DNA from: Botryllus schlosseri | Lineage: Eukaryota | Direction: 5' to 3' | Assembly (NCBI GenBank): GCA_051294905.1 | Contig: CM119371.1 | Coordinates: 28,770,001-28,834,000 of the forward strand | Length of the DNA stretch: 64,000 nt | Shown: positions 1-64,000 of the stretch, in pieces | Layout of the letters: every line of letters begins with the position of its first letter | How positions within the stretch are numbered: position 1 is the stretch's first letter | Position numbers and translations under genes: made by a program | Notes under the pieces: generated by a model | Told to the model about the DNA's origin: nothing | Seen by the model: the letters and a program-made list of their open reading frames with translations, nothing else | Database searches by the model: none

Positions 1-624
1 GCTCAGACTTGGACAACTAGATAATTCTAGTTGTCTAATTTCACTAAATTAGAGCGAAATGCGAGTAATCTAATTCTAATCTAATCTGTGAAATGTTTCT
101 ATGCTCTAATTCTAATTGTAATCTAATTTGTGAAATGTGTCTATGCTCTAATTCTAATTCTAATCTAATTTATTGTTTTCCTGAAAATGCCTCGTTGTCC
201 GCGGCATTTTGCAGCGAGTTAATAAGAATATCCCTCTCGCACAGCTCTCGCACAGGGAAATCTAGTGCCAACTGCCAAGCCGCCATCGCATTACTTACAG
301 TACACAGTATACGTACGATCATTAGTAGTAATTGTGACGAATAATAATTAACCATGTGTTAGTGCAACGCCGAAGCCGCTTCTGCCAGTGCGGAATAGTG
401 TTGTTGGGCACAGAAAAATGTATTATTTTGAAAAATAAACAATAATTTGAAACTGAAATGAATTTCATCATATCACAATGCTTTACTTCGCGTTCTTCCA
501 AAATCACAAATCAGATCAAACCGGCCGCACGTGGCCCGCGTCTTGGTGAACCCTGGTTACTGCAAAACGAGCCAAGCTTGGTGTACAGACCATTCTCATG
601 CTTACGACAAGATAGCGTAATGGT

Positions 625-1980
625 CAGGCCGTGTTATTTTTGGCATTTCAGGAGCCAGATGCCAAAACTGCCAAAAATAAAAATTTGAAAATGCCAAAAA
701 TAAGCAATTTTTGGCATATGCCAAAAATAACATGGCCTGCCAAATAGTGTATTTCGTTCATGGTGTTGTGTTAACAGGACCGCGTTACAAGCGAGAAGAG
801 CGTTTTTGAAAGGCAGGTTTCTTAATCTGGGTCCAGCCCACCCATTAGGGGTGAAAGCATGGTGTCCTAAATGGTGTGGGCACAGCGTGATTGAACGGCT
901 GACTGCATTTGGTTTACTTCATACTTTCCATTTGTCCAAAGGCAATTTTACGACCATTTTTGACCGGCTTGTCGAGCACTAAATTTGATAAAACGCGTAT
1001 CAATGAGAAGTTGCCGCAGTACTGATTATTAAAATATAAATTATATTCTGCTCATGGAGCTGGAACCCCCAAAATCAACCACGATTTTTGCATTGTGATC
1101 GAGTTGAACATTGTGACGCAACAAACTGCCTGGCTATTTCTGAGCTGCATAGTCTCGTTTTGCCAGACAGTCTTGTTGCGTCAATGTTCTTAAACAAGCT
1201 AACCTTCCCAGGACTCTTCCATGCGAGTTGGTAATATTCAAGCCACCTGAAGTGACAAAAGTCCTCCGAAAATATATCGGTAGACTGAAGGAGAAATGAT
1301 AGTCGGGCTACTAAATGGAATGTGTTGAGAGACAACACAGGAAACTCCTGGAAAAGGATCGGGAAGAGAATTCTTTCCGCGATGAGATCGATGGCACTGG
1401 CGAAGTAATCTCTTTTCATGATGCATGGAAGCATGTTCGGCCCTCCAAAGATTTTGAAGCTCTGAAAACCTTTTGTGGATGACTGGCAACATTCTTTCCC
1501 TCAACGGCTACTGTTGAAGCCGATATTTCCCAGATTCGCTTGGCGAGAAATGAATTTAGGAGAAACTTAGCTGACCTGAGTTTGGAAGCACTGTTACAGT
1601 GCAAACGATTTATGTCTATTCAACAGCTGTAACAATCAGCTGTTGAGCGTGTTTGTTAGGCTTTTCTTTCTTTTTTTTTGCTTATTGGCACCGAGTCCGA
1701 TGGATACTGCACATTTTGTGGTTTCGTTTGATATTATTAACCTATGAAATCGCTAGGTTTTTTCTTCTTATTGTTTGTTGGCACTGATTATACGTGGATG
1801 CTGCACATTTTGTGGTGTCTTTTGACAAACTAGCCCAAATAAAGCGTTTTTGTGACTAATTCGAGGCTGAAACTATCTATTTAGAGGACGATGCCAAAAC
1901 TGCCAAAAATAAAAATCGAAAAATGCCAAAAATAAGTTATTTTTGGCAGTTTTGGCATATGCCAAAAATAACACGGCCTG
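625..1980 (+). mobile_element. Defective hAT transposon
   Basis: TIRs caggccgtgttatttttggca and tgccaaaaataacacggcctg. Perfect 8-bp TSD gtaatggt at 617-624 and 1981-1988. Confidence 0.85.
1420..1632 (+). pseudogene. hAT-like transposase C-terminal fragment
   Basis: Translates DAWKH...FCG*LATFFPSTATVEADISQIRLARNEFRRNLADLSLEALLQCK, resembling the hAT dimerisation region. It has an in-frame stop and lies inside TIRs with an 8-bp TSD. Confidence 0.65.
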
Positions 1981-3940
1981 GTAATGGTGAAGCGTCCGGC
2001 TTCTCGATCGGTAGGTTGTGGGTTCGATCCCCGGCCGGGTCAGACCAAAGACCTGATTGGTAACACTGGTATCCATGACTTCCCTGCTTGGCGCTCATGC
2101 ATTACTGGGATAGCATGGAGGGGTGGTGCATGACTTAGAAAGCCGTAGAGGCTATATCTGCACTTCCTTGTCCAGCGGCATATGCACTCATGGTATGCAT
2201 ATGCACAGATCGTGTGTATGTGTATCATGAGTCGGTGTATATGTCGCAAAAATCATCAAGGACAAAAATAAACTACGTCCTTTCCTTTCCTTATGGGAAC
2301 GCACTGTGATTTGATATGAATTGAACTTGATTTTTGATGTATTCATTTCTCATTCACAATTTCATTCAATTTCCAAGTTTTGCGAATTTAGTAATTCTAA
2401 TTCGAATCTAATCTAATTAGGAGAAAGCTGTGTAGCTCTAATTCTAATCCTAATCTAATTTGGAAATATTTCGTTGCTCTAATTCTAGTTCTAATCTAAT
2501 TTGAAAAAAACTGTGTTGCTCTAATTTTAATTCTAATCTAATTTGGAAAAAACTGTGTAGCTCTAATTCTAATCTAATTTAAAAAAGCTGAAAATTTTCT
2601 AGTTGTGCAAGTCTGCTTGAGCTCCATCTCGCATTGCGTAGAGATGAAGGTTTATGCTACTTGATGGGTGGTAATCTACTATTTTCTCTGAAAGAGCTCT
2701 TTTGCTCTTGAGCTACTCTCTCGTTTCGCCAGACAGCATTGTTGCGTCCCAATGCCAATCTCCATAACAATGAAAAATTCGAGGCTGATTGTGAGAGTTC
2801 TGGGGTCACGAGCGGAATAAACTTTATATTTTCGTAATCAGTGCAGAGTCAGCTTTCGATTGATACCCGTTTGACCAAATTTAATGCTCGGCAAGTCGGT
2901 CAAAAATTACCGTCAAATTGCCTGTAGCCAAATGGAAATTGTGACGTGAACCAATTTCACTGAGGCGTGAGATTTGCTTGTGTCGACACCATATAGGACA
3001 CTATGGTTTTACCATATCATCTCCAAATTTGTAGCTGAGAGTTGGATTTGTTGAGGATGTTGGATTGAAGAAGTCCGACATATGCTTTAAGAATCGATAA
3101 TATTATGGTGGCAACCAATGTATTGTGATATATGAAAAACCTTGCTCATCATTGTAATTTGCAGTTTCACAACGACATTCCGCCGCCCAGTATCACCAGA
3201 TACTGAGTCGCATATGATATGGCATTTTCAAATTTTCATGATATTCCTCGAATCAGTTTTCTAGACCGCTGAAAATATGTTGAGTTGTTCTACTTTCGCC
3301 TTTTCGAACAGCCAGTTGGATTTGTGTCAGACAAATTGAAATTATACGATATATATAGTCTACATCTAAAATCGAAATTGATAATTATTTATTAATTATT
3401 TAATTTTGTCTAAGCAAGAAAACGATCGGATTAATTCAATCTGGGCAATCACAATTTACCAAAATACTATTTTATATCTTTTTAATTAGAATTGTGTCAG
3501 TTAAATTCAAATAAGTCGGTATATATATTATATAGTCTGTATCTAGAAAAAAAAGCCTATCCTTTCATACAGTAGAAAACTGGACAATTTTTGTGCGGGA
3601 GGTTTTTGTTTAACCAGTCTTAACTGTTGTTAATTTTGAAATCAGGACACAAAAGTTCATCGTTTGTGACTACAGGACACACAAAATGTTGAATTTTTAT
3701 TCTAGTCATCATCCCTAATGTTCGATATTTACTGACTTGAGTGATTCTTTCCGTGGAAGTCCTTATTGCAAATTTCATTTTTTGATAGACATACTGGATA
3801 CTACGAGTCATCATCGTAGGTTTGTGATCTCCCTGGATTAGACCAAGAATATCTATCAATATCGTGACACGATATATAAATCGTGCAAACGATGCAGGTA
3901 GTTGCTAATCATCCGCTACAGTCTCGCTCATTGTGTCCAG

Positions 3941-6900
3941 ATTTAACATCTTACGCATCAAGGATTTCATCGCTTGAGAACGAAAATAAGAAAACAACCG
4001 CAGGTGATATATATTATATATATATTATTTTGTTATACGATAATGAGAGTGGTTATGTAAAAATATTTCCGAAATACTCAATACCCAAATTTTTATTGGT
4101 ACTGCTGGTACTAGTGCTACGTTTTCCGAATCCTGAAGTAGGTTTTGCTTACTTGTACTAATTTAGTGTAGTTCGGTTTTTAGACTTTACAGTCACTGCT
4201 ACTTAACAGTTTTCTAGGCAAAACCGCTCATTCATTATCATTTGGATTTTAATTTATAAATAGGAAGTCGCATTTGGATGCCGGCTTGCATCATCTTTGT
4301 GTGAGTTAAAGTGTCATGAAAACTTCAAGACGGAGCTCGTGTATCACGGTACCTGGATAAGTGGATATATTTTCATGAATTGCACCTATCTGTATTGTCA
4401 TTGGCCATTTTGCGAAAGAGCATCGATCAAAAGTATGCGTAAAACTATAGTTACTTGAGTAGGCCTACTTTATATATCTACATTTTATACTTCAACTTGA
4501 AGTAATTTTGACATGCCTTCAAAATTACTTTTTCTATGTGTAATCGAGTAGCAACTTACGGCGTTGCTTTTACTAGAGCAGCAACACTGACAATTAACCA
4601 TTTCCGGTATATAAATTTAATAATTCATAAGAATAAGTTGCTATATATATTTGTTGTCACTATGAATGACATTGTTAACGAGGTATTTCTGTTAACGAGG
4701 TATGAAATAGGACGGAAAGGTGCCAGAAGTAGAAATCGCCTCCTATATCCTGCTTTCGAGCAAGAAATTCGCCAGTACCCACGATTTTCAAGAATGACAA
4801 TTTGTACATGGAAGCTATATCGTGTGATATCTCGCATATACCAATAACTTTATGTTTTTACGGATAAATTGCCGCGAACCTGTGAAAGCAACCACGATTT
4901 CATTTCTACTGTATCTATAAAGTACATTGTATAATGATCATGACAATGTTTGCAATATGATTACTTCTAGAAATGGAAGCTCTGAAGACCAAATTACTGA
5001 AATCGGAACAAAGCAATAAAGCGCTTTTGAAGGGTATGTAACGTTGACATAGGAATATATGATTTCATCTGATATGTAAATTGCAAGTGTGAAATTTTTT
5101 TGTGAAGCTTCCATTTTCGTTTAAAAGTCACCGATCTGGATCTGCAGCTACTACTTTGTCACGGGTTGTACCATTCCACTCCATCTGTGTTTGTGCTACG
5201 GAGGTCATGCATCATCGATTCTTAACCCCGTGCGAAATTTCAGGCACTCATTTCTCAAAGGTTGCACTTTTTCGATGCGAAATGCGTCACCTACTTTACA
5301 TACCCATGATAAAACAGCACACTCTTATTGCAACTTGCAACAGACATAAATATAAATCACCAGACTGGTCGAGAGTCGGTTGTACGCTCTAACCGCCCCG
5401 TACACATGTCTTCTGATCTGAAAACTTTTGGCAAGATCTAACATTCTCAAAGATATGCCCACCATAAATAACGCATTATAATGCAAAGAAAGGTCCCTAC
5501 AGCGACTCGACATAATCATGTCACTTTTCAAATGAAATGAATCTGATCAAAGCAACCATGCACGCTTTTATCCGGTTCATTTCTCAAAAACGCGCCAAGC
5601 TAATTTTAAGCTTTACGATCAACTACTATATTGTGTCGTTATTCCTCTTCCTCCTACTTCCCTTATGATAAACACTGATGTATACCTGATAGAACCGAAG
5701 GAGTCGAATTACGATATACAATCGAAACATGTCTGATTGAGAACACCGTGTCCATGACTATTTCATTTCAACACGGTCGTTTTTTATGGAACCGTGTCAT
5801 GGCAAATATTCCAATTTGGTAATCCGGCGCCTATAAGCGTGTACTATGTGATTTCAGAGTTGAACGCCTTGGGGATCAAAACAAATGATTTGGAATCGCA
5901 CCTTGCCGAACCAAACACAGGTATATTTTGTTTTACAATATTTAATCAATCAGTGCGAACGATCAACTAGGCCAGGGATTTTAACCAAACCTAAATCTGT
6001 GGCGAAGAATAGGATTCAAATGAACTTTAGTCTGCGGCCAAGCCGACATGCATAAAGCTAAAATGCAACCACTGTTGAAGCTCTTATTCCATGAACAAAT
6101 TTCGCGCTAGATTGCAGTTGTAATTCGCTACTCGTGACCTGCCGTCAACCGCGAACCTGGCGTACTAATTGTTTTTAGGCTATAGCCCCCACTGCCTTTA
6201 GTACCGCAATTTTGTATTAAAGGCTGAGTTGGCCGAAATAGTCATCGTTGCTACTGAAGTAGATGTTTAAGTAGTAGCGATTTACAATTAAGAAAAATAG
6301 TCAGCATTCTAAACCTATAGTTTATCCAAACAACCTGGAAAGTGTCAAGTAGAAGTATTCTAATGTCATAAACACCGAGAGTAAGTGACGAAAGTAGTCA
6401 AACCTTCAAAACCTACTTGAGTATTCCTAAAAGCAAAATTCCTTTGTTGCTGACCACTTTTGATTAAAGAATTGACCCGCATGGTCACAATGTTTGCGAG
6501 GCTTTCAGATGACATGACTTTATTGACCTGTATCCCCCCAAGGGGTCAACATGAATCTGATCGAGCAAAGCATGTTTAGAAAAATCGAGGCTGGAGAGAT
6601 TGGTCGATTGACGATTATGAAACGAATTGTTAAATTGTTTCTAGCTCTTCTGAGAAGTTGTGAGGACGTCCAATTGGAATCAGCATTAGCACGCAATGAT
6701 TCTGGGTGTGTGTTTAAATTAGACATACCGGAAGTCGGGATCACGAATGTGTTCTGTGACGTAACTGACGATGGAGGAAACTGGACTGTGAGTTGAATGC
6801 GCGATTGTTGCAGAAAAATTTTGATTTCATTCCATTTTCATGAAAGGTTTTCCAGCGAAGAATGAACGGAGACGTTAATTTCAGCAGAGGTTGGGATGAT

Positions 6901-7899
6901 TACGTGAAAGGATTCGGCGATTTGCAAGGAGATCATTGGTTGGGTAGGACTTTTCATATTATAACTTTCGTATTATCTCATGAAGTGCGCCCAGACACAC
7001 ATGGCGAGGAGCGAAGAGGTGCCATGTCCATTATTCGTGATCTAACAGATCTATGGTAAAGTAAATTGACAGTGTGAGCGAGTTTAGAGCGAGTATTCGT
7101 TTCACCATCTTTTCGCTGCGCTAACGCCAAGCGTGAGTTTGTAATCATCTGACAATCCACTTTCTTCCAGGCCTGGAAGCATTGCACCAAATGACCAAGA
7201 CAGGGAATATGGAGATGAAAATCAAAATGATCACGAAAAATGGGGTTTATTGGGTTGCTAAATACAGGTGAACACGAATCGTTGGCATTATCATTTCGGC
7301 GCATTTCGTAAATCTTGTATTTCTCACAACGCACACACAGGTCTATAACGCCAGATTGCGACTAAATCAACGGGAGCCAACTTGTATCATCGTTAGGGTC
7401 ACTGTTCTGGCGATTAATAACTGTATTTAACCGGTTAATCACCGTATTTTTGCCAATTTCATGGTTGGCGAATAAAAGTATTGCTAGGATAGATCCCAAT
7501 GATCCGTAATATAATGCTTGTAGGCTTATGATATCACACACGCAGGATGGAATACAAACTATACTAACGAAAAACAAGGCAAGGATTTTATCATTTTCCA
7601 GCAACTTCCGCATCGGACCCGGATCCAACAAGTACAGACTGCACGTATCCGGATACTCCGGGAATTCAACCTCCGGAGATGGTTTTTCATCTCACGACAA
7701 TCACCAATTCTCAACGAAGGACGCGGATCACGATGGTTCGCCAGGGAATTGCGCTTCACTCCTGGAAGCAGGCTGGTGGTATCACATCTGCTACCACAGC
7801 AACCTCAACGGAAACTTCCACAAAACAGACGACAAGGGAGTCCGGTGGGGTCAGGACCTCCTGCAATTCTCGGAGATGAAGCTCCGGAAAAGATCGTGA
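3941..7899 (+). CDS. Fibrinogen-related domain protein (coiled coil + FBG domain; ficolin/angiopoietin-like), 5' exon(s) not identified
   Basis: Exons 3941-4003, 4971-5033, 5858-5920, 6645-6787, 6847-6943, 7171-7267 and 7602-7899, all AG/GT bounded and phase-compatible. Motifs: VFCD..DGGNWTVFQRR.NG.VNF.RGW.DY..GFG, HWLGLE.LH, FSTKD.D.D, GWWY..C..SNLNG, SEMKLR. Confidence 0.88.
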
Positions 7900-8391
7900 G
7901 CTTGACCTTTTCTGTGACGTCACACTTCAAAAGGAGCCTTCCTCTCGTATGGCTGTTTTGACTCAAACTTTATAGCGCCCTCTCGCGGTACGGTTTTCTC
8001 GTGGCCGGTCGTACGAATCCAGTATGGCCCGGCCTTTCACTATAGGCCCATCTCCGGGTTTCTTTCACTATAGGCCTATACTTGCATACTATTTACAATT
8101 TTAATGTTACTTTTTCTTATTAATATCTACTAAAACCCTGAAAAAATGGTACGTTTTTCCCGACTTCGTGGTCGGTTGACTAAAAAAATATGGTCATTTT
8201 CCGGCTGAATTCTCGGTAAACCCTTCGGTCCGTCATTTGGCCGCTGATTTCCTAAATCTCGATCCAATTTCCACGTACGTTTAACCAAAATTCCTAAAAA
8301 GAGGACATTTAGGCGTCCTCCGAGGACACTTTCAAAAAAGTCAAAAAAGAAGACAACTCCTCTTAAAAGAGGACGTTTGGTAATCCTAATA

Positions 8392-9934
8392 CAGGGGTCA
8401 CCAACACGCGGCCCGCGAGTTCATATTTTGCGGCCCGCGACCTGATTTGAAATTTCGGAAGACCACTTAGTAAAGCATTTTGAAATGCTGAGATTGATTT
8501 CAGTTTAAATACTATGTTGTTGTTGTTCAAAGTGTGTGGAATGCTCCTGTGCTCAATATCACTATTCCTCACTCGCTGATGCGGCTTCGGCGATAGTAAT
8601 ATCATTCCACGGAGGAAGGATTTGCTGATATGAATGAGCATATTTCCTTGACGTGCAATGGCCCACCAATGCCACGACCGAGACGCTTAGAAAATGACTT
8701 CAGGCTCCGCACAAGACAAAGCTTTACGAGGAGGTAGTTCTCCAGCAAGTACTGTGTCTAGCTAACCCCAATATCGATTCTTTAGTTCAGGGGTGGCCAA
8801 ATCTGCGGCAGTAGAAGGAAAATTATGTTACCGTCAACACTTATTTCAATTAGGATGTGTTGGCGGCCATCAATACGCAAATTGAATATTCGGATTGACT
8901 CCCTAATTAATGAGAGGTTTGAAGTATTCTTGAAATTTTCTTCGCACTTCGCGCGGTTCCATGCGAGTTGATTTTAGATTTTAATTTAGTAATGTATTTT
9001 GTAATCTCAGCCCCACAGTACAGATGCGAACAGCACAGGAAAATGATGCGCCCCATAAAGGAATACCAATTTGTATTCGTGTTCTCCTCATCACGAATGA
9101 AATTTGTTTCTGGTAGGCCCACATTTGGGCAAATCCAACATCTTTCCATTATATTGACAATCCTGATGGGATGCCAAGAAATAACAGCATGCAACTGAGG
9201 GGTCTAATACCAATTGGACCACCAAAAGATGCAGCACAGCATTAATGGCTTCCCTAAATTTTCGAAGAAACCTCCTGCATCAACTATCGGCAAATTTGAT
9301 CACATGGGCTGAGAAAGGATAAAGGTATGATAGTAATATGTGAAACTAACGAAGTTCACTCGAGAATGTGGAAAAAGTTTCGCGCTTCGCGCGACCAACA
9401 AGGAGACCGCTGGGGTTATTTATAACAGGAGGGCTCACGATGCCGGTGCGCAGAGTAAACCGATAGGAATAAATAGATTGGTCTGGAGTTCACCGGCAAT
9501 TGACATTGGCAGTTTAACGTGGGGATTCGGCCTGCAATTAGTTCATTACGACTATGCACTGGAATGCAGTCGTACCCAACATAAGTAGGCTAATCGAAAT
9601 GTGGCCGTGAATAGCAAAAAGGCTGGCCACATATTCACGTCTTCTTTAGTTACTGAAGAGTGTTGCCAGGTACCGTGTGCAGCTCATAGTACAAAATAGA
9701 ATGAAAGTGATGATCACGATTTTTTGTTGTTGCATTTCTTCAACAAAATATTATTTCCTTTGTGGTAACTATGCCCGTCTCCCATGTTAGAGAGAACAGC
9801 GCTGTACTGACGTAGAGTTAAAAAAACGTGGCTGTTAAACTCCGTTGCCAATCTTGATATTGAAGTCATGCGGCCCGCGGCCTCGACGAATTTTGAAAAG
9901 TGGCCCCCGACCCGTTTTGAGTTGGCGACCCCTG
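8392..9934. mobile_element. hAT-type MITE
   Basis: Ends caggggtcaccaac and gttggcgacccctg. Flanks tcctaata and ccctaata (7/8 match). A diverged sibling lies at 54843-55983. Confidence 0.75.
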
Positions 9935-11497
9935 CCCTAATATGTACTGATTCTATACACAGAGTCTATAGCGTGCAAGTTTATATCATAAGGAGATTAG
10001 AACTTCTTCGATCACTCAAAACTTGTTATACAGGACCACAGGACATTGGCCCACCTAAAATTTTGTTCAATAACAATGATTTGCCATTTATAGACGCACA
10101 GCAATCAATATATGCCGAAATCACGGCGAAAATCGCATTCTTTTTGTGCTTTCGCTTGTAAATGCCCTTGCCCATATATAACGAAGTCTCTACGAAAATT
10201 GAATTATCCTGTGTGTTTTCGCTTTGTAAGGAGAGAGAGAGTCTTTCTTTCCATCCAACCAAAATACATTAAAAAAAACAGACGGCAGTGATGGCGGTAC
10301 GGAAATATGCATGTACAGTATTCGGCATCAGATAGGAATGATCGATAAGACCGTGAAGGTCAACTAGTCTGATCACACCAGCATCAACAGGTTCACTTGA
10401 CTCTGAACAGTCTGGCTGTGAAAAATGTTAGTTAAAAAAAGGAAGACGAAATTGGTATTTCTGCACTGGCAATTAGTTTTTATCTGCGGGATGGCATTTG
10501 TCTTGTGGGGTTCTGATTGCCATGACTGGAACATTTGGCGCCAGCCATTTAGGCGCCTATGAACAATTAAACATATATGTATATCGTATATATATAGAAG
10601 TCAGTCAGCATAAAGGCAGTCCTTTTCCGCCAAGGTTTTCTCGTTCTGGCACACTTCTCGGAGTCGCATGTTAGAAGGCCTGAAATTTCATATGTCTTGC
10701 TGCGTCATGGCTTGGTAATGGCTGACGCCGAGATGCCCGATTTCTATACCTCATGCGTATTATTTCTTGGGGGAAGGGTATCCAATAAGCAAGAAATTTG
10801 ACACCATTAAATCGCGACCTGCGCGATTTGCCTAAATTTCCAAAATAATACTTTATAATTTATGTTAATTCACGAAAAAAATTTGGGGCCCCTTCGAGCT
10901 CGTTCCCCCCATCCCAATTGGGGGTTTTGCGTGCGGCAGTTACGGTCCTGGACTCCAATATAGCCGTTTTAACGCGCCATCTCCCCCTTCGTCCGTTCTC
11001 GCCCCCTAACGCTATTTTCGCCCCCTGGACCGCCAAATCGCCCCCTAGGGGGCGATATCGCCCACGTTGGGAACCACTGATATAAGGCATGGCGGGTATT
11101 CTTACAATCACACTACTACATGTAGGTTACATCGAATATATATTTACAACGTTACGCAATGACGAGCAAAGCGAATACTTCTGACGTAATAAGGGACAGT
11201 GGCATTTCAAAACCCGACGTTTCTGCCTTCAATGACCTGGTCTAATATCGCACTCTTCATTGTTCAAGAATTTTCACTGTTCAGTTTATGTCATGATTCT
11301 TCTACAAATAAAAAGTAATCATTCTTTCACAAAGAAATCGATTAGATATGTGAAATAATCGATTACGATTACGATTACTTCGGATTTTTTTCGAGAATGT
11401 AATCGATTGCGATTACGATTACTAATCACGATTACCCCATGTCTGTCTGTCTGTCCCATGTCTTCCAGGTTGCAGTTTCTCGATGCGAGCTCTATCG

Positions 11498-12083
11498 CAG
11501 GGTTGTAATGATTCAAGTCATGACTCGACTCGAGTCGCGATTATTTGGTGACTCCGCTTGACTCGAGTCATATTTTCAAATGCGTAGATTGACTCGACTC
11601 GACTCGAGTAGATTTTTGGATTGACTCAACTTGTACTCGAGTCATTGTGCATCACTTGAACCAAGTCATATGCATCGAGACTAGGATGACCAAGACGGAC
11701 ATTTCATGTAACTTTGAAGAATAGTAAAGTTGCCACATTATTGGTATTTCGTCTATCAGTCCTGATACTTCGAAAATAGAGCCACAAACTGCTAAGACTG
11801 GGGAAAATCACTATATTATGAATGCGAGCCATTCTATATCATTCAAGCAGAGTTGAAACAAGTGGATTGAACCCGATTGAACTTAAACGTGATCAGTGAA
11901 CTTAATGCCTTGGACTCGGACTCGACTTCAAACGCCATGACTCGGACTCGACCCTCTACGAGCTGACTTGGACTCGGACTTGGCTCGGAGGTGAATTGAA
12001 AATGACTCGACTTGACTCGAGTCAAAACGATAAAAGTGAGATTGACTTCTGACTCGGAACCTTGTGACTTGGTTACAACCCTG
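11498..12083. mobile_element. MITE with gactc/gagtc micro-repeats
   Basis: Ends cagggttgtaa and ttacaaccctg, with gactcgagtc arrays at both ends. The TSD is degenerate. Confidence 0.6.
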
Positions 12084-12139
12084 TTCTACTGTAATCATAT
12101 TTCGTTATATATAAATATATATTCACTATACTGGCCGAG

Positions 12140-13500
12140 GTTCGGTTGTAGCCTACGCTATAACCGTTGCGCACATATGCCTTCTGATCTGAAAACTCTA
12201 GGCCGTTCCACTCCGTCTATCTCTGTGTTATTGAGGTCAAGCGTCATCGATTCTTAACCCCGTGCCAAATTTCGGGCACTCATTTCTTCAAGGTTGCACT
12301 TTTTCGATGCGACCTCTACGTTAGTCCTATTTTTTTCCGAATGACGAGGAAAATATGTCATGTAATGCGTCACCTACTTTACTTGCACATGATGCAACAG
12401 CACACTCTAATTGCAACTTGTAACATATATAAATATAAATCACCAGAGCGGTCGAGATTAGGTTGTACGCTATAACCGTCCCGTACACATGTCTTCTGAT
12501 TTGCAAACTTCAGAAATTCTCAACGATAACCATAAATAATGCATTATAATGCGAAGAAAGGTCCCTACAGCGACTCGACAAAATCATGTCGATTGAGGAT
12601 GAGTGACTTCAATTCTACAGTGATTGATGAAGTGGAATATATTTTTGCTGCAATATAAAAATTCGACTTTATGAGGAAAATTACTGCCGAAAAAAGATTT
12701 CACACTAGAAACTTTAATAAACGACCACCACGTATTTATTGTGCAATGTCCCATTAATTTTAAATTGCTGATTTGCTCCGCTCTGCTTAGTTGGAAATTG
12801 GAAATCTGGATGCTATTAGTCAATACCGAGGCTTGTGCCGGGGAATACACGACCCCGACACGACGTTCCAAACTAGACAATATCAATATAGGCAATTAGG
12901 CCTATAGTAATTTTGTATTAAAGGCAGATTTGGCCGAAATAGTCATCGTAGGTACGTTGCGATTTCCATTTAAGTAGGCTAAAATAGTCAGCGTTCTAGA
13001 CCTAGTTTGGCCTAATATCCCGGAAACTGTCAAGTAGAAGTAGTCTAAAGTCATAAACATTGAGAGTTGAGAATAAATAGGGAATTCAAGTAAGCAAAAC
13101 CTATACTTGAGTATTCCTAAAAGTAGACGTCCTCTGTTACTGACCACTTTTGATTAAAGAATTGACCATGGTCACAATGTTTACAAGGCTTTCAGATCCA
13201 CTATATTGTGGCGGTATCCTCTTTCTCATACTTCCCTTAAGATAAACACTCATGTATATCTGATAGAACTGCAGGAGTCGAATTACGACAAACAATTGAA
13301 ACATGTCTGATTGAGAACACCAAGTGTACATGACTATTTCATTTCAACATGGTCGTCTTTTAGAACACCGTGTCCTGGCAAATATTCCAATTTGGTAACC
13401 CGGCACCTATAAGCGGTGTCTGTGTGATTTCAGAGTTGAACGCCTTGAGGATCAAAACGAATGAATTGGAATCGCAACTTACCAAACCAAATACAGGTAG
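12140..13500 (+). pseudogene. Rearranged partial duplicate of FReD introns with an orphan 63-nt exon (13434-13496)
   Basis: Blocks match 5200-5530, 6200-6510 and 5660-5920. The exon copy reads ELNALRIKTNELESQLTKPNT versus ELNALGIKTNDLESHLAEPNT, with AG/GT intact. Confidence 0.7.
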
Positions 13501-13933
13501 GCCTATATGGTATATTTGATACTTGCTCGCTCACACATTGAAACGGAGTGTTCGGTTCTCTGGTGGAAGGGTTTCAAGGTGCATATGCCGGCCTGGCAGC
13601 GAATGTAATGCTCGCTCCACGAAGGGATTTACTTGCGCCGCTGGTTTATTCAGTGACTGTTAGTCAGCACCAGTGATATTTTCGGTCATTAGACACTTTG
13701 CATCATCCGAGAAGTTCTGCGCCCTGCGATTTATGAAGTGCAATGCTACAACTGTGCCACACTTCGACCAAATACATTTACCACCTTCACTTTCCATTTC
13801 CACTCGAAATAGTTTTCACGCGTCTTATATATCGGTACATATACTTGTAAGTACGTAGAAATATAGAGCGTTGATTCTATTTTGACTCGTGTAGGCTATA
13901 CCAACGCTGACAACTTTGACCATCTATGTTGAA

Positions 13934-14200
13934 ATGAGGATAACGAATGGGATAATCGCGTCATGCATATTGGGGATTATTTTGGCTGCGGATCAACACG
14001 AGGAAATGCGCTGCAAAGTACGGCCAGGTTGTCATCTTGCTAAATGCGATCCCGGACCGCTGTTTCCTAGTTTGAACGCAAATGAATATCCTGTTACTTG
14101 CGTGAGGTCATCCGTTCAAGACGAGGATGAATACAAGGAATTGAAAAGCGAAATGAGAATCATGCGAACACCTACTTCCATTGTGTGCATCTGTATATAG
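13934..14200 (+). CDS. Possible first exon of a secreted protein (signal-peptide-like start, Cys-containing segment, heptad-like end)
   Basis: MRITNGIIASCILGIILAADQHEEMRC...YKELKSEMRIMR. I found no convincing splice donor. Confidence 0.35.
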   Translation: MRITNGIIASCILGIILAADQHEEMRCKVRPGCHLAKCDPGPLFPSLNANEYPVTCVRSSVQDEDEYKELKSEMRIMRTPTSIVCICI

Positions 14201-15844
14201 GTTTCCATTCAAAACAAATTATGTTTTAAAACAATTTGTTTGTAACATGTTTTGAACGGTGGTTTAAAAATGACATTTTTTTTTCAATTTGTATAATTAT
14301 GACATAATTGTGTAAATACGTTCGAAAATGATGTGGTACGAACCTACAGGCGATTTGCACTTGATATAGTCAACGTATGCGATATGGAATGGTTGAAACC
14401 CTAAAAATTGTCGTCGGTTTAACAATTATTATAGCACGTAGATTGAATTTCAGTGTTTACCGCCGGAGTGCTATGGTAGGGGAGATCGGGGACAAATGTG
14501 ACTAGGGGCAAATGTAATAATCGATCTCACCGCTAGTAGGGTGGAGAAATCAGCTTGATAGTTTAATGGCATGCAGTAGTTAGCTCTCCTAATATACCTG
14601 GAGTTACGTTGAGCTACGACGCGAAACCCCGGAATAATTTGACAAAAACGAAATTTTTGACCCATGAGTAAATATTTTCTGGTCTGGAATAATTTGTTTA
14701 GACGAATAGTACCTCAAGTAGTTAAAACGTAATATATGTAGCTGGAACAATGTTACGATAGTCTACCGTGATGATGGAAAGACTAGGACTTGCATCGCCG
14801 GGAAGGTACCATACTGAGACACTAATCATGGTCGAGCGTGTCAGGGGCAATCGTAACACTCTGTTACTTTTGACCCGTTACAATATGTTATCAATTATGA
14901 ATGTCTTTGTTCATATGTTGGTATTACCATTCATCTACTGCAGAATAATCTTGGAACTGCCAGAAGCTCACCAGAACAGATACTACCTTGCGATACCAAT
15001 TATAACATGATCATCTGTCGAAACGGCCATACAAGAGTGGTGATGTGAACCTTACGGTTCGGTTATTTCCGTGATTCAACCACCCTTTCCAAATAATCCC
15101 GTGTGTATATAGGCCTATATTATACGTTCCTACATCGCTGACGACATACGATATAAAGAAACTGGGGATATCATATTGGTACATCAGGGCTGTTTAAATG
15201 GATAATCTCATCCAAAATAATTAGAATATATACGCCGGAACATTTCCACACATCTAAAATAGAATATCACTTGAGAGGTTGGTAAAGTTGCGAATGTATG
15301 GAAAGAGTATCAAATATGGTATGGAAGAATGTTGGTATGGTATGGTAAATTGTCAAGTATGGTATGGAACGATTGGGCGGGTATGGAGTATGGAAAATTC
15401 TCATTCCATTCCATACCATACCATACCATGCCCTGCGCGTAAGTTCGCCGAAGCGAGAAGATTTGCATTATCGGCATTAACCATGTACTCAACCCTAATG
15501 AATTGATATCTTGGTAAATTTGGGGTAGGCTACCGGGCTTATAGAGCGCCTTGAAATCTTATTTATGGATTGCACCGTGTGTTAATTGATCAGAGAGAAG
15601 CAGACATGGCGGCGCCTGTATAGCAACACTGTTCTCAAATCCACATAGTCTTCGTCAATATCGGCGAGATATGGTTTTGCAGTGGCATTGCTGTCGGTAA
15701 AATACCTTCATTAAATACGATTTATTCCTTGTATATGTGGATAAATGGGCGAATATTGTATCGATTCAGCAATCCGGCCCGCCATGTACTTACTTTTCCT
15801 ATATCCGGCCCGCCGACTGGAGGAGTTGCCCGCCCCTGCTCTAA

Positions 15845-16230
15845 ATCACGATTTTGAACGTAGTCTCTTTCTATAGAAAGAATGGATAGAGCTGATAGCC
15901 GATCATCATTCATGGTCGAACGTAAATAAGACTTTATCAGTTTGAGCTTTGAGAAGCTCCTCTCACAGCTCGCAATTGAAACGCCAATGGCCAGACAAAG
16001 TTTCAGACACGAGCATTTTATATACGGTGTCGAATCAGTAGGTGTGATTTAACTAACCATTGTAAAGCATCAAACGCTGTTGGATTACGATCAAACGTGG
16101 TTTCACTGCTCCGCACCAGCCTCTTAAATCTGTCAATTTCCGCAGCTAACTCGAAAAAGTCTACCTCGTCATTATAAGTGATTTTAAAAGCGCTGGTGAA
16201 TAAATTGTGCGTGGGGTCACGTTTCATTTT
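15845..16230 (-). pseudogene. hAT transposase remnant (ZMYM1-like dimerisation domain)
   Basis: CLKLCLAIGVSIASCERSFSKLKLIKSYLRSTMNDDRLSALSILSIERD. It is frameshifted relative to the upstream piece and truncated. Confidence 0.85.
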
Positions 16231-17144
16231 CGAGTCCTAATTAACACTTGTATAAATTTAAGCACAATCTGTCATTTAAACGTTGACAATTATTACCAAC
16301 TTAAACGTGCCTAGGACTGGTTTATCTTCTACAGTTTTCTCGGTCTGCTGTATACCAAATCGTGACCATGAATATATTACTGACCTACGAATAGATGCAC
16401 AATTCAGCCTACGGCCAACAGCAACCAAAATCATTTCGATTGTAATAACTGGAAGTTCATGCTGAAGTATCCAAGTATTCCAGCAGTGTCATACGTCGTA
16501 TGCCTTTGGAAAAGGTGTGTATTAAGGTCGGACATACTATGCAGGCTTACATTAAATAGAAAAGCATTCTTTCTCCAGTTCTCTGTAGTATCACAAATAT
16601 AACCGCGGAATTGTTTGAAGCGAGCCCGGAATAGTTATAATATTCCCCACCATAGTGGAACTTAAACGCCAGCAATCACACAGTGCGGATGCGGGAATTC
16701 GATCATTGGGTTTCGCGGCGTGAGTGTGACAGCGGAAATACACAAGCGTATGATCTTCCAGTGCTGTCGCAACAGATTGAACAGGACTATGACTCTAGGA
16801 TAAGAGGTGGGCCACAGAGCATTTTCAAACCAGAAAATGGGCCACACCCAAAACAAGGCTGAGATCTCCTGACTAAGAGTTAGACAATCAGAGCACTGGT
16901 AAGGGTTTCCGCCGCTTACCACGAACAAAAAACTCTGACTCGCCGGGACTCACACCACCTCCTCCTGGCTCAGTTGCATTGCTGCAGTGCGCGCCGAAGC
17001 GCCAATCTCCGCGCCGAGACTCGGGAATATTAACTATATATTCCTGTTGAGCCTCCGCGTGGGCGAAGACGAGCAACGCCCCGAGCGACTGCGTTCGTAT
17101 GTTCATTGGGGTCGACCGACCCATGTTCAACTGCTGCTCATATG

Positions 17145-18458
17145 CAGGCCCGTAACAGCACTTCGTCAGGCCCCCCAAAACGTTGGCCGTGGGCCCCCCA
17201 TAGGGTGATAAACCTAACTTCTGGGGGGCTTCGCCCCCCAGACCCCCCTTTGGCTGGCCGCTTTTTGACGCTATTTTACATCTGCACTGGGTGTCCGTTT
17301 AGTGAAACAGCTTTTCCCGCCTAGACGCGCGAAGCGCCAAAAATTTCAGAAAATCATGATTGAATCAGGCAATATGATCGGGAATTACATATATATTGCT
17401 ATCAATTTTGATCCTCTCCCTGCTCACGTAATCAGATTTACCGGTAGAGCTGAGCGAGGTATGTTTTAAAACGTAGGACCGCCCAATAATAATTAGACAT
17501 CTTCGGGCGTATACCCGTTGGCAGGAACGAAACAGCACTTCGTCAGCCTCGCCCCCCCACAAAAACTTGGGTTTGGGGGTCTCATAGGGTGATAAACCGA
17601 CCCCCTCATCGCAGTGTTCGCTTTTGCCACGAACTTAGCTGGACTGTTTAGTGAGCCAGCTCGAAGCGCGAAAATTTTCGATAATTCATGATACAATCGG
17701 TCAATTGGATCGGGAATTGCTAATATATTGCTATCAATATCTTGTCCTCTCTGCTCACGTTATCAGATTTACCGGAGACTGTAGGGCCCGTAAATAATAA
17801 TTAAACATCTTCGGGCGGCCGGACCCGTTGGTATGACTTCGTTACATGATTTTATTTCGTGACCTCCTGTCTGCTATATCAAAAATATAGAATCGCTCAA
17901 ACGTACTAAACTAAAAGACGCACACGATTTCAAATTGGTATTTCTTCACAGGCATATATTTTTTTTACTGCTGGATGGTATTTGTCTTCTGAGGTTCAGA
18001 TTGCCAAGACAGGAAGCAACATATGGCGCCAGTCATCTAGGCGCCTATGGACAATTAAACCTATTATTTTGTATATATAACGAAGTTTTCGGTCTGCGTA
18101 AGGGCAGTCTGTTTCGGCTAAGATTTTCGCGCTGCCGATCGTTCTGGCACACTTCTTGGAGTCGCATGTAATAAGTCCTAAATCGTTATATATCTTGGTG
18201 AGTAGTGGCGTATTAATGGCCAACGCCGATATGTCCATTTCTATAAATCTTTCGTGTTTTTTCTTGGGGGAAGAGTACCAAATAATCAAGATATTTGGCA
18301 ACTTTAAATCGCGCGCAGCGCGAAAAATTCTGGAAAAAATTGCATAAATTTTCAAAAAATACTCTATAATTTATGCTAATTCACGAAATAATTTGGGGCC
18401 CCCTTCGAGCTCGGGCCCCCCCAATTGGGGGGTTTGGGGTGCGGCAGTTACGGTGCTG
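17145..18458 (+). mobile_element. hAT-type MITE (cagg.ccgtaac family)
   Basis: Ends caggcccgtaac and gttacggtgctg. Perfect TSD ctcatatg at 17137-17144 and 18459-18466. Further copies or fragments near 10460-10950, 39396-40639, 41283-43650 and 49060-49380. Confidence 0.85.
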
Positions 18459-19224
18459 CTCATATGAAACCAGTTTCAACTTTCAAATCTCTCATTTGGA
18501 GATTTGCTACAGCGACCGCGGGTGACTCATTTTGTCCGCGTTGGTGACCCCTGTAATAGAGACATTTAAATCACGAAGCTCGAAGAACATTTTCAAGAAT
18601 TAATTTAATCTCTCGAAAATACTCTATAACAGGAGTGGGCAAACTTTTGTGCTCGCGGGCCGCATTCAACATCTGAATCCATTCGCGGGCCGCAGCACTA
18701 TATAAAATTGGGATTATAAACCAAAACTAAATATTGGTGTTTGATTATATAGTGACGACATGGAGACAATATATATGCTTATTTAGAACAAAACAAACAT
18801 TGCTATTGATGATATCGTACACGCGTCAAAAACAGTGGCGAGATTTCATAGGCTGGTGTAGCTCAATAACCAATTTGTCAAAACTATAGAGATGATTGTC
18901 AGTTGTCCCGTGTCCCCCTTATCGTCATATCACAAAACGCAACCATGAAGCTAGCAAGCCTAACGAATAGTTTGATGGCATGGAAGGTTACGACTGTTTT
19001 AAATATGAAATTCAGATTAAATACAGAGCAATAATTAGGAATTGGATTGAGACAAGCTTCGCGCCTCCCTTCAGATGCTTTCACGCCCCTCAGTTTGAGA
19101 ACCACTTCCTTAGAATTATCATGGTGTAATATACTAAGAAAAAGTTTAATCAAGTCCCTGCAGTAGTGAGGCTAAGGAACTTTGGCGCCCGCCAATCCCA
19201 GAAGACCACGTCGCCTTAATTGTC

Positions 19225-19405
19225 ACGCCTACATTGCCACATCATCCGCCCATTGCCGCACCTATAGCACACCCATTGCCACACCTATAGGACGCCCCTT
19301 GCCACATCATCAGCCACGCCCATTGCTACACCATTTGATACGTCATCAGCCACGCGCATTGCCACATCACTCGCCTATATAACGCCCATTGCTACATCAT
19401 CATGA
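19225..19405. repeat. Subterminal iterated motif cccattgc(c/t)aca (mirror copy 33590-33770)
   Basis: About 7 imperfect copies at roughly 20-40 bp spacing, close to each terminus. Confidence 0.75.
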
Positions 19406-19651
19406 TTATGCGTACTGAGCTGTTTTTGAGAACATGAATTCTCGCGTAATACACTAAACGTTGAACTAGATTTCATAACGTCACCACAGAAGAATTAGGC
19501 AACTATCTTGCTCTAGGTTCTAGGTTCGATCCCTGTAGTCGCCGCATTTCATACGATTAAGCGCTTTTCATATCTCCTAACACTTTACTCAGTCTCATTG
19601 AAATAGCCTTGTATAGTGTACGAGTTCATTTTATTTCGTAAAAAGAGCATA

Positions 19652-20158
19652 TCAATGATATCGCTGATCGTTATTGCGTCGATTCGCGTTCTGAAATCCT
19701 CCAGGTCGGTTGATGTTTCGAGGTACACCGCTTTGCTGCCATCCGACGCCGCGATCCGAGTTCTTGCGTTCGATCTGGCCGTTTTGTTTGATGTAGCGAT
19801 CACTGGCTTGTAGTATATACGATACGAGCGGAAGGTCAGGATTAGGAACAACTACGCTGGGCGAATAGATGACAAATTCATCAGCCGGATTCAGAGGTTG
19901 ATAATGCTCGATCCCATCGCGAGTATACGTAACGACCAAACCTCCTTCATGCTTCAGAGTGGCTCGATATTTCTGAATGGTCCCACTTGTGGAATGTACA
20001 AAGAGTTGATCCGAGGTCAATTCTGCTCCATTCGAGGCTTCGATACGTAATTTTGTGATGTCATTAAAAAGATACAAGTCTTTTCTATAGGGCCCCTGGG
20101 GCAGAATAGTATCTCCACGGATTGCTAGACTCATTCTTTGAAAAGAAATATCATACAT
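19652..20158 (-). CDS. Orphan ORF2, left-arm copy (~160-180 aa, start codon uncertain)
   Basis: Intronless open frame directly downstream of and overlapping the BIR ORF. AATAAA follows on the minus strand at 19630-19635. Confidence 0.6.
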   Translation of the reverse strand: MYDISFQRMSLAIRGDTILPQGPYRKDLYLFNDITKLRIEASNGAELTSDQLFVHSTSGTIQKYRATLKHEGGLVVTYTRDGIEHYQPLNPADEFVIYSPSVVVPNPDLPLVSYILQASDRYIKQNGQIERKNSDRGVGWQQSGVPRNINRPGGFQNANRRNNDQRYH

Positions 20159-20732
20159 AAGTACAACAGTCATCACGCAATTCCACTTCACCATCAAATT
20201 TAGTCAAGCCTCTTCTTATATTAGGTGTCGCATAACAGACATTACGAATATATTGCAACCCCTTGCGCTTTATGAGAAAAGGACACGTAGGATAAAACTT
20301 TGCATGTTCGAGCCAGGGGTCATCGCACGGCAACCAATTTTGAAACAGCCCTCCGCATGAGAAACACTTTAAATGATCCTTATAGCCCAAATAGAACAAT
20401 CCGCAGTCTGCGAGCTCGGCTCCGGAGGTATTGATATTATCCGGCCACCGCATAAATGTGCTTAGTCTACGAGCATAGCGTACCATGTTATAGAAAACGG
20501 GATCATTCAATGGGGAGACAGTTACATCTCTATGCTTCGCATAGCATTCATAAATCTTTTCCCCTCTGTTATTTATCATAGCTTGGTACTGTTCAATGGG
20601 ACTCATCCGAGTTTCATCTTCGCTTATTTCTATGCTACTCGTGGTACCGATGCAAGCGCAGTTGAATGTAGCGTAATTTGTAGGATCCACACTACGCTTA
20701 GTTAGAGAATCGCTTTGATCAATGTTCGACAT
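20151..20732 (-). CDS. Single-BIR IAP-like protein, 193 aa, left-arm copy
   Basis: RLSTF..WP...LADCGLFYLGYKDHLKCFSCGGLFQNW...DDPWLEHAKFYPTCPFL, with the canonical CX2CX16HX6C pattern. No RING domain; intronless. Confidence 0.93.
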   Translation of the reverse strand: MSNIDQSDSLTKRSVDPTNYATFNCACIGTTSSIEISEDETRMSPIEQYQAMINNRGEKIYECYAKHRDVTVSPLNDPVFYNMVRYARRLSTFMRWPDNINTSGAELADCGLFYLGYKDHLKCFSCGGLFQNWLPCDDPWLEHAKFYPTCPFLIKRKGLQYIRNVCYATPNIRRGLTKFDGEVELRDDCCTYV

Positions 20733-22420
20733 TGCTATCCGAATTGATATACTCTCATGATCAGTATGCTTTATATAGATATTGAGCTATGCACCATCGA
20801 AAAATGTGCTTGGTACCAATCGAATGATAGGCCCACACACCTAATTTCGTAACTAACTACATAATCCCTAGTAACGTAGTAAGACGCATAACGGAATTTA
20901 CGCAAAATCGGTATTGCTCTGCGATAATTCCGATCACTATGTTTTGATAATGACGTGCTTCCGAGAAATAAATAACATTCATTTTACGTTAGATGATACT
21001 TTTCCTTGATATTCTATCATGTGTGTTTAGGACTAATGCAACATCACTATGTTTACGACATGTCTGATTTGAACACACTAATTTTGCGTATCACACCACA
21101 AACTGCGCAAGCCTTCAAAGTTGATAAGTAAACAAGTATTTGCACTCCATCAGAATACTAAAGTAGCTTTTCGCGTATATGTACCTGTAGCTAATACTAA
21201 AGTGCTTATGATTTCAGATTGCTTCAACTTCATGACATTTTCAGTATTAAACAGAAATATAGAACTAGAATACTAACTTTTATTCGTAAATAGCTACTTC
21301 TACCTTAATTTAATGGATTTATCTGAGATCATTGCTTTACTTAATCCCTCCAAAATGTGCATTGTACAAGTACCTCAGCATCGAAACCCTCTGGCTATAA
21401 CTATCTGGCGGTATAATTGCAGCAATACTCGAGTACTAATTTAAAAGTAGCTTAGGTATCTAAATGAGCTCTGAGTCGCTGTTATCTCGCATCTGACCAT
21501 GGAGTTAACACCGGTATTACCTTCGCTCACTGATGAAAAAGATGAAAGTTATTAAAGAAAGCAGATTTGTATGAAAACTCGTTAAATAGAAGTAAAAGTA
21601 GCCTTGAAACATAACTACTTACTGAAAAATCGTTACGTAGAAGTGGGGTTAGTCTACGAACATAAACACCTACTTACTTTTAATCTCAACTTGTACTTGT
21701 ATTCGTACTTTACCTTTACACGGCGTTTTTGTATAATGTATACTAATTTTATTAAAAATAAACCAAAAGGACAAATATAATTGATCAAATTCATTCATTT
21801 ATGCAAAAAATTGAGAGTCTTGTCGTGATGGTCCGTTTCGAAATGCAAGCGGATGAACTAGACCAAAAGTTTCGAAGATGCGTTTTATAATTGCTCTAGG
21901 TGTGAAATAGACATCGCACTCTTGCGGGGAAACAACATGAATTCAGTCTTCACACCACAGAAACACAGCCGCTTGGTTAACATCACAAAACCGCAATTGA
22001 ACTCAAGATTGTCATACACGGAATCGCTGTTAACGATGTCTGACTGCGGCGTTTCGACGAGTAACGAATTCTCGTATTTAGTATTGATTGTGACACATAG
22101 TCAAAACAGCGACAGTTTTCACAACCCGGTACATACATTGAACCAACTGATGTAAGGTGAAACACTACGTTCGCAGCAAAAAAAAAGTTTGCAGGGCATG
22201 ACCACCACCAACATATAGAGTAGTGAGTGAGTAATTAAACTACATACCCCGATTTTACTATATTCCGAGATCCGGATCACGATTCAAGTCTACCTGAGAA
22301 TCCGAACTACCCTGTGAAGTTGATATATCAAGTTGTGAACCGTGAAAGGGTTGTAATCTCGGTGAAATAGTGTGCGACACATTTTTCCACAAGTCGAATG
22401 CATGTCGGTTCATACTAAGA

Positions 22421-22625
22421 CCATTAGGAATTTGCACAATGACAGGTTATTGAAACCGATGCCAAAACTCAGTATAATAGATTGATATTGATCGCGTGTA
22501 TGTTTGACATATATGCAGCATCTTGGATCGGCGGTGGAGCACTGAATGGCACTGCAGAAGTCATCTACTCTCCTAAGCTTGGACTGATCTGGGCTATTGC
22601 GCCACTGTGTTACGGGTTTAGTGTT
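22421..22625 (+). pseudogene. SLC5A7: Captured fragment of a high-affinity choline transporter (SLC5A7/CHT1-like) gene: exon end, 73-bp intron, truncated exon
   Basis: Splicing gt(22446)..ag(22518) gives PLGICTMTASWIGGGALNGTAEVIYSPKLGLIWAIAPLCYGFSV, matching the CHT1 motif TMTATWVGGGYINGTAE as recalled from memory. Confidence 0.85.
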
Positions 22626-23044
22626 CAAGTACTTTATCTTTACACGACGTTTTTTGTAAAATGAATACTAATTTTATTAAAAAAATAAAAAATAAAAAAG
22701 AGCGAAAAATTACATTATATCCCGGAACGCAACAAGAAAAGTCGTATGAATTTGTAAACTACTTGTTCATGACATAATAATAATTCTACTTGTACACTTT
22801 TTCACATTTTATAACACTTTAAGTAATACTTAACAGTTTCAGTTTTAAATAAAATACGGAATATAAACTAATCGAAAAATTCGGTAACCAATTTCGCGTA
22901 GGCTATGCATGCATACAAATGAGGAAAGTTACATCAACGCGTGTTAAAGTAGCTGTATCGAGTTATCGAATGATTTTCTCCTTACATCAAAACAACTAGA
23001 ATGTATAACTAAATTAAAAAACGTATCTAAATGAGCTCCAGGGC

Positions 23045-24600
23045 ATTGTGATTATGCTGCATACCAAATTTCATCACACATTTCATGATGGAACAACTTT
23101 AAAACTAACGCATTTCTATAGCAACTTTTGCCTAAATCTGTTTTCGGTAGCGTGTACATATACATAGTCAGATTTAATGACAGAATTATCATGCTAATAT
23201 GTGACTCCTCACCTTGAAACTTGGTACGTAGTTGTAGGACATTGTGATTATGCAGCATACCAAATTTCCTCACGCATTTCATAATGGAACAACTTTAAAA
23301 CTAACGCGGTTCTACATCGACTTTTTGCGTACATCTGTTTTGCGTGGGGGGCGTAAAGCACGTACCTATACATGTCAACTTTAACAACGGAATTACCATG
23401 CTTAACATTGAATCCCAACTCGAAATTTGATACGTAGTTATAGGACATTATGGTAATGCACCATGCTAAATTTCATCACACATCTAATGATGGAGCACCT
23501 TTAAAACTAACGCAGTCGAATACCGACTTTTACGCATATCTGTTTTGCGCGAACATAGCATATACCTATACATAGTCAATTTTAATAGCGGAATTACCGT
23601 GTTAAACATTGAATTCCCACCTTGAAAGTTGGTACGCGGTTATAGGAGATTATAACAATGCACCATACCAAATCCCATCACACATTTCATGATGGAACAA
23701 CTTTAAAACTAACGCGGCTCTACATCGACTTTTTGCGTACATCTGTTTTGTGGGAGCGTATAGCACGTAGCCTACCCATACATAGCCAACTTTAATAACG
23801 GAATTACCATGCTTAACATTGAATCCCAACTCGAAACTTGATACGTAGTTATAGAACATTATGGCAATTCACCATGCTAAATTTCATCACACATCTAATG
23901 ATGGAACACCTTTGAAACTATCGCAGTCGAATACCAACTTTTACGCATATCTGTTTTTCGTGAACATAGCATATACCCATACATAGTCAATTTTAATAAC
24001 AGAATTAGCATGCTAAACATTAAATTCTCACCTTGAACGTTGATACGCGGTTGTAGGACATAATAACAATGCACCATACCAAATTTCGTCAGACATTTCA
24101 TGATGTAACACCTTTAAAACCAACGCAGTTCTATACAGACTTTTGGCTAAATCTGTTTTTCCGTAGCGTAGCACGTACCTATACATAGTCAACTTTAATA
24201 ACGGATTTAGCATGTTAATAATCGACTCCCCACCTTGAAACTCGGTATGCAGTTGTAAGACATTATGACAATGCACCATGTCAAATTTTGTTACGCATTT
24301 CATGATTGAACAACTTTAAAACTAACGCAGTTCCATACCGACTTTTGCGAGTGCGTAGCACGTACCTATATGCATACTCAACTTTCATAACGGAATTACC
24401 GAGCTAAACATTGAATGCGCAACTTGAAGATTGGTTCACAGGTGTAGGGCAGTATGACAATGGAACACATCAAATTTCATCACACATTTCATGATGGAAC
24501 ACCTTTAAAACTAACGCAGTTCTATACCAACTTCGCGTGAATCTGTTTGCGGGAGCGTAGCACGTACCTATGCGTGATCAACTTTAGTGATGGAATTACA
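23045..24600. repeat. Tandem array of ~190-210-bp diverged units (about 8), left arm
   Basis: The motif aaatttcatcacacatttcatgatggaacaactttaaaactaacgc recurs about every 200 bp. Confidence 0.9.
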
Positions 24601-25568
24601 TATGTAATTAAGTTTCAACACTTTTACAATGATTCGTCTTGCTTCCTATAACACCCCACTCGAGAAAATGCGTCGTAGGATATAGATGAAACTAGCACCA
24701 CTCATCAAGACCGCTGAAAACAGTACATTTCAACATTTAATAGCAGTAAATTTCTAGTAAAGTACAAGACGTGATGATTTCCGAGTGAGTTAAAAAGTAA
24801 GTATTGCAGGTATAGTTTACCTGAAAACCGAATACTCTGAAATAGAAGTAGATGCAGTGTAAATAGTTAATCACTTAATTAAGTTTAGTGCAAGCAGATA
24901 AAACCTATACTTGAGTAGTACAAAATGCACGAGTACTTCGCTATCGCCTCCCTCCACGTAATAAGTGTCTACGGTTTAAGACTGCTTTTACCGATACTCG
25001 TCGGTTTCAGTTTTAGATAGAATTCGGAAACCAAATAATTTCATAAACATAAGCTAATTTAATGAATTTACTCGAATGTACTATGCCGCGCTGATAAGAT
25101 TAATTATAATATACTTATCATGTTACAGCGATTTTTCTAGCGTAGAAATCTTTAAAATGTAGAAAGCAGGCCAAATGAAGATATTCGTTGAGCTGAATAA
25201 ACATAAAAAATACTCTAGACTACTTTATCGGTACTTTACAGTTACAGTTTTAGATAAAATTTGTCCCTTTCACCTATAATTACAACTCCTCGCTATCTAA
25301 ACATGTTTAGAATATATTATTTGCGATGATACGAACCCGTGAAGTACTCAAGTTGCTTTTCGTAGGATATAGATGAAACTGACAACACTCACCAAGACCA
25401 GTGATCCACTGAAAAAAGTACATTGTAGCAGTAAAGTCCTACTAAAGTACAAGAAGTAATGATTTCCCAGTTAGTTAAAAAGTAAGTATTGAGGTATAGT
25501 TTGCTCGAAAAAGCGAAAAACTCTGAAATAGAAGTAGATGCAGTGTAAATAGGTAATCACTTCATTAA

Positions 25569-25698
25569 GTATTCGTTTAGTTGTATAGACATAAAAAACA
25601 TTCCCGCGCGCTCTTAAACAAAACACTTCCTAACCCTACCACCTAATACTAAGACGCGCGCGGGAATGTTTTTTATGTCTATACAACTAAACGAATAC
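25569..25698. repeat. Perfect 43-bp-stem hairpin at the palindrome apex
   Basis: 25569-25611 is the exact reverse complement of 25656-25698. The loop includes cctaaccctaccacctaa. Confidence 0.95.
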
Positions 25699-27019
25699 CC
25701 ATCGGCCTGCTTACTACATTTTAAATATTCTCTCCACTATTGTGTATACAACAATATACTTCTCTTAGTAAGCAATTTCTCGTGAATTCCGAAGCACATT
25801 GACACGTGTTAACTTCTATATTCGGTGATAGTATCATTTTCATGTCTGATAATGTTACTTGTCAAGGTGATACAAACGTAAGCTCAAACTACTTTAAAAT
25901 TTAAAGTCTTACCAAATTTTATCTAACACTGAAACTGTCGAGTACCGATAAAGTACTCTAAAACCTAGTCACTTTTTACGTGGAGGGAGAACATAGCGAA
26001 GTACTTGTAAATTTGCAGTACTTAAGTATAGGTTTGGCCTGCTTGCGCTATACTTAATGAAGTGATTACCTATTTACACTGCATCTACTTCTATTTCAGA
26101 GTTTTTCGCTTTTTCGAGCAAACTATACCTCAATACTTACTTTTTAACTAACTGGGAAATCATTACTTCTTGTACTTTAGTAGGACTTTACTGCTACAAT
26201 GTACTTTTTTCAGTGGATCACTGGTCTTGGTGAGTGTTGTCAGTTTCATCTATATCCTACGAAAAGCAACTTGAGTACTTCACGGGTTCGTATCATCGCA
26301 AATAATATATTCTAAACATGTTTAGATAGCGAGGAGTTGTAATTATAGGTGAAAGGGACAAATTTTATCTAAAACTGTAACTGTAAAGTACCGATAAAGT
26401 AGTCTAGAGTATTTTTTATGTTTATTCAGCTCAACGAATATCTTCATTTGGCCTGCTTTCTACATTTTAAAGATTTCTACGCTAGAAAAATCGCTGTAAC
26501 ATGATAAGTATATTATAATTAATCTTATCAGCGCGGCATAGTACATTCGAGTAAATTCATTAAATTAGCTTATGTTTATGAAATTATTTGGTTTCCGAAT
26601 TCTATCTGAAACTGAAACCGACGAGTATCGGTAAAAGCAGTCTTAAACCGTAGACACTTATTACGTGGAGGGAGGCGATAGCGAAGTACTCGTGCATTTT
26701 GTACTACTCAAGTATAGGTTTTATCTGCTTGCACTAAACTTAATTAAGTGATTAACTATTTACACTGCATCTACTTCTATTTCAGAGTATTCGGTTTTCA
26801 GGTAAACTATACCTGCAATACTTACTTTTTAACTCACTCGGAAATCATCACGTCTTGTACTTTACTAGAAATTTACTGCTATTAAATGTTGAAATGTACT
26901 GTTTTCAGCGGTCTTGATGAGTGGTGCTAGTTTCATCTATATCCTACGACGCATTTTCTCGAGTGGGGTGTTATAGGAAGCAAGACGAATCATTGTAAAA
27001 GTGTTGAAACTTAATTACA

Positions 27020-29950
27020 TATGTAATTCCATCACTAAAGTTGATCACGCATAGGTACGTGCTACGCTCCCGCAAACAGATTCACGCGAAGTTGGTATAG
27101 AACTGCGTTAGTTTTAAAGGTGTTCCATCATGAAATGTGTGATGAAATTTGATGTGTTCCATTGTCATACTGCCCTACACCTGTGAACCAATCTTCAAGT
27201 TGCGCATTCAATGTTTAGCTCGGTAATTCCGTTATGAAAGTTGAGTATGCATATAGGTACGTGCTACGCACTCGCAAAAGTCGGTATGGAACTGCGTTAG
27301 TTTTAAAGTTGTTCAATCATGAAATGCGTAACAAAATTTGACATGGTGCATTGTCATAATGTCTTACAACTGCATACCGAGTTTCAAGGTGGGGAGTCGA
27401 TTATTAACATGCTAAATCCGTTATTAAAGTTGACTATGTATAGGTACGTGCTACGCTACGGAAAAACAGATTTAGCCAAAAGTCTGTATAGAACTGCGTA
27501 GGTTTTAAAGGTGTTACATCATGAAATGTCTGAAGAAATTTGGTATGGTGCATTGTTATTATGTCCTACAACCGCGTATCAACGTTCAAGGTGAGAATTT
27601 AATGTTTAGCATGCTAATTCTGTTATTAAAATTGACTATGTATGGGTATATGCTATGTTCACGAAACACAGATATGCGTAAAAGTTGGTATTCGACTGCG
27701 ATAGTTTCAAAGGTGTTCCATCATTAGATGTGTGATGAAATTTAGCATGGTGAATTGCCATAATGTTCTATAACTACGTATCAAGTTTCGAGTTGGGGTT
27801 CAATGTTAAGCATGGTAATTCCGTTATTAAAGTTGGCTACGTGCTATACGCTCCCACAAAACAGATGTACGCAAAAAGTCGATGTAGAGCCGCGTTAGTT
27901 TTAAAGTTGTTCCATCATGAAATGTGTGATGGGATTTGGTATGGTGCATTGTTATAATCTCCTATAACCGCGTACCAACTTTCAAGGTGGGAATTCAATG
28001 TTTAACACGGTAATTCTGCTATTAAAATTGACTATGTATAGGTATATGCTATGTTCGCGCAAAACAGATATGCGTAAAAGTCGGTATTCGACTGCGTTAG
28101 TTTTAAAGGTGCTCCATCATTAGATGTGTGATGAAATTTAGCATGGTGCATTACCATAATGTCCTACAACTACGTATCAAGTTTCGAGTTGGGATTCAAT
28201 GTTAAGCATGGTAATTCCGTTGTTAAAGTTGACTATGTATAGGTACGTGCTATACGCCCCCACGCAAAACAGATGTACGCAAAAAGTCGATGTAGAACCG
28301 CGTTAGTTTTAAAGTTGTTCCATTATGAAATGCGTGAAGAAATTTGGTATGCTGCATAATCACAATGTCCTACAACTACCTACCAAGTTCCAAGGTGAGG
28401 AGTCACATATTAGCATGATAATTCTGTTATTAAATCTGACTATGTATATGTACACACTACCGAAAACAGATTTAGGCAAAAGTTGCTATAGAACTGCGTT
28501 AGTTTTAAAGTTGTTCCATCATGAAATGTGTGATGAAATTTGGTATGCAGCATAATCACAATGCCCTGGAGCTCATTCAGATACGTTTTTTAATTTAGTT
28601 ATACATTCTAGTTGTTTTGATGTAAGGAGAAAATCATTCGATAACTCGATACAGCTACTTTAACACGCGTTGATGTAACTTTCCTCATTTGTATGCATGC
28701 ATAGCCTACGCGAAATTGGTTACCGAATTTTTCGATTAGTTTATATTCCGTATTTTATTTAAAACTAAGTCGATTATTAACATGCTAAATCCGTTATTAA
28801 AGTTGACTATGTATAGGTACGTGCTACGCTACGGAAAAACAGATTTAGCCAAAAGTCTGCATAGAACTGCGTTGGTTTTAAAGGTGTTACATCATGAAAT
28901 GTCTGACGAAATTTGGTATGGTGCATTGTTATTATGTCCTACAACCGCGTATCAACGTTCAAGGTGAGAATTTAATGTTTAGCATGCTAATTCTGTTATT
29001 AAAATTGACTATGTATGGGTATATGCTATGTTCACGAAAAACAGATATGCGTAAAAGTTGGTATTCGACTGCGATAGTTTCAAAGGTGTTCCATCATTAG
29101 ATGTGTGATGAAATTTAGCATGGTGGATTGCCATAATGTTCTATAACTACGTATCAAGTTTCGAGTTGGGATTCAATGTTAAGCATGGTAATTCCGTTAT
29201 TAAAGTTGGCTATGTATGGGTAGGCTACGTGCTATACGCTCCCACAAAACAGATGTACGCAAAAAGTCGATGTAGAGCCGCGTTAGTTTTAAAGTTGTTC
29301 CATCATGAAATGTGTGATGGGATTTGGTATGGTGCATTGTTATAATCTCCTATAACCGCGTACCAACTTTCAAGGTGGGAATTCAATGTTTAACACGGTA
29401 ATTCCGCTACTAAAATTGACTATGTATAGGTATATGCTATGTTCGCGCAAAACAGATATGCGTAAAAGTCGGTATTCGACTGCGTTAGTTTTAAAGGTGC
29501 TCCATCATTAGATGTGTGATGAAATTTAGCATGGTGCATTACCATAATGTCCTACAACTACGTATCAAATTTCGAGTTGGGATTCAATGTTAAGCATGGT
29601 AATTCCGTTGTTAAAGTTGACATGTATAGGTACGTGCTATACGCCCCCCACGCAAAACAGATGTACGCAAAAAGTCGATGTAGAACCGCGTTAGTTTTAA
29701 AGTCGTTCCATTATGAAATGCGTGAGGAAATTTGGTATGCTGCATAATCACAATGTCCTACAACTACGTACCAAGTTTCAAGGTGAGGAGTCACATATTA
29801 GCATGATAATTCTGTCATTAAATCTGACTATGTATATGTACACGCTACCGAAAACAGATTTAGGCAAAAGTTGCTATAGAACTGCGTTAGTTTTAAAGTT
29901 GTTCCATCATGAAATGTGTGATGAAATTTGGTATGCAGCATAATCACAAT
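27020..29950. repeat. Right-arm ~200-bp array (about 14 units), enlarged by a 1.37-kb tandem duplication
   Basis: 27395-28767 is repeated from 28768 to ~30155. The first copy lacks 15 nt present in the second copy and in the left arm. Confidence 0.9.
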
Positions 29951-30369
29951 GCCCTGGAGCTCATTTAGATACGTTTTTTAATTTAGTTATACATTCTAGT
30001 TGTTTTGATGTAAGGAGAAAATCATTCGATAACTCGATACAGCTACTTTAACACGCGTTGATGTAACTTTCCTCATTTGTATGCATGCATAGCCTACGCG
30101 AAATTGGTTACCGAATTTTTCGATTAGTTTATATTCCGTATTTTATTTAAAACTGAAACTGTTAAGTATTACTTAAAGTGTTATAAAATGTGAAAAAGTG
30201 TACAAGTAGAAATATTATTATGTCATGAACAAGTAGTTTACAAATTCATACGTTTTTTCTTGTTGCGTTCCGGGATATAATGTAATTTTTCGCTCTTTTT
30301 TATTTTTTATTTTTTTAATAAAATTAGTATTCATTTTACAAAAAACGTCGTGTAAAGATAAAGTACTTG

Positions 30370-30574
30370 AACACTAAACCCGTAACACAGTGGCGCAATA
30401 GCCCAGATCAGTCCAAGCTTAGGAGAGTAGATGACTTCTGCAGTGCCATTCAGTGCTCCACCGCCGATCCAAGATGCTGCATATATGTCAAACATACACG
30501 CGATCAATATCAATCTATTATACTGAGTTTTGGCATCGGTTTCAATAACCTGTCATTGTGCAAATTCCTAATGG
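30370..30574 (-). pseudogene. SLC5A7: Mirror copy of the SLC5A7-like fragment
   Basis: Reverse complement of 22421-22625. Confidence 0.85.
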
Positions 30575-32217
30575 TCTTAGTATGAACCGACATGCATTCG
30601 ACTTGTGGAAAAATGTGTCGCACACTATTTCACCGAGATTACAACCCTTTCACGGTTCACAACTTGATATATCAACTTCACAGGGTAGTTCGGATTCTCA
30701 GGTAGACTTGAATCGTGATCCGGATCTCGGAATATAGTAAAATCGGGGTATGTAGTTTAATTACTCACTCACTACTCTATATGTTGGTGGTGGTCATACC
30801 CTGCAAACTTTTTTTTTGCTGCGAACGTAGTGTTTCACCTTACATCAGTTGGTTCAATGTATGTACCGGGTTGTGAAAACTGTCGCTGTTTTGACTATGT
30901 GTCACAATCAATACTAAATACGAGAATTCGTTACTCGTCGAAACGCCGCAGTCAGACATCGTTAACAGCGATTCCGTGTATGACAATCTTGAGTTCAATT
31001 GCGGTTTTGTGATGTTAACCAAGCGGCTGTGTTTCTGTGGTGTGAAGACTGAATTCATGTTGTTTCCCCGCAAGAGTGCGATGTCTATTTCACACCTAGA
31101 GCAATTATAAAACGCATCTTCGAAACTTTTGATCTAGTTCATCCGCTTGCATTTCGAAACGGACCATCACGACAAGACTCTCAATTTTTTGCATAAATGA
31201 ATGAATTTGATCAATTATATTTGTCCTTTTGGTTTATTTGTAATAAAATTAGTATACATTATACAAAAACGCCGTGTAAAGGTAAAGTACGAATACAAGT
31301 ACAAGTTGAGATTAAAAGTAAGTAGGTGTTTATGTTCGTAGACTAACCCCACTTCTACGTAACGATTTTTCAGTAAGTAGTTATGTTTCAAGGCTACTTT
31401 TACTTCTATTTAACGAGTTTTCATACAAATCTGCTTTCTTTAATAACTTTCATCTTTTTCATCAGTGAGCGAAGGTAATACCGGTGTTAACTCCATGGTC
31501 AGATGCGAGATAACAGCGACTCAGAGCTCATTTAGATACCTAAGCTACTTTTAAATTAGTACTCGAGTATTGCTGCAATTATACCGCCAGATAGTTATAG
31601 CCAGAGGGTTTCGATGCTGAGGTACTTGTACAATGCACATTTTGGAGAGATTAAGTAAAGCAATGCTCTCAGATAAATCCATTAAATTAAGGTAGAAGTA
31701 GCTATTTACGAATAAAAGTTAGTATTCTAGTTCTATATTTCTGTTTAATACTGAAAATGTCATGAAGTTGAAGCAATCTGAAATCATAAGCACTTTAGTA
31801 TTAGCTACAGGTACATATACGCGAAAAGCTACTTTAGTATTCTGATGGAGTGCAAATACTTGTTTACTTATCAACTTTGAAGGCTTGCGCAGTTTGTGGT
31901 GTGATACGCAAAATTAGTGTGTTCAAATCAGACATGTCGTAAACATAGTGATGTTGCATTAGTCCTAAACACACATGATAGAATATCAAGGAAAAGTATC
32001 ATCTAACGTATAATGAATGTTATTTATTTCTCGGAAGCACGTCATTATCAAAACATAGTGATCGGAATTATCGCAGAGCAATACCGATTTTGCGTAAATT
32101 CCGTTATGCGTCTTACTACGTTACTAGGGATTATGTAGTTAGTTACGAAATTAGGTGTGTGGGCCTATCATTCGATTGGTACCAAGCACATTTTTCGATG
32201 GTGCATAGCTCAATATC

Positions 32218-32253
32218 TATATAAAGCATACTGATCATGAGAGTATATCAATT
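32218..32253 (+). promoter_or_regulatory. TATA box plus Inr-like motif upstream of the BIR ORF (mirror 20742-20777)
   Basis: tatataaa at 32218-32225, tcaatt 30 nt later at 32248-32253, ATG at 32263. Confidence 0.55.
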
Positions 32254-32262
32254 CGGATAGCA

Positions 32263-32844
32263 ATGTCGAACATTGATCAAAGCGATTCTCTAACTAAGCG
32301 TAGTGTGGATCCTACAAATTACGCTACATTCAACTGCGCTTGCATCGGTACCACGAGTAGCATAGAAATAAGCGAAGATGAAACTCGGATGAGTCCCATT
32401 GAACAGTACCAAGCTATGATAAATAACAGAGGGGAAAAGATTTATGAATGCTATGCGAAGCATGGAGATGTAACTGTCTCCCCATTGAATGATCCCGTTT
32501 TCTATAACATGGTACGCTATGCTCGTAGACTAAGCACATTTATGCGGTGGCCGGATAATATCAATACCTCCGGAGCCGAGCTCGCAGACTGCGGATTGTT
32601 CTATTTGGGCTATAAGGATCATTTAAAGTGTTTCTCATGCGGAGGGCTGTTTCAAAATTGGTTGCCGTGCGATGACCCCTGGCTCGAACATGCAAAGTTT
32701 TATCCTACGTGTCCTTTTCTCATAAAGCGCAAGGGGTTGCAATATATTCGTAATGTCTGTTATGCGACACCTAATATAAGAAGAGGCTTGACTAAATTTG
32801 ATGGTGAAGTGGAATTGCGTGATGACTGTTGTACTTATGTATGA
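32263..32844 (+). CDS. Single-BIR IAP-like protein, 193 aa, right-arm copy
   Basis: Same protein as the left copy except HGDV versus HRDV. Confidence 0.93.
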   Translation: MSNIDQSDSLTKRSVDPTNYATFNCACIGTTSSIEISEDETRMSPIEQYQAMINNRGEKIYECYAKHGDVTVSPLNDPVFYNMVRYARRLSTFMRWPDNINTSGAELADCGLFYLGYKDHLKCFSCGGLFQNWLPCDDPWLEHAKFYPTCPFLIKRKGLQYIRNVCYATPNIRRGLTKFDGEVELRDDCCTYV

Positions 32845-33343
32845 TATTTCTTTTCAAAGAATGAGTCTAGCAATCCGTGGAGATACTATTCTGCCCCAGG
32901 GGCCCTATAGAAAAGACTTGTATCTTTTTAATGACATCACAAAATTACGTATCGAAGCCTCGAATGGAGCAGAATTGACCTCGGATCAAATCTTTGTACA
33001 TTCCACAAGTGGGACCATTCAGAAATATCGAGCCACTCTGAAGCATGAAGGAGGTTTGGTCGTTACGTATACTCGCGATGGGATCGAGCATTATCAACCT
33101 CTGAATCCGGCTGATGAATTTGTCATCTATTCGCCCAGCGTAGTTGTTCCTAATCCTGACCTTCCGCTCGTATCGTATATACTACAAGCCAGTGATCGCT
33201 ACATCAAACAAAACGGCCAGATCGAACGCAAGAACTCGGATCGCGGCGTCGGATGGCAGCAAAGCGGTGTACCTCGAAACATCAACCGACCTGGAGGATT
33301 TCAGAACGCGAATCGACGCAATAACGATCAGCGATATCATTGA
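32837..33343 (+). CDS. Orphan ORF2, right-arm copy (possible starts ATG 32801, 32837 or 32861)
   Basis: Overlaps the BIR stop (ATGTATGA at 32837-32844). AATAAA at 33360-33365. Differs from the left copy at DQIFV versus DQLFV. Confidence 0.6.
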   Translation: MYDISFQRMSLAIRGDTILPQGPYRKDLYLFNDITKLRIEASNGAELTSDQIFVHSTSGTIQKYRATLKHEGGLVVTYTRDGIEHYQPLNPADEFVIYSPSVVVPNPDLPLVSYILQASDRYIKQNGQIERKNSDRGVGWQQSGVPRNINRPGGFQNANRRNNDQRYH

Positions 33344-36300
33344 TATGCTCTTTTTACGAAATAAAATGAACTCGTACACTATACAAGGCTATTTCAATGA
33401 GACTGAGTAAAGTGTTAGGAGATATGAAAAGCGCTTAATCGTATGAAATGCGGCGACTACAGGGATCGAACCTAGAACCTAGAGCAAGATAGTTGCCTAA
33501 TTCTTCTGTGGTGACGTTATGAAATCTAGTTCAACGTTTAGTGTATTACGCGAGAATTCATGTTCTCAAAAACAGCTCAGTACGCATAATCATGATGATG
33601 TAGCAATGGGCGTTATATAGGCGAGTGATGTGGCAATGCGCGTGGCTGATGACGTATCAAATGATGTAGCAATGGGCGTGGCTGATGATGTGGCAAGGGG
33701 CGTCCTATAGGTGTGGCAATGGGTGTGCTATAGGTGCGGCAATGGGCGGATGATGTGGCAATGTAGGCGTGACAATTAAGGCGACGTGGTCTTCTGGGAT
33801 TGGCGGGCGCCAAAGTTCCTTAGCCTCACTACTCCCTGCATTAATTCGATTTTTGGTACGCATTTTATCAATATTTTAATAAGTTTCTTTAGACTCTCGC
33901 GGGCCGCACAGAACGGTGTTGCGGGCCGTAGTTTGCCCACCCCTGCTCTATAATCTATCTTGGTTTACCTTACGAAATACTTTTGAGTCACTTTCGAGTA
34001 GCCTACGCTCCCCACCCTATTAGGGAGTTTGGGGTGCGGCAGTTAAAGACCTGGTAAGAATGCAAATCGTTGGGTGCGATAAATCATCCCCTATAAGGTT
34101 GGGCAATGGGTACATTATGAATTAACAAGCGAATGACGCATGATGTAGAAAGTTGATATCTCATTAGGCCTTTTCATCGCAATCCATATATTGTCTGCCA
34201 ATATATCTTCTAAAATTATGGTCCTAAGAAACAAAATGAATGTAATCGTGAGTAATCGTGATTCCTTTTCCAATGTAATCGTAATCGTAATCGACTGCTT
34301 CCTGATTTTGCTGTAATCGTAATCGCAATCGATTACATTCATGAAGTAATCACCCCATGTCTATGGTTCACACACAGAGAACGAACGTGAACCTCACGTT
34401 CACACCATCCCTAATAGTTATATAACGTGTATTCAAACTTTCTTCGCGTTTCGCGCGATTTATTGCCACATACTATCTTGATATCAGCATGGGTAGCCAT
34501 AGGCTACTAGCCTAGTCTTCCCCCAATGAAAATACGCATAATTTATAGGGATAGGCATTTCGGCATCCGGCATTACCACGTCACGACATACTAAGACGTT
34601 GACAACGACGTTTCAGCCAACATGCGGCTCTTCGAAATGTACTGCGAAAAAGCTCGGCGGCGAGGGAACCTTGGCTGGAAAGGACCGAGTCATGTTGGCC
34701 GAAACCGATATATAATATTGAATTTTCCCTTGTCCATAGACGCTTGAATGGCTGGCGCCTAATGTTCTTGTCCTGGCAATCTGAGCCCCACATTATAATT
34801 GCCACCCATAGAGATAAATCATCCACTCCGTGAAGAAATATAACTTCTTAGTCAACACCACAGCAGTATTATTATAAAGTGGATTTTAGCCAACGCAAGA
34901 GGATTCCCCGTAAAAATCTAGAATTAGCAGTTTCTAGTCCGGTGATGTAACTCTTTTCTGGATCCCAAATTAATAATGCTCTATTACACTCGAAGAGTTT
35001 TCGGGTGCCTCTTTTCAAGAGTTATCGGTACACTAATTACCATTTAGGTGAGAACCTCTCCTGTGCACAGAACTCTCATGATGACATGCACAGCACACGA
35101 GATGTCGATTATCGAGACCGATACTTGGAACTTTACAGATTATCGATATCGGCCTATGATGGCTGATATCGCGGCCGATATTTCATGTTAAAAAAAATCA
35201 AAAACTAAACTTGCAGGTCAAACCGCTGAGAATACATGCTGAGCTTCCTGCATTACAACTTACTTCTACTGGACTGGGCTGCATTTCTGCATCACGTTTT
35301 GAATTTTTGGGTAGCCTAAATTTCAATGAATGTGCAAAATTCAGCAACAATTCTTTCCGATTTCAGTTTTGCTTGCTTGTTGTATGCATACAGCTTTTTG
35401 TGGCATGTACAAGTGCCATCTTGCCCAATATATAATATTTTTGGAGGAAATGGTTCTCTACTCCTTCCATAATATCGGCCTATCGGTTATCGGCGATGTG
35501 AGTGTGTCGATAATAGGTATCGGTATCGGCCTGCAAAATCAATATCGGTCGACCTCTATTGCTCACTGTTATTAAGCCCATTTGCATGGCCGATTGGGTC
35601 AGCTTCGAAGCTGACTCGTCAATCCGACTCCCTCATTTTCGAAAAAGGGAAAAAGGCAAATTGCTACCACCATCTTGAGCCAAATCCGTTTCGCGCAGAC
35701 TGTGAGGCGGCTTGAGCAATAGCAGTGCAATAGCAGAGCAATAGCTCCCGACTCTACCATTTCTACCAACATTTATAAAAATAAAATCACGAACTCGGCA
35801 CCCATCTGGTTGAAAAGAAGAGCCATATCATTGCATGATACTGATGTTCCAACGATATGCACGTGGTCTTATTTGCTAAGCGTGACGGATTATGAAGCGA
35901 GTATAGCAAATTAGCAAACCATATAACTTGCACAGCTCAGCATCAGGGAAATACGCAAGATGTGCTACGTTATTCTGGAAATGCGAAAACTATTCGGATT
36001 ATTGAACTTGCGTAGCATAATCCCCTAGCTTAATCCCAGACGGCTGTATCACTAGATTGGTTATCTATAGTATCACTTGAGCTGTGACAACTTTTGCCTA
36101 TGAAATTGTAAACTCAATCGAATTTTCAGCACTTCGGTCAGCCGTCACATGACGTCACTCCAACACGACTTAGCTCCGAGACGACCTCACCATGTAAATA
36201 TGGGCTTATTTGGGTTTGCCAAATTTTGGAAATCTGAAAAGTGGACACTTTTTCAAATTTTTCAGACTTGCAATCCCGAATAAATGGTAAAAATGTTTCC

Positions 36301-37159
36301 CACTTCGTGGTCTGTTGACCATAAAAAATAAGGTCAGCTTTCCGGCTCAACTCCCGAAATAGCCGCCGGTGCGTCACTTCAGCGCTGATTTCCGGTATCT
36401 CAGTCGAATTTTGCCCTATATTTAACCAGAATCCTCGAAAAAGAGGATGAAATCTCAAAATAGAGGACATTGTGCGTCTTCCGAGGACACTTTCAAAAAT
36501 GTCAAAAAATAGGGTGTGTGGCAGAGGTCTCTAACTCAAATTTGCTCGCAGGCCAATTTCCTAGTTTTTGATGACGCCGCGGGCCGCAGCATCAATAATA
36601 GGGATATTCAATGTATAATTGCCAAGGAGGCCATATGTGACGGTACCATGCAGACAGGTATTCCAGAAACATCGTGGAAATTTAATTTACTAATTTACTA
36701 TTTTACTATTCACGCTTGACACGGTAAAAAATCACATTTTCAAATATTTGAATAAAATTGCTTTTGTGCCGGGCATAATTTTTTTTAATTAATGAGTTCT
36801 AGACATCATGCGAGAGGATGACATCGTAAAACTGTCGGGTTGCAATATAGCAGCTAGTGGAACTTTGACGTACCACAATTTTATGTAGAATATTTTAAAA
36901 TATACTGAAGATTGATCTGATATCAGAGCCTTTTAGCGGTATTGCCTAATCCTGCTTTTGATATAGTCGTGAAAAGTATCGGCTATTGTTACTGTCATTG
37001 CCCAAGTCAAATTAGATCATCGTTAGATTCTGCCTTCGATATTATTGGAACATATCAATAACAACTTGAGTATAATCATTATTGAGCCATAGTAATGTCA
37101 TTGCTTTTTAGCGCTCGTACCCCTTGTGCTTCCAATAATATTTCTTGTAGCCCCCGTGC

Positions 37160-37382
37160 ATTTTCAACACAATTTCTGATGGTAGCCTACCTATATTAAA
37201 ATCAGAAAGCCCATTCACATAAAATCGCGCGTAGCGTCCAAGCGGCGAAGGACTGATTGGTGTTACACCTGTATTTCAACACAATTTCTGATGGTAGCCC
37301 AACTATACAAAATCAGAAAGCCCATTCACATAAAATCGCGCGTAGCGTCCAAGCGGCGAAGAGCTGATTGGTGTTACAGCTG
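37160..37382. repeat. 111-bp tandem duplication
   Basis: tttcaacacaatttctgatggtagcc...gattggtgttaca occurs twice at an offset of 111. Confidence 0.85.
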
Positions 37383-39395
37383 TAGAGCGAAGGCTGCTAC
37401 AAGATTTCTCGCCATAATAACATGGATAAAGAGAACAAACAACACCCTGCATGTAACCAACTTAGTCACGGAGATCACAGAATACCAATGGTCGCCATAC
37501 TGATCTGATTAGATAGCTATGTACCCTACCCAACGCAAGCTAGGACCTTTTGATGTATTACTATTCCCCATGACAGTTTCACAGATTGTTGCCTCCGTAG
37601 GATTACCAAGTCACCGTTCCGAGTCGCAAGTCCTTCTCTGATTTTAACGTTCAACCCGACTTAACCGGACCTGGAGTCATTTCTAAATCACCCAGTCAAT
37701 CCGAAATAGAGTAGTAATTTTACGAAAAGGTCACACCAAACCAAATCACAATTTTCAGTCACGAATTATCATCATGAACTAGAAATGTGACGTAATATTT
37801 TATCTTCTACAGCATGGTAGCTTTTAAAAGTGATGTGATAGTGAAGTTTGTTGAGATTTCAGCGATTTTTATAGTATTTTTAGCATGAAATTTAAGTTCT
37901 TATATCTAAAAAAGATATATTACCCTTGAATATATTGTTGAATACTTGAAATTCCAAAATGCCGCCGCGTGTTTGAGACCTCTGGTGTATGGTAACCAGT
38001 GGTGGCTTTTGGGGTGGGCGAGGTGGGCGGTCGCCCGGGCCCCCCCTGGTCGAAGGCCCCCCCCTCTTTGGATTTTGTGCTTTTTTCAAGGAGAATGACG
38101 AATAAACATGGATATCCGTGTACCAAGCAAGAATATGATTCCGTACAGATGTTTCAATCATCATCAAATCACTGCATTTGTTAGAAAAGTCCCGTATCCC
38201 GATAATAATCACGTCTCTGCATGCGGTAGAATTACTTAGTTTTGATGAAGTCTATCCTTGCACACATGCAAAACAGACATGACTGAATCCAGGACCTGGG
38301 CAAACCTCTTGCGGCGGTGAAAGATAGATAATAATAAGCGATGCGGAAGGGGGGTCTGGTGGGCTCCGCCCCCCAGAAGTTACGGATAGATACTTATAGG
38401 GGGGGCCCCGGTAAGTCTCGCCCAGCCCCCCCCCCCCGTTCGTAGGGCCACCACTGATGGTAACCCTAGATTACTGCTCGGGGCAGATCTTCGATTCATT
38501 TAAAAGTGTTAGACCTTGGAATCCACAACTATTCGGTTGATCGGGCCAATTTAATAAAACCAAATTTGCCATTAGTCCGTTTTGTTTCGTGTCTGCGTTT
38601 CATTTACATTTGCCTAGCTACTATCCTAGTACCGAATAGTTCAAAGTTTGGTGTTGCCATTGTTACAATGGAAATTTTATGGTCTGTGATTTTGGACTGT
38701 TACGTCATACTTTGCCTAATTGATTTACTTTTTAATTCTGTTTAAATCCTATAGTGTGGCGCTGTGCCCGCCAACTCTTCATCAGAGGCACCAAATTGTC
38801 TGCATTGAGCTCAGTCGACTGTATTTGTTGAATCGTGTTACTATCGAAATAACTGTATAATACAGTGGTTCTCAATCTTTACTAACCTAGTTACCTAGGG
38901 AATAATTACGGTATTCTACAAGTGTAAGCCTCCGGGAACCCCAAATTTTCGTACAGTCATAAGAATAAATTCAACCACAGCATACATCGTATGAATTGTA
39001 CATTAATGGTTCACAAACCTAGCACCAACAGAGGGCTAAAAGAAAAGAAAAATAATGATTTTCCAGCAAACGTCAACATTATAATGAATATCTGTTGCAA
39101 ATTAATGGTATACACTTCTGTTGTTCACTTTCAGATACCAATTTAGAAATGCCAGATTCCACCTTGGAATGTGTCATCGGATTACCAATATTACTAACAG
39201 CATACTACCAATTCCCTAAATACAAATGAGCTTGTTAGGAATATTTGAGGTCGAATTGGCATTTAGAAGGACGGGGTGTTGAATAACTGTCTGCAACGAA
39301 TGATGGCCATGGTATCATCACAAATCATACGTATGAGCTGATCGGGTGTTGTCTTATAGTGTTTGTCTCCACGGAACCCCTGAGACTGGCTCAGG

Positions 39396-40639
39396 CAGCA
39401 CCGTAACTGCCGCACCCCAAACCCCCCAATTGGGGGGGGCCCGAGTTCGAAGGGGGCCCAAAATTTTTTCGCGCTGCGCGCGAATTCTTGTACCGCTTTT
39501 TCTATTTTATTGGGTATTGGGCCATTACCCACGACCGCGCCACGACCCACCATGACATACAATCAAGTTTTAGGCCATATAACATGCGACTCCAAGAAGT
39601 GTGCCAGAACGATCGGCAGCGAGAATAGCTTGGCCAAAAAGGTCTATGCCCTTATACAGACTGAAGACTTCGTTATATAGGCTATACAAAATGCATATAT
39701 GTTTAATTGTCCATAGGCGCCTAAATGACTGGCGCCGAATGTTCCTGTCTTTGCAATCTGAACCTCACAAGACAAATACCATCCGGCTGGGAAAAATTTT
39801 ATGCCAGTGAAGAAATACCAATTTGAAATCGTGTCCGTCTCTTAGTTTAGAAGCCTATTTGGGCGATTCTATATTTTTTGATATAGCAGACTGGAAGTCA
39901 CGAAATAACATCATGTAACGAAGTCATATCAACAGGTCCGCCCGCCCGAAGATGTTTAATCATTCTTTACGGGCCCTCCCGTTTTCCAGACACTTCACTC
40001 AGCTTTACCGGTAAATCTAATTACGTGAGTAGAGAGGACAATAAATTGATAGCATAATATATATGCAATCGCCGATCTGACTGACCGATTTTATCATAAA
40101 TTATCGAAAATTTTCGCGCTTCGCGCTGGTTCACAACGCAGTACAGAAAATTTCCTGACAAACGCGAACAACGTGATGGGGGGGGGGGGTCGTTTTATCA
40201 CCCTGTGAGAGCCCAAGACCCCCGTTTTGGGGGGGCTGACGAGGTACTGTTTCGTTCCTGCCAACGGGTATATACGCCCGAAAAGATGTTTAATTATTAT
40301 TGAGTGGTCCTACATTTTCAAACACACCTCAATCAGCTTTACTGGCAAATCTGGTTACGTGAGCAGAGAGAAGATAAAAATTGATAACAATATATGCAAT
40401 TCCCGATCATACTGACCGATGGAATCATGAATTCTAGAAATTTTCCGCGCTCCGCGCGCTTAAGGGACAGAAGCTGATTGACCAAAAAAGTCCCAATGAA
40501 CACGATGAATAGTGGTAAACAGTGTATCGGCGGAGGGGGGTCTGGGGGGCGAAGCCCCCCAGAAGTTAGGTCTATAACCCTATGGGGGGCCCAAGACCAA
40601 AGTTTTGGGGGGGGCTGACGAAGTGCTGTTACGGCCCTG
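39396..40639 (-). mobile_element. hAT-type MITE, inverted sibling of 17145-18458
   Basis: Ends cagcaccgtaac and gttacggccctg. Perfect TSD ggctcagg at 39388-39395 and 40640-40647. Confidence 0.85.
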
Positions 40640-41982
40640 GGCTCAGGGAACACCAGATAAGAAACACTGGTCTAAACACAACAGCGTGCGACGAATTGGT
40701 GAAATTGGAAGCGAGGTAACAAATATTGGAAAAAGAATCAGCATTTTAAAATAACGGGGTTCCAATTTTCAACCCAAACTTCATGTGTACGGCACTGCAC
40801 ACGATGTGACACCAGGGCATTCACCAGTCGACAAATGATCGAGTCTAATTGCCTGCAACTGACAATAGCGTGTATTCGAAAATCTTGACCTTCGGCGGAA
40901 ACCGTCAGACTGGCCCACTGAACCTCTAGTGTTCCATGGCTACGAAGTTCTTAGTAAGGACCACTATTATAGTCGCTTTATTACATGCTGTGTTTTCCTG
41001 CCCTCACATTAGGATTGACCTCGGGATTGCACTGGGAATCAGATTGCAAGGACATTTCTATATTTATATAAAAAGAATCAGTTCGCCCTGACAGGCGCGA
41101 AACTTGGAGTCAAATAAAGATGAATCAAAATCTGTCAAATATTCGGAAGTCAATTCGTTTCATAAGTTAAAATTGCACGTTGACGACCGCATAATGGTCC
41201 TTCCGCCGCCGCAGGTTGGCCACCCCTGCTGTAGACGGATCCAGGGTATATGTCCTATGCTATAGTATGGTGCAGTTGTTCTCAGGACCGTAACAGCACT
41301 TCGTCAGCCCCCCAAAAAAACGTTGGTCTTGGGCCCCCATATGGTAATTAAACAATCTTCTGGGGCGGTTTGCCCCCAGACCCGCCACATGTCTCTCCGT
41401 TTTTGCACCGACATTTGTTATTCTGTTTGTATGGTGCAGAACAACGCGCGAAGCCCGAAAAAATTGTCGAATTCATGATTCAATCGGCCAATATCATCGG
41501 AAAATTGCATATATATTGCTATCAAATTTTATCCTCTCTCTGTCCACGCAATCAGATTTACCGGTAGAGCTCAATGAGGTGTCTCGAAAAATGTAGGGCC
41601 CGTAAACAAAAATTAAACATATTCCGGCGGACCCGTCGGAAAGGTATAGTGACATGGTTACATGATGTTATTTCGTGACCTCAAGTCCAAGTTCAAGTTT
41701 ATTCATAAAATATAAAATTTCATCTTTTCAAAACATCACAAGACTGCAATACAACGTATGGAAGGAAGATGCCGGAACGACTAGGAGTAGTATTTGGAGA
41801 TCAGATCTCCTGTCTGCTATGTCAAAAGACATCGCAATCGCCCAAACGTACTAAACTAAAAGACGCACACAATTTCAAATTGGTATTTCTGCACGGGAAA
41901 ATAATTTTTGTCTGCGGAATGGTATTTGTCTCGTGGGGTTCAGATTGCCAAGACAGGAACATTCGGCGGCAGCCATTTAGGC

Positions 41983-43370
41983 GGTTCCATACCAATGCCG
42001 AGAAAACCATGACCGAGAATGTAAATTACCGAGAATTTACTTCACCGAGAATGGCTATTACCGAGAATGGACAAGATCGAGAATGGCCATTACCGAGAAT
42101 AGACCAGTGTTGGGATGACTCGAGTCACCTTTTTCGTATGACTTGACTTGACTCGAGACGCTTGGCTAAAATGACTTGACTTGACTTGACTCGGCGTATC
42201 AGAAATGTGGATTGACTCGTGACTCGAAGCAAAATTCACGAGTCAATTTCAAGTCATCAAGTAATCGGTGTCGATAAAATTCAGTGTATCTTGCATATGG
42301 TCGGATTGTTCTCGAAATGCTGGTGTAACCTGTTAGAGCGACCAATCATTCAATGATCGTGCGTTTTACTGAGCCTCCATTGTTCTCTCACACATAAATT
42401 GACCGCAAACGAAGTGATCCAAACTTACAGCATACGTTATCGTAAACTAGTATAGTAAAATAATTCAATAAAATAATGTCTATTTCTATTCTCTGTTCTT
42501 ACCTTAACTAAACCTCTTGTTTTATTGAAATCGAATTCGAATATAGCTTCTCCTCAACCATTGGCGCCCCCTCGAATTGTATCATATCAATTTGTAAATG
42601 GGTAATGTTACATGTAGTACATCTTATCAATTCGTTTCTCTATTCTCTATTTTGGTCGGTAACTATAAACTGTGCAATTACTTCCGTAGTTCAGCAGTGC
42701 TATACGTATATGTGAGCGAAACAGCGCCTTCTTGCATGTATATTTAACTATATATTCGTTCATTGGTTCAGACTCAATGACCACTAAATCTGTAATTCAG
42801 ACAGCTAGCAAAATGCAATGACGTAATCATGCCTCATGCTTCAAAAAGGCAACTTGACTTGAATTGTGACTTGACTCGTGACTTGACTTGACTTGACTCG
42901 ACTTGACTCGAGTCACCTCCAAAAATCGAGTGACTTGACTTGACTCGAGTCACCTTCGAAAATCGAATGACTTGACTTGACTCGAGTCAAAATGTGCAAT
43001 GACTCGAAATGAATCGTGACTCGAAGGTAGTGACTTGATCCCAACACTGGAATAGACACCATCGAGAATGGATATTACCGAGAATGGACAATGCCAAGAA
43101 TCTAACTTATTGGGACGGACGATGTCGGGATTGATACCCGAAAATCGACATAGAATGTGGCAACGCCGTGATGCACATACGCACGACCTGTACATATGCA
43201 TAACATGACTGCATTGCATATATTGCATTCTCGGCAATGTTCATTCTCGGTGGTGTCCATTCTCGGTAATGTCCATTTTTTGTGATGTCCATTCTCGGTA
43301 ATGTCCATTCTCGGTGGTGTCCATTCTCGGTAATGACATTCTCGGTAATGTTTTTTACGGTATTGACCGG
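41983..43370. mobile_element. Foldback-like MITE whose arms are 20-bp ccgagaatggac tandem repeats
   Basis: Direct-orientation units at 41995-42100 and 43050-43100, inverted units at 43225-43350. It sits inside a cagg.ccgtaac-family copy. Confidence 0.6.
42105..43049 (+). mobile_element. hAT-type MITE with gactt/gactc arrays
   Basis: TIR cagtgttgggat / atcccaacactg. Perfect TSD gaatagac at 42097-42104 and 43050-43057. Confidence 0.9.
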
Positions 43371-44697
43371 ACACCCATTGAGGCGCCTATGGACAATAAA
43401 GATATATATCGAATTTTCGGTCAGCATGAGAAGGGCAGTCCTTTTAGGCCAAGGTTTTCTCGCTGCCGATCGTTCTGGCACATTTTTCGAAGTGGCATTT
43501 TACATGGCCTGAAGCTTCATATGTTTTGGTGCGTCGTGGCGCGGTAATGGCCGACGCGGAAATGCTCATTTCTATAAATCATGCGTATATTTTCTTGGAC
43601 GAAGGGTACGCTTTTAAATCGTGCCAGCGCGAAAAATTAAAAAAAATGGCATATAATTTATGTTAATTTGCAAAATAAATTTGAATTTGTAAACAATTAG
43701 GACAATATTTTGACCTAACGCTGCAATTTTGACAAAATTTTTCCTTTTTCGCAATGTCAAAAAAAAAAACGCCTTCGTGATGACGCAACCCATAGGTAGA
43801 ATCTTCAAAAAAATATTTAGATATCGTGACTGAGGGCTAATTTCATCCGTTTCTTCTGACAATTCAACTCATAAAAGCAATACAATCTTATCCTTAAAAC
43901 TACTTTTTACTTTTGAAAACTCAAACTGTAAATGTAAGAAGTACTGCAAAAAAACTGCCTCAAGTTGGCAAAATCTACTTGAGTACATAAAGGGGAAGCA
44001 CTCAAACTATATAGTATCTGAAGAACGTCAAGCGATAAAATATAATAACCCTGTATTCGGATGCAGCGTTCCAAAATTAGGTAGAAATGACTCAAGCTCA
44101 AGCAGGCACTACAATCGAGTCGAACAGTGTGCAATTATGTGATTCATATGAGTTTAATAGGTGGAGCCAAGACGTAAAATATCAACATCGCAGTTGTCCG
44201 CCCACATCGAACATCCACCATGTCAGAATTTGATAAAATGCAGCTATTCAGTTCAGGATTCACGTCTAGTCTACCTGTCTTCACCTAGTAAAACATCGGG
44301 ACTTTTCACACACGCCATACTTGATAAATTCTTAAAAACTTTGAGAACAAAATTTGCTCTGATTTGCAATTTGCTCAAATTTGCAATGAAAAATGAGAAA
44401 ATATTCATATTCTTGAAATTCATGAGTATTAATGGAGTAAACTTTGGGAGGCGTGTCTGAGTAAATGCTGTCACATATACATCACATTTTCGATTACATT
44501 GTGCCTATCGATGAAGCTTCATGGCACTCTTCCAAGTAAATATTTTTCACACATATTACATTCATGAGTTTTTGATGATATATGCCACACTTATGACTCT
44601 TGACGCCCTCGTGTATAATATATCCATATTAAGCTTGACCTTTCCACAAATTTTCCATTGATGGATTTTACGCCAGCATGCATATCTACATGACATT

Positions 44698-45909
44698 TCA
44701 GGTTATCCTTTTGATGCCAGCATGTATATCCATATGACGTTTGAGGGTACTGTTCAGAGTAAATTCTTTCCCACATACATCACATCCATGATTTTTGACG
44801 TCAGCATGCATATTCATATGACGTCTGAGGTTGCTCTTCCAAGTAAATGCACTCCCACATAAATCGCATTCATAATGTTTGATGCCAGCATGCATATGCA
44901 TATGAGCTTTGAACTCCTTCTTCGTAGTAAATTTTTTTCCACAAATGTCACATCCATGATTTTTGATGCCGGCATGCATATCCATATGACGCCTGTGGTC
45001 AGACTTTTGACCAAATGACTTCCCGCATATATCACACTTATGACTTTTGATACCAGCATGTATATCCATATGACAGTCCAAAAATGTTTTGCGAGTAAAT
45101 TCTTTCCCACAAATATCACATTTATGATTTTTGATGCCAGTGTGTACAATCATATGAGCCTTAAGATTACTCTTTTTAGAAAATTCCTTCGCACATATAA
45201 CACACTTATGGATTATTATTCCAACATGCATATTCATATGGCATCTGAGGGTGGTCTTACGAGTAAATTTTTTTCCACATATATCGCATTTATAATGTTT
45301 GATGCCAGCATGCATAAGCATATGACCGTTCAGCTCATTCTTCGTAGTAAATTGTTTTCCACAAATAACACATCCATGATTTTTGATGCCGGCATGCACA
45401 TCCATATGACGCCTGTGGTCGGACTTTTGACCAAATGACTTCCCGCATATATCACACTTATGACTTTTGATGCCAGCATGTAAATCCAAATGACGCTCCA
45501 AAAATCTTTTCTGAGTATATTCTTTCCCACATATATCACACTTATGTATTTTTATTTCAAAATGCATATTCATATGACATCTGAAGTTTTTCTTCCAAGT
45601 AAATGTTTTCCCACATACATCGCATTTATGATGTTTGATGCCAGCATGCATAAGCATATGACCCTTCAGCTCATTTTGCCTGGTAAATTTTTTTCCACAA
45701 GTGTCACAGCCATGATTTTTGATACCGGCATGCATATCCATATGACGCTTGTGCCCAGACTTTCGACTAAATGATTTCCCACATATATCACACTTATGAC
45801 TTGTGATGCCAGCATGTAAATCCATATGACGCTCCAAAAATCTTTTCTTGGTAAATTCCTTCCCACATATATCACATTCATGATCTTTTACATCTGCATG
45901 TACATCCAT
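44698..45909 (-). CDS. Array of 14 C2H2 zinc fingers, possibly a pseudogene
   Basis: 403-aa ORF of 28-aa CX2CX12HX3H units with HAGIK(N/S/H)H linkers. A decayed finger with a stop lies upstream and frameshifted fingers continue downstream to ~44470. Confidence 0.85.
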   Translation of the reverse strand: MDVHADVKDHECDICGKEFTKKRFLERHMDLHAGITSHKCDICGKSFSRKSGHKRHMDMHAGIKNHGCDTCGKKFTRQNELKGHMLMHAGIKHHKCDVCGKTFTWKKNFRCHMNMHFEIKIHKCDICGKEYTQKRFLERHLDLHAGIKSHKCDICGKSFGQKSDHRRHMDVHAGIKNHGCVICGKQFTTKNELNGHMLMHAGIKHYKCDICGKKFTRKTTLRCHMNMHVGIIIHKCVICAKEFSKKSNLKAHMIVHTGIKNHKCDICGKEFTRKTFLDCHMDIHAGIKSHKCDICGKSFGQKSDHRRHMDMHAGIKNHGCDICGKKFTTKKEFKAHMHMHAGIKHYECDLCGSAFTWKSNLRRHMNMHADVKNHGCDVCGKEFTLNSTLKRHMDIHAGIKRIT

Positions 45910-47807
45910 ATGAAGCTTGAGGTTACCGTTTTGAGAGATCTATTCGCCAGAAATATCGGATTGACGATGAATACTCGACTCTATGCAATTTTTTTTTTGT
46001 GAAATTGATCATCACAGGACACTATCACAGAACTCTTATCATTTATGACAATAGTGATAATATTAGGAACTAAATTAAAGAAAGAGCATCATTAGATTGT
46101 AGACCGGGAGTATCAAACTCAACCGCCGGTCCGCGACTAATTTTCTGGCGGTTCGTCAGGTATTTTAAAATTATATACCTTAATTTTAAGATGCAAAATG
46201 TGAAGGCTTGTCATTTGATCAAATAAATAAAACATCACCATCAACATATTCAGAACTTGGTGATGTAATATTAACAAAGGTGGTCAAAGTAGTCAAGAAA
46301 GCTGCTCAAGTAGGAGTAGAAGTAGCGACGAAAAAATCTACCCAAGTATGAGTAGAAGTACTTCATCCACCTAAAACTACTTGAAGTAGAAGTAGAATTG
46401 ACTGACTTTAAATTGACTCAAGTAAGCAAGTAGTTTTGAAAAAAGTCTTTCGTTCTCATAGAGTGTCAAAAGCTGCAAATTGAGCTATGCGGTAGGTGCA
46501 GAGAGCTGGATTCGTATTGATGCATCCCAGGAGGTAGCAATTTTCGACAGAATAAGCATTCTTTCGCTTTATAAGATGCAAATTATAGTATTGATATGAA
46601 AATACGATACTAACCCTTGGTTTACTATAAGACCCCGTTTTAGAAAATATCATGGCATGGCGCCCTACCCCATATTATAAGGCCCCAAGTTTAGACGAAG
46701 AGCAATACGGATAAGTTGTATCGGATACGGTTTCAACACTTCGAGCGATTAGTTTTAGTATACAAATATTGTGGATCGTAAAATTTATAATTGGTGTAGA
46801 TTTATTTTCGGAAAATAGAGGCATTACTACACTTGCTTTCATGCTTCAACATTGTTCTGCAGACAAAAGAACTGAGAGTAATTAGAACTCAAAGTATGAT
46901 ACTCCGAGTATCATACTCGGAATTGAAAATGAAATACAAATACCACTTCTGAAAAGCGGAAAATATATTTCATGTCTTTTGTCCATAAAGCTTCAAAGGT
47001 GGTTTGCTAAAATAGGTGTAACGTTCCAAAAAGTCAGGTCACGTCATGGGCTGCTAGATAACGATATAATAGGTAATTGCTAGATTGCGAAATGGTAGTT
47101 TCAAACGTTATGGTGGGCCATATTTACTGTGATGAAATATTTGATATGGGAGACAATGCGGTGTGAGCGGAACCATAAACAATCCGGTACCTAAATTATA
47201 TTCACTTTACCTATCGTGAAAACATATTTGTCACTCCATAACTACTGTACGCGAAGCCAAACAAAATTTATGGACTTTACATGACTTTTTCCAGTATTAA
47301 ATGTTGGAACTCCGTGAAAACAGCCCCAAAATTCCTCAGGCTATCTTTCGTATTGGCCATTGGTCGATTAAACTACTTCTACTTGACAAACTGAAAATAG
47401 CGAAAAGTAAATTAAGTAAATCACAAACTATTACGAAGTAGAAGTAGAAGTAAAGAAAATCAGATCTACTTGAGTAAGTACCAGAAGTAGAGGACAACTA
47501 CTTGAATACTTCCAAAAACTAGAAGTACTTCGTTACTAACCACCTCTGAATATTAAGCGTGGAAACATGTTCCATTTAACTTTAAGTTCAAGCCATCTTC
47601 TTTGATGACATTCGAGCTACAAGTACGAGCAGACTCGCTAAACCTCGCAGTTTGCACGATCATTCATTTTCAATTCATTCACTTTGTGGCTAACCCCGTG
47701 TCGCTGTTACCAGGTGTTTTCGTGCGGCGTATTGCATTCCTAGTACGTCTGGTGGTATTGGGGAATGCGCGAGGTAGCACTACAAGTTGCTTTGTGCGGT
47801 GTAGAGA

Positions 47808-48709
47808 CCTACCTTCGAGTCACAAGTCAAGTCGAGTCAATGCACATTCGGACTCAAGTCAAGCCACACGATTTTTTGGGGTGACTCGAGTCAAGTCAAG
47901 TCAAGTCAAGTCACAATTCAAGTCACAAAGTCATGACGAATTTTCGAAGTTCGAGACATGATTCAAGCCATTCCATTTTGCGAGATGATTGAAGTACATA
48001 TTGATTTACTATGAATTATGACTCGATTAACGAATATCGAGGTAATTATACGCCCACATATACGTAGAACTACCAGGTCACGTCGGTAACTGTCCACCAA
48101 ATGATGACAGATTATAAAATCTCAGAAAATGAAACAAATTGATATGATCCAATACACGTTGCACCATCTACCTATATATCCATACGATACAATTGAAGCC
48201 TGTACCAATTGCTGACGAGTAATTTATATGTTTGAACTAATCTATGAGTCCGATTTAAATTTTGCAAGAGGTCTGTTTCGATTGGTACTGACCAGAAAGA
48301 CACTGCTCGGGGCCTACGATATTGAATATCGTAGGCCCTGCACTGCTACTGATAGAATACTACCGGTTTACGACTACGTAAGCTCTAATTAATCACTACG
48401 TTTGCGGTCAATTTATTAGTGACTTGCCGACGGAGGTCGAGTAAAACCAGGTTGCAAAATCGTTGAATGACTGGTTGCTCACATGCCATAGCAGCGTGTC
48501 GAGAGCATGTACCATGTACTGCACATACAGGTACATCGAGTTGGTCGACACCGATTATTTGACGGCTTGAAACTGGGTCGAAAATTTTGCTTCGAGTCAC
48601 GAGTAAATCCACATTTTTGAGACGCCGAGTCAAGTCAATTTATTTTTCAACTGTGACTCGAGTCGAGTCAAATCATCTGAAAAAGTTGACTCGAGTCATC
48701 CCAACACTG
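47808..48709 (-). mobile_element. Diverged inverted copy of the 42105-43049 MITE family
   Basis: Ends gactcgagtcatcccaacactg and carries aagtc arrays. The other end is truncated. Confidence 0.7.
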
Positions 48710-51700
48710 ACTTGGTCCGACTCCGAAACGCTTCATATCTAGATATTGTCGATTATAAGAATGTTATTCGAGTTGGCGTTGTTGGGTAATCCGCGTCCTT
48801 CAAAGCGAAGTAAATAGACTCTCGACGCTAGCACGTTTATCTGGACAAATAATTTTACATCGACTCAGCATACTAACAATCGTAAAATCGTGTAAATATC
48901 ATCATGAACAAAACCCTCAAAACGTCACTCTCTAGAGTACCATACGTGCAAAAAACGGTTTCATACTTTACATTTTGGGTTGATTTCAATTTTTTGAAGG
49001 TCCACCAGTCCGCCAAATATTTTTTGAGATTTTACCTGTCCTGGTCCTACCTTTTCAAACACAACTCACTCGGCTCAACCGGTCAATCTGATTACGTGAG
49101 CAGAGAGAGGATAAAAATTGATACCAATATATATATGCAATTCCCGATTATATTGACCGATTCAATCATGAATTAGGCCTATATATTTTTTTGGCGCTTC
49201 GCGCAATTAGTCGAGAGAAGTTAAAACGGACACCCGATTTAGATGATAAATAGCGGTAAATAGCCATCTAATCCGAGGGGGGAGGCGGCGGGTGGGAGGC
49301 TTGGAAGTTCGGTTTATCACCCTATGTGGGGCCCAAGAGCAACGTTTTGGGGGGCCTGACGAAGTGCTGTTACGGCCCTGGATATTGATAACTAATTTAC
49401 AGATATATGTGCAACAAGTGACTCGCACGATTGAATACGCCGAGATGCGTACTGCTTAGCCGGCAAAAAGAAGCTTAATTGGTAGTCCTGTAGCTCGCGA
49501 CCCAAGCGTCCATAATTTGATATGTTGGTAATTATCGAAAGCAAGTGTGGCACTGATTCCAAAAATACGGATTGAAATCTCGCCAGGGCAATAAAACTAC
49601 TCCGAAATAGCCACCAAAGGTTGATTGTTCTGAACACCGGGAGCGCGTTAACACAATGGCCAATGGCGTCGAGCGAATGATCGAAACAATGCCAATTTTC
49701 ATATTTTGGTGACTATTTTGGGCTCCTTTCATTGCCCTTGTATTCGTGCGGCCTCGACCGTACTCTGAAATTCTGAATTTGGCCCTGCCACCGAAAAATG
49801 TTAGGAACCACTGATTTATAATGTTAAATGGGAGAAATTTCGACCTCAAAAATCCACCTACTGGCTACGCCACTGTTAGTAGTGTGATGACTCGGTGCTA
49901 GCAATGGCTGCACAGAGCGCACAGGCACCATGGAACAGAACACCGGTATCTCAGTTTGCTCAAAACAACGACACGTGCTTTCCATAGTTTATCGGCGACT
50001 GATATTTTTTTTCAAATGTGAAACTAGAAATAGAACTAGAACTACTCGATTTTCAAAATCTGCGACTAGAACAAAAACAAGAACTACTCCTAAAATCGTT
50101 AGTTAGTTGACCTCCAACTAACTAAATGAGTAGTTTGTGCGAGTCTGACCCCAGCACTAGATCGATTTGGAAATCACAATATGGATACTCGCGACCAATG
50201 CATGGTGATTAATTAAAAGATAGAACCTTCTAAAATATATTCTCTTGCTGTGATACAATGGCTATTTCACGCGTTTTTTTTTATGACAAATCCACTCATA
50301 TACCAGTGATGAAAATTTATCACAAACTACTTCCCAAACATTCAACATACAAATTGTACAAGGTGAGTAATTTCGACCGAAAACTGTTCTAGTAGAAGTG
50401 GAAATAGTCTTACAACATAACTAATTGAGAAAGTATAGTCCAAGTGGGAAAAATCCAATTGAGTGCTATGAAAACGAAGGAATACTTCGTTACTGATCAC
50501 TTCTGTAATCAACATACAATCGACACCGCTTAATTCAGACACCGGAAAACCAGGTCAACCGATTTATTCGGCCAAAATGCTCGGAAACAGAACCAAGGGC
50601 GTTGCCAGAAAATATATTTGGGAGGAGCGAAAAATTCGATGACGTAAACGAATACCCCCCCTTAAAGAAAAGAAAAGAATTGGTAAGAACGATGGTCTTG
50701 GGCCCTTATTGGATGATTAACACAACACCTGTGGCGATCGTTATACATATATTCCACTCACAGACATAAAGTGATGTGATAAGATAATGATTGTGGAAAT
50801 ACCTGGCGTCGACACTTTCGCGCGAAGCGCGAAAATTTTCATGGTAAGTGAATGAAATTGGTTCCATATATTGTTACTTGCATATTGCAAATACGTTTTA
50901 ATTATCAGATTTACCGGTAGGGCTGAGATAAGAGGTGTCATCAAACATTAAATGGGCACTTAATTATACATCTTGAACTATATATGTTCAATGTTCATCG
51001 TTCATACCACACGGCACACATTTATGAATATCTAGAGGGTGGGCGCCGGGCGGGACAGTTTACTTCATGGCTTGTGGAGAATGCTGTCACCATTCAAATG
51101 ACCGCTCACGCGCAGGATCGTACCCACGAAGTCAGGAAAACAACTGGGGGTGAGGGGAGGCCAATTTTTAATGAGTTTAGGAGAGTTCCTTCGGGGAAAC
51201 ACCTCGCAGGACCGTACATATCCTTCCATTTCCCAATTTCATCACTACCCTTTTATACATACGATTCTTAGATGCACACACACACATACCCTATGGAAGC
51301 TTCCAGTTGCCAACTATAGCTTACGGACGAGCCCAAATCGCTGACACTAAGTGATGAACAATCAGTGTAAATTTCGGGCCTAGTCGCGCGGAGCGTAAAT
51401 ATTTTTGAATAAATGAAAGAATTTAATCAATAATATTGGTGAGTGTATATGAGCAAGTGGTGTCAATTCTTATTATTTACTTCCTTAGAGCACGGTTATT
51501 TAGTAACCTCTGGTAAAGATTGACGCTACCTCAAAGATTGGAAATTTAAAAAATCCTTTGATGAGACTCGTGCTACTTCAAATTAGCCCTTTTTAATGCG
51601 AGGTGGCGATATTTTCCTGTGTCAAACGCATTTATGTCGAACGGGTCTGATTGCAGGGACAGGATCATCAGGCGCCAGCCATTTAAGCATCCGAAATCTA

Positions 51701-53720
51701 TACCGAAGGCTTCGGAATACATGCGTCGGTTTTATGGCCGTCAATCATTTTGGGAGCGCACTTTGCGGAGTCGCGTGTAGCCTACTCTATATGTCTTCGT
51801 GTGTCCCGGAACGGAAATTGCTGGAGCTAACAGTCTCCAACCCCATACTGAGCTGGCACCTTTAGACTCAATAAACTCAACGACCTCGGGCTACTCCATT
51901 GTAGGGTTACCATATTTTGGAATCGGGAATGGAGGACACTTTTTCAAAATCTTTAGACTTAAGATACCGGAGAGTATAATCCGCCAACCACGAAATTGTG
52001 GTTGGTTGCCTCAAAAAAAGTAGGTCTTCACTTACGTTCGGACCACGAATTTCCTGTTCAGCGAAATTTATGCCCCTTTTCACTCGAATCTATCCACCAT
52101 TTTACTTCTAAAAGCTGTAAAGGGGGCGAATGGCCAAAAAGGAGGACATTTAGGCGTCCTCGGAGGACATTTTCAAAAACCTGAAAAAGGAGGACGTATG
52201 CTAACCCTACTCTATAGATACCGTATCTACTGGTATTGTTGTATACTCATAATTGAGAATGCAGCTGAATTTAGCTATGGATATTAGCTTAAGAATTTAT
52301 TTTTCGGGATACCGATAATAAAATCAAGGTACGTATGGACACTAAATCGCGCGCAGCGGGAAAAAAATTATTAGGTTACATTCATCTGCCCAATATCCCT
52401 GTAATGTCTATTGATTTTTCGAAAATTTTCCAAAAATTTTGGAGGGGCGATCGCCCCTTTCTGACTACGCCAGTGCTAGAATAAAAATTGCACGTAGGCT
52501 AACCACCCCTGATTAATTCGAACAACTCTCCGCTTAATTTGGACGCAGGCTCGCAATTATTATCGTTTGGTTATGACACAACAAACAGTAGGCTACTTCG
52601 TTCGTTTTTACACTTAGATGAGTGATTATGGTGAACCAAAGTCGATCCATCCATTGACAATCGACAATGAACTCATATAAGGCTGTGCCAGTCCTACAGC
52701 CGCCTTTACTTCTGTACAATTGTGTCCGTCTTGCAGAACAGAATTGTACATAAATGTTAGGGCAGTTGTTCGGCAACTTTAAAACATGGTCTCAAGTTGA
52801 CATGTCCCGTATCTACCATAGAGCTTACTAAATCACGCATTAAACATTGTGCAGTGAATTCTATGGTAAATATACCGAAATTACGCTAAGCTTTCATGAC
52901 CTGACTTTCTCGTTTGAGCGACTACAATACTGCGAGTCTGTCCCGGTCGCCTGAATCGAGTGGAGAGTCGTGGTACACTTATACTGCAACAATTACGAAT
53001 GAACCTGTAACTGATGAGAAATCTCACAAGAAAGGCTGACTCACAAGTTGAGTATTGCTGGGTATAACATTAACTACGATATACCAGCTTACTCTACTTT
53101 GCTACCTTAGAACGCTTATCAGCTACATGGCACCTCGGGCTGCGCCAAGAAATGAAGTGCGAAATTACAGCAATAAAGACCATACGCTCGTCGCCGCACA
53201 AGTACGAACTTTCACATACCAGGCCCTCAACAATCCGGTAAACTATTTCATCGAAATAATAACACCAGATTTCATGATTCAACTAGCTTGGTGCCTGTTT
53301 TACGTTTATTGCTGTTCGTGACCAGTTCCCAATTATTTATCGGTCAGAAATGCCCATGCCCATTGCCCATGCTTGAATTTTTCCATGTCTTATAACGGCA
53401 GACATAATAAACTAGAACCCAGTAATCCCATGGTTGGAGCCTCGAAAGATATCAAACCCGAACTGGCGGTTTTAGCAGGCAACTAGATAACCATATTACT
53501 GCACCTAATAGCGACATCAGATACACGCCACTTAAACCAATGACCAGACTACTAACTACAATCCTGAAACGCATCGTATGCATCAAATTAATGGAAATAA
53601 TAAGCGCAATTCTAATGACATCACTCGCTACGTGGTCGTATATATCGAGAACAGGAACTGCAGAAAACCTAGCTCGTGCCAGAAATTCAGATCTGATTGA
53701 GATTAAGTTGAATGCAGTCA

Positions 53721-53842
53721 TACAAGCTGGCGAATCGCTTACAGGAAGTGCCGCAGTTCATACAAGCTGGCGAATCGCTTACAGGAAGTGCCGCAGTCCA
53801 TACAAGCTGGCGAATCGCTTACAGGAAGTGCCGCAGTCCATA
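53721..53842. repeat. 40-bp minisatellite, 3 copies
   Basis: tacaagctggcgaatcgcttacaggaagtgccgcagt(t/c)ca at 53721, 53761 and 53801. Confidence 0.95.
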
Positions 53843-54842
53843 ACGAGGCTTTCCAGCGATACAATTTTGCGCACTTCAAACACCTAAGCAGCCCATTGTC
53901 TTACTACTACAATGACGACTTAGCTGCGAGCTCGCCAAATCAGGGGAAGTGATTCTGAGATTAGAACACGCTCTGCGCGTGCGGACGGGAAGTCACCTCG
54001 AATTTGACCCAATTCGATGCCAAAACACCTATGCCACCGTTACTTAATGGGGATTTTCCATGTTGACGTTAATATAACCCGTCACCACTGACAGCAATAC
54101 ACGCTAAGATATATCTGAACGATCTAAATGCCATATAGACCCACGGTCACCACAAACTCTATCAATCACCTTAATCACCTTAATACCCAACTTAACTATT
54201 AACAAAATAACCAATACAGCGCTGTGCGTCCTCCTATAAGCCTAATTATATCATGGTGTACTTAACCGGAGTTCAGATATAGTTTGATAGTAGCAGTACC
54301 AACCTGATGCTTTCTCTCGGATTTGTGCACAAATTTAGCTGGAAAATTACCGGACGATTGGCCTTGGACTATCGTGGGATACGTCAACGCGAAAATGCAA
54401 TATATTTGTTGCTAATATAGTAATCGCAAACCTGGAGATAATACATATTATATATAGAGATAATTAAAATAAATACAATATTGATTTGATGATAACACAC
54501 ATGCGTCAGATTCCTTGTCAAGAATTTATAATCTGGCCATTCTCAACAACCAATTTGTCAAATTTGGGGATTATAGTAGGTAGCGTGCTGATTCTTAGAA
54601 ATTTAAATCTGTGAGCAGTGATCGAATCATAGAATTGCTGATTCTGCTTTTGGTTTAGCATCGGAACATGATAGTGACAGCTTCATAACCAACAATGGCT
54701 GGCAGTGTTAACTCGCATTCGTTACGTTCTTTCACGACATCAACACAATGTTCCGTTTTCTCAAACATTTTATTAATTCAGTTGATATATTTAGCACCTG
54801 AAGATTTGATAAATTGTGACTATGACAAAATATAATGCTAGC

Positions 54843-55983
54843 CAGATATCACAAACACGCGGCCCGCGAAGTCCTATTTTGCGGCCCGCGGCCTGATGCG
54901 GAGAAATTTTTGAAGAACGCCTATAGTAAAGCATTTCGAAATGCCGAAATTGATCTCAGTTTAAATATATTGTTGTTGATGTTCCAAGTAAGCCATATCA
55001 CTATTTCATCGGTTCGGCATGGTAATATCATCATTTGCTGATATGAATGGGCAATTGGGCATATTGCATTGACGTGCAATATCAAACCACTGCCAATACC
55101 GGGATGCTTGAAAATCGACTCCAAAATACCATGCTTTACGAGGATATAGTTCTCCAGCAAGTAGGCTACCGTGTCTACCTACCGAGAATTCTGATGGGAG
55201 GCCTATAAATAAATGCATTCAACAAAGGGTACTAATGGGAATTGGCCCATCCAAAGATGCAGCACTGCATTAATAACTTCTCTAAGTTTTCGAAGACACC
55301 CCCTCGATCAACTCTACCGGTGAATCTGATCGCATGGGCCGAGAAAGGATAAATATTTGATATTAATATGTGAAACTATACAAATAGGTAATGACGAAAT
55401 CTACTCATGAACACTTGAAATTTTCACGACTGCAGAACGAATCCATGTCGCTCTTCATGACATGATTATACTCACGATTTCGGTGCGCACTCATGCCGAT
55501 ATGAATAAATAGATTACTCCGGAGTGTACCGGCAATGGACATGGACACTGGACAGTTTAACGTGGGTATTTGGCCCCAGTTAGTTCATTACGACTATGCA
55601 CCGGAATGCTGCCGCGAGCTACATGAGTAATCGAAATGCAGCCGTGAATAGCAGAAAGGTTGGCCACTCCTGTTTTAGTTGCTACATAGTGTTCTCATGT
55701 ATCGTGCGCAGCTCATAGTTGAAAATATAATGAAATTGATGATCATAATAATATTTTTGTTGTATTTGTGTTTATTCAATAAAATATAATTTCTTTTGTG
55801 GTGACTATGCCCGTCGCCCATGTTAGAGAGCACAGCATTGTACTAACATAGAGTTATCATACTTGATTGTTAAAATGCGATGCCTATTGTAATTTCGATA
55901 TTGAAGTATTGAAGTCATGCGGCTCGCGGCCTCTAGGAATTTCGAAAAGTGGCCCGCGATCCATTTTGAGTTGGCGACCTCTG
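54843..55983. mobile_element. Diverged sibling of MITE 8392-9934
   Basis: Colinear similarity throughout, ending gagttggcgacctctg. Confidence 0.75.
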
Positions 55984-57257
55984 CTCTACACCATGTCTTG
56001 GTCTAGCTAGGACTTGCGCTGTCGTGACTTGAAAATGACTCGACCAGACTCAAGTCAAAACTGTGAAAGTGAGATTGACTGGTGACTCAGAACTTTGTGA
56101 CCTGGTTACAACTCTGCCCCTGCCCTACTCAACATATCCCCGAACGGGTCAATGGCGATGCGACCCATTATTGTCAGTGAGGTTGAACATTTTCAATTAT
56201 GGGATGGTGATTCCGAGCCGCGGACTATTGAGTTGATGCGATATGCTGCATTACCTTGAATGTTCATGTTCTGTTATAGTTTTATTATAAGTTAAAGTAT
56301 AAGATTCCAAAAAAAACTCGATTTGAATTATTGCTTCGGTTATAAAAGTGATTTTAATCAGAGGCAAATGTTTTTTAGCAAGACCCTATAATGATAGCAA
56401 AGCATTCATCTTCACCTTGTTGTGTTTTAAATTGCTTTGGACTTTTCCAGGGATAGTACTAGGACCGCTAATTATGAATGAGTTGTAATTGAAGTTGCGA
56501 TTTGTACCTAACTGCGCAGTGCGCACGCATGGAGCAGGAATCGGTTGTTCAAGAATCGCGAAATAATGACTGGTGCCCGTTTTACGCCAACCAATATTAG
56601 AATAAGATAAGGTGAACAGAAAATTCTGCCATTATGATATTGCTTTTCGTAGTTGAACGTGCGTAAGTCCATTGCCTACAATACACTTAAAATACATATA
56701 TTGTGAGCTGCCGTTACGTAACGGCAAAGAGCAGCTCGGGTATGATTTACATCAGCTGCCTTTGGTGTCCAACGCTTTGATTTGCAAATCGTCATGCTTC
56801 AATTAGCGAGTAATTCCACATCTTTGTCCGGTAAACATACCTGCTACTCGCTAAGCAGCGTTCAAACTGCGTTCAATTAAGCATAATAAAATATCAATAA
56901 TTACGGCAATACTTGAAACTAGGCAGAGTGGTGATTTATTATCTTCTTTATGCGAGGTAGTATAGTGCTTCGTGTGCATCAATAACCTGGCGTAGCATGA
57001 CCGACGTTATTTCAATCCTACTTCTAAGAGTGGTTCATAATCTTCACAAATCCACGCAACACTTACGCTATTCGGCAAGTCTTCGCGAAACCCATCTAGC
57101 TACACATCTAATACATTACTATAGATCGCAGAATGAGCTGTGCGTCAGCAGAACAAAACCAATAAAATATGATTTCCACACAAAACGAAAACATAACGAA
57201 TATTTATCACAAATCAGTGCGACCTTTCCTGTTTCCACTTCCCATTTCTGAACTGGT

Positions 57258-57410
57258 ATTCACGATGTATGCACAAAATCGCTCTTTGGTTTCGACCGAA
57301 CAATACGATGGCACTTTCCACTTCCCATTTCTGAACTGGTATCTGAAAGGAAAGTGCCATCGTATTGTTCGGTCGAAACCAAAGAGCGATTTTGTGCATA
57401 CATCGTGAAT
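57258..57410. repeat. Perfect 62-bp-stem hairpin
   Basis: 57258-57319 is the exact reverse complement of 57349-57410, with a 29-nt loop. Confidence 0.95.
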
Positions 57411-58937
57411 TTTCTTTTCTACAGCCACTTTTCTTCTCTGGTAAGTGTGCTGCGAGTGTCTTTTAAATTTTTATAGTGTACCCGAACCTGAAAAAGTTTT
57501 GGAAACACTAATGTAGTTAGTACACTCATTCAGAAATCTAATCATCAAGAATAAGTGTTACATCTGTAAATAATTGATACTTCACTTTGCAATTGTTTTT
57601 TACAGTATTGCGTTCGCTTGCAGTATGTATCATTCATTGTATTTCTCCATTCGTCATACAATTTTTGATGACGAAAGTTCACTTTATATTTTAATAAATA
57701 AACCGATTTTCCGACGGGGTGTCCAAACACCCCACGGTACTAATGGTGTGAGAATTACCGCATAGATACAGCGAGCCCGAAAGGGTTGAGAACCACAACA
57801 CTAGTTTATGAGAACGAACTCTGATATCCTGGTTCAGGTTTCGTGAATTTAGTAATTCTGAATTTAGTAATTCTAATTAGAATCTATAATCTGTAACAAG
57901 CTGTGCAGCTATAATTTTCATTCTATAGTCTATAATTTGAAATAACCAGTGCAGCTATAATTCCTACTATAATCCCGTGGTTCCCAACCTTGTTACACCC
58001 AAGCACTATTTCGAGGTTTTATGCAGTGCTGGCGTTGTCGCGTACTACCTACATTAGTTACGCGTGCCGAAGGCAGCAAAACAGAAAACTGACCATTTTA
58101 AGGCGGCAGTATATGATTTCTGTAGCGGATCCATTTGGCACTCTTGTGGTCAAATATAATAAAACGGAATTTGGTTAGGTAAGAATCCCAATACTTTACG
58201 ACTACGTCTCTTCCCTTAGTCCTTATTGGTGGGATTGCCCCTACCCACGACGACGACCTTCCCCGTCGACGACGGCTGCAAAAAACTCAAAAGCAGCATC
58301 ACCCGAACTAACTACTTCCTTCGATTGAAAAAAAAACAGAATCTATTCGCGTACCACCTGGAAGATTTTGGCGTTACCGCAGGTTAGGAAACCTCTGCTC
58401 CAATCTACTTTGAAGAAACTGAAAATATTGTACTGACCAACTCTTGATTTCGACGACTCGTGTTGCGTCTCGAATTACGTGAGATTAGGTGAGTTCAAAG
58501 AGCCTTTCGCGAGCTGACCGCAAAATATTTTGAAATACCAACGTCGGCACAATGCGGTAATCCCGTTTTAGAGAGCTAATTACCGATGGCGGACAATCCG
58601 ATGCACCACAGTTTTTCATAATGTATCTCCCAATATCGATATGAAACACTTCACAGCTAGCTTGCTCTGTATATATTTGCAAGTTTCTTGATCGCTCCAC
58701 GTTCTCATTTATTTTTGTTGTAATTTGCTCGCTTCACAAGTAGGCGATCCACGCGTTGGGAAGCACGGGTGCGGGCTAACATCACGGCTTTGGGTAACCG
58801 GTTCACTTTCGCAGAGACCTCGCAGCTTGCAATATTCTTCTCCCACATGCCCGCAAGCAGATGGGTATAATGTAAGATGCGACTGTTTCAGCTGCGAATC
58901 TCTGAAATACACGCGATAATCGGTCAACATTCTAAAG

Positions 58938-59930
58938 CAGGGGGCAAACTTTATAGCTAGCGGGCCGCATTCAACACTTGAATGCGTTCGCGGGCTGCAC
59001 TATAGATATGATAAGGCACAATAAGCCACAATATTTTTATTTAATTGTAAAGTGAATGACGACATGAAAATAATATACATGCATTTGTGTATTTAAATTA
59101 AACAAAACCAAACATAAATTCGATGATAACGTACACGCGTCAGATACAAGCTGGTCGTTGTAGGTTGTCTCTATTCTTAGAACTGGATGTGCAGCGATCT
59201 GTTCATAGATATTCTTTTTTGCGTGCGCCGTCGAGAGGCTTTGACGACGGAGATGCGATACGACCGCAGGCCACCTAGTCTGCACCCCCGTGCTAACCAT
59301 GGAGCAGATCGACTAGCGCGATAGCTGCAGATATCAGTTTTCGAGTCGTTGGTCTGACCCAGTCGGGAATCGAACCCAAAACCTACCGATCTATAAGACG
59401 GACGCATCACCATTACACTATTTCACTCGGGCAGTAAGTAGAAGTTGCAATTTTAAAGACACGTTGAAACTACTTCGAGTGAAAACGGAAACTGTGCCGA
59501 CAGTATCATACCCATTTTTACTTTTGTATATGCTTACTTTTGTATATGCTTCTACAATGTACAAAAAATATAAAGATAAATACTTCTACACATACAAATC
59601 TAACACACTCGCGAATAGGTTTTTCCAAGTACAACACTAAAAGTAATAAATTTGCTAGTGTTTTCAATCTAAAAGCACGCTCGTGGTCTGAATTAAGCCA
59701 TTTACGCTCCACTTTCTGTGATATATAGCAATTCACACCTTTCAAAACGCATGTGCCTCGGGGTTGGGCTATCACGCCATCAATGAAATAAAAAAACACT
59801 ATGGTAAGAATATAACTTACCATTATCATGTTGAAGTATCAAGTACCCACAGTAATTTGATTTGTAGTAGGGATTTTATCATTATTTTTACGTTTTGAGG
59901 TTTTCGCGAGCCGCACAAAACTGTGTTGCT
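58938..59930. mobile_element. Sibling of the MITE that hosts the palindrome
   Basis: Starts cagggggcaaacttt...gcgggccgcattcaaca and ends tcgcgagccgcacaaaactgtgttgc. Confidence 0.65.
59180..59420 (-). mobile_element. tRNA-derived SINE
   Basis: Minus strand reads tagtgtaatggtgatgcgtccg...ggttcgattccc...ggtcagaccaa, the same head as the SINE at 612/1989. Confidence 0.7.
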
Positions 59931-59970
59931 TCTAATTTCTAACTAACGTCAGTATTTGTCATAGTAGCAG

Positions 59971-60340
59971 TTCATGAAAAGCAACTTTTCAGCATAACCC
60001 TAGGACGTCTACTCTTTTATCGCCCTTTAAAATTAATGCAATAGAATTGGAAGCCCTTTCACTTTGAAAAAAATTAGAGGAAATATAGAGCCGCTGTATA
60101 GACAGAACATATTGACCGGTGTTGGTCGATACCGATATTTCGGGCGTAGTGGCAGGGCGTAATAGCATTTCATGAAAAGCAACTTTTCAGCATAACCCTA
60201 GGAAGTCTACTCCATCTGGCCCTTAACAATTTATGCAATAGCATTAGAAGTCCTTTCACTTTGAATAAAATTGGAGGAAAGATAGAACCGTCGTATAGAC
60301 AGAACATATCGACCGGAGTTGGCCGATACCGATATTTCGA
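59971..60340. repeat. ~197-bp diverged tandem duplication
   Basis: ttcatgaaaagcaacttttcagcataaccctagga at 59971 and 60168. Confidence 0.8.
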
Positions 60341-60549
60341 CGAAAACAGAAATCGGTTGGGTTATATTAATGACCCCCAGCTTCCATGCGACAAATGATA
60401 AAGTCAATCGCGTGGCCTTACCGCAATTCCCCAAACGAAACCGGGATTCGCATTTTCGCGTTCAGCTTCCAGCGTGGCTTCCAGTTGCAGAACGCGGGCT
60501 TAAATCCAAATGCAAATTATTAGTACTGTGCAAGAAGCAGTGTATACAG

Positions 60550-61559
60550 CAGTGTTGGGATGACTCGAGTCATGACTTGACTCGAGTCAGACTCGAGTCA
60601 CCTTTTTCGTATGACTTGACTTGACTCGAGTCAGTTTGCTAAAATGACTTGACTTGACTTGACTCGGCGTATCAAAAATGTGGATTGACTCGTGACTCGA
60701 AGCAAAATTCACGAGTCAATTTCAAGTCATAAAGTAATCGGTGTCGATAAAAATCACTGTATCTCACGTATGTTCGAATTGTTCACGAAACGCTGCTGTA
60801 ACCCGCGAGAGCGACCAATCATTCAATGATCGTGCGTTTTACTGAGCCTCTATTGTTCTCTCACTCTCACAAATATATTGACTGCAAACGAAGTCGAAGC
60901 TTACAGCTTTCTTTGTCGTAAACTAGTATAGTAAAGTAATTTGATAGCAAAATGTATATTTCACTTCTCTGTTCTTACCTTAACCAAACCTCTTGTTTTA
61001 TTGAAATTGAATTCGAATATAGTTTACATATAGTCCCCACCAATTGGCGCAGGCTCGAATTGTATCATATCAATTTGTAAATATATTTACAAATGGATAT
61101 GATACATACCTATAGGTAATGTTTTTGCATCCTATCAATTCGTTTCTCTATTCTATATTTATGATGGTGACTATAAACTGAGGGTATGCAATTACTTACA
61201 TAGTTCAGCAGTTCTACGTAGCCTATGTGTGAGCGATACAGCGCCTTCTTGCGTGTATATTTACCTCTATATTCGTTCATCGGTTCGAAATCAATGACCA
61301 CTCAACCGGTATTGCTAGCAAAATGCAATGACGTAATCATGCTTCATACTTGGAAAAGGCAACTTGACTTGAATTGTGACTTGACTCGTGACTTGACTTG
61401 ACTTGACTCGACTTGACTCGAGTCACCTCCAAAAATCGAGTGACTTGACTTGACTCGAGTCACCTTCGAAAATCGATTGACTTGACTTGACTCGAGTCAA
61501 AATGTGTAATGACTCGAAATGACTCGTGACTCGAAGGTAGTGACTTGATCCCCACACTG
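60550..61559 (+). mobile_element. hAT-type MITE, sibling of 42105-43049
   Basis: Same TIRs. Perfect TSD gtatacag at 60542-60549 and 61560-61567. Confidence 0.9.
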
Positions 61560-62476
61560 GTATACAGTAGGGTTATGTTCGAATTTTTTTTTGCCTGTAG
61601 CAGGAATTGATGAACATTTTGGTATTAATTAATAAAATTATAGTCATTTTGCTCAAATCGAAGAAAATGTCCCGCACAAACTAACTTCAATTTTCGACAC
61701 TGGTCCAAATATATAAAAAATGTACAATTCAAAGGTATTCTTTGCTACAAATTTAATGTTCATATATATGTCCTTTTGCACTTCTGGTAAAGTTCATCCA
61801 TCAATTTGACTTCCCTTTCTGTTATTATGTTAGTGCCAGGGACATCTATAACGGACATATCCGACTTCCAATGGGATTTTAAGGCACTTTATCGCTGCAG
61901 GACATTCGAACGCAAAGAGCGCAGCAAATAATCTTTGGTATATTCTAGAGCCCGACCGATATTGGGGTCGATACTAATAAAACCGATATCTCACACCTTT
62001 ACCGAGAACCCCAATACATTCAGCCGATATTCAAAAGAAGTTGGATATACATAAGCACATTTTCAAAGCTTCAGAGCATTTATTTGAACATCTTTACAGC
62101 CATTGTTATACTTGAACATGAAATAAACTAGAAAGGCTACATCTGGACACCTGTTAAGTGTAAGCTATGTGAAATATATCAATATTCTCAGTCTAGCGGT
62201 CAATGATTATAATTTTCTGACTTCCTAGCGCCATGTTATGACGTCACGAAAATTGCCAATAATTTTTCAGCTTCAATGGCCGATACCGATAATTCTTTCT
62301 CAGTGTGTTATCGTCACGATATTATCGGCGAACCAATAATGGGTCGGGCTCCGGCATATTCAATCTATAGACATCTGGTTAGAATACCAGGCTTCCTGAC
62401 ACGCATTTGCGATGAATAAGCATGATATCTCGAGAGTTACTCTCCATCTGGGGACTTGGAAGTACGGAATTATACC

Positions 62477-63370
62477 CTTGAGCTCCATATCGCATTGCGT
62501 AGAGATGGAAGTTTAGGCTATTTGATTAGTGGTAATCTACTGTTTTCTCTGAAAGAGCGGCACGCTCTGCACAGCACATAGATAATCTTAAAATCATTAC
62601 TCCGTCCTCGGTTTTCTAATATTTTCATTTGAAATTATGTCTTGGTGGATTGTACCAGGTTTTCGTAATGTTTGACCATAATATCATCTCCAAATTTGTA
62701 GCTGAGAGTTGGATTTGTTGCGGATGTTGGATTGAAGAACTCTGATACATGCTAAGATTCGATAATATTATGTTGGCAACCACTGTATTGTGATTCATGA
62801 AAACCCTTGCTCATCATTGCAATTTGCAGTTTCACAACGACATTCCGCCGCCCAGTATCGCCAGATACTGAGTCACATATGATATAGCATTTTCAAATTT
62901 TTATCATATATTCCTTGAATCGGTTTGCTAGACCGCTGAAAATATGTTGAGTTGTTCTACTTTCGCCTTTTGGAACAGCCAGTTGGATTTGTGTCAGACA
63001 AATTGAAATTATACGATATACACAGTCTACATCTAAAATCGAAATTAATAATTATTTATTAATTATTTAATTTGTATGTAAGCAAGAAAACGATCGGATT
63101 TATTCAATCTGGGCAATCACAATTTACCGAAACACTATTTCAAATCTTCGCAATTGGAATTGTGTCAGTTAAATTCAAATAAGTCGGTATAATTATTATA
63201 TAGTCTGTATCTACAAAAAAAAGCCTATCCTTCCTACAGTGAAAACTGGACAATTTTTGTGCGGGAGGCTTTTGTTAAACCAGGCTTAACTTTTGTCAAT
63301 TTTGTAATCAGGACACAAAAGTTCATCGTTTGTGACTACAGGACACACAAAATTTTGATTTTTTTTCTAG
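62477..63370 (+). repeat. Direct paralogue of 2616-3700
   Basis: Long colinear matches, e.g. atatcatctccaaatttgtagctgagagttggatttg and caggacacaaaagttcatcgtttgtgactacagg. Confidence 0.9.
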
Positions 63371-64000
63371 CCATAACCCTATAGTGTACAGTGGTGTAGC
63401 AGAGTGCGAAATACGCCTCTAAGACTTTCGACCTTGTGCATTGTGATTTCGCCCTTCGCAAGTTTCATTGCCGCCGCCATCAGGCCAGTGCAAGATGTCA
63501 TCACGGACTTGATCATGATTCACACAATAAACAACGATCGTAGGGCCAAGTTGTCACGGAGTCATCTTATGTTCTGTGACTTGTGACCCAAGTCTTAAAT
63601 TTTAGGTATGCAGCGATAAATGAAATGTACAAAGCTGCTATCGTGAATAATAGGAGGCTTACGGATAGTCAAGAACTCCCATCCTACAAAAGTCATTTCT
63701 AGGTTGATGCACGACAGGCAATCCGAAGCGAAAAACGCAAGTCACATTGTCCGGCCGGCACTGGGCATCATTGAGGTATAAATGATGACATACCGTTTAA
63801 GCGATCCAGTTCATCTTGAACGATGGTCCATCCGTGATCAGAAACGTCCTCCTGTCAAATCACAGCACGTTGATTATAGACGCAAATAAAGCGTAACCAA
63901 GCGAAGTGGCTCCTTTGTACGGCATCAGAAAAGTACGTTGATCCCGATCGACGCCACAAAATGTCGGCACGACATGTAGTTATATAGTAGTCCATATCAA

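Follow-up and report, generated by a model that had tools for sequence, protein, structure and literature searches.

A palindromic, probably helper-dependent Polinton family in the genome of Botryllus schlosseri

In this work we describe a 14.7-kb palindromic element from Botryllus schlosseri, located at positions 19162-33833 of a 64,000-nucleotide stretch of DNA (the window). It is very probably a non-autonomous, helper-dependent member of a palindromic Polinton/Maverick family. The element was inserted with the 6-bp duplication that is typical of the Polinton integrase, and a single ancestral palindrome centre is common to it and to around 190 other copies. The idea that turn-around or snap-back symmetrisation is the reason for the mirrored arms falls a little short of an even chance. 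Taken jointly, the palindromic Polinton family identity and turn-around copying form the account that we lean slightly towards.

The inverted repeat at 19162-33833 is real and chance is excluded as its cause. The initial annotation had reported arms of 6.4 and 7.8 kb around a spacer at 25573-26049, and the arms are found exactly there, with the following layout:

19162-25572, forward strand: left arm, 6411 nt, with 99.6% complementarity to the right arm when the tandem array is left out
26050-33833, reverse strand: right arm, 7784 nt
23060-24599, forward strand: tandem array of the left arm, period 202/411 nt, 7.7/3.8 copies
27056-29935, reverse strand: right-arm tandem array, exceeding the left-arm array by 1373 nt

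That said, the arms, which had been described as reverse complements, are not identical. The paired blocks are 19162-24227 with 28768-33833 (5066 nt) and 23780-25572 with 26050-27842 (1793 nt), with 25573-26049 (477 nt) between them. The arms mismatch at 19 of 5066 ungapped positions and at one of 973 near the centre, i.e. 20 differences in 6039 compared positions, while the difference in arm length, 1373 nt, stems entirely from the 202/411-nt array. Short contigs of public runs (X1, X4 and X6) were compared with the element. The array-specific joint, from 24227 to 22841/22844, is also present in X1 and X4 contigs, and an X6 contig (record 24) spans 25706-26099, the junction between the centre and the right arm.

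The ends of the element identify its superfamily. The relevant features are:

19156-19161: target-site duplication CCCTGC, left copy, with the same hexamer at the right end
33834-33839: target-site duplication CCCTGC, right copy, with the same hexamer at the left end
19162-19211, forward strand: left terminus, AGTAGT start, variable positions 7-30 and, at 19192-19211, the conserved subterminal motif CCAATCCCAGAAGACCACGT
19247-19332, forward strand: subterminal 12/23-nt direct repeats of CCCATTGCCACA units, with a mirror at 33665-33748

As previously described, the element begins with AGTAGT and ends with ACTACT, inside inverted repeats and with CCCTGC on both flanks. AGTAGT is found at the start of 29 of the 30 related termini, and the terminal A is thus part of the element in these 29. 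A tabulation of duplication lengths at other copies, which had been suggested as a check, gave a perfect 6-bp target-site duplication in all ten paired elements examined. Both counts bear out the proposed Polinton-type ends. With up to one mismatch the motif CCAATCCCAGAAGACCACGT occurs 163 times in the forward and 162 times in the reverse orientation genome-wide, and the reversed control has no occurrence in either. In contigs of run X4, CCCTGC-A continues directly into the right flank TTAATTCGATTTT, which is the target sequence without the insertion. The left flank of the element is itself a repeat (2593 candidates), therefore this uninterrupted target may be a paralogue and not an empty allele.

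We can attach next to no probability to another superfamily, either a hAT-like one (with an 8-bp tccctgca duplication and GTAGTG ends) or a Foldback/Galileo-type one. Taken singly, the window element also fits the 8-bp reading, which had been offered as an alternative, and its long inverted arms with tandem arrays look Foldback-like. However, the 8-bp reading fits two of the ten elements, against ten of ten for 6 bp, the terminal A is kept in nearly all termini, and the termini are common over 0.3-1.7 kb to elements that encode a protein-primed polymerase (pPolB) and an rve integrase. Membership of hAT was rejected on the duplication length, as the required 8 bp is seen in just those two elements. 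Foldback-type transposons (FB, Galileo) have very long inverted arms with tandem repeats, and many copies contain little else. They differ in their termini, target-site duplication lengths and transposase superfamily, whereas the ends of the window element are Polinton ends.

The centre of the palindrome consists of two parts:

25569-25698, forward strand: central family hairpin, stem of ~48 bp with a GC clamp, loop of ~33-45 nt
25696-26049, forward strand: single surviving 354-nt centre-flanking segment, the mirror copy of which is deleted from the left arm

As DNA, the 130-nt hairpin folds at -52.1 kcal/mol (z -16.8). Its loop resembles degenerate CCCTAA repeats, and 0, 1 and 22 of 5000 shuffles attain the observed scores. 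The 477-bp "spacer" is this hairpin plus one copy of the 354-nt segment, which in sister elements lies on both sides of the hairpin. Other copies of the segment are found in both orientations and overlap by ~122 nt. When compared with the sister element E9, the window element has a 355-bp gap on the left, and GTAT is found at each of the two breakpoints. The spacer is therefore not the turn-around loop it was taken for, it is what remained after a deletion from a symmetric centre. The element is self-complementary nearly throughout, the asymmetries being these 355 bp and the array length.

The family was characterised from integrated copies in one assembly. The loop pattern has 99 forward and 93 reverse occurrences (control 0/0), corresponding to ~190 copies that are spread over contigs, and the centre and inner arms of the window element are matched at 98-100% in at least 39 other places. 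Family elements are ~14-16 kb long. Six of those that we fetched (E1, E3, E4, E5, E6 and E9) have the same hairpin centre, contain no open reading frame of 200 amino acids or more, and have arms with 99.3-99.7% similarity from end to end. Subfamilies with centres merely 82-88% alike still keep arms at this level of similarity.

The mosaic structure of these elements is mirrored between the arms. In four segments the two arms of a palindromic element diverge by 0-0.5%, against between-element medians of 4.0-10.6% and minimum between-element distances of 0-1.35%. Segments that only some elements carry, among them 19886-20834 and 20916-21768, occur in both arms wherever an element carries them, and are missing from both arms of the remaining elements. 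A good example is E9, the closest inner-arm relative of the window element (98.6-99.0% over 22844-25572), in which the outer 3 kb is wholly different from that of the window element in both arms.

By its open frames and Pfam domains, the window element has neither a polymerase nor an integrase, ATPase or capsid gene; the initial annotation had likewise seen no replication, integration or capsid genes. The arms are not gene-free, as an intact BIR frame lies in each of them and is hence present twice:

20154-20786, reverse strand: BIR (IAP-like) open frame, PF00653, E 1.9e-18, 211 codons from stop to stop, first Met at codon 19
32209-32841, forward strand: mirror copy of the BIR frame, one amino-acid difference from the left copy
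19655-20203, reverse strand: 183-codon open frame with no Pfam match, with a mirror at 32792-33340 (forward strand)

Since it has no polymerase frame, the element cannot be an autonomous Polinton. It retains only the cis-acting Polinton ends, plus the end-proximal BIR/IAP gene in two copies. As a separate observation, the Botryllus schlosseri genome hosts a Polinton lineage with an IAP-like gene at its end.

Long elements that share the terminus had been proposed as something to look for, and they exist. They are ~17-18 kb and encode a protein-primed PolB, an rve-chromo integrase, an A32-type ATPase and, probably, a double-jelly-roll capsid protein. We illustrate these with E2 (C4:11847318-11865366), which has its terminus in common with the window element. 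Its integrase combines rve (PF00665, 4.3e-13) with Chromo (2.7e-8), and its Pox_A32 ATPase (PF04665, 8.3e-9) scores above the cut-off. The large open frame carries exonuclease and polymerase motifs, and PF03175 is found in 54 of 74 homologues. Of 318 candidate places, 43 were scored and match this frame, and at 17 of these the frame is uninterrupted, with 1293-1303 aa and 94-96% identity. The capsid candidate has a weak DJR-like_dom match (E 0.0075; 16 bits, where the cut-off is 27). Its Atlas neighbours score 0.98 and carry the DJR family in 15-24% of their members, but at a low recognition value. No protease was identified in the helper elements. Among the terminus pairs listed on C1-C5, 21 of 41 were classified: 11 have the polymerase, 10 the family loop and none both.

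The similarity between the two kinds of element is confined to the end:

19186-20834, forward strand: segment common to the window element and autonomous Polintons, 1.67 kb per arm, 92-93% identical to the end of E2

The same segment is 93% identical to the end of a second polymerase-bearing element. E2, the one element of autonomous type that was compared, contains no match to the other ~4.7 kb of each arm; a Polinton origin of the family is therefore established for no more than the terminal 0.3-1.7 kb. Both ends of the window element correspond to the polymerase-proximal end of an autonomous Polinton, which indicates an inverted duplication and not an internal deletion. The BIR-bearing 1.7-kb end is present at one end only in 36 of 38 elements (40 long matches scored), the window element and E2 alone having it at both. 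E2 is a second case: its polymerase-proximal end is repeated in inverted orientation over 4.9 kb, in a copy that breaks off after polymerase residue 492. Because autonomous elements with the same terminus exist in this genome, mobilisation in trans is plausible, and the suggested integration by a helper stands to this extent.

We propose that the helper's strand-displacing, protein-primed PolB would replicate the element from its AGTAGT end, where the AGT trinucleotide repeat would permit jump-back initiation. Initiation of this type is used by adenovirus. On reaching the central hairpin, the polymerase may turn onto the strand that it has just made; alternatively, the displaced strand may snap back and then be repaired. 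As one arm would template the other, each cycle would yield a near-perfect mirror molecule, which the helper integrase could insert. In favour of such copying are the low divergence between the arms of an element, compared with that between elements, and the mosaics that are mirrored in both arms. After insertion, the window copy would have lost the 355 bp beside its centre and changed its array length. Long palindromes tend to such losses and length changes. Copying back by a strand-displacing polymerase gives such products in adenovirus, in phi29-type systems and in yeast linear plasmids.

A more far-reaching and, on balance, doubtful proposal is that these elements are endogenised polintovirus satellites, combining a single-arm effective genome, replication as a hairpin and mirror dimer, a telomerase-capped founder and packaging in helper capsids. 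Replication would proceed by turn-around synthesis by the helper's protein-primed polymerase. The founding hairpin would have arisen when host telomerase capped a broken linear element and the TTAGGG overhang folded back and primed synthesis. The CCCTAA-like loop, as scored against shuffles, and the TTAGGG arrays that are present in the host genome support this origin. In that case, packaging into helper capsids would explain why the element lengths (~14-16 kb) lie near the 17-18 kb of the helper.

The mirrored arms can also be explained differently. Within the same Polinton family identity, the arms may be alike through young insertions together with gene conversion between the arms of a master copy, which we consider rather unlikely. 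Against symmetrisation it must be said that the arms are imperfectly alike, and that recent insertion of symmetric copies together with chromosomal gene conversion is equally able to produce them. On this account the palindrome formed once, and the helper integrase moves copies as double-stranded DNA. All copies examined have one centre, consistent with a single origin, their arm divergence is small, non-zero and similar (0-0.5%), as from a recent burst, and some different elements are near-identical in some segments (minimum distances 0-1.35%). However, the symmetric replacement of kilobases of outer sequence, as between the window element and E9, where inner arms that are 99% alike join an unrelated outer 3 kb, would take either the same event twice or a conversion of the whole arm through stretches without homology. 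The subfamilies that keep closely similar arms around divergent centres also argue against it.

Further accounts fare worse. The earlier proposal that one end of a virus was copied back on itself was right in that the polymerase-proximal end is the source of both ends, by inverted duplication, and wrong in making this a single event. A single snap-back at one end of a Polinton virus genome, just before insertion, would account for the BIR-bearing end on both sides and for the 99.6% similarity of the arms. It is very unlikely, as only 1.67 kb of each arm matches an autonomous element, the remainder belongs to a pre-existing family with ~190 loops and many close matches to its centre and inner arms, and the spacer is a deletion remnant. 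Just as improbable is an internal deletion in an autonomous, E2-like Polinton that already had multi-kb inverted ends. The 4.9-kb inverted ends of E2, which hold the BIR gene, are in its favour, as are the ~2-kb gene-bearing inverted ends of butterfly polintons described in a preprint (10.1101/2025.02.07.637071). On the other side, the window arms depart from E2 after 1.67 kb into family-specific sequence and centre, the BIR end is single in nearly all elements, and none of the nine elements fetched is an autonomous one with the whole 6.4-kb arm in its inverted ends. Less probable still is an assembly artefact, from a fold-back chimeric read or a mis-join. Such errors are suggested by E1, E3 and E4, which contain 100-N gaps with identical sequence across each. 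The window copy, however, is gap-free, 20 positions and the array length distinguish its arms, its 6-bp duplication is perfect, its right-arm array joint and centre-to-right-arm junction recur in contigs of other runs, and ~190 centres are spread over contigs.

Like Polintons/Mavericks, the window element has AG..CT ends with AGT repeats, a 6-bp target-site duplication, and termini in common with enzyme-encoding elements of the same genome. Unlike them, it is without the defining enzymes, forms a near-complete 14.7-kb palindrome where their inverted ends usually span hundreds of bp to ~2 kb, and belongs to a ~190-copy family with one common hairpin centre. Our literature searches on Polinton/Maverick derivatives listed no paper on palindromic derivatives like this family. 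Snap-back genomes, as defined in a review (PMC13506859), have both ends from one parental end, are near-fully self-complementary and depend on a helper. The window element resembles such snap-back or copy-back defective genomes in the first two respects and, probably, in the third. It differs in that its family is inherited, endogenised and amplified in the host, whereas theirs are transient in infection, and in that most of its arm is non-parental sequence. Defective adenovirus genomes in which the left end is duplicated in inverted orientation reportedly offer a precedent among DNA viruses. Kikuchi et al. (1985) are said to have described a hairpin plasmid and an inverted (palindromic) dimer, both parent-dependent deletion derivatives of the protein-primed linear plasmid pGKL1 of Kluyveromyces. 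For a pPolB replicon they come closest as a mechanistic precedent, although those molecules are cytoplasmic and not integrated, and the window family is known here from integrated copies alone. Large chromosomal palindromes, e.g. on the human Y, also have arms that are >99% alike, by gene conversion, around a short asymmetric spacer. These are immobile and fixed, with sizes from tens of kb to Mb, whereas the window family is transposon-bounded, with target-site duplications, at ~190 places.

Polintons are thought to use protein-primed self-synthesis and to form virions; neither is known to have been shown directly. Around 190 probably helper-dependent mirror-image derivatives, with the same mosaics in both arms and with both ends from the helper's polymerase-proximal end, bear on the mode of Polinton replication. 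If the satellite proposal is true, the mirrored mosaics would be the first natural footprint of Polintons being copied as linear, strand-displacing replicons. The family is concrete material for testing this copying, through hairpin or dimer DNA, the arms of new insertions and interference with helpers.

Chromosome-scale assemblies also break at multi-kb palindromes of this kind, where arms are duplicated and 100-N gaps are left. Of the nine elements that were fetched, E1, E3 and E4 contain such a gap at their middle, with one copy of the centre on either side and the gap halfway between the two. The assembler evidently had difficulty with these palindromes and duplicated parts of some of them, because the sequence repeated across the gaps is identical down to the arm-specific variants.

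The palindromic element at window positions 19162-33833 is one member of a palindromic family, not the product of a single event. The initial annotation read it as the end of one virus copied back on itself on one occasion, which is contradicted by about 190 copies of its central loop and by at least 39 further matches to its spacer. The inverted repeat itself was borne out by a repeat search of the window, which returned two blocks:

19162-24227 / 28768-33833, inverted: outer arm block, 5066 nt
23780-25572 / 26050-27842, inverted around 25573-26049: inner arm block, 1793 nt

The "100%" arm identity given by this search is a rounded value; direct comparison of the arms gives 19 mismatches over the 5066 positions of the outer block (11 transitions and 8 transversions, with one of the 19 in CpG context) and one over the 973 positions of the block next to the centre. 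The left arm is 6411 nt long and the right one 7784 nt, and the right-arm surplus of 1373 nt lies entirely within a tandem array with a period of 202/411 nt. The assembly searched comprises 495.5 Mb in 219 contigs, with the window at C1:28770001-28834000. The host is indicated to be an animal by an exon with C2H2 zinc fingers elsewhere in the window.

Matches to the terminal 299 nt of the element lie at 41 or more places, with 40 of 481 candidates scored, and many of these places form inverted pairs spaced 5-24 kb apart. Of the 30 loci listed, 29 have an extrapolated terminus that begins AGTAGT and continues with G or A; variable positions 7-30 and a conserved subterminal motif come next. With at most one mismatch, this motif is present at 163 forward and 162 reverse sites genome-wide (reversed control 0/0). 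Flank comparison of the window element and nine fetched terminus pairs (E1-E9) found a perfect 6-bp target-site duplication (TSD) in all ten: CCCTGC, AATATT, TACGCA, TATATC, AATGTC, GGGAAC, ATCTTG, CACGTG, GTTACT and TATAGC. The proposed Polinton-type ends are confirmed by these duplications and by the AGTAGT start, while the alternative reading as an 8-bp TSD fits only two of the ten elements, that of the window and E8.

Positions 7-30 of the terminus (window 19168-19191; 30 related loci) vary strongly from element to element and seem modular, with variants such as TTTGGCGCCCG, TTATACGCCGG and TTTGTTACGCA sitting between the constant AGTAGT and a constant CCAATC.CAGAAGGCCACGT. They are the same at both ends of each palindromic element.

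Contigs from the public sequencing run X4 leave the left flank, cross CCCTGC-A and continue with TTAATTCGATTTT of the right flank, i.e. through uninterrupted target sequence. The left flank is itself repeated (best paralogue 82% identical overall and 93% over the last 107 nt), so we read this junction as a view of the target, possibly from paralogues of the flanking repeat, and do not take it to prove an empty allele. The element was inserted into a high-copy repeat (18600-19161 and 33840-33960; 2593 candidates with a 200-nt query from the left), over which contig depth far exceeds that over the element. Among the short contigs of public runs compared with the window, none extends across the whole element.

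Six of the fetched elements (E1, E3, E4, E5, E6 and E9) have arms that are 99.3-99.7% alike over their full length, and share a common centre, the hairpin at window 25569-25698, which folds as DNA at -52.1 kcal/mol (z -16.8). The 477-nt "spacer" of the window element matches at least 39 other places at 98-100% identity, nearly all with a second, inverted copy overlapping by about 122 nt. In an alignment with E9 the window element is missing 355 bp on the left side of the hairpin, and GTAT stands at each breakpoint. The spacer is thus the family hairpin together with a 354-nt segment of which a single copy remains. A 33-nt loop pattern occurs 99 + 93 times genome-wide (control 0/0), giving roughly 190 family centres, some of them assembly duplicates.

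E1, E3 and E4 have two centres each, symmetric about a 100-N gap, and the repeated sequence is identical including arm-specific variants. These are probably overlapping contig ends scaffolded together, inflating the elements to 20-24 kb. The gaps, and two shorter derivatives of a different form, are as follows:

C11:4856437-4856536: 100-N gap of E1, midway between the two centres
C5:22926579-22926678: 100-N gap of E3, midway between the two centres
C13:14016366-14016465: 100-N gap of E4, midway between the two centres
C3:14195667-14200777: E7, 5.1 kb, arms of 2265 nt (99.7%) and a 594-nt asymmetric middle
C7:5595217-5603600: E8, 8.4 kb, inverted ends of 1612 nt and a unique interior

The family centre is absent from the 594-nt middle of E7, which may be a central-deletion product. 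Among the spacer matches listed, four further places hold a pair of centres separated by 6-9 kb. Contigs of the public run X6, whose species label is organism B, match parts of the arms and centre at 97-100% identity (no difference from the window over 20988-21322, five over 25706-26099), so the family is not limited to one labelled species.

Among the nine fetched elements only E2 (C4:11847318-11865366, 18,049 bp), a polymerase-bearing Polinton and candidate helper, has ORFs of at least 200 aa. Its Pfam matches are the IAP-like BIR domain at both ends, an rve integrase (4.3e-13) with a chromodomain (2.7e-8) and a Pox_A32 packaging ATPase (8.3e-9). The virus-like genes anticipated in elements sharing the terminus were found as regards polymerase, integrase and ATPase; the Pfam match of the capsid candidate to a double-jelly-roll (DJR)-like fold is sub-threshold (0.0075). 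The Atlas neighbours of this candidate (0.98) include some with DJR-like_dom, and virus capsid clusters lie at 0.96, with a low recognition value.

The large ORF of E2 contains ..SRYD.., DANALYL, KTIGNSAFG and ETDTDS, which we take to be exonuclease and polymerase motifs, and its frame has one in-frame stop. In a database search 54 of 74 homologues carry PF03175, the best at 37% identity (E 1.6e-232). The ORF matches at least 43 places in the genome (scored, of 318 candidates), 17 of which have the frame open throughout (1293-1303 aa, 94-96% identity); the polymerase-bearing lineage is therefore abundant and looks to have been active recently. A census of 41 terminus pairs on contigs C1-C5, 21 classified and 20 unclassified, found the polymerase in at least 11, mostly of 17.0-18.4 kb, and the family loop in at least 10, with no pair holding both among the matches listed.

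A genome search with Pfam PF03175 gave no match, but it gave none in the control genomes either and so does not bear on the polymerase. A phmmer comparison of the polymerase ORF with PDB chains gave zinc-finger matches only. The polymerase (L036:3237-6431, minus strand, L036 being one of the fetched segments of E2) has a C2H2 zinc-finger-like stretch at residues 292-327 in these matches, with PF00096 in many homologues, and a weak RAP-domain match at residues 818-866, between the exonuclease and polymerase parts.

The left 4.9 kb of E2 repeats its right end in inverted orientation (94.9% identity), including copies of a 426-aa ORF (94%) and of the first 492 polymerase residues (91%). E2 is an independent example of inverted duplication in the same lineage. 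Its two termini differ in their first 30 nt.

The match between the window element and E2 is limited to window 19186-20834 (92-93% identity), which holds the terminus, a 183-codon frame without an assigned family and a BIR frame. The remainder of the arm (20.8-25.6 kb) is shared in pieces with other palindromic elements and has no E2 match. The BIR frames of the window, which in the Polinton lineage stand at the polymerase-proximal end and face outward, are:

20154-20786, minus strand: BIR frame, left arm
32209-32841, plus strand: BIR frame, right arm

Both are uninterrupted and differ by one amino acid; of the 14 other copies retrieved, 11 are uninterrupted too (two of these 14 rows duplicate the two ends of E2). 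The BIR domain is nearly invariant among copies and the N-terminal 60 residues are variable. A 1776-nt query, taken from the corresponding end of another polymerase-bearing element, gave at least 40 long matches, and the 40 scored lie in 38 elements. The BIR-bearing segment lies at one end only in 36 of the 38, about 3.4 kb upstream of the polymerase, and at both ends only in the window element and E2. The two ends of the window element thus come from the same helper end, a result that an inverted duplication can give. We rejected a simple internal deletion, which cannot yield two ends copied from one helper end. Judging from the absent partner matches of this query, a typical autonomous element would have a short inverted repeat.

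How are the arms kept alike? Within each palindromic element they differ by 0-0.5% in four segments, against median differences of 4.0-10.6% between elements. The centres of E1, E5 and E6 are only 82-88% like that of the window element, yet the arms within each are near-identical. Segments also come and go in pairs: the window element has 19886-20834 in both arms and the six other palindromes have it in neither, and the segment 20916-21768 is carried twice, once per arm, by the window element, E1, E5 and E6 but is missing from either arm of E3, E4 and E9. E9 is 98.6-99.0% identical to the window element over 22844-25572, and its outer 3 kb is unrelated in both arms. A palindrome of single origin, copied faithfully as a duplex, would be predicted to let its arms drift to the between-copy level; in the sequences compared they have not done so. 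The main rival would keep the arms alike by recent insertion together with chromosomal gene conversion from arm to arm, and we regard it as less likely, though plausible.

The simplest account, we infer, has one arm serve regularly as the template for its partner. Synthesis by the helper's strand-displacing, protein-primed polymerase would begin from the AGTAGT end, and at the central hairpin the enzyme would turn round to copy what it had just made; or else the displaced strand would snap back and then be repaired or copied. By either route a mirror-image duplex would arise that is functional at both ends and that the helper integrase could insert with a 6-bp TSD. The terminal trinucleotide repeat would permit jump-back initiation, as in adenovirus, and phi29-type polymerases typically yield inverted chimeras as a by-product. 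A hairpin plasmid was reportedly described by Kikuchi et al. in 1985.

The founding turn-around may have a telomeric origin. The 44-45-nt loop aligned with a (CCCTAA)n array better than its shuffles did: of 5000 shuffles in each case, 22 reached the score of the window element, none that of E5 and one that of E3. Long TTAGGG arrays occur in the host genome, one of them on the plus strand at C1:41.84 Mb. The CCCTAA-like loop and these arrays suggest a telomerase-healed broken end that folded back. The loop (window 25613-25657; E5 and E3 centres) resembles some seven degenerate CCCTAA units.

Full-text literature searches on derivatives of Polintons/Mavericks turned up no palindromic non-autonomous form, and a curated Repbase entry for the family may exist. 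The family is of high interest for research on Polintons and on defective viral genomes. In a 2016 paper Tlr1 is said to be sometimes called a non-autonomous polinton (PMC5499653). One preprint describes gene-bearing inverted ends of about 2 kb in butterfly polintons (10.1101/2025.02.07.637071), and another describes protist virophages and polinton-like viruses with short palindromes at their termini (10.64898/2026.07.28.741278). Snap-back genomes are defined in a review (PMC13506859).

Elsewhere in the window there are further reading frames:

44701-45939, minus strand: C2H2 zinc-finger frame, 413 codons, 13 C2H2 fingers, presumably a host gene exon
7524-7958 and 41709-42143, both plus strand: paired frames of 145 codons, no Pfam match
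36141-36530 and 43110-43499, both minus strand: paired frames of 130 codons, no Pfam match

The equal frame lengths within each pair suggest that the window holds other repeated elements.

Follow-up and report, generated by a model that had tools for sequence, protein, structure and literature searches.

An intron-bearing fragment of an SLC5A7-like gene, probably captured from host DNA, in both arms of a palindromic Maverick derivative

In a stretch of 64,000 nucleotides from Botryllus schlosseri (contig CM119371.1, positions 28,770,001 to 28,834,000; hereafter the window, numbered from its first letter), a palindromic derivative of the Maverick family carries in each arm a truncated piece of an SLC5A7-like gene that still holds an intron. 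We regard it as likely that this piece is a patch of host DNA, copied from arm to arm and now a passenger of one element subfamily. A break or a stalled copy in one arm would have been patched from the chromosomal DNA of the host gene, with element sequence being replaced; the patch itself may have been made by repair or by a template switch, as suggested by the replacement, the cuts inside exons, the length of about 200 bp and a right-hand overlap of 2-4 nt. Arm-to-arm copying would then have mirrored the piece into the other arm, and an autonomous Maverick helper would have amplified the subfamily, the piece travelling as a passenger in what appears to be a multi-copy spread. The coordinates of the features are collected in Table 1.

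Table 1. Features of the captured segment and of the element that carries it (window coordinates).
Feature	Position	Strand	Remarks
Captured host segment	22425..22621	+	197 bp between family breakpoints; at most 201 bp with the right overlap
Upstream SLC5A7-like exon, last 21 nt	22425..22445	+	Thr-Met-Thr codons and first base of Ala
Phase-1 GT-AG intron	22446..22518	+	73 nt, 34% GC; position common to L001-L004 and L007
Downstream exon, 5' part	22519..22625	+	about CHT1 residues 60-95; 51% GC; cut within the exon
Apparent overlap at right junction, 2-4 nt	22622..22625	+	backbone side, yet codons match P0135; inferred
Mirror copy of captured segment	30374..30570	-	100% identical; intron at 30477-30549
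Non-autonomous palindromic element	19162..33833	.	14,672 bp; Maverick/Polinton ends AGTAGT...ACTACT
Target-site duplication, left, CCCTGC	19156..19161	+	6 bp
Target-site duplication, right, CCCTGC	33834..33839	+	6 bp
Central spacer between arms	25573..26049	.	477 bp; local hairpin 25569-25698
202-bp tandem array, left arm	23060..24599	.	right-arm array 27089-29935 longer by a 1.39-kb tandem duplication
211-aa frame with BIR (IAP) domain	20151..20786	-	PF00653, E 1.9e-18; mirror 32209-32844 (+)
183-aa frame of no known family	19652..20203	-	mirror 32792-33343 (+)
Backbone direct repeat, copy 1	21705..21758	+	55 bp, 91% identical to copy 2
Backbone direct repeat, copy 2	22629..22683	+	adjoins the captured piece on its right; runs into an A-rich tract

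Positions 22425-22625 of the forward strand read as an exon, an intron and a second exon of an SLC5A7/CHT1-like gene, which bears out the initial annotation of the site as an intron-containing fragment of a host choline-transporter-like gene. Codons for Leu-Gly-Ile-Cys-Thr-Met-Thr and one further G, ending at 22445, run up to a donor at 22446 (context G, then GT), and the acceptor AG ends at 22518. The layout had been described correctly, but the G before the donor is not a glycine: it is the first base of an Ala codon that the phase-1 intron splits. The downstream exon piece matched CHT1 residues 60-94 in a search of the PDB (E 2e-8), where all three matches with E<=1 were SLC5A7 proteins, in keeping with the earlier claim that the best matches would be SLC5A7-like. 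Among 1.84 billion cluster representatives, 134 proteins matched at E<=0.001 (best 3.1e-14), and the informatively named proteins among ten matches looked up were CHT1 proteins; two high-ranking matches, P0002 and P0016, turned out on inspection to be repetitive and unrelated. A GT donor preceded by Thr-Met-Thr codons, expected by chance about 3.5e-4 times per 450 nt, occurs at two sites in the 64-kb window, both of them in the mirror copies. A Pfam search with the unspliced 73-aa frame gave no match. The complete transporter frame (about 540-580 aa) is absent, the piece comprising about 43 codons from two exons that are both cut internally; it encodes no transporter, and most likely has no protein function.

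To place the intron in the parent gene family, we used 135 proteins, namely the 134 search matches and one further protein, P0135; many of the matches are open frames taken directly from genomic DNA, so that their translation crosses the end of the intron into the exon. A filter, which misfiled a handful in both directions, sorted the set into 106 proteins with non-homologous sequence upstream of the Ala, 20 of spliced appearance and 9 that do not have the motif. Where an AG acceptor interrupts the Ala codon behind base 1, the preceding residue must have a codon ending in A. Residues without such a codon should thus be missing just before the Ala, and there they numbered 0 of 106, compared with counts of 44 (of 106), 39 (of 105) and 48 (of 103) for the next three positions (p 4e-21). 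At the nucleotide level, the genomic loci L001-L004 and L007 have AG followed by C at the intron site, and in six spliced-looking loci (L006, L008-L012) Thr-Met-Thr or Thr-Met-Gly is joined directly to Ala. The metagenome scan behind these loci gave 17 of them, all distant (best amino-acid identity 69%, with no useful nucleotide match), so that they inform on intron position alone; the upstream exon was not found in the available flanks of L001-L004 and L007. Animal SLC5A7 genes therefore carry an intron at exactly this phase-1 position, as the annotation had supposed of the host gene. We presume that human SLC5A7 has an intron there as well (c.178); a print source that was checked gave no confirmation, the match in it being to another gene.

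The probable parent of the captured piece, judged by sequence, is the gene behind P0135, a protein from a 996-bp genomic contig. P0135 agrees at 35 of 36 exon residues and at five of the six codons read through the 3' end of the intron; it extends past the break of the fragment into conserved sequence that is absent from the window, and becomes unrelated where L001-L004 have their next intron. Such near identity points to a recent capture. P0001 is less close, agreeing at 31 of 36 exon residues. The fragment, P0001 and P0135 share Ala-Leu where most homologues have Tyr/Phe-Ile, which makes 'SLC5A7-like' a safer name than CHT1; the parent would be a divergent SLC5A7-like gene and may be a CHT1-like paralogue. 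Word-based protein searches did not find a full-length parent (matching candidates 0 of 5, 4 of 298 and 1 of 1, the last being P0001; the four were three fish CHT1-like proteins and one close relative), and exact look-up of window frames in the protein collection found 0 of 4. Two other candidates were set aside. A contig of run X17 over 22467-22666, considered as the parent gene, enters element backbone without gaps and has G in place of the acceptor A; a Phe-Phe-Val-Lys run past the break, considered as further transporter sequence, falls in the direct repeat of the backbone, in a register shifted by three codons.

The carrier is a young, non-autonomous Maverick/Polinton derivative and not an autonomous Maverick. 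Mavericks are defined by (AGT)2//(ACT)2 termini and a target-site duplication of 6 bp (Barreat and Katzourakis, 2021; PMC8097293), both of which the carrier has, along with terminal inverted repeats. Vertebrate Maverick/Polinton elements (PMC8097293) and adintoviruses (PMC8502044) are further described with a length of about 15 kb and an IAP homologue, as found here; unlike them, the carrier lacks the core genes and consists to about 97% of inverted repeats, which span nearly its whole length. Since its ends and target duplication are of Maverick type, it is not a cut-and-paste TIR (transposase) element. Genes for pPolB, integrase, ATPase, protease and capsid are absent, BIR being the sole Pfam match among the 16 arm frames scanned; as there is neither pPolB nor integrase, we infer that mobility depends on a helper. 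The longest frames have 211 and 183 aa, and an Atlas search with the shorter one gave weak matches only (0.76, 0.75); the BIR/IAP frame is followed by the overlapping 183-aa frame, and both point outward in either arm. A search of viral contigs with the element end gave 0 matches. Three structures of the arms and centre were seen in passing: the 1.39-kb tandem duplication, present in the right arm only (26050-28766), either postdates the last arm copying or is a feature of the assembly; a diverged tandem unit of about 690 bp lies near the centre (24673-25570); and the 130-bp hairpin that opens the spacer (25569-25698) is a candidate turning point for arm copying. Outside the element, the window holds a 413-aa frame with about 14 tandem C2H2 zinc fingers at an 84-bp period (44698-45939, minus strand) and two pairs of dispersed repeats of 90-96% identity (3088-3564/62753-63232 and 42117-43054/60590-61564), which are probably unrelated small transposons.

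Copies of the element family with and without the piece were compared by mapping four sequencing runs from four studies (X1, X2, X17 and X23) onto 20900-23000. X23 is a single-cell RNA run under the same species label, of which 3% was read, and X17 is RNA by guess only. Of the 412 loose ends, 168 differences and 14,773 pieces, those listed (24, 40 and 24, respectively) supply the details below; 20 of the 24 runs listed contain the stretch (8 studies, two organism labels), the listing naming no RNA run among those that contain it, and four runs of the second organism label, which may be a second species or a mixed sample, contain 0.65-0.71 of the words of 21700-22800. Among the loose ends listed, those behind 22424 came from X2 (4 contigs) and X17 (2), and those before 22622 from X1 (18) and X23 (6 reads); one X1 contig departs from the window at 22424. 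Between 22424 and 22622, other family copies have different DNA: the piece replaced 197 bp of element sequence in one subfamily and does not belong to the plan common to the family. Captured DNA begins near 22425, since other family copies match the window through 22424 and then diverge. Truncation on both sides, as originally described, is thus borne out, but the start at 22421 given for the fragment is not; it includes roughly 4 backbone bases, in agreement with the lack of a counterpart to the Pro codon at 22421 in all 41 spliced or intronless homologues compared, a set chosen by a motif filter and including many near-identical mammals. On the right, family backbone restarts at 22622 while the match to P0135 reaches 22625, so that 2-4 nt appear to overlap.

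An X2 contig spanning 22395-22655 with one difference has the same chimera in an independent sample, reaching 34 letters past the right breakpoint and 30 past the left (one under the bridging rule), and the X17 contig crosses the right junction. Giant palindromes are prone to assembly error, which is the point in favour of an assembly chimera; the independent contigs over the junctions, the 19 arm differences over 5066 bp, the clean target duplication and the E values of 2e-8 and 3e-14 speak against a chimera or a chance resemblance. We give this explanation practically no weight. As for abundance, X1 depth over the piece was 1641-4110 (bins 2774-3492) versus 15,505-197,085 in the other 28 bins, and 8-16 in diverged single contigs, which suggests that the filled form is a multi-copy minority subfamily; summed contig depth is not copy number, and dips may reflect the filter. 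The dip is clear in X1 only, X2 and X17 having other bins equally low or lower. The case for empty and filled forms consequently rests on the breakpoints. One low-depth X1 contig jumps 919 bases between the direct-repeat copies, and is perhaps a deletion form.

The nature of the junctions bears on how the piece was acquired. Neither a poly-A tract nor a duplication was found at the two junctions of the captured piece. Together with cuts that fall within exons, retention of the intron and replacement of element DNA, the absence of poly-A makes capture at the DNA level, in the manner of Pack elements, the best reading, as the annotation had proposed. The template could also have been RNA: if unspliced pre-mRNA from the parent gene was reverse-transcribed where the element was broken, the intron would likewise have been kept. 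An intron of 73 nt could stay in nascent RNA, and exon sequence lies at the centre of the captured piece. The junctions lack the poly-A tail and the duplication, however, and the exon-internal cuts, the replacement and the right-hand overlap match the DNA gap filling described for Pack elements (PMC8277862), which makes an RNA template very unlikely. Even less credible to us is that the piece is the relic of a once whole cargo gene trimmed to 200 bp, or was captured by a non-palindromic ancestor. Mavericks are described as carrying host-derived, intron-bearing genes near the left TIR (bioRxiv 10.1101/2022.07.12.499685), and the carrier does have an IAP frame; but ordinary family backbone resumes at sharp breakpoints on both flanks, no further SLC5A7-like piece was found among the arm frames of at least 30 aa, and the closeness to P0135 indicates that the event was recent.

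Patching from host DNA also finds its closest parallels among known captures. Akin to animal Pack-TIRs (Tan et al., 2021; PMC8277862) and rice Pack-MULEs (PMC5861414), a short host genomic piece with exon sequence sits inside a DNA mobile element, for which gap filling or template switching has been proposed as the origin; the short overlaps at the breakpoints in those systems have an apparent counterpart here at the right junction. Captures by animal Pack-TIRs have a median of 224 bp, to which the size of the present piece is close, show microhomology in 67.6% and are multi-copy in 4 cases (1.4%) (PMC8277862). As opposed to these, the present carrier has Maverick/Polinton ends, a term that does not occur in the main text of that study; multiple copies, rare there, are probable here; and the carrier is a full palindrome, so that the capture is present twice per element in opposite orientation. 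The carrier thus works like a Pack element without being one in the strict sense.

The mirror copy that had been reported is exact: reverse-complemented, 30370-30574 gives 22421-22625 without a difference. Two explanations for it were proposed at the outset. Arm homogenisation is favoured by rare variants that the arms share, and capture before formation of the palindrome is not needed. At 22492 both arms have T, while C was found in X1 (3151 of 3151 depth), in the X2 and X17 contigs and in X23 (4 of 4 reads), and at 20930, 20931 and 22012 both arms share a state present at less than 1% of X1 depth. States that are rare or absent elsewhere and yet stand on both arms indicate that late variants reach both arms, and homogenisation accounts for the mirror copy. 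The T at 22492 could be private to the subfamily of the assembled individual, and is no proof of timing. At 20984, 21347, 22197 and 22741, among the differences listed, it is the left arm that has a private state, the right arm agreeing with the family. The 19 arm differences postdate the last arm copying.

We also asked what the runs say about RNA from the element. Over the piece, X23 gave 4-6 reads, all in one direction, which is sense and runs inward; these reads keep the 3' end of the intron and have few starts, and the A-rich tract beside the piece may have primed them internally. Elsewhere in the arm X23 has reads of both directions. No joint that skips the intron was listed in the four runs, X23 having only 4-6 reads there with 3% of the run read. 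In X17, A>G and T>C differences were found at 76 places and C>T and G>A at 22, compared with 24:30 in X1 (a deep run, in which the listing thresholds hide rare variants), 14:15 in X2 and 19:18 in X23 (Fisher p 7e-5, 0.005 and 0.005, respectively). X23, the sole certain RNA run, shows no such excess. The X17 contig over 22467-22666 (200 letters, 31 differences, no gaps) shows four A>G changes. Those at 22511, 22513 and 22517 cannot stem from the P0135 allele, and one of them destroys the acceptor; in other samples these three are absent or at about 1% (X1) or absent (X2). The fourth, at 22563, gives the Val of P0135, and one X17 contig has an off-type change, T>G at 22503. The A>G and T>C excess in X17 spans the arm from 20900 to 23000 in both polarities and is not confined to the captured piece.

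This pattern is suggestive of ADAR editing. The fragment alone folds unremarkably (local RNA folding, z -0.62), so that for editing the RNA would have to pair with the mirror arm, at a distance of 8.1 kb, or with an antisense copy. From the single run X17, we lean slightly towards the view that inward-running element RNA sometimes pairs with its mirror or an antisense copy and is A-to-I edited. In Xenopus tropicalis, palindromic Harbinger repeats are described whose RNA can fold on itself and be hyper-edited from A to I (Porath et al., 2017; PMC5625713); those repeats measure about 200 bp and are well documented, whereas the stem here would be kilobases in length and contain host exon sequence, and the signal comes from one run of uncertain type. 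Our search of the literature, which covered few subscription papers, found no report of Maverick RNA editing.

Silencing of the parent gene by the piece is possible. In its full form, this explanation would have the mirrored fragment act as a regulatory hairpin whose double-stranded RNA and small RNAs lower the parent transcript to the benefit of element or host, and hence promote its spread. The perfect mirror copies 8.1 kb apart, the near identity to the probable parent, the sense and inward reads of X23 over the piece with both directions elsewhere in the arm, and the A>G/T>C excess in X17 would all fit, and rice Pack-MULEs that are young and close to their parents are described as giving more siRNAs (PMC5861414). 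Against this, the X23 reads over the piece number just 4-6, with few starts and possible internal priming at the A-rich tract; a duplex would tend to unwind under hyper-editing (PMC5625713); and the piece-less family is at least as abundant, so that the spread calls for no benefit. We therefore consider selection of the piece as a regulatory hairpin improbable, and retain the reading of a patch of host DNA carried as a passenger.

Capture of gene fragments by DNA transposons, editing of palindromic repeats and intron-bearing Maverick cargo are already known. In the literature searched, of the scope given above, we found no palindromic Maverick derivative with a truncated capture whose breakpoints had been mapped. 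The nearest Maverick cases are the nematode elements with cargo such as wasp proteases and krma kinases, which likewise hold host-derived, intron-containing sequence near an element end; those elements carry whole genes together with polymerase, integrase and capsid, as opposed to the 200-bp scrap in a gene-poor palindrome found here (bioRxiv 10.1101/2022.07.12.499685). This scrap, nearly identical to its probable parent, resembles cargo uptake at its earliest stage.

On the uptake of host genes by Mavericks, the nematode work shows intron-bearing cargo and not the event. With empty and filled forms side by side, breakpoints located to single bases and a probable parent of near-identical sequence, the mechanism of capture becomes testable in this family. 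The mirrored insert is at the same time an internal marker of late changes that reach both arms, and so bears on the copying of palindromes. If the duplex RNA is real, every capture would automatically be a candidate trigger of silencing. A bolder proposal, which we think unlikely, is that palindromic Maverick satellites are natural builders of hairpin RNA, in which a patched host scrap would be mirrored, amplified and transcribed into a kilobase-scale duplex that knocks down its parent in trans; ADAR editing would be the counter-measure of the host, and the SLC5A7-like subfamily a first case and the earliest visible step of host cargo uptake. The piece itself is most likely a passenger, and as such a useful marker of capture and of arm copying.

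Follow-up and report, generated by a model that had tools for sequence, protein, structure and literature searches.

The palindrome carried by the analysed stretch of Botryllus schlosseri DNA (64,000 nucleotides of contig CM119371.1, positions 28,770,001 to 28,834,000, here called the window, whose own numbering is used throughout) turns around a 44-nt loop at 25612–25655. This loop probably represents the fold-back apex of a whole element family; the perfect 43-bp stem around it would mainly be a product of that fold-back, and the break of symmetry at the foot of the stem a secondary, probably copy-specific deletion in one arm. A sequence-only reading had proposed that the hairpin triggered the template switch that created the left arm. 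Fold-back or template switching at the centre does appear the likely origin of the palindrome, whereas the notion of a 43-bp hairpin that was already there and set off the switch at 25572/26050 is not supported, in view of the copy inferred in another sample (run X5), a rare allele mirrored in the stem and the old duplicated sequence of the right stem arm.

The palindrome occupies 19162–33833 (14,672 bp), starts with (AGT)2, ends with (ACT)2 and lies between two exact copies of a 6-bp target-site duplication (TSD; 19156–19161, identical to 33834–33839). Mavericks are described as having (AGT)2//(ACT)2 or (AG)3//(CT)3 ends and a perfect 6-bp TSD (PMC8097293), and the element shows both the end motif and the TSD of this Maverick/Polinton type. 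Its left arm outside the deletion joint discussed below (19162–25568) is the mirror of 26054–33833 minus 1373 bp of satellite, and the right arm beyond the 'spacer' extends from 26050 to 33833; comparison of the arms shows 12 mismatches in 3679 positions of the outer part and 1 in 1345 of the inner part. Each arm holds just two stop-to-stop frames of at least 120 aa. One encodes a BIR domain (IAP-like; 32209–32844 on the + strand, Pfam BIR E = 1.7e-18, mirrored at 20151–20786 on the − strand), and the other is a 160-aa frame with no Pfam family (32861–33343, + strand, mirrored within 19652–20203 on the − strand), for which a single homologue, a near-identical fragment (95%), was found among seven candidates. 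Some 85 bp inside each terminus lies a 12/23-bp tandem repeat (19247–19332 and 33665–33748).

At about 15 kb the element resembles Mavericks/Polintons in size as well as in its ends and TSD (PMC8097293, PMC4196379). Its inverted repeat, however, is 6.4–8.2 kb long and fills the element, compared with 100–1000 bp in described Polintons (PMC4196379); there are thus no terminal inverted repeats of 100–1000 bp flanking a unique core, as there would be in an autonomous Maverick. The set of protein-primed PolB, integrase, ATPase, protease and capsid is likewise not encoded. Since a Pfam search of the frames of at least 120 aa recovered no polymerase, integrase or capsid frame in the element, it is not an autonomous Maverick, and it is best envisaged as a helper-dependent Maverick/Polinton derivative in which one end region may have been copied back on itself. 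In the Polinton/Maverick literature, as covered by titles and the openings of abstracts and with subscription papers and Repbase mostly outside that coverage, no wholly palindromic non-autonomous Maverick was found.

At the centre of the element, 25569–25611 pairs with 25656–25698 without a mismatch in 43 bp, and the large inverted repeat reaches its inward limit at 25572/26050. Both features had been read off the sequence before and hold up, and shuffling excludes chance as the source of the stem: when the right half was shuffled 30 times, perfect stems with loops not exceeding 200 nt reached a maximum of 9–13 bp, and the folding of the hairpin (z = −19.2) was equalled in none of 200 shuffles. 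Inward of a 1-nt bulge the stem gains a further 5 bp (25612–25616/25650–25654), which reduces the loop to 33 nt, and the apex as a whole is an interrupted inverted repeat of 13 bp plus the 1-nt bulge around 33 nt, roughly 60 nt overall. The 44-nt loop by itself does not fold. At its right edge, position 25655, which is the position of the bulge, a variant 2 nt shorter occurs in run X1 (20 contigs), and the loop contig of X5 is likewise 2 nt shorter.

The two symmetries share 4 nt, 25569–25572, which pair both with 25695–25698 and with 26050–26053. Aligned about the loop, 25300–25611 matches the reverse complement of 25656–26322 at every aligned position, interrupted once by a 355-bp gap. The halves on either side of the loop measure 6450 bp and 8178 bp, and their difference of 1728 bp is exactly 355 + 1373, the 1373-bp gap lying inside a satellite. 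Because the loop-centred alignment is free of mismatches and the difference between the halves is fully explained, the stem and the long arms are a single inverted repeat with one gap near the centre, and the 44-nt loop is the true centre of symmetry of the palindrome. The lack of mismatches in the stem is what the divergence of the arms leads one to expect (probability 0.87 at 12/3679).

The right arm carries a satellite of ~202 bp (27056–29935; left-arm mirror 23060–24599), in which 27395–28766 is a 97.6% duplicate of 28768–30154, while the left arm has a single copy. Sixteen sites and 3 gaps distinguish the right-arm duplicates from each other; the left arm agrees with the outer copy at 12 of these 16 sites and departs from it at 7 of 1387 positions. 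The satellite duplicate would accordingly be older than the split of the arms, and the left arm would have lost one of the two copies. The joint of the 355-bp gap bears a 4-nt microhomology at 25569–25572, which allows five equivalent placements of the gap, and by chance 2.4% of joints placed at random in the region would show microhomology of at least 4 nt. Both deletions fall in the left arm, merely a one-in-two coincidence. A deletion by slippage across the hairpin was considered and rejected, as the hairpin itself would have gone. One-sided erosion of palindromes is an already known pattern: yeast inverted junctions undergo one-sided secondary deletion through microhomology, and 3 of 92 later lost part of one arm so that the spacer widened (PMC10766183, PMC10766186), and in mouse cells long palindromes are reported to gain stability through asymmetric deletions (PMC8701086).

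The history of the right side is recorded in an old direct duplication of two units (25664–26949, + strand; 25664–26262 versus 26407–26949, ~80%). That a diverged repeat of the right arm continues into the spacer had been recognised earlier, and its presence stands (25909–26262 versus 26592–26949, 80%); it begins at 25664, already within the right arm of the stem, and not near 25930 as formerly placed. The duplicate thus spans the outer edge of the stem, with 28 of 35 columns identical inside it (against 26407–26441) and 34 of 43 just outside, and the score of the stem arm against its duplicate was matched by none of 2000 random 81-mers from outside. Since this duplicate carries on across the edge of the stem, the right stem arm (25656–25698) and the 'spacer' (25699–26049, right-arm sequence without a mirror in the left arm) form one old strand, which supports the previous view of the right arm plus spacer as the original and of the left side as the copy. 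The absence of a spacer mirror from the left arm is accordingly read as a deletion and not an insertion.

A further line of evidence comes from alleles. Of 96 differences between the window and the short-read runs, 40 were compared (11 rows computed, the others judged by eye, with a cut-off of at least 84% of depth), and at five of them, all in mirrored sequence, the other letter makes up at least 84% of depth in all four runs. At four of these five sites the rare letter of the window is mirrored in the left arm, namely 25678, which lies in the stem, 26459, 26745 and 26882; the rare letter at 26608 is unmirrored and constitutes the sole mismatch of the inner arms. These mirrored alleles show the arms to have been made identical recently in the lineage of the window copy, up to the loop. 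Because the stem mirrors the rare 25678 allele in its left arm (25569–25611, the innermost 43 bp of the left arm), it was copied or corrected jointly with the long arms, later than the origin of these alleles, and it does not behave as an older, separate hairpin.

The apex stretch is present in 19 of 24 runs among those listed, from 10 studies, one run possibly being the source sample. Four of the 19 (X1, X5, X15 and X18) were compared over 25520–27060, all as short-read contigs, which testify to presence and not to absence and whose depth is not copy number. At k = 31 the structure of the window forces contig breaks at 25582, 25656/25685 and 25698/25699, and arms symmetric to the loop would abolish the last of these. 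In X5 the contigs 25582–25685 and 25656–25909 display the first two forced breaks and lack the third; the former, which contains the loop, has ends symmetric about the hairpin axis. Depth in this run is 3.5 for the loop and 7.91 for the stem plus spacer, with arm contigs at 6.41 and 9.37. The pattern suggests a copy that possesses the hairpin without the breakpoint of the window, such that the symmetry outward from the hairpin base, interrupted by 355 bp in the window copy, would be continuous in X5. In X15 one contig (25590–25909) likewise runs unbroken over 25698/25699, with a left end at 25590 that suits neither model neatly. Depth over the spacer resembles that of the arms in X5, X15 and X18; the loop is uncovered in X18, and X1, with 14,190 contigs, is too fragmented at the apex, so the clean pattern of a hairpin without the breakpoint is seen in one of the four runs. 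The contig evidence comprises 32 of 14,346 pieces, from which graph cleaning may have dropped true branches. No strand-changing joint was found among 15 of 19 joints.

Long loose ends in X15 at 25847, 25898, 26061 and 26132, the first two of which are shared by X5, show that other family members diverge at other points near the centre. At 26957–26958 the contigs of all four runs depart from the window with the same loose end, which suggests a sister subfamily, or a parent, that has the inner duplicated unit without the satellite side.

Taken in sequence, the favoured course of events would be as follows. A nascent strand would have folded back on the GC-rich interrupted repeat of ~13 bp around the loop and the arm would have been copied outward from there, the 43-bp stem being the first 43 bp of this copy. 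As the homology of the old duplicate begins at 25664, immediately outside 25604–25663, the 13-bp interrupted repeat within that interval would be the only candidate seed, and only these innermost ~13 bp of the stem could have served as such. Subsequently the left arm would have been shortened by 355 bp, at a distance of 43 bp from the loop and with a 4-nt microhomology on either side of the lost stretch, a step whose geometry is directly visible, and additionally by 1373 bp between the satellite duplicates. The loss may have followed the last equalisation of the arms or reflects a forward jump of the polymerase during the same copying, two timings that are indistinguishable here. The hairpin would coincide with the symmetry break for the sole reason that the deletion ended shortly before reaching the apex.

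The competing scenario, in which a parental 43-bp hairpin stalled the polymerase, a switch at its base to 26050–26053 via the 4-nt microhomology made the left arm, and hairpin plus spacer are the fixed centre of the family, is unlikely. It would account for the position of the break, precisely at the foot of the stem and with 4 nt of overlap; the hairpin has great stability (−51.3 kcal/mol), short repeats are established sites of fold-back priming (PMC7999016), and short hairpins are reported to increase the yield of subgenomic AAV genomes (PMC9463555). Fold-back priming, however, extends outward from the hairpin, as the same source on priming (PMC7999016) describes it, and cannot alone skip 351 nt, since the sequence from 25699 onward would then have been mirrored. 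The comparison of apexes among copies, which the sequence-only reading had put forward as a check, yielded in the X5 contigs a hairpin without the 25698/25699 break, the reverse of what a trigger would need, and the arm-like depth of the spacer in three runs speaks against a fixed centre. The stem, moreover, mirrors an allele that is rare in all four runs, its right arm is ordinary old arm sequence, and the yeast inverted junctions ascribed to ODIRA have seed repeats of 2–14 bp, not 43, with repeat plus spacer of 40–80 bp (PMC10766183).

Two readings would dissociate the hairpin or the spacer from the fold-back altogether. That the 355 bp were inserted into the right arm and duplicated 4 nt of target, or that the 130-bp hairpin is an inserted MITE, as the earlier interpretation had entertained, is highly improbable. 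Identical 4 nt do stand on both sides of a 351-nt stretch, as a target duplication would give, but the old duplicate passes both edges of this stretch and largely refutes the insertion. Nor does the hairpin look like an independent unit, since the same duplicate runs through its right, outer edge; no direct repeat of 2–10 nt flanks 25569–25698, no second copy of hairpin or loop exists within the window, none of the 48 metagenome loci with the stem motif proved related by BLAST, and the loop motif had no match in viral contigs. Both candidates were hence rejected, on account of the duplicate crossing the edges and the missing TSD around the hairpin. It is also quite unlikely that the left joint, or the asymmetry itself, arose through misassembly of a palindrome that is hard to sequence, the real copy being symmetric as far as the loop. 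The window's left joint is carried by no contig among those listed, an absence that is uninformative with these contigs, and the depth of the bin 25572–25623 derives fully from the loop contig (2.83 expected and 2.83 seen in X5; 9.28 and 9.27 in X15), but a joint private to one copy is not expected in other samples. Against an error also stand the 12 differences in 3679 sites between the arms, the intact TSD and the clean microhomology at the joint. A fold-back at the loop followed by one-sided deletion remains the preferred account of the apex.

The architecture invites comparison with several known systems. Drosophila foldback (FB) elements share long inverted arms with tandem repeats and a variable centre, but differ in their longer target duplications and other ends, where the present element bears those of a Maverick, with a TSD of 6 bp. 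The subgenomic molecules of phi29 are reportedly palindromic. This phage offers the likeness of a protein-primed linear replicon that gives rise to end-derived subgenomes by template switching of its polymerase (PMC4974454), in contrast to the element in being unintegrated. AAV snapback genomes, too, consist of one end region of a linear DNA genome made self-complementary, and their asymmetric forms leave a central loop (PMC9463555). In the AAV system template switching is given as the explanation of symmetric snapback genomes, while for asymmetric ones the authors had to invoke end joining; AAV relies on hairpin ITRs and Rep, whereas the element carries ends of Maverick type, lies integrated with a TSD around it and is a member of a high-copy family. 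With ODIRA in yeast it would share a short interrupted repeat (~13 bp within ~60 nt in the element) followed by a one-arm microhomology deletion, but ODIRA acts at chromosomal forks whereas here the palindrome is a mobile unit, and the yeast cases with deletions, as far as described, lost the original apex that the element keeps as a 43-bp stem (PMC10766183, PMC10766186). Palindromes of ~15 kb in mouse cells similarly suffer one-sided deletions near the centre; these break the junction itself, unlike the element, which retains the loop and 43 bp of stem (PMC8701086).

Outside the element the window contains several other repeats and frames. An unrelated perfect stem of 62 bp with a 29-nt loop lies at 57258–57410, and the direct repetition of 57315–57342 at 57232–57259 fits a local inversion by template switching. 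On the − strand, 44698–45939 is a stop-free frame of 413 aa with an array of C2H2 zinc fingers of 84-bp period. Two dispersed direct repeats are present, one at 3088–3564 and 62753–63232 (90–96%) and one at 42117–43054 and 60590–61564 (93–96% in aligned pieces); the latter, which has short internal tandem repeats and stems, is probably another mobile element.

As a single feature, the apex shows palindrome erosion of an already known type, although it occurs within an unusual family of elements, whose fold-back point is now pinned to a 44-nt loop. Polintons have been proposed to replicate via a single-stranded racket, and Maverick replication has hitherto been such a proposed model (PMC4196379). 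Against this background one may tentatively imagine, as a possibility less probable than its converse, that the loop serves permanently as a turning point: the element would persist as a half-genome, protein-primed at its Maverick end and with a hairpin at the other, whose second arm is repeatedly regenerated by a helper polymerase. Repeated fold-back at the loop would account for the rare alleles mirrored in both arms (four of five sites) and for the presence of both deletions in one arm, the newly copied one. Since this is a high-copy family in which apex and arm alleles can be read in each copy, the choice between re-copying of arms, folded repair and unchanged inheritance becomes testable. 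If repeated regeneration proved true, the family would be a natural snap-back satellite that records the replication intermediates of Mavericks.

Follow-up and report, generated by a model that had tools for sequence, protein, structure and literature searches.

An outward-facing IAP cassette in Botryllus schlosseri, the likely terminal module of a Maverick/Polinton family, occupies both ends of a palindromic non-autonomous derivative

A cassette consisting of a BIR-only IAP gene and an orphan partner gene is present in both arms of a near-perfect palindrome of 14.7 kb (19162-33833) in the 64,000-nucleotide stretch of Botryllus schlosseri DNA analyzed here (GCA_051294905.1, contig CM119371.1, positions 28,770,001 to 28,834,000; hereafter the window). 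We consider it probable that this cassette is a Maverick terminal module, and that the palindrome is a non-autonomous element with a Maverick-derived interior between two 1673-bp Maverick right ends, integrated as a unit in trans. The locus thereby shows an IAP gene joined to an orphan partner in a terminal module that is under constraint, within a family that looks active. The features of the element are as follows, in window coordinates.

19156..19161, no strand: target site duplication (TSD) CCCTGC, left copy
19162..33833, no strand: palindromic non-autonomous Maverick derivative, whole (14,672 bp; termini 5'-AGTAGTGAGG...CCTCACTACT-3')
19162..20834, minus: left arm, 1673-bp Maverick right end with terminus, subterminal repeats, ORF2, ORF1, and core promoter; identity to full-length copy A (19891-21498) is 93%
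19247..19392, minus: six subterminal GCAATGGGCG-type repeats, left end
19652..20134, minus: ORF2, left copy, 160 aa
20151..20732, minus: ORF1, left copy, single-BIR IAP of 193 aa with R at residue 68
20835..32160, no strand: non-coding interior, common to an abundant palindromic family and recurring elsewhere in the genome
23060-24599 and 27056-29935: 202/411-bp tandem repeats of the interior
23780-25572 and 26050-27842: inner arms of the interior, with a palindrome centre of 477 nt
32161..33833, plus: right arm, 1673-bp Maverick right end; homology to the window starts at exactly 32161 in 28 of 28 other copies
32218..32254, plus: core-promoter-like stretch, with TATATAAAG (TATA) at 32218-32226 and ATCAATTC (Inr-like) at 32247-32254
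32263..32844, plus: ORF1, BIR-only IAP of 193 aa, BIR at residues 89-153, no RING
32861..33343, plus: ORF2, orphan all-beta protein of 160 aa with a disordered basic tail (residues 128-160)
33360..33365, plus: AATAAA; letters at 33361-33366 unchanged in 28 of 30 copies
33603..33748, plus: six subterminal GCAATGGGCG-type repeats, right end
33834..33839, no strand: TSD CCCTGC, right copy

A sequence-only reading of this locus had described a compact cassette, pointing outward in both arms, and all of its features were found where that reading placed them, including the mirror copy on the minus strand (19630-20777). The distance from the AATAAA to the terminus at 33833, given as about 470 bp, was measured as 468 bp, and the two arms indeed differ by a single residue per ORF (G/R in ORF1, I/L in ORF2). 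Judged by its letters and their recurrence, the stretch upstream of ORF1 is core-promoter-like: the window letters at 32219-32227, which overlap the TATA box, are unchanged in 22 of 30 copies, and those at 32245-32254, which contain the Inr-like motif, in 27 of 30.

The BIR domain proposed for ORF1 was confirmed by a profile match to PF00653 (E 1.6e-18, 67.4 bits against a cut-off of 22.9). An 83-residue alignment to a cIAP1/XIAP BIR3 chimera also covered the domain end to end (E 1.3e-25), and the CCHC ligands are present. A C-terminal RING E3 domain is found in many, but not all, IAPs; a Pfam scan of ORF1 detected no RING family at E<=1, and the protein stops 40 residues past the BIR. Only generic BIR clusters were retrieved for ORF1 from the ESM Atlas, while a word-based homologue search returned a single near-identical match for each ORF.

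The two ORFs had been read as overlapping. This 44-nt overlap is an artefact of choosing the longest ORF, which begins at the ATG at 32801. Four out of four distant relatives of ORF2 start at a methionine equivalent to 32861, so that ORF2 most likely starts there, 16 nt past the ORF1 stop and without overlap. An intron fusing ORF1 to ORF2 was also considered, but the candidate GT..AG pairs, judged by eye, restored no frame, and the separate start was preferred. For ORF2, no usable match was obtained in the ESM Atlas; its fold gave nothing at E<=1e-3 with Foldseek against PDB and BFVD, and a top Z of only 4.0 with VIA-align against 48,161 chains. Fourteen pattern matches among viral contigs yielded no confirmed relative, and no ORF2 relative was present in two IAP-bearing palindromes (G1 and G2) or in G3. 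A tRNA scan of the window found none, and a tRNA-like T-arm string near 33461 was set aside as it gained no further support.

Outside the window, the cassette was found on full-length elements, among them one of 17 kb, the end of which is 93% identical to the terminal 1673 bp of the window element. Three copies have 13.8 kb in common at 96-97% identity. This family is characterized by a pPolB, an integrase with rve and chromodomains, an A32-type ATPase, 5'-AGTAGT..ACTACT-3' termini, and 6-bp target duplications. The integrase matched PF00665 (rve; E 4.9e-13, 49.6 bits, cut-off 32.6) and the chromodomain PF00385 (E 5.8e-8), and the packaging ATPase matched PF04665 (Pox_A32; E 2.8e-9, 37.3 bits, cut-off 22.8). 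A 1292-aa ORF in one copy had 472 relatives at E<=1e-3, with PF03175 in 101 of the 120 listed, and gave only a weak Pox_F12L match in a direct Pfam scan (E 0.003); its counterpart is split or shorter in two other copies. A capsid candidate matched DJR-like_dom weakly (E 0.003, 17.3 bits, below the cut-off of 27), and a 425-aa ORF at the same position in another copy had no Pfam match. No protease family was found at E<=0.01 among the 13 ORFs scanned.

In the full-length copies, the cassette is the sole occupant of the strand opposite all other genes, and it faces outward. It begins with a divergent intergenic region, followed by a TATA/Inr-like core promoter, the BIR-only IAP gene, a 16-nt spacer, ORF2, and the AATAAA, past which lie roughly 470 bp with six GCAATGGGCG repeats and the AGTAGT terminus. 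Matches to this repeat type are concentrated in the two ends of the window element, which hold 12 of the 13 found in the window (chance expectation, 2.3). Judged by its position and neighbouring genes, the cassette belongs to an endogenous Maverick/Polinton (adintovirus-like) family as the accessory module of its right terminus, and the earlier description of it as virus-like can be taken literally.

The 1148-bp cassette recurs at 96-100% identity in all 40 scored genomic matches, which sets its copy number at at least 40 at full length, with 290 first-look candidates; this arrangement is far beyond chance. Among 30 fetched copies, the reading frame is intact in 27 for ORF1 and in all 30 for ORF2. 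Across copies, dN/dS is 0.21 for ORF1 and 0.18 for ORF2, with values of 0.094 in the BIR region (ORF1 residues 76-170) and 0.146 in residues 1-127 of ORF2, and pairwise divergence is 2-5% in the cassette versus 15-29% in flanking element DNA. Both ORFs are under purifying selection. These ratios rule out neutral decay, which the sequence-only reading had named as evidence against it, and the many copies rule out a recent retrocopy confined to this insertion. A processed retrocopy of a host IAP was rejected as well: 28 of 28 other copies keep the upstream promoter region from 32161 and share the element sequence of approximately 470 bp that leads downstream to the terminus, and ORF1 has a second gene after it.

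Selection might instead act at the level of the host, on a domesticated family of IAP paralogues for which the elements are a mere vehicle. Such a family would be consistent with dN/dS values well below 1, with the hundreds of BIR ORFs in the genome, and with invertebrate IAP expansions, which are reported as adaptive (PMC13159474). Constraint is weaker between the closest copies, however, with dN/dS rising from 0.15 in distant pairs to up to 0.42, a pattern expected of selection that operates on lineages while they propagate and is relaxed once a copy has inserted. In addition, the cassette is always attached to an element terminus, and RNA from ORF1 is near nil in the runs examined. We therefore regard host-level selection as unlikely.

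In bulk and single-cell runs, ORF1 reads were almost absent (depth 0-0.85). A strong signal was seen at 33052-33393, but its reads mostly (507 of 513 and 588 of 829) extend into dissimilar sequence and bear the letters of other family copies rather than those of the window copy; no read at the 8 diagnostic positions examined had the latter. The run index listed no RNA holder for the cassette. The sequence-only reading had named a lack of transcripts as evidence against it, and this applies in part, to ORF1 and to the window copy at the positions checked.

The arms of the palindrome differ at 19 of 5066 positions (19162-24227 versus 28768-33833, or 99.6% complementarity over 5 kb), and their tandem-repeat copy numbers are also unequal. 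Within the element, neither a polymerase nor an integrase was found; beyond the two IAP genes and the two copies of ORF2, the sole ORF of at least 80 aa is a 91-aa frame within the tandem repeats, which upholds its description as non-autonomous. Similarity to the full-length Maverick is confined to the outermost 1673 bp of either arm. Inverted pairs of the interior, with 99-100% identity, occur on at least 7 contigs, and a first look returned 1912 candidates for this one family. A standard copy (F) of 10,476 bp matches the Maverick right end at both of its ends with 91-93% identity, and the last 40 codons of ORF2 are retained at each.

In all other scored matches, homology to the interior ends at the 32160/32161 junction, past which another sequence follows in each of the six pairs fetched. 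By these comparisons, the interior of the window element is that of an abundant family of palindromic Maverick derivatives, the usual ends of which lack the cassette. The element thus did not simply keep a cargo gene, as had been proposed; rather, both ends were replaced in the window copy by a longer piece of the Maverick right end. The 40 scored cassette copies revealed no further palindrome with the cassette, and the composite may therefore be a single accident. One candidate pair on contig 4 (L015/L019) was discarded, being merely 96.2% alike.

The termini and target duplications place the window element with its relatives. All five elements read (A, F, G1, G2, and the window element) start with AGTAGT, and all have inverted ends of the type 5'-AG ... 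CT-3' with a 6-bp duplication; the termini of copy A are AGTAGTGAGG. The duplications are GAAGCT in A, ACCCTG in F, AGCATT in G1, AATATT in G2, and CCCTGC in the window, where an 8-bp reading is also possible. We adopted the 6-bp reading because the duplications of the four related elements are all unambiguously of this length. Beside element A lies another copy of the flanking repeat, in which the two window flanks adjoin without interruption, and this copy represents the equivalent of an empty site. In two runs, the part of the read or contig before 33834 resembles the left flank of the window, i.e., the uninterrupted flanking repeat. To judge from these termini and flanks, the window element integrated as one unit.

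It is conceivable that two truncated Maverick ends and a foldback element were instead joined by nested insertion or local rearrangement, in line with the single occurrence of the composite in the scored matches. The two junctions mirror each other exactly, however, and identical breakpoints on both sides are not expected from independent events. The outer ends also have one common 6-bp duplication, and the flanks are contiguous in the uninterrupted paralogue. A joining of separate pieces is thus very improbable. The high complementarity of the arms could also point to a chimeric fold-back long read, and library artefacts can generate such palindromes, but the differences between the arms, the unique order of the duplication-bearing flanks, the recurrence of the same palindromic family across contigs, and a family copy read end to end with a 6-bp duplication of its own make an assembly artefact extremely improbable. 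We give equally little credence to a hAT- or P-like foldback cut-and-paste transposon that captured a host IAP: it would account for the long inverted arms, the internal tandem repeats, the subterminal short repeats, and an 8-bp duplication (TCCCTGCA) readable from the flanks, but not for the four related elements with 6-bp duplications and the same AGTAGT termini, nor for terminal sequence matching an element with polymerase, integrase, and packaging ATPase genes, and no transposase was found, whereas the autonomous relative encodes an integrase and PolB.

For the favoured reading, that of a palindromic Maverick derivative, the following mechanism can be envisaged. During protein-primed replication, a displaced single strand would fold back at the internal palindrome, and filling in of the folded-back 3' end to the terminus would, by analogy, yield symmetric ends; arm-to-arm gene conversion could have the same result. 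The Maverick integrase, supplied in trans, would then insert the whole composite as one unit, duplicating CCCTGC. The earlier proposal that the element doubled the dose of its gene holds insofar as two copies are present, but the doubling would be a by-product of the symmetry of the ends. In an infected or replicating cell, the BIR3-like domain could bind the IBM-type motifs that caspases or IAP antagonists carry, and so guard against apoptosis. On the favoured reading, a Maverick end by itself suffices for integration once it is mirror-duplicated, which defines a large class of palindromic non-autonomous Mavericks, and these can acquire the IAP module.

A census of the genome returned 664 first-look BIR candidates, many of them as inverted pairs, and both inverted pairs tested had Maverick-type ends. 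The element-borne IAPs come in types of 193, 382, 392, and 564 aa. This fits the idea, raised from the sequence, that such elements are a route of IAP multiplication. It is possible, though we put it forward tentatively, that most BIR/IAP ORFs in this genome are Maverick-borne, many of them on palindromic derivatives with two identical ends, made by fold-back copying and spread in trans. In that case, a main engine of invertebrate-style IAP expansion would be virus-like Mavericks rather than retrotransposition or tandem duplication, and part of the catalogued host IAPs would be genes of endogenous viruses and their dependent offshoots. In a 2026 survey of 2,843 metazoan IAPs, intronless dispersed copies are ascribed to retrotransposition, and Mavericks go unmentioned in the portion consulted (PMC13159474); our census suggests an additional source beside retrotransposition.

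Adintoviruses, which are animal Mavericks/Polintons, have already been described with IAP homologues (Starrett et al. 2021, PMC8502044), as have leafhopper adintoviruses 1-8 (bioRxiv 10.64898/2026.07.28.741253), although the passages of these reports available to us mention the IAPs only in passing. Neither palindromic or foldback Maverick derivatives nor a Maverick-driven expansion of IAPs was found in print, with subscription journals and supplements outside our coverage. As far as we found, the palindromic derivative with two right ends and the scale of element-borne BIR genes are therefore new.

As in the adintoviruses, to the extent that their published descriptions were consulted, a BIR accessory gene is located here on an element with PolB, a retrovirus-like integrase, a packaging ATPase, and inverted ends. 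Compared by text rather than by gene position or partners, the present family differs in its BIR-only protein of 193 aa with an orphan ORF2 at the extreme end, in its 40 or more endogenous copies, and in the transfer of the module onto a non-autonomous palindrome. Baculoviruses, entomopoxviruses, and iridoviruses likewise encode IAPs, viral BIR proteins with a compact promoter of their own and a presumed block of apoptosis. These usually contain two BIRs and a RING, however, a domain layout that sets them apart from ORF1, with its single BIR3-like domain and no RING.

The structure of the palindrome itself invites comparison with two other systems. Adenoviruses repair their ITRs via a panhandle or hairpin, and their defective genomes can carry inverted duplications; here, too, a protein-primed linear genome may have had one end copied onto the other via an intramolecular duplex, giving symmetric ends. 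Unlike in adenovirus, the element is integrated in a chromosome and the duplicated end spans 1.7 kb with two genes, while the mechanism proposed here is one that we infer. The Drosophila Foldback (FB) and Tetris elements resemble the window element in their long inverted arms, internal tandem repeats, little or no coding capacity, and high copy number. The target duplication of FB is 9 bp, however, whereas the termini and 6-bp duplication of the window element are of the Maverick type, and its arms terminate in Maverick-end-derived sequence.

The sequence-only reading had described a compact cassette, duplicated and pointing outward, with TATA and Inr-like motifs, a BIR-encoding ORF, a second ORF and an AATAAA signal, and all of these were confirmed in place. 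The mirror copies of the cassette differ by one residue per ORF. The cassette and the palindrome around it have the following features:

32218-32226 (+): TATATAAAG, near the outer end
32247-32254 (+): ATCAATTC, near the outer end
32263-32844 (+): ORF1, 193 codons
ending at 33343 (+): ORF2
33360-33365 (+): AATAAA, with the terminus 468 bp away
19162-33833: whole near-perfect palindrome, 14,672 bp
23780-25572 and 26050-27842: inner arm pair, enclosing a 477-nt centre
19162-20834 and 32161-33833: Maverick right-end segments, 1673 bp each

ORF1 was found to contain one BIR domain (Pfam PF00653, E 1.6e-18), as had been anticipated. This domain aligns end to end with BIR3 domains of the cIAP1/XIAP type, with the zinc ligands present, and no RING domain was found in ORF1. 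The two ORFs had been thought to overlap; because all four distant relatives of ORF2 begin at the methionine corresponding to 32861, however, ORF2 most likely starts there, 16 nt past the ORF1 stop codon, and encodes 160 aa without overlap.

The ORF2 product matched no Pfam family, and only five relatives, all unnamed singletons, were found among 1.84 billion representative proteins. An AlphaFold model built from the six-sequence alignment was confident (pLDDT 79.5), with residues 1-127 folded as an all-beta structure and a basic, disordered tail. Foldseek searches of PDB and BFVD returned no structural relative at E<=1e-3, and comparison of the fold with 48,161 chains gave a best Z of 4.0, with no convincing relative. 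It is a guess that this protein acts as a partner of the IAP.

The cassette is a high-copy repeat, with 290 first-look candidates across an assembly of 495.5 Mb; all 40 candidates that were scored were full-length, at 96-100% identity, and were spread across many contigs. In each of 28 other copies that were fetched, similarity to the window ran from exactly 32161 through to the terminus, and upstream of this point 22 of them carried a common conserved sequence that is absent from the window. Three extended copies revealed an element of ~17 kb, of which 13.8 kb was shared at 96-97% identity. This element contains a dense gene array on the strand opposite to the cassette, encoding an rve integrase with a chromodomain, an A32-type packaging ATPase, and a large ORF that is uninterrupted over 1292 aa in one copy and split or shorter in the two others. 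PF03175 was present in 101 of the 120 listed relatives of this ORF, and a weak double-jelly-roll match was also detected. Copy A, a full-length cassette-bearing element whose two ends were both read, is bounded by the termini AGTAGTGAGG...CCTCACTACT and by an unambiguous 6-bp duplication, GAAGCT. These elements form a Maverick/Polinton (adintovirus-like) family that is the parent of the cassette, with the IAP-ORF2 pair as its outward-pointing right-terminal module, which upholds the earlier description of the cassette as virus-like.

In a tree of 30 cassette copies, the window pair formed a tight twig beside one full-length copy. Four of the 30 (L005, L016, L025, and L030) shared only ~125 bp of upstream sequence with the main family and had, ~500 bp upstream of the cassette, an additional partial copy of window 33271-33418; these are a further rearranged subfamily.

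Both genes are under constraint across the family. ORF1 was open in 27 of the 30 copies and ORF2 in all 30, with pairwise dN/dS values of 0.21 (26 copies) and 0.18 (29 copies), respectively, at a dS of ~0.08-0.09. The ratio fell to 0.094 in the BIR domain and 0.146 in the folded part of ORF2, against 0.39 at the N-terminus of ORF1 and 0.41 in the tail of ORF2. The most distant pairs gave 0.15 and the closest 0.42, the pattern expected for selection on propagating lineages that is relaxed after insertion. Divergence among copies was 2-5% in the coding block versus 15-29% in the surrounding element DNA, a contrast that is perhaps partly due to poorer alignment of the flanks. The letters of the window were unchanged in 22/30 and 27/30 copies at the two promoter-like places scanned, and in 28/30 at the poly(A) signal.

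Transcription of the cassette in the window was not borne out by RNA-seq. ORF1 depth was 0-0.85 in a bulk run, of which ~6% was covered, and 0-0.77 in a single-cell run. A peak at 33052-33393 consisted mostly of reads running on into unlike sequence (507/513 and 588/829), and at the 8 diagnostic positions checked its reads carried the letters of other family copies rather than those of the window copy. Some RNA thus originates from other members of the family, or from fragments, near the 3' end of ORF2, whereas the window copy seems not to be transcribed in these samples. The same pile-up has loose ends at 33110 and 33304; some transcript elsewhere includes only this ~200-nt piece of ORF2.

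The outer arms of the window palindrome (19162-24227 and 28768-33833) are complementary except for 19 mismatches in 5066 positions, while 202/411-bp tandem repeats differ in copy number between its two sides. Maverick homology is confined to the outer 1673 bp per side, at 93% identity, and the 11.3-kb interior is non-coding. No replication or integration genes were found inside the element, in agreement with its earlier designation as non-autonomous. The junctions to the Maverick end pieces are symmetric, mirror-image breakpoints. Six GCAATGGGCG repeats lie at each end, the ends holding 12 of the 13 matches in the window (2.3 expected by chance). A related string, AATGGGCG, also adjoins the termini of two other families.

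The interior, too, is repeated very abundantly in the genome, and a query spanning the junction gave 1912 first-look candidates. Among the 40 that were scored, only the two window arms crossed the junction; the others ended there and were typically arranged as inverted pairs, 99-100% identical. In all six inverted pairs that were fetched, both arms ran past the junction into a different, common sequence. Copy F, a complete standard copy (L050-L052, G000:C9:1369606-1380081), is a palindrome of 10,476 bp with termini AGTAGTAAGGG, a duplication ACCCTG, and no ORF longer than 91 aa. Both ends share 91-93% identity with the right end of the Maverick and keep the last 40 codons of ORF2. Given the abundant interior and the resemblance of these ends to the Maverick right end, the genome contains a large family of palindromic Maverick derivatives with "two right ends". 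In the window copy, a variant of this family, a longer right-end piece with the whole cassette has taken the place of both ends, at mirror-image breakpoints. Since the standard family ends lack the whole cassette, its presence, previously taken as cargo that was kept, is better read as end replacement, and its doubled dose as an outcome of palindrome symmetry. Two parts of the standard gene-less derivative (10.5 kb) gave 1912 and 936 first-look candidates, and it may account for at least one percent of the genome.

Among the 40 scored cassette copies, no second palindrome with the cassette was found; one candidate was rejected, its arms being only 96.2% alike. CCCTGC borders the window element on both sides, and the two flanks adjoin each other in a further copy of the flanking repeat. 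In two runs, the read or contig part preceding 33834 matched the left flank of the window, i.e., the repeat without interruption. The element integrated as one unit. It and copy A are inserted ~110 bp apart in copies of the same flanking repeat (window 18622-19161 and 33834-33952; L031/L033 for the flanks of copy A); the chromodomain integrase may favour this repeat as a target. At window 34192-34400, read and contig depth was very high in all organism-A runs, with many joints going back 57-73, which indicates a short flank tandem repeat of variable copy number, unrelated to the element.

The window element thus combines Maverick-type ends and a duplication, the lack of replication and integration genes, symmetric breakpoints, and constraint on both genes. 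Its integration would have been performed by the integrase of autonomous copies. The symmetric ends could have arisen if a displaced strand folded back at the internal palindrome and was filled in to the terminus during protein-primed replication. Arm-to-arm gene conversion is an alternative source of this symmetry. The proposed fold-back and fill-in resembles adenovirus ITR repair. The replication or integration machinery presumably binds the GCAATGGGCG repeats, and the BIR protein is predicted to block apoptosis via its BIR3-like groove.

Searching the whole genome with the Pfam BIR model produced 664 first-look candidates. Of these, 150 were scored; every one lay above the Pfam cut-off and outscored the cassette BIR, so that the cassette family falls outside this set. 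Most were in frames without introns, of 581-583, 407, 394, and 382 aa, that are repeated at numerous loci. As read from the table of hits, ~28 make up inverted pairs that face outward, with 2.7-15.5 kb between partners, and 6 make up pairs that face inward, with 1-2 kb between them. Both pairs that were fetched (L053+L054, G000:C12:21764001-21782000, ~14.7 kb; L055+L056, G000:C11:11037001-11054000, ~15.3 kb) were palindromes, whose arms measure 6.6 and 7.0 kb and are 99.5% and 99.9% identical. They carry a RING-less ORF with three BIRs in each arm (392 or 382 aa), AGTAGTA termini, and 6-bp duplications (AGCATT and AATATT), and neither showed DNA relatedness to the window element. The cassette BIR shares only 33-38% identity with the best-matching (third, C-terminal) BIR of the IAPs of G1, one of these palindromes, and G3, a further IAP locus. 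The suggestion that such elements multiply IAP genes is plausible and fits the BIR candidates and the palindromic pairs.

The intronless ORFs at L057+L058 (G000:C10:14427001-14446000) form a dense array on one strand and encode an LRR protein, an ISXO2-like DDE transposase, a ubiquitin-conjugating E2, a 938-aa zinc-knuckle protein, and a 564-aa IAP with three BIRs and a RING. As IAP frames of this type (581-583 aa) recur at 20 or more loci, the array may represent a further large element, mobile or viral.

Our literature searches turned up neither a palindromic Maverick derivative nor a proposal that Mavericks multiply IAP genes. A 2026 survey (PMC13159474) puts intronless dispersed IAPs down to retrotransposition, and the words "Maverick" and "Polinton" do not occur in it. 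An IAP on a Maverick is not new, since adintovirus IAP homologues are already in print, in Starrett et al. 2021 (PMC8502044) and in a 2026 leafhopper preprint (bioRxiv 10.64898/2026.07.28.741253). Like adintoviruses, the Maverick/Polinton family described here encodes an IAP homologue, in this case as part of an IAP-ORF2 end module.
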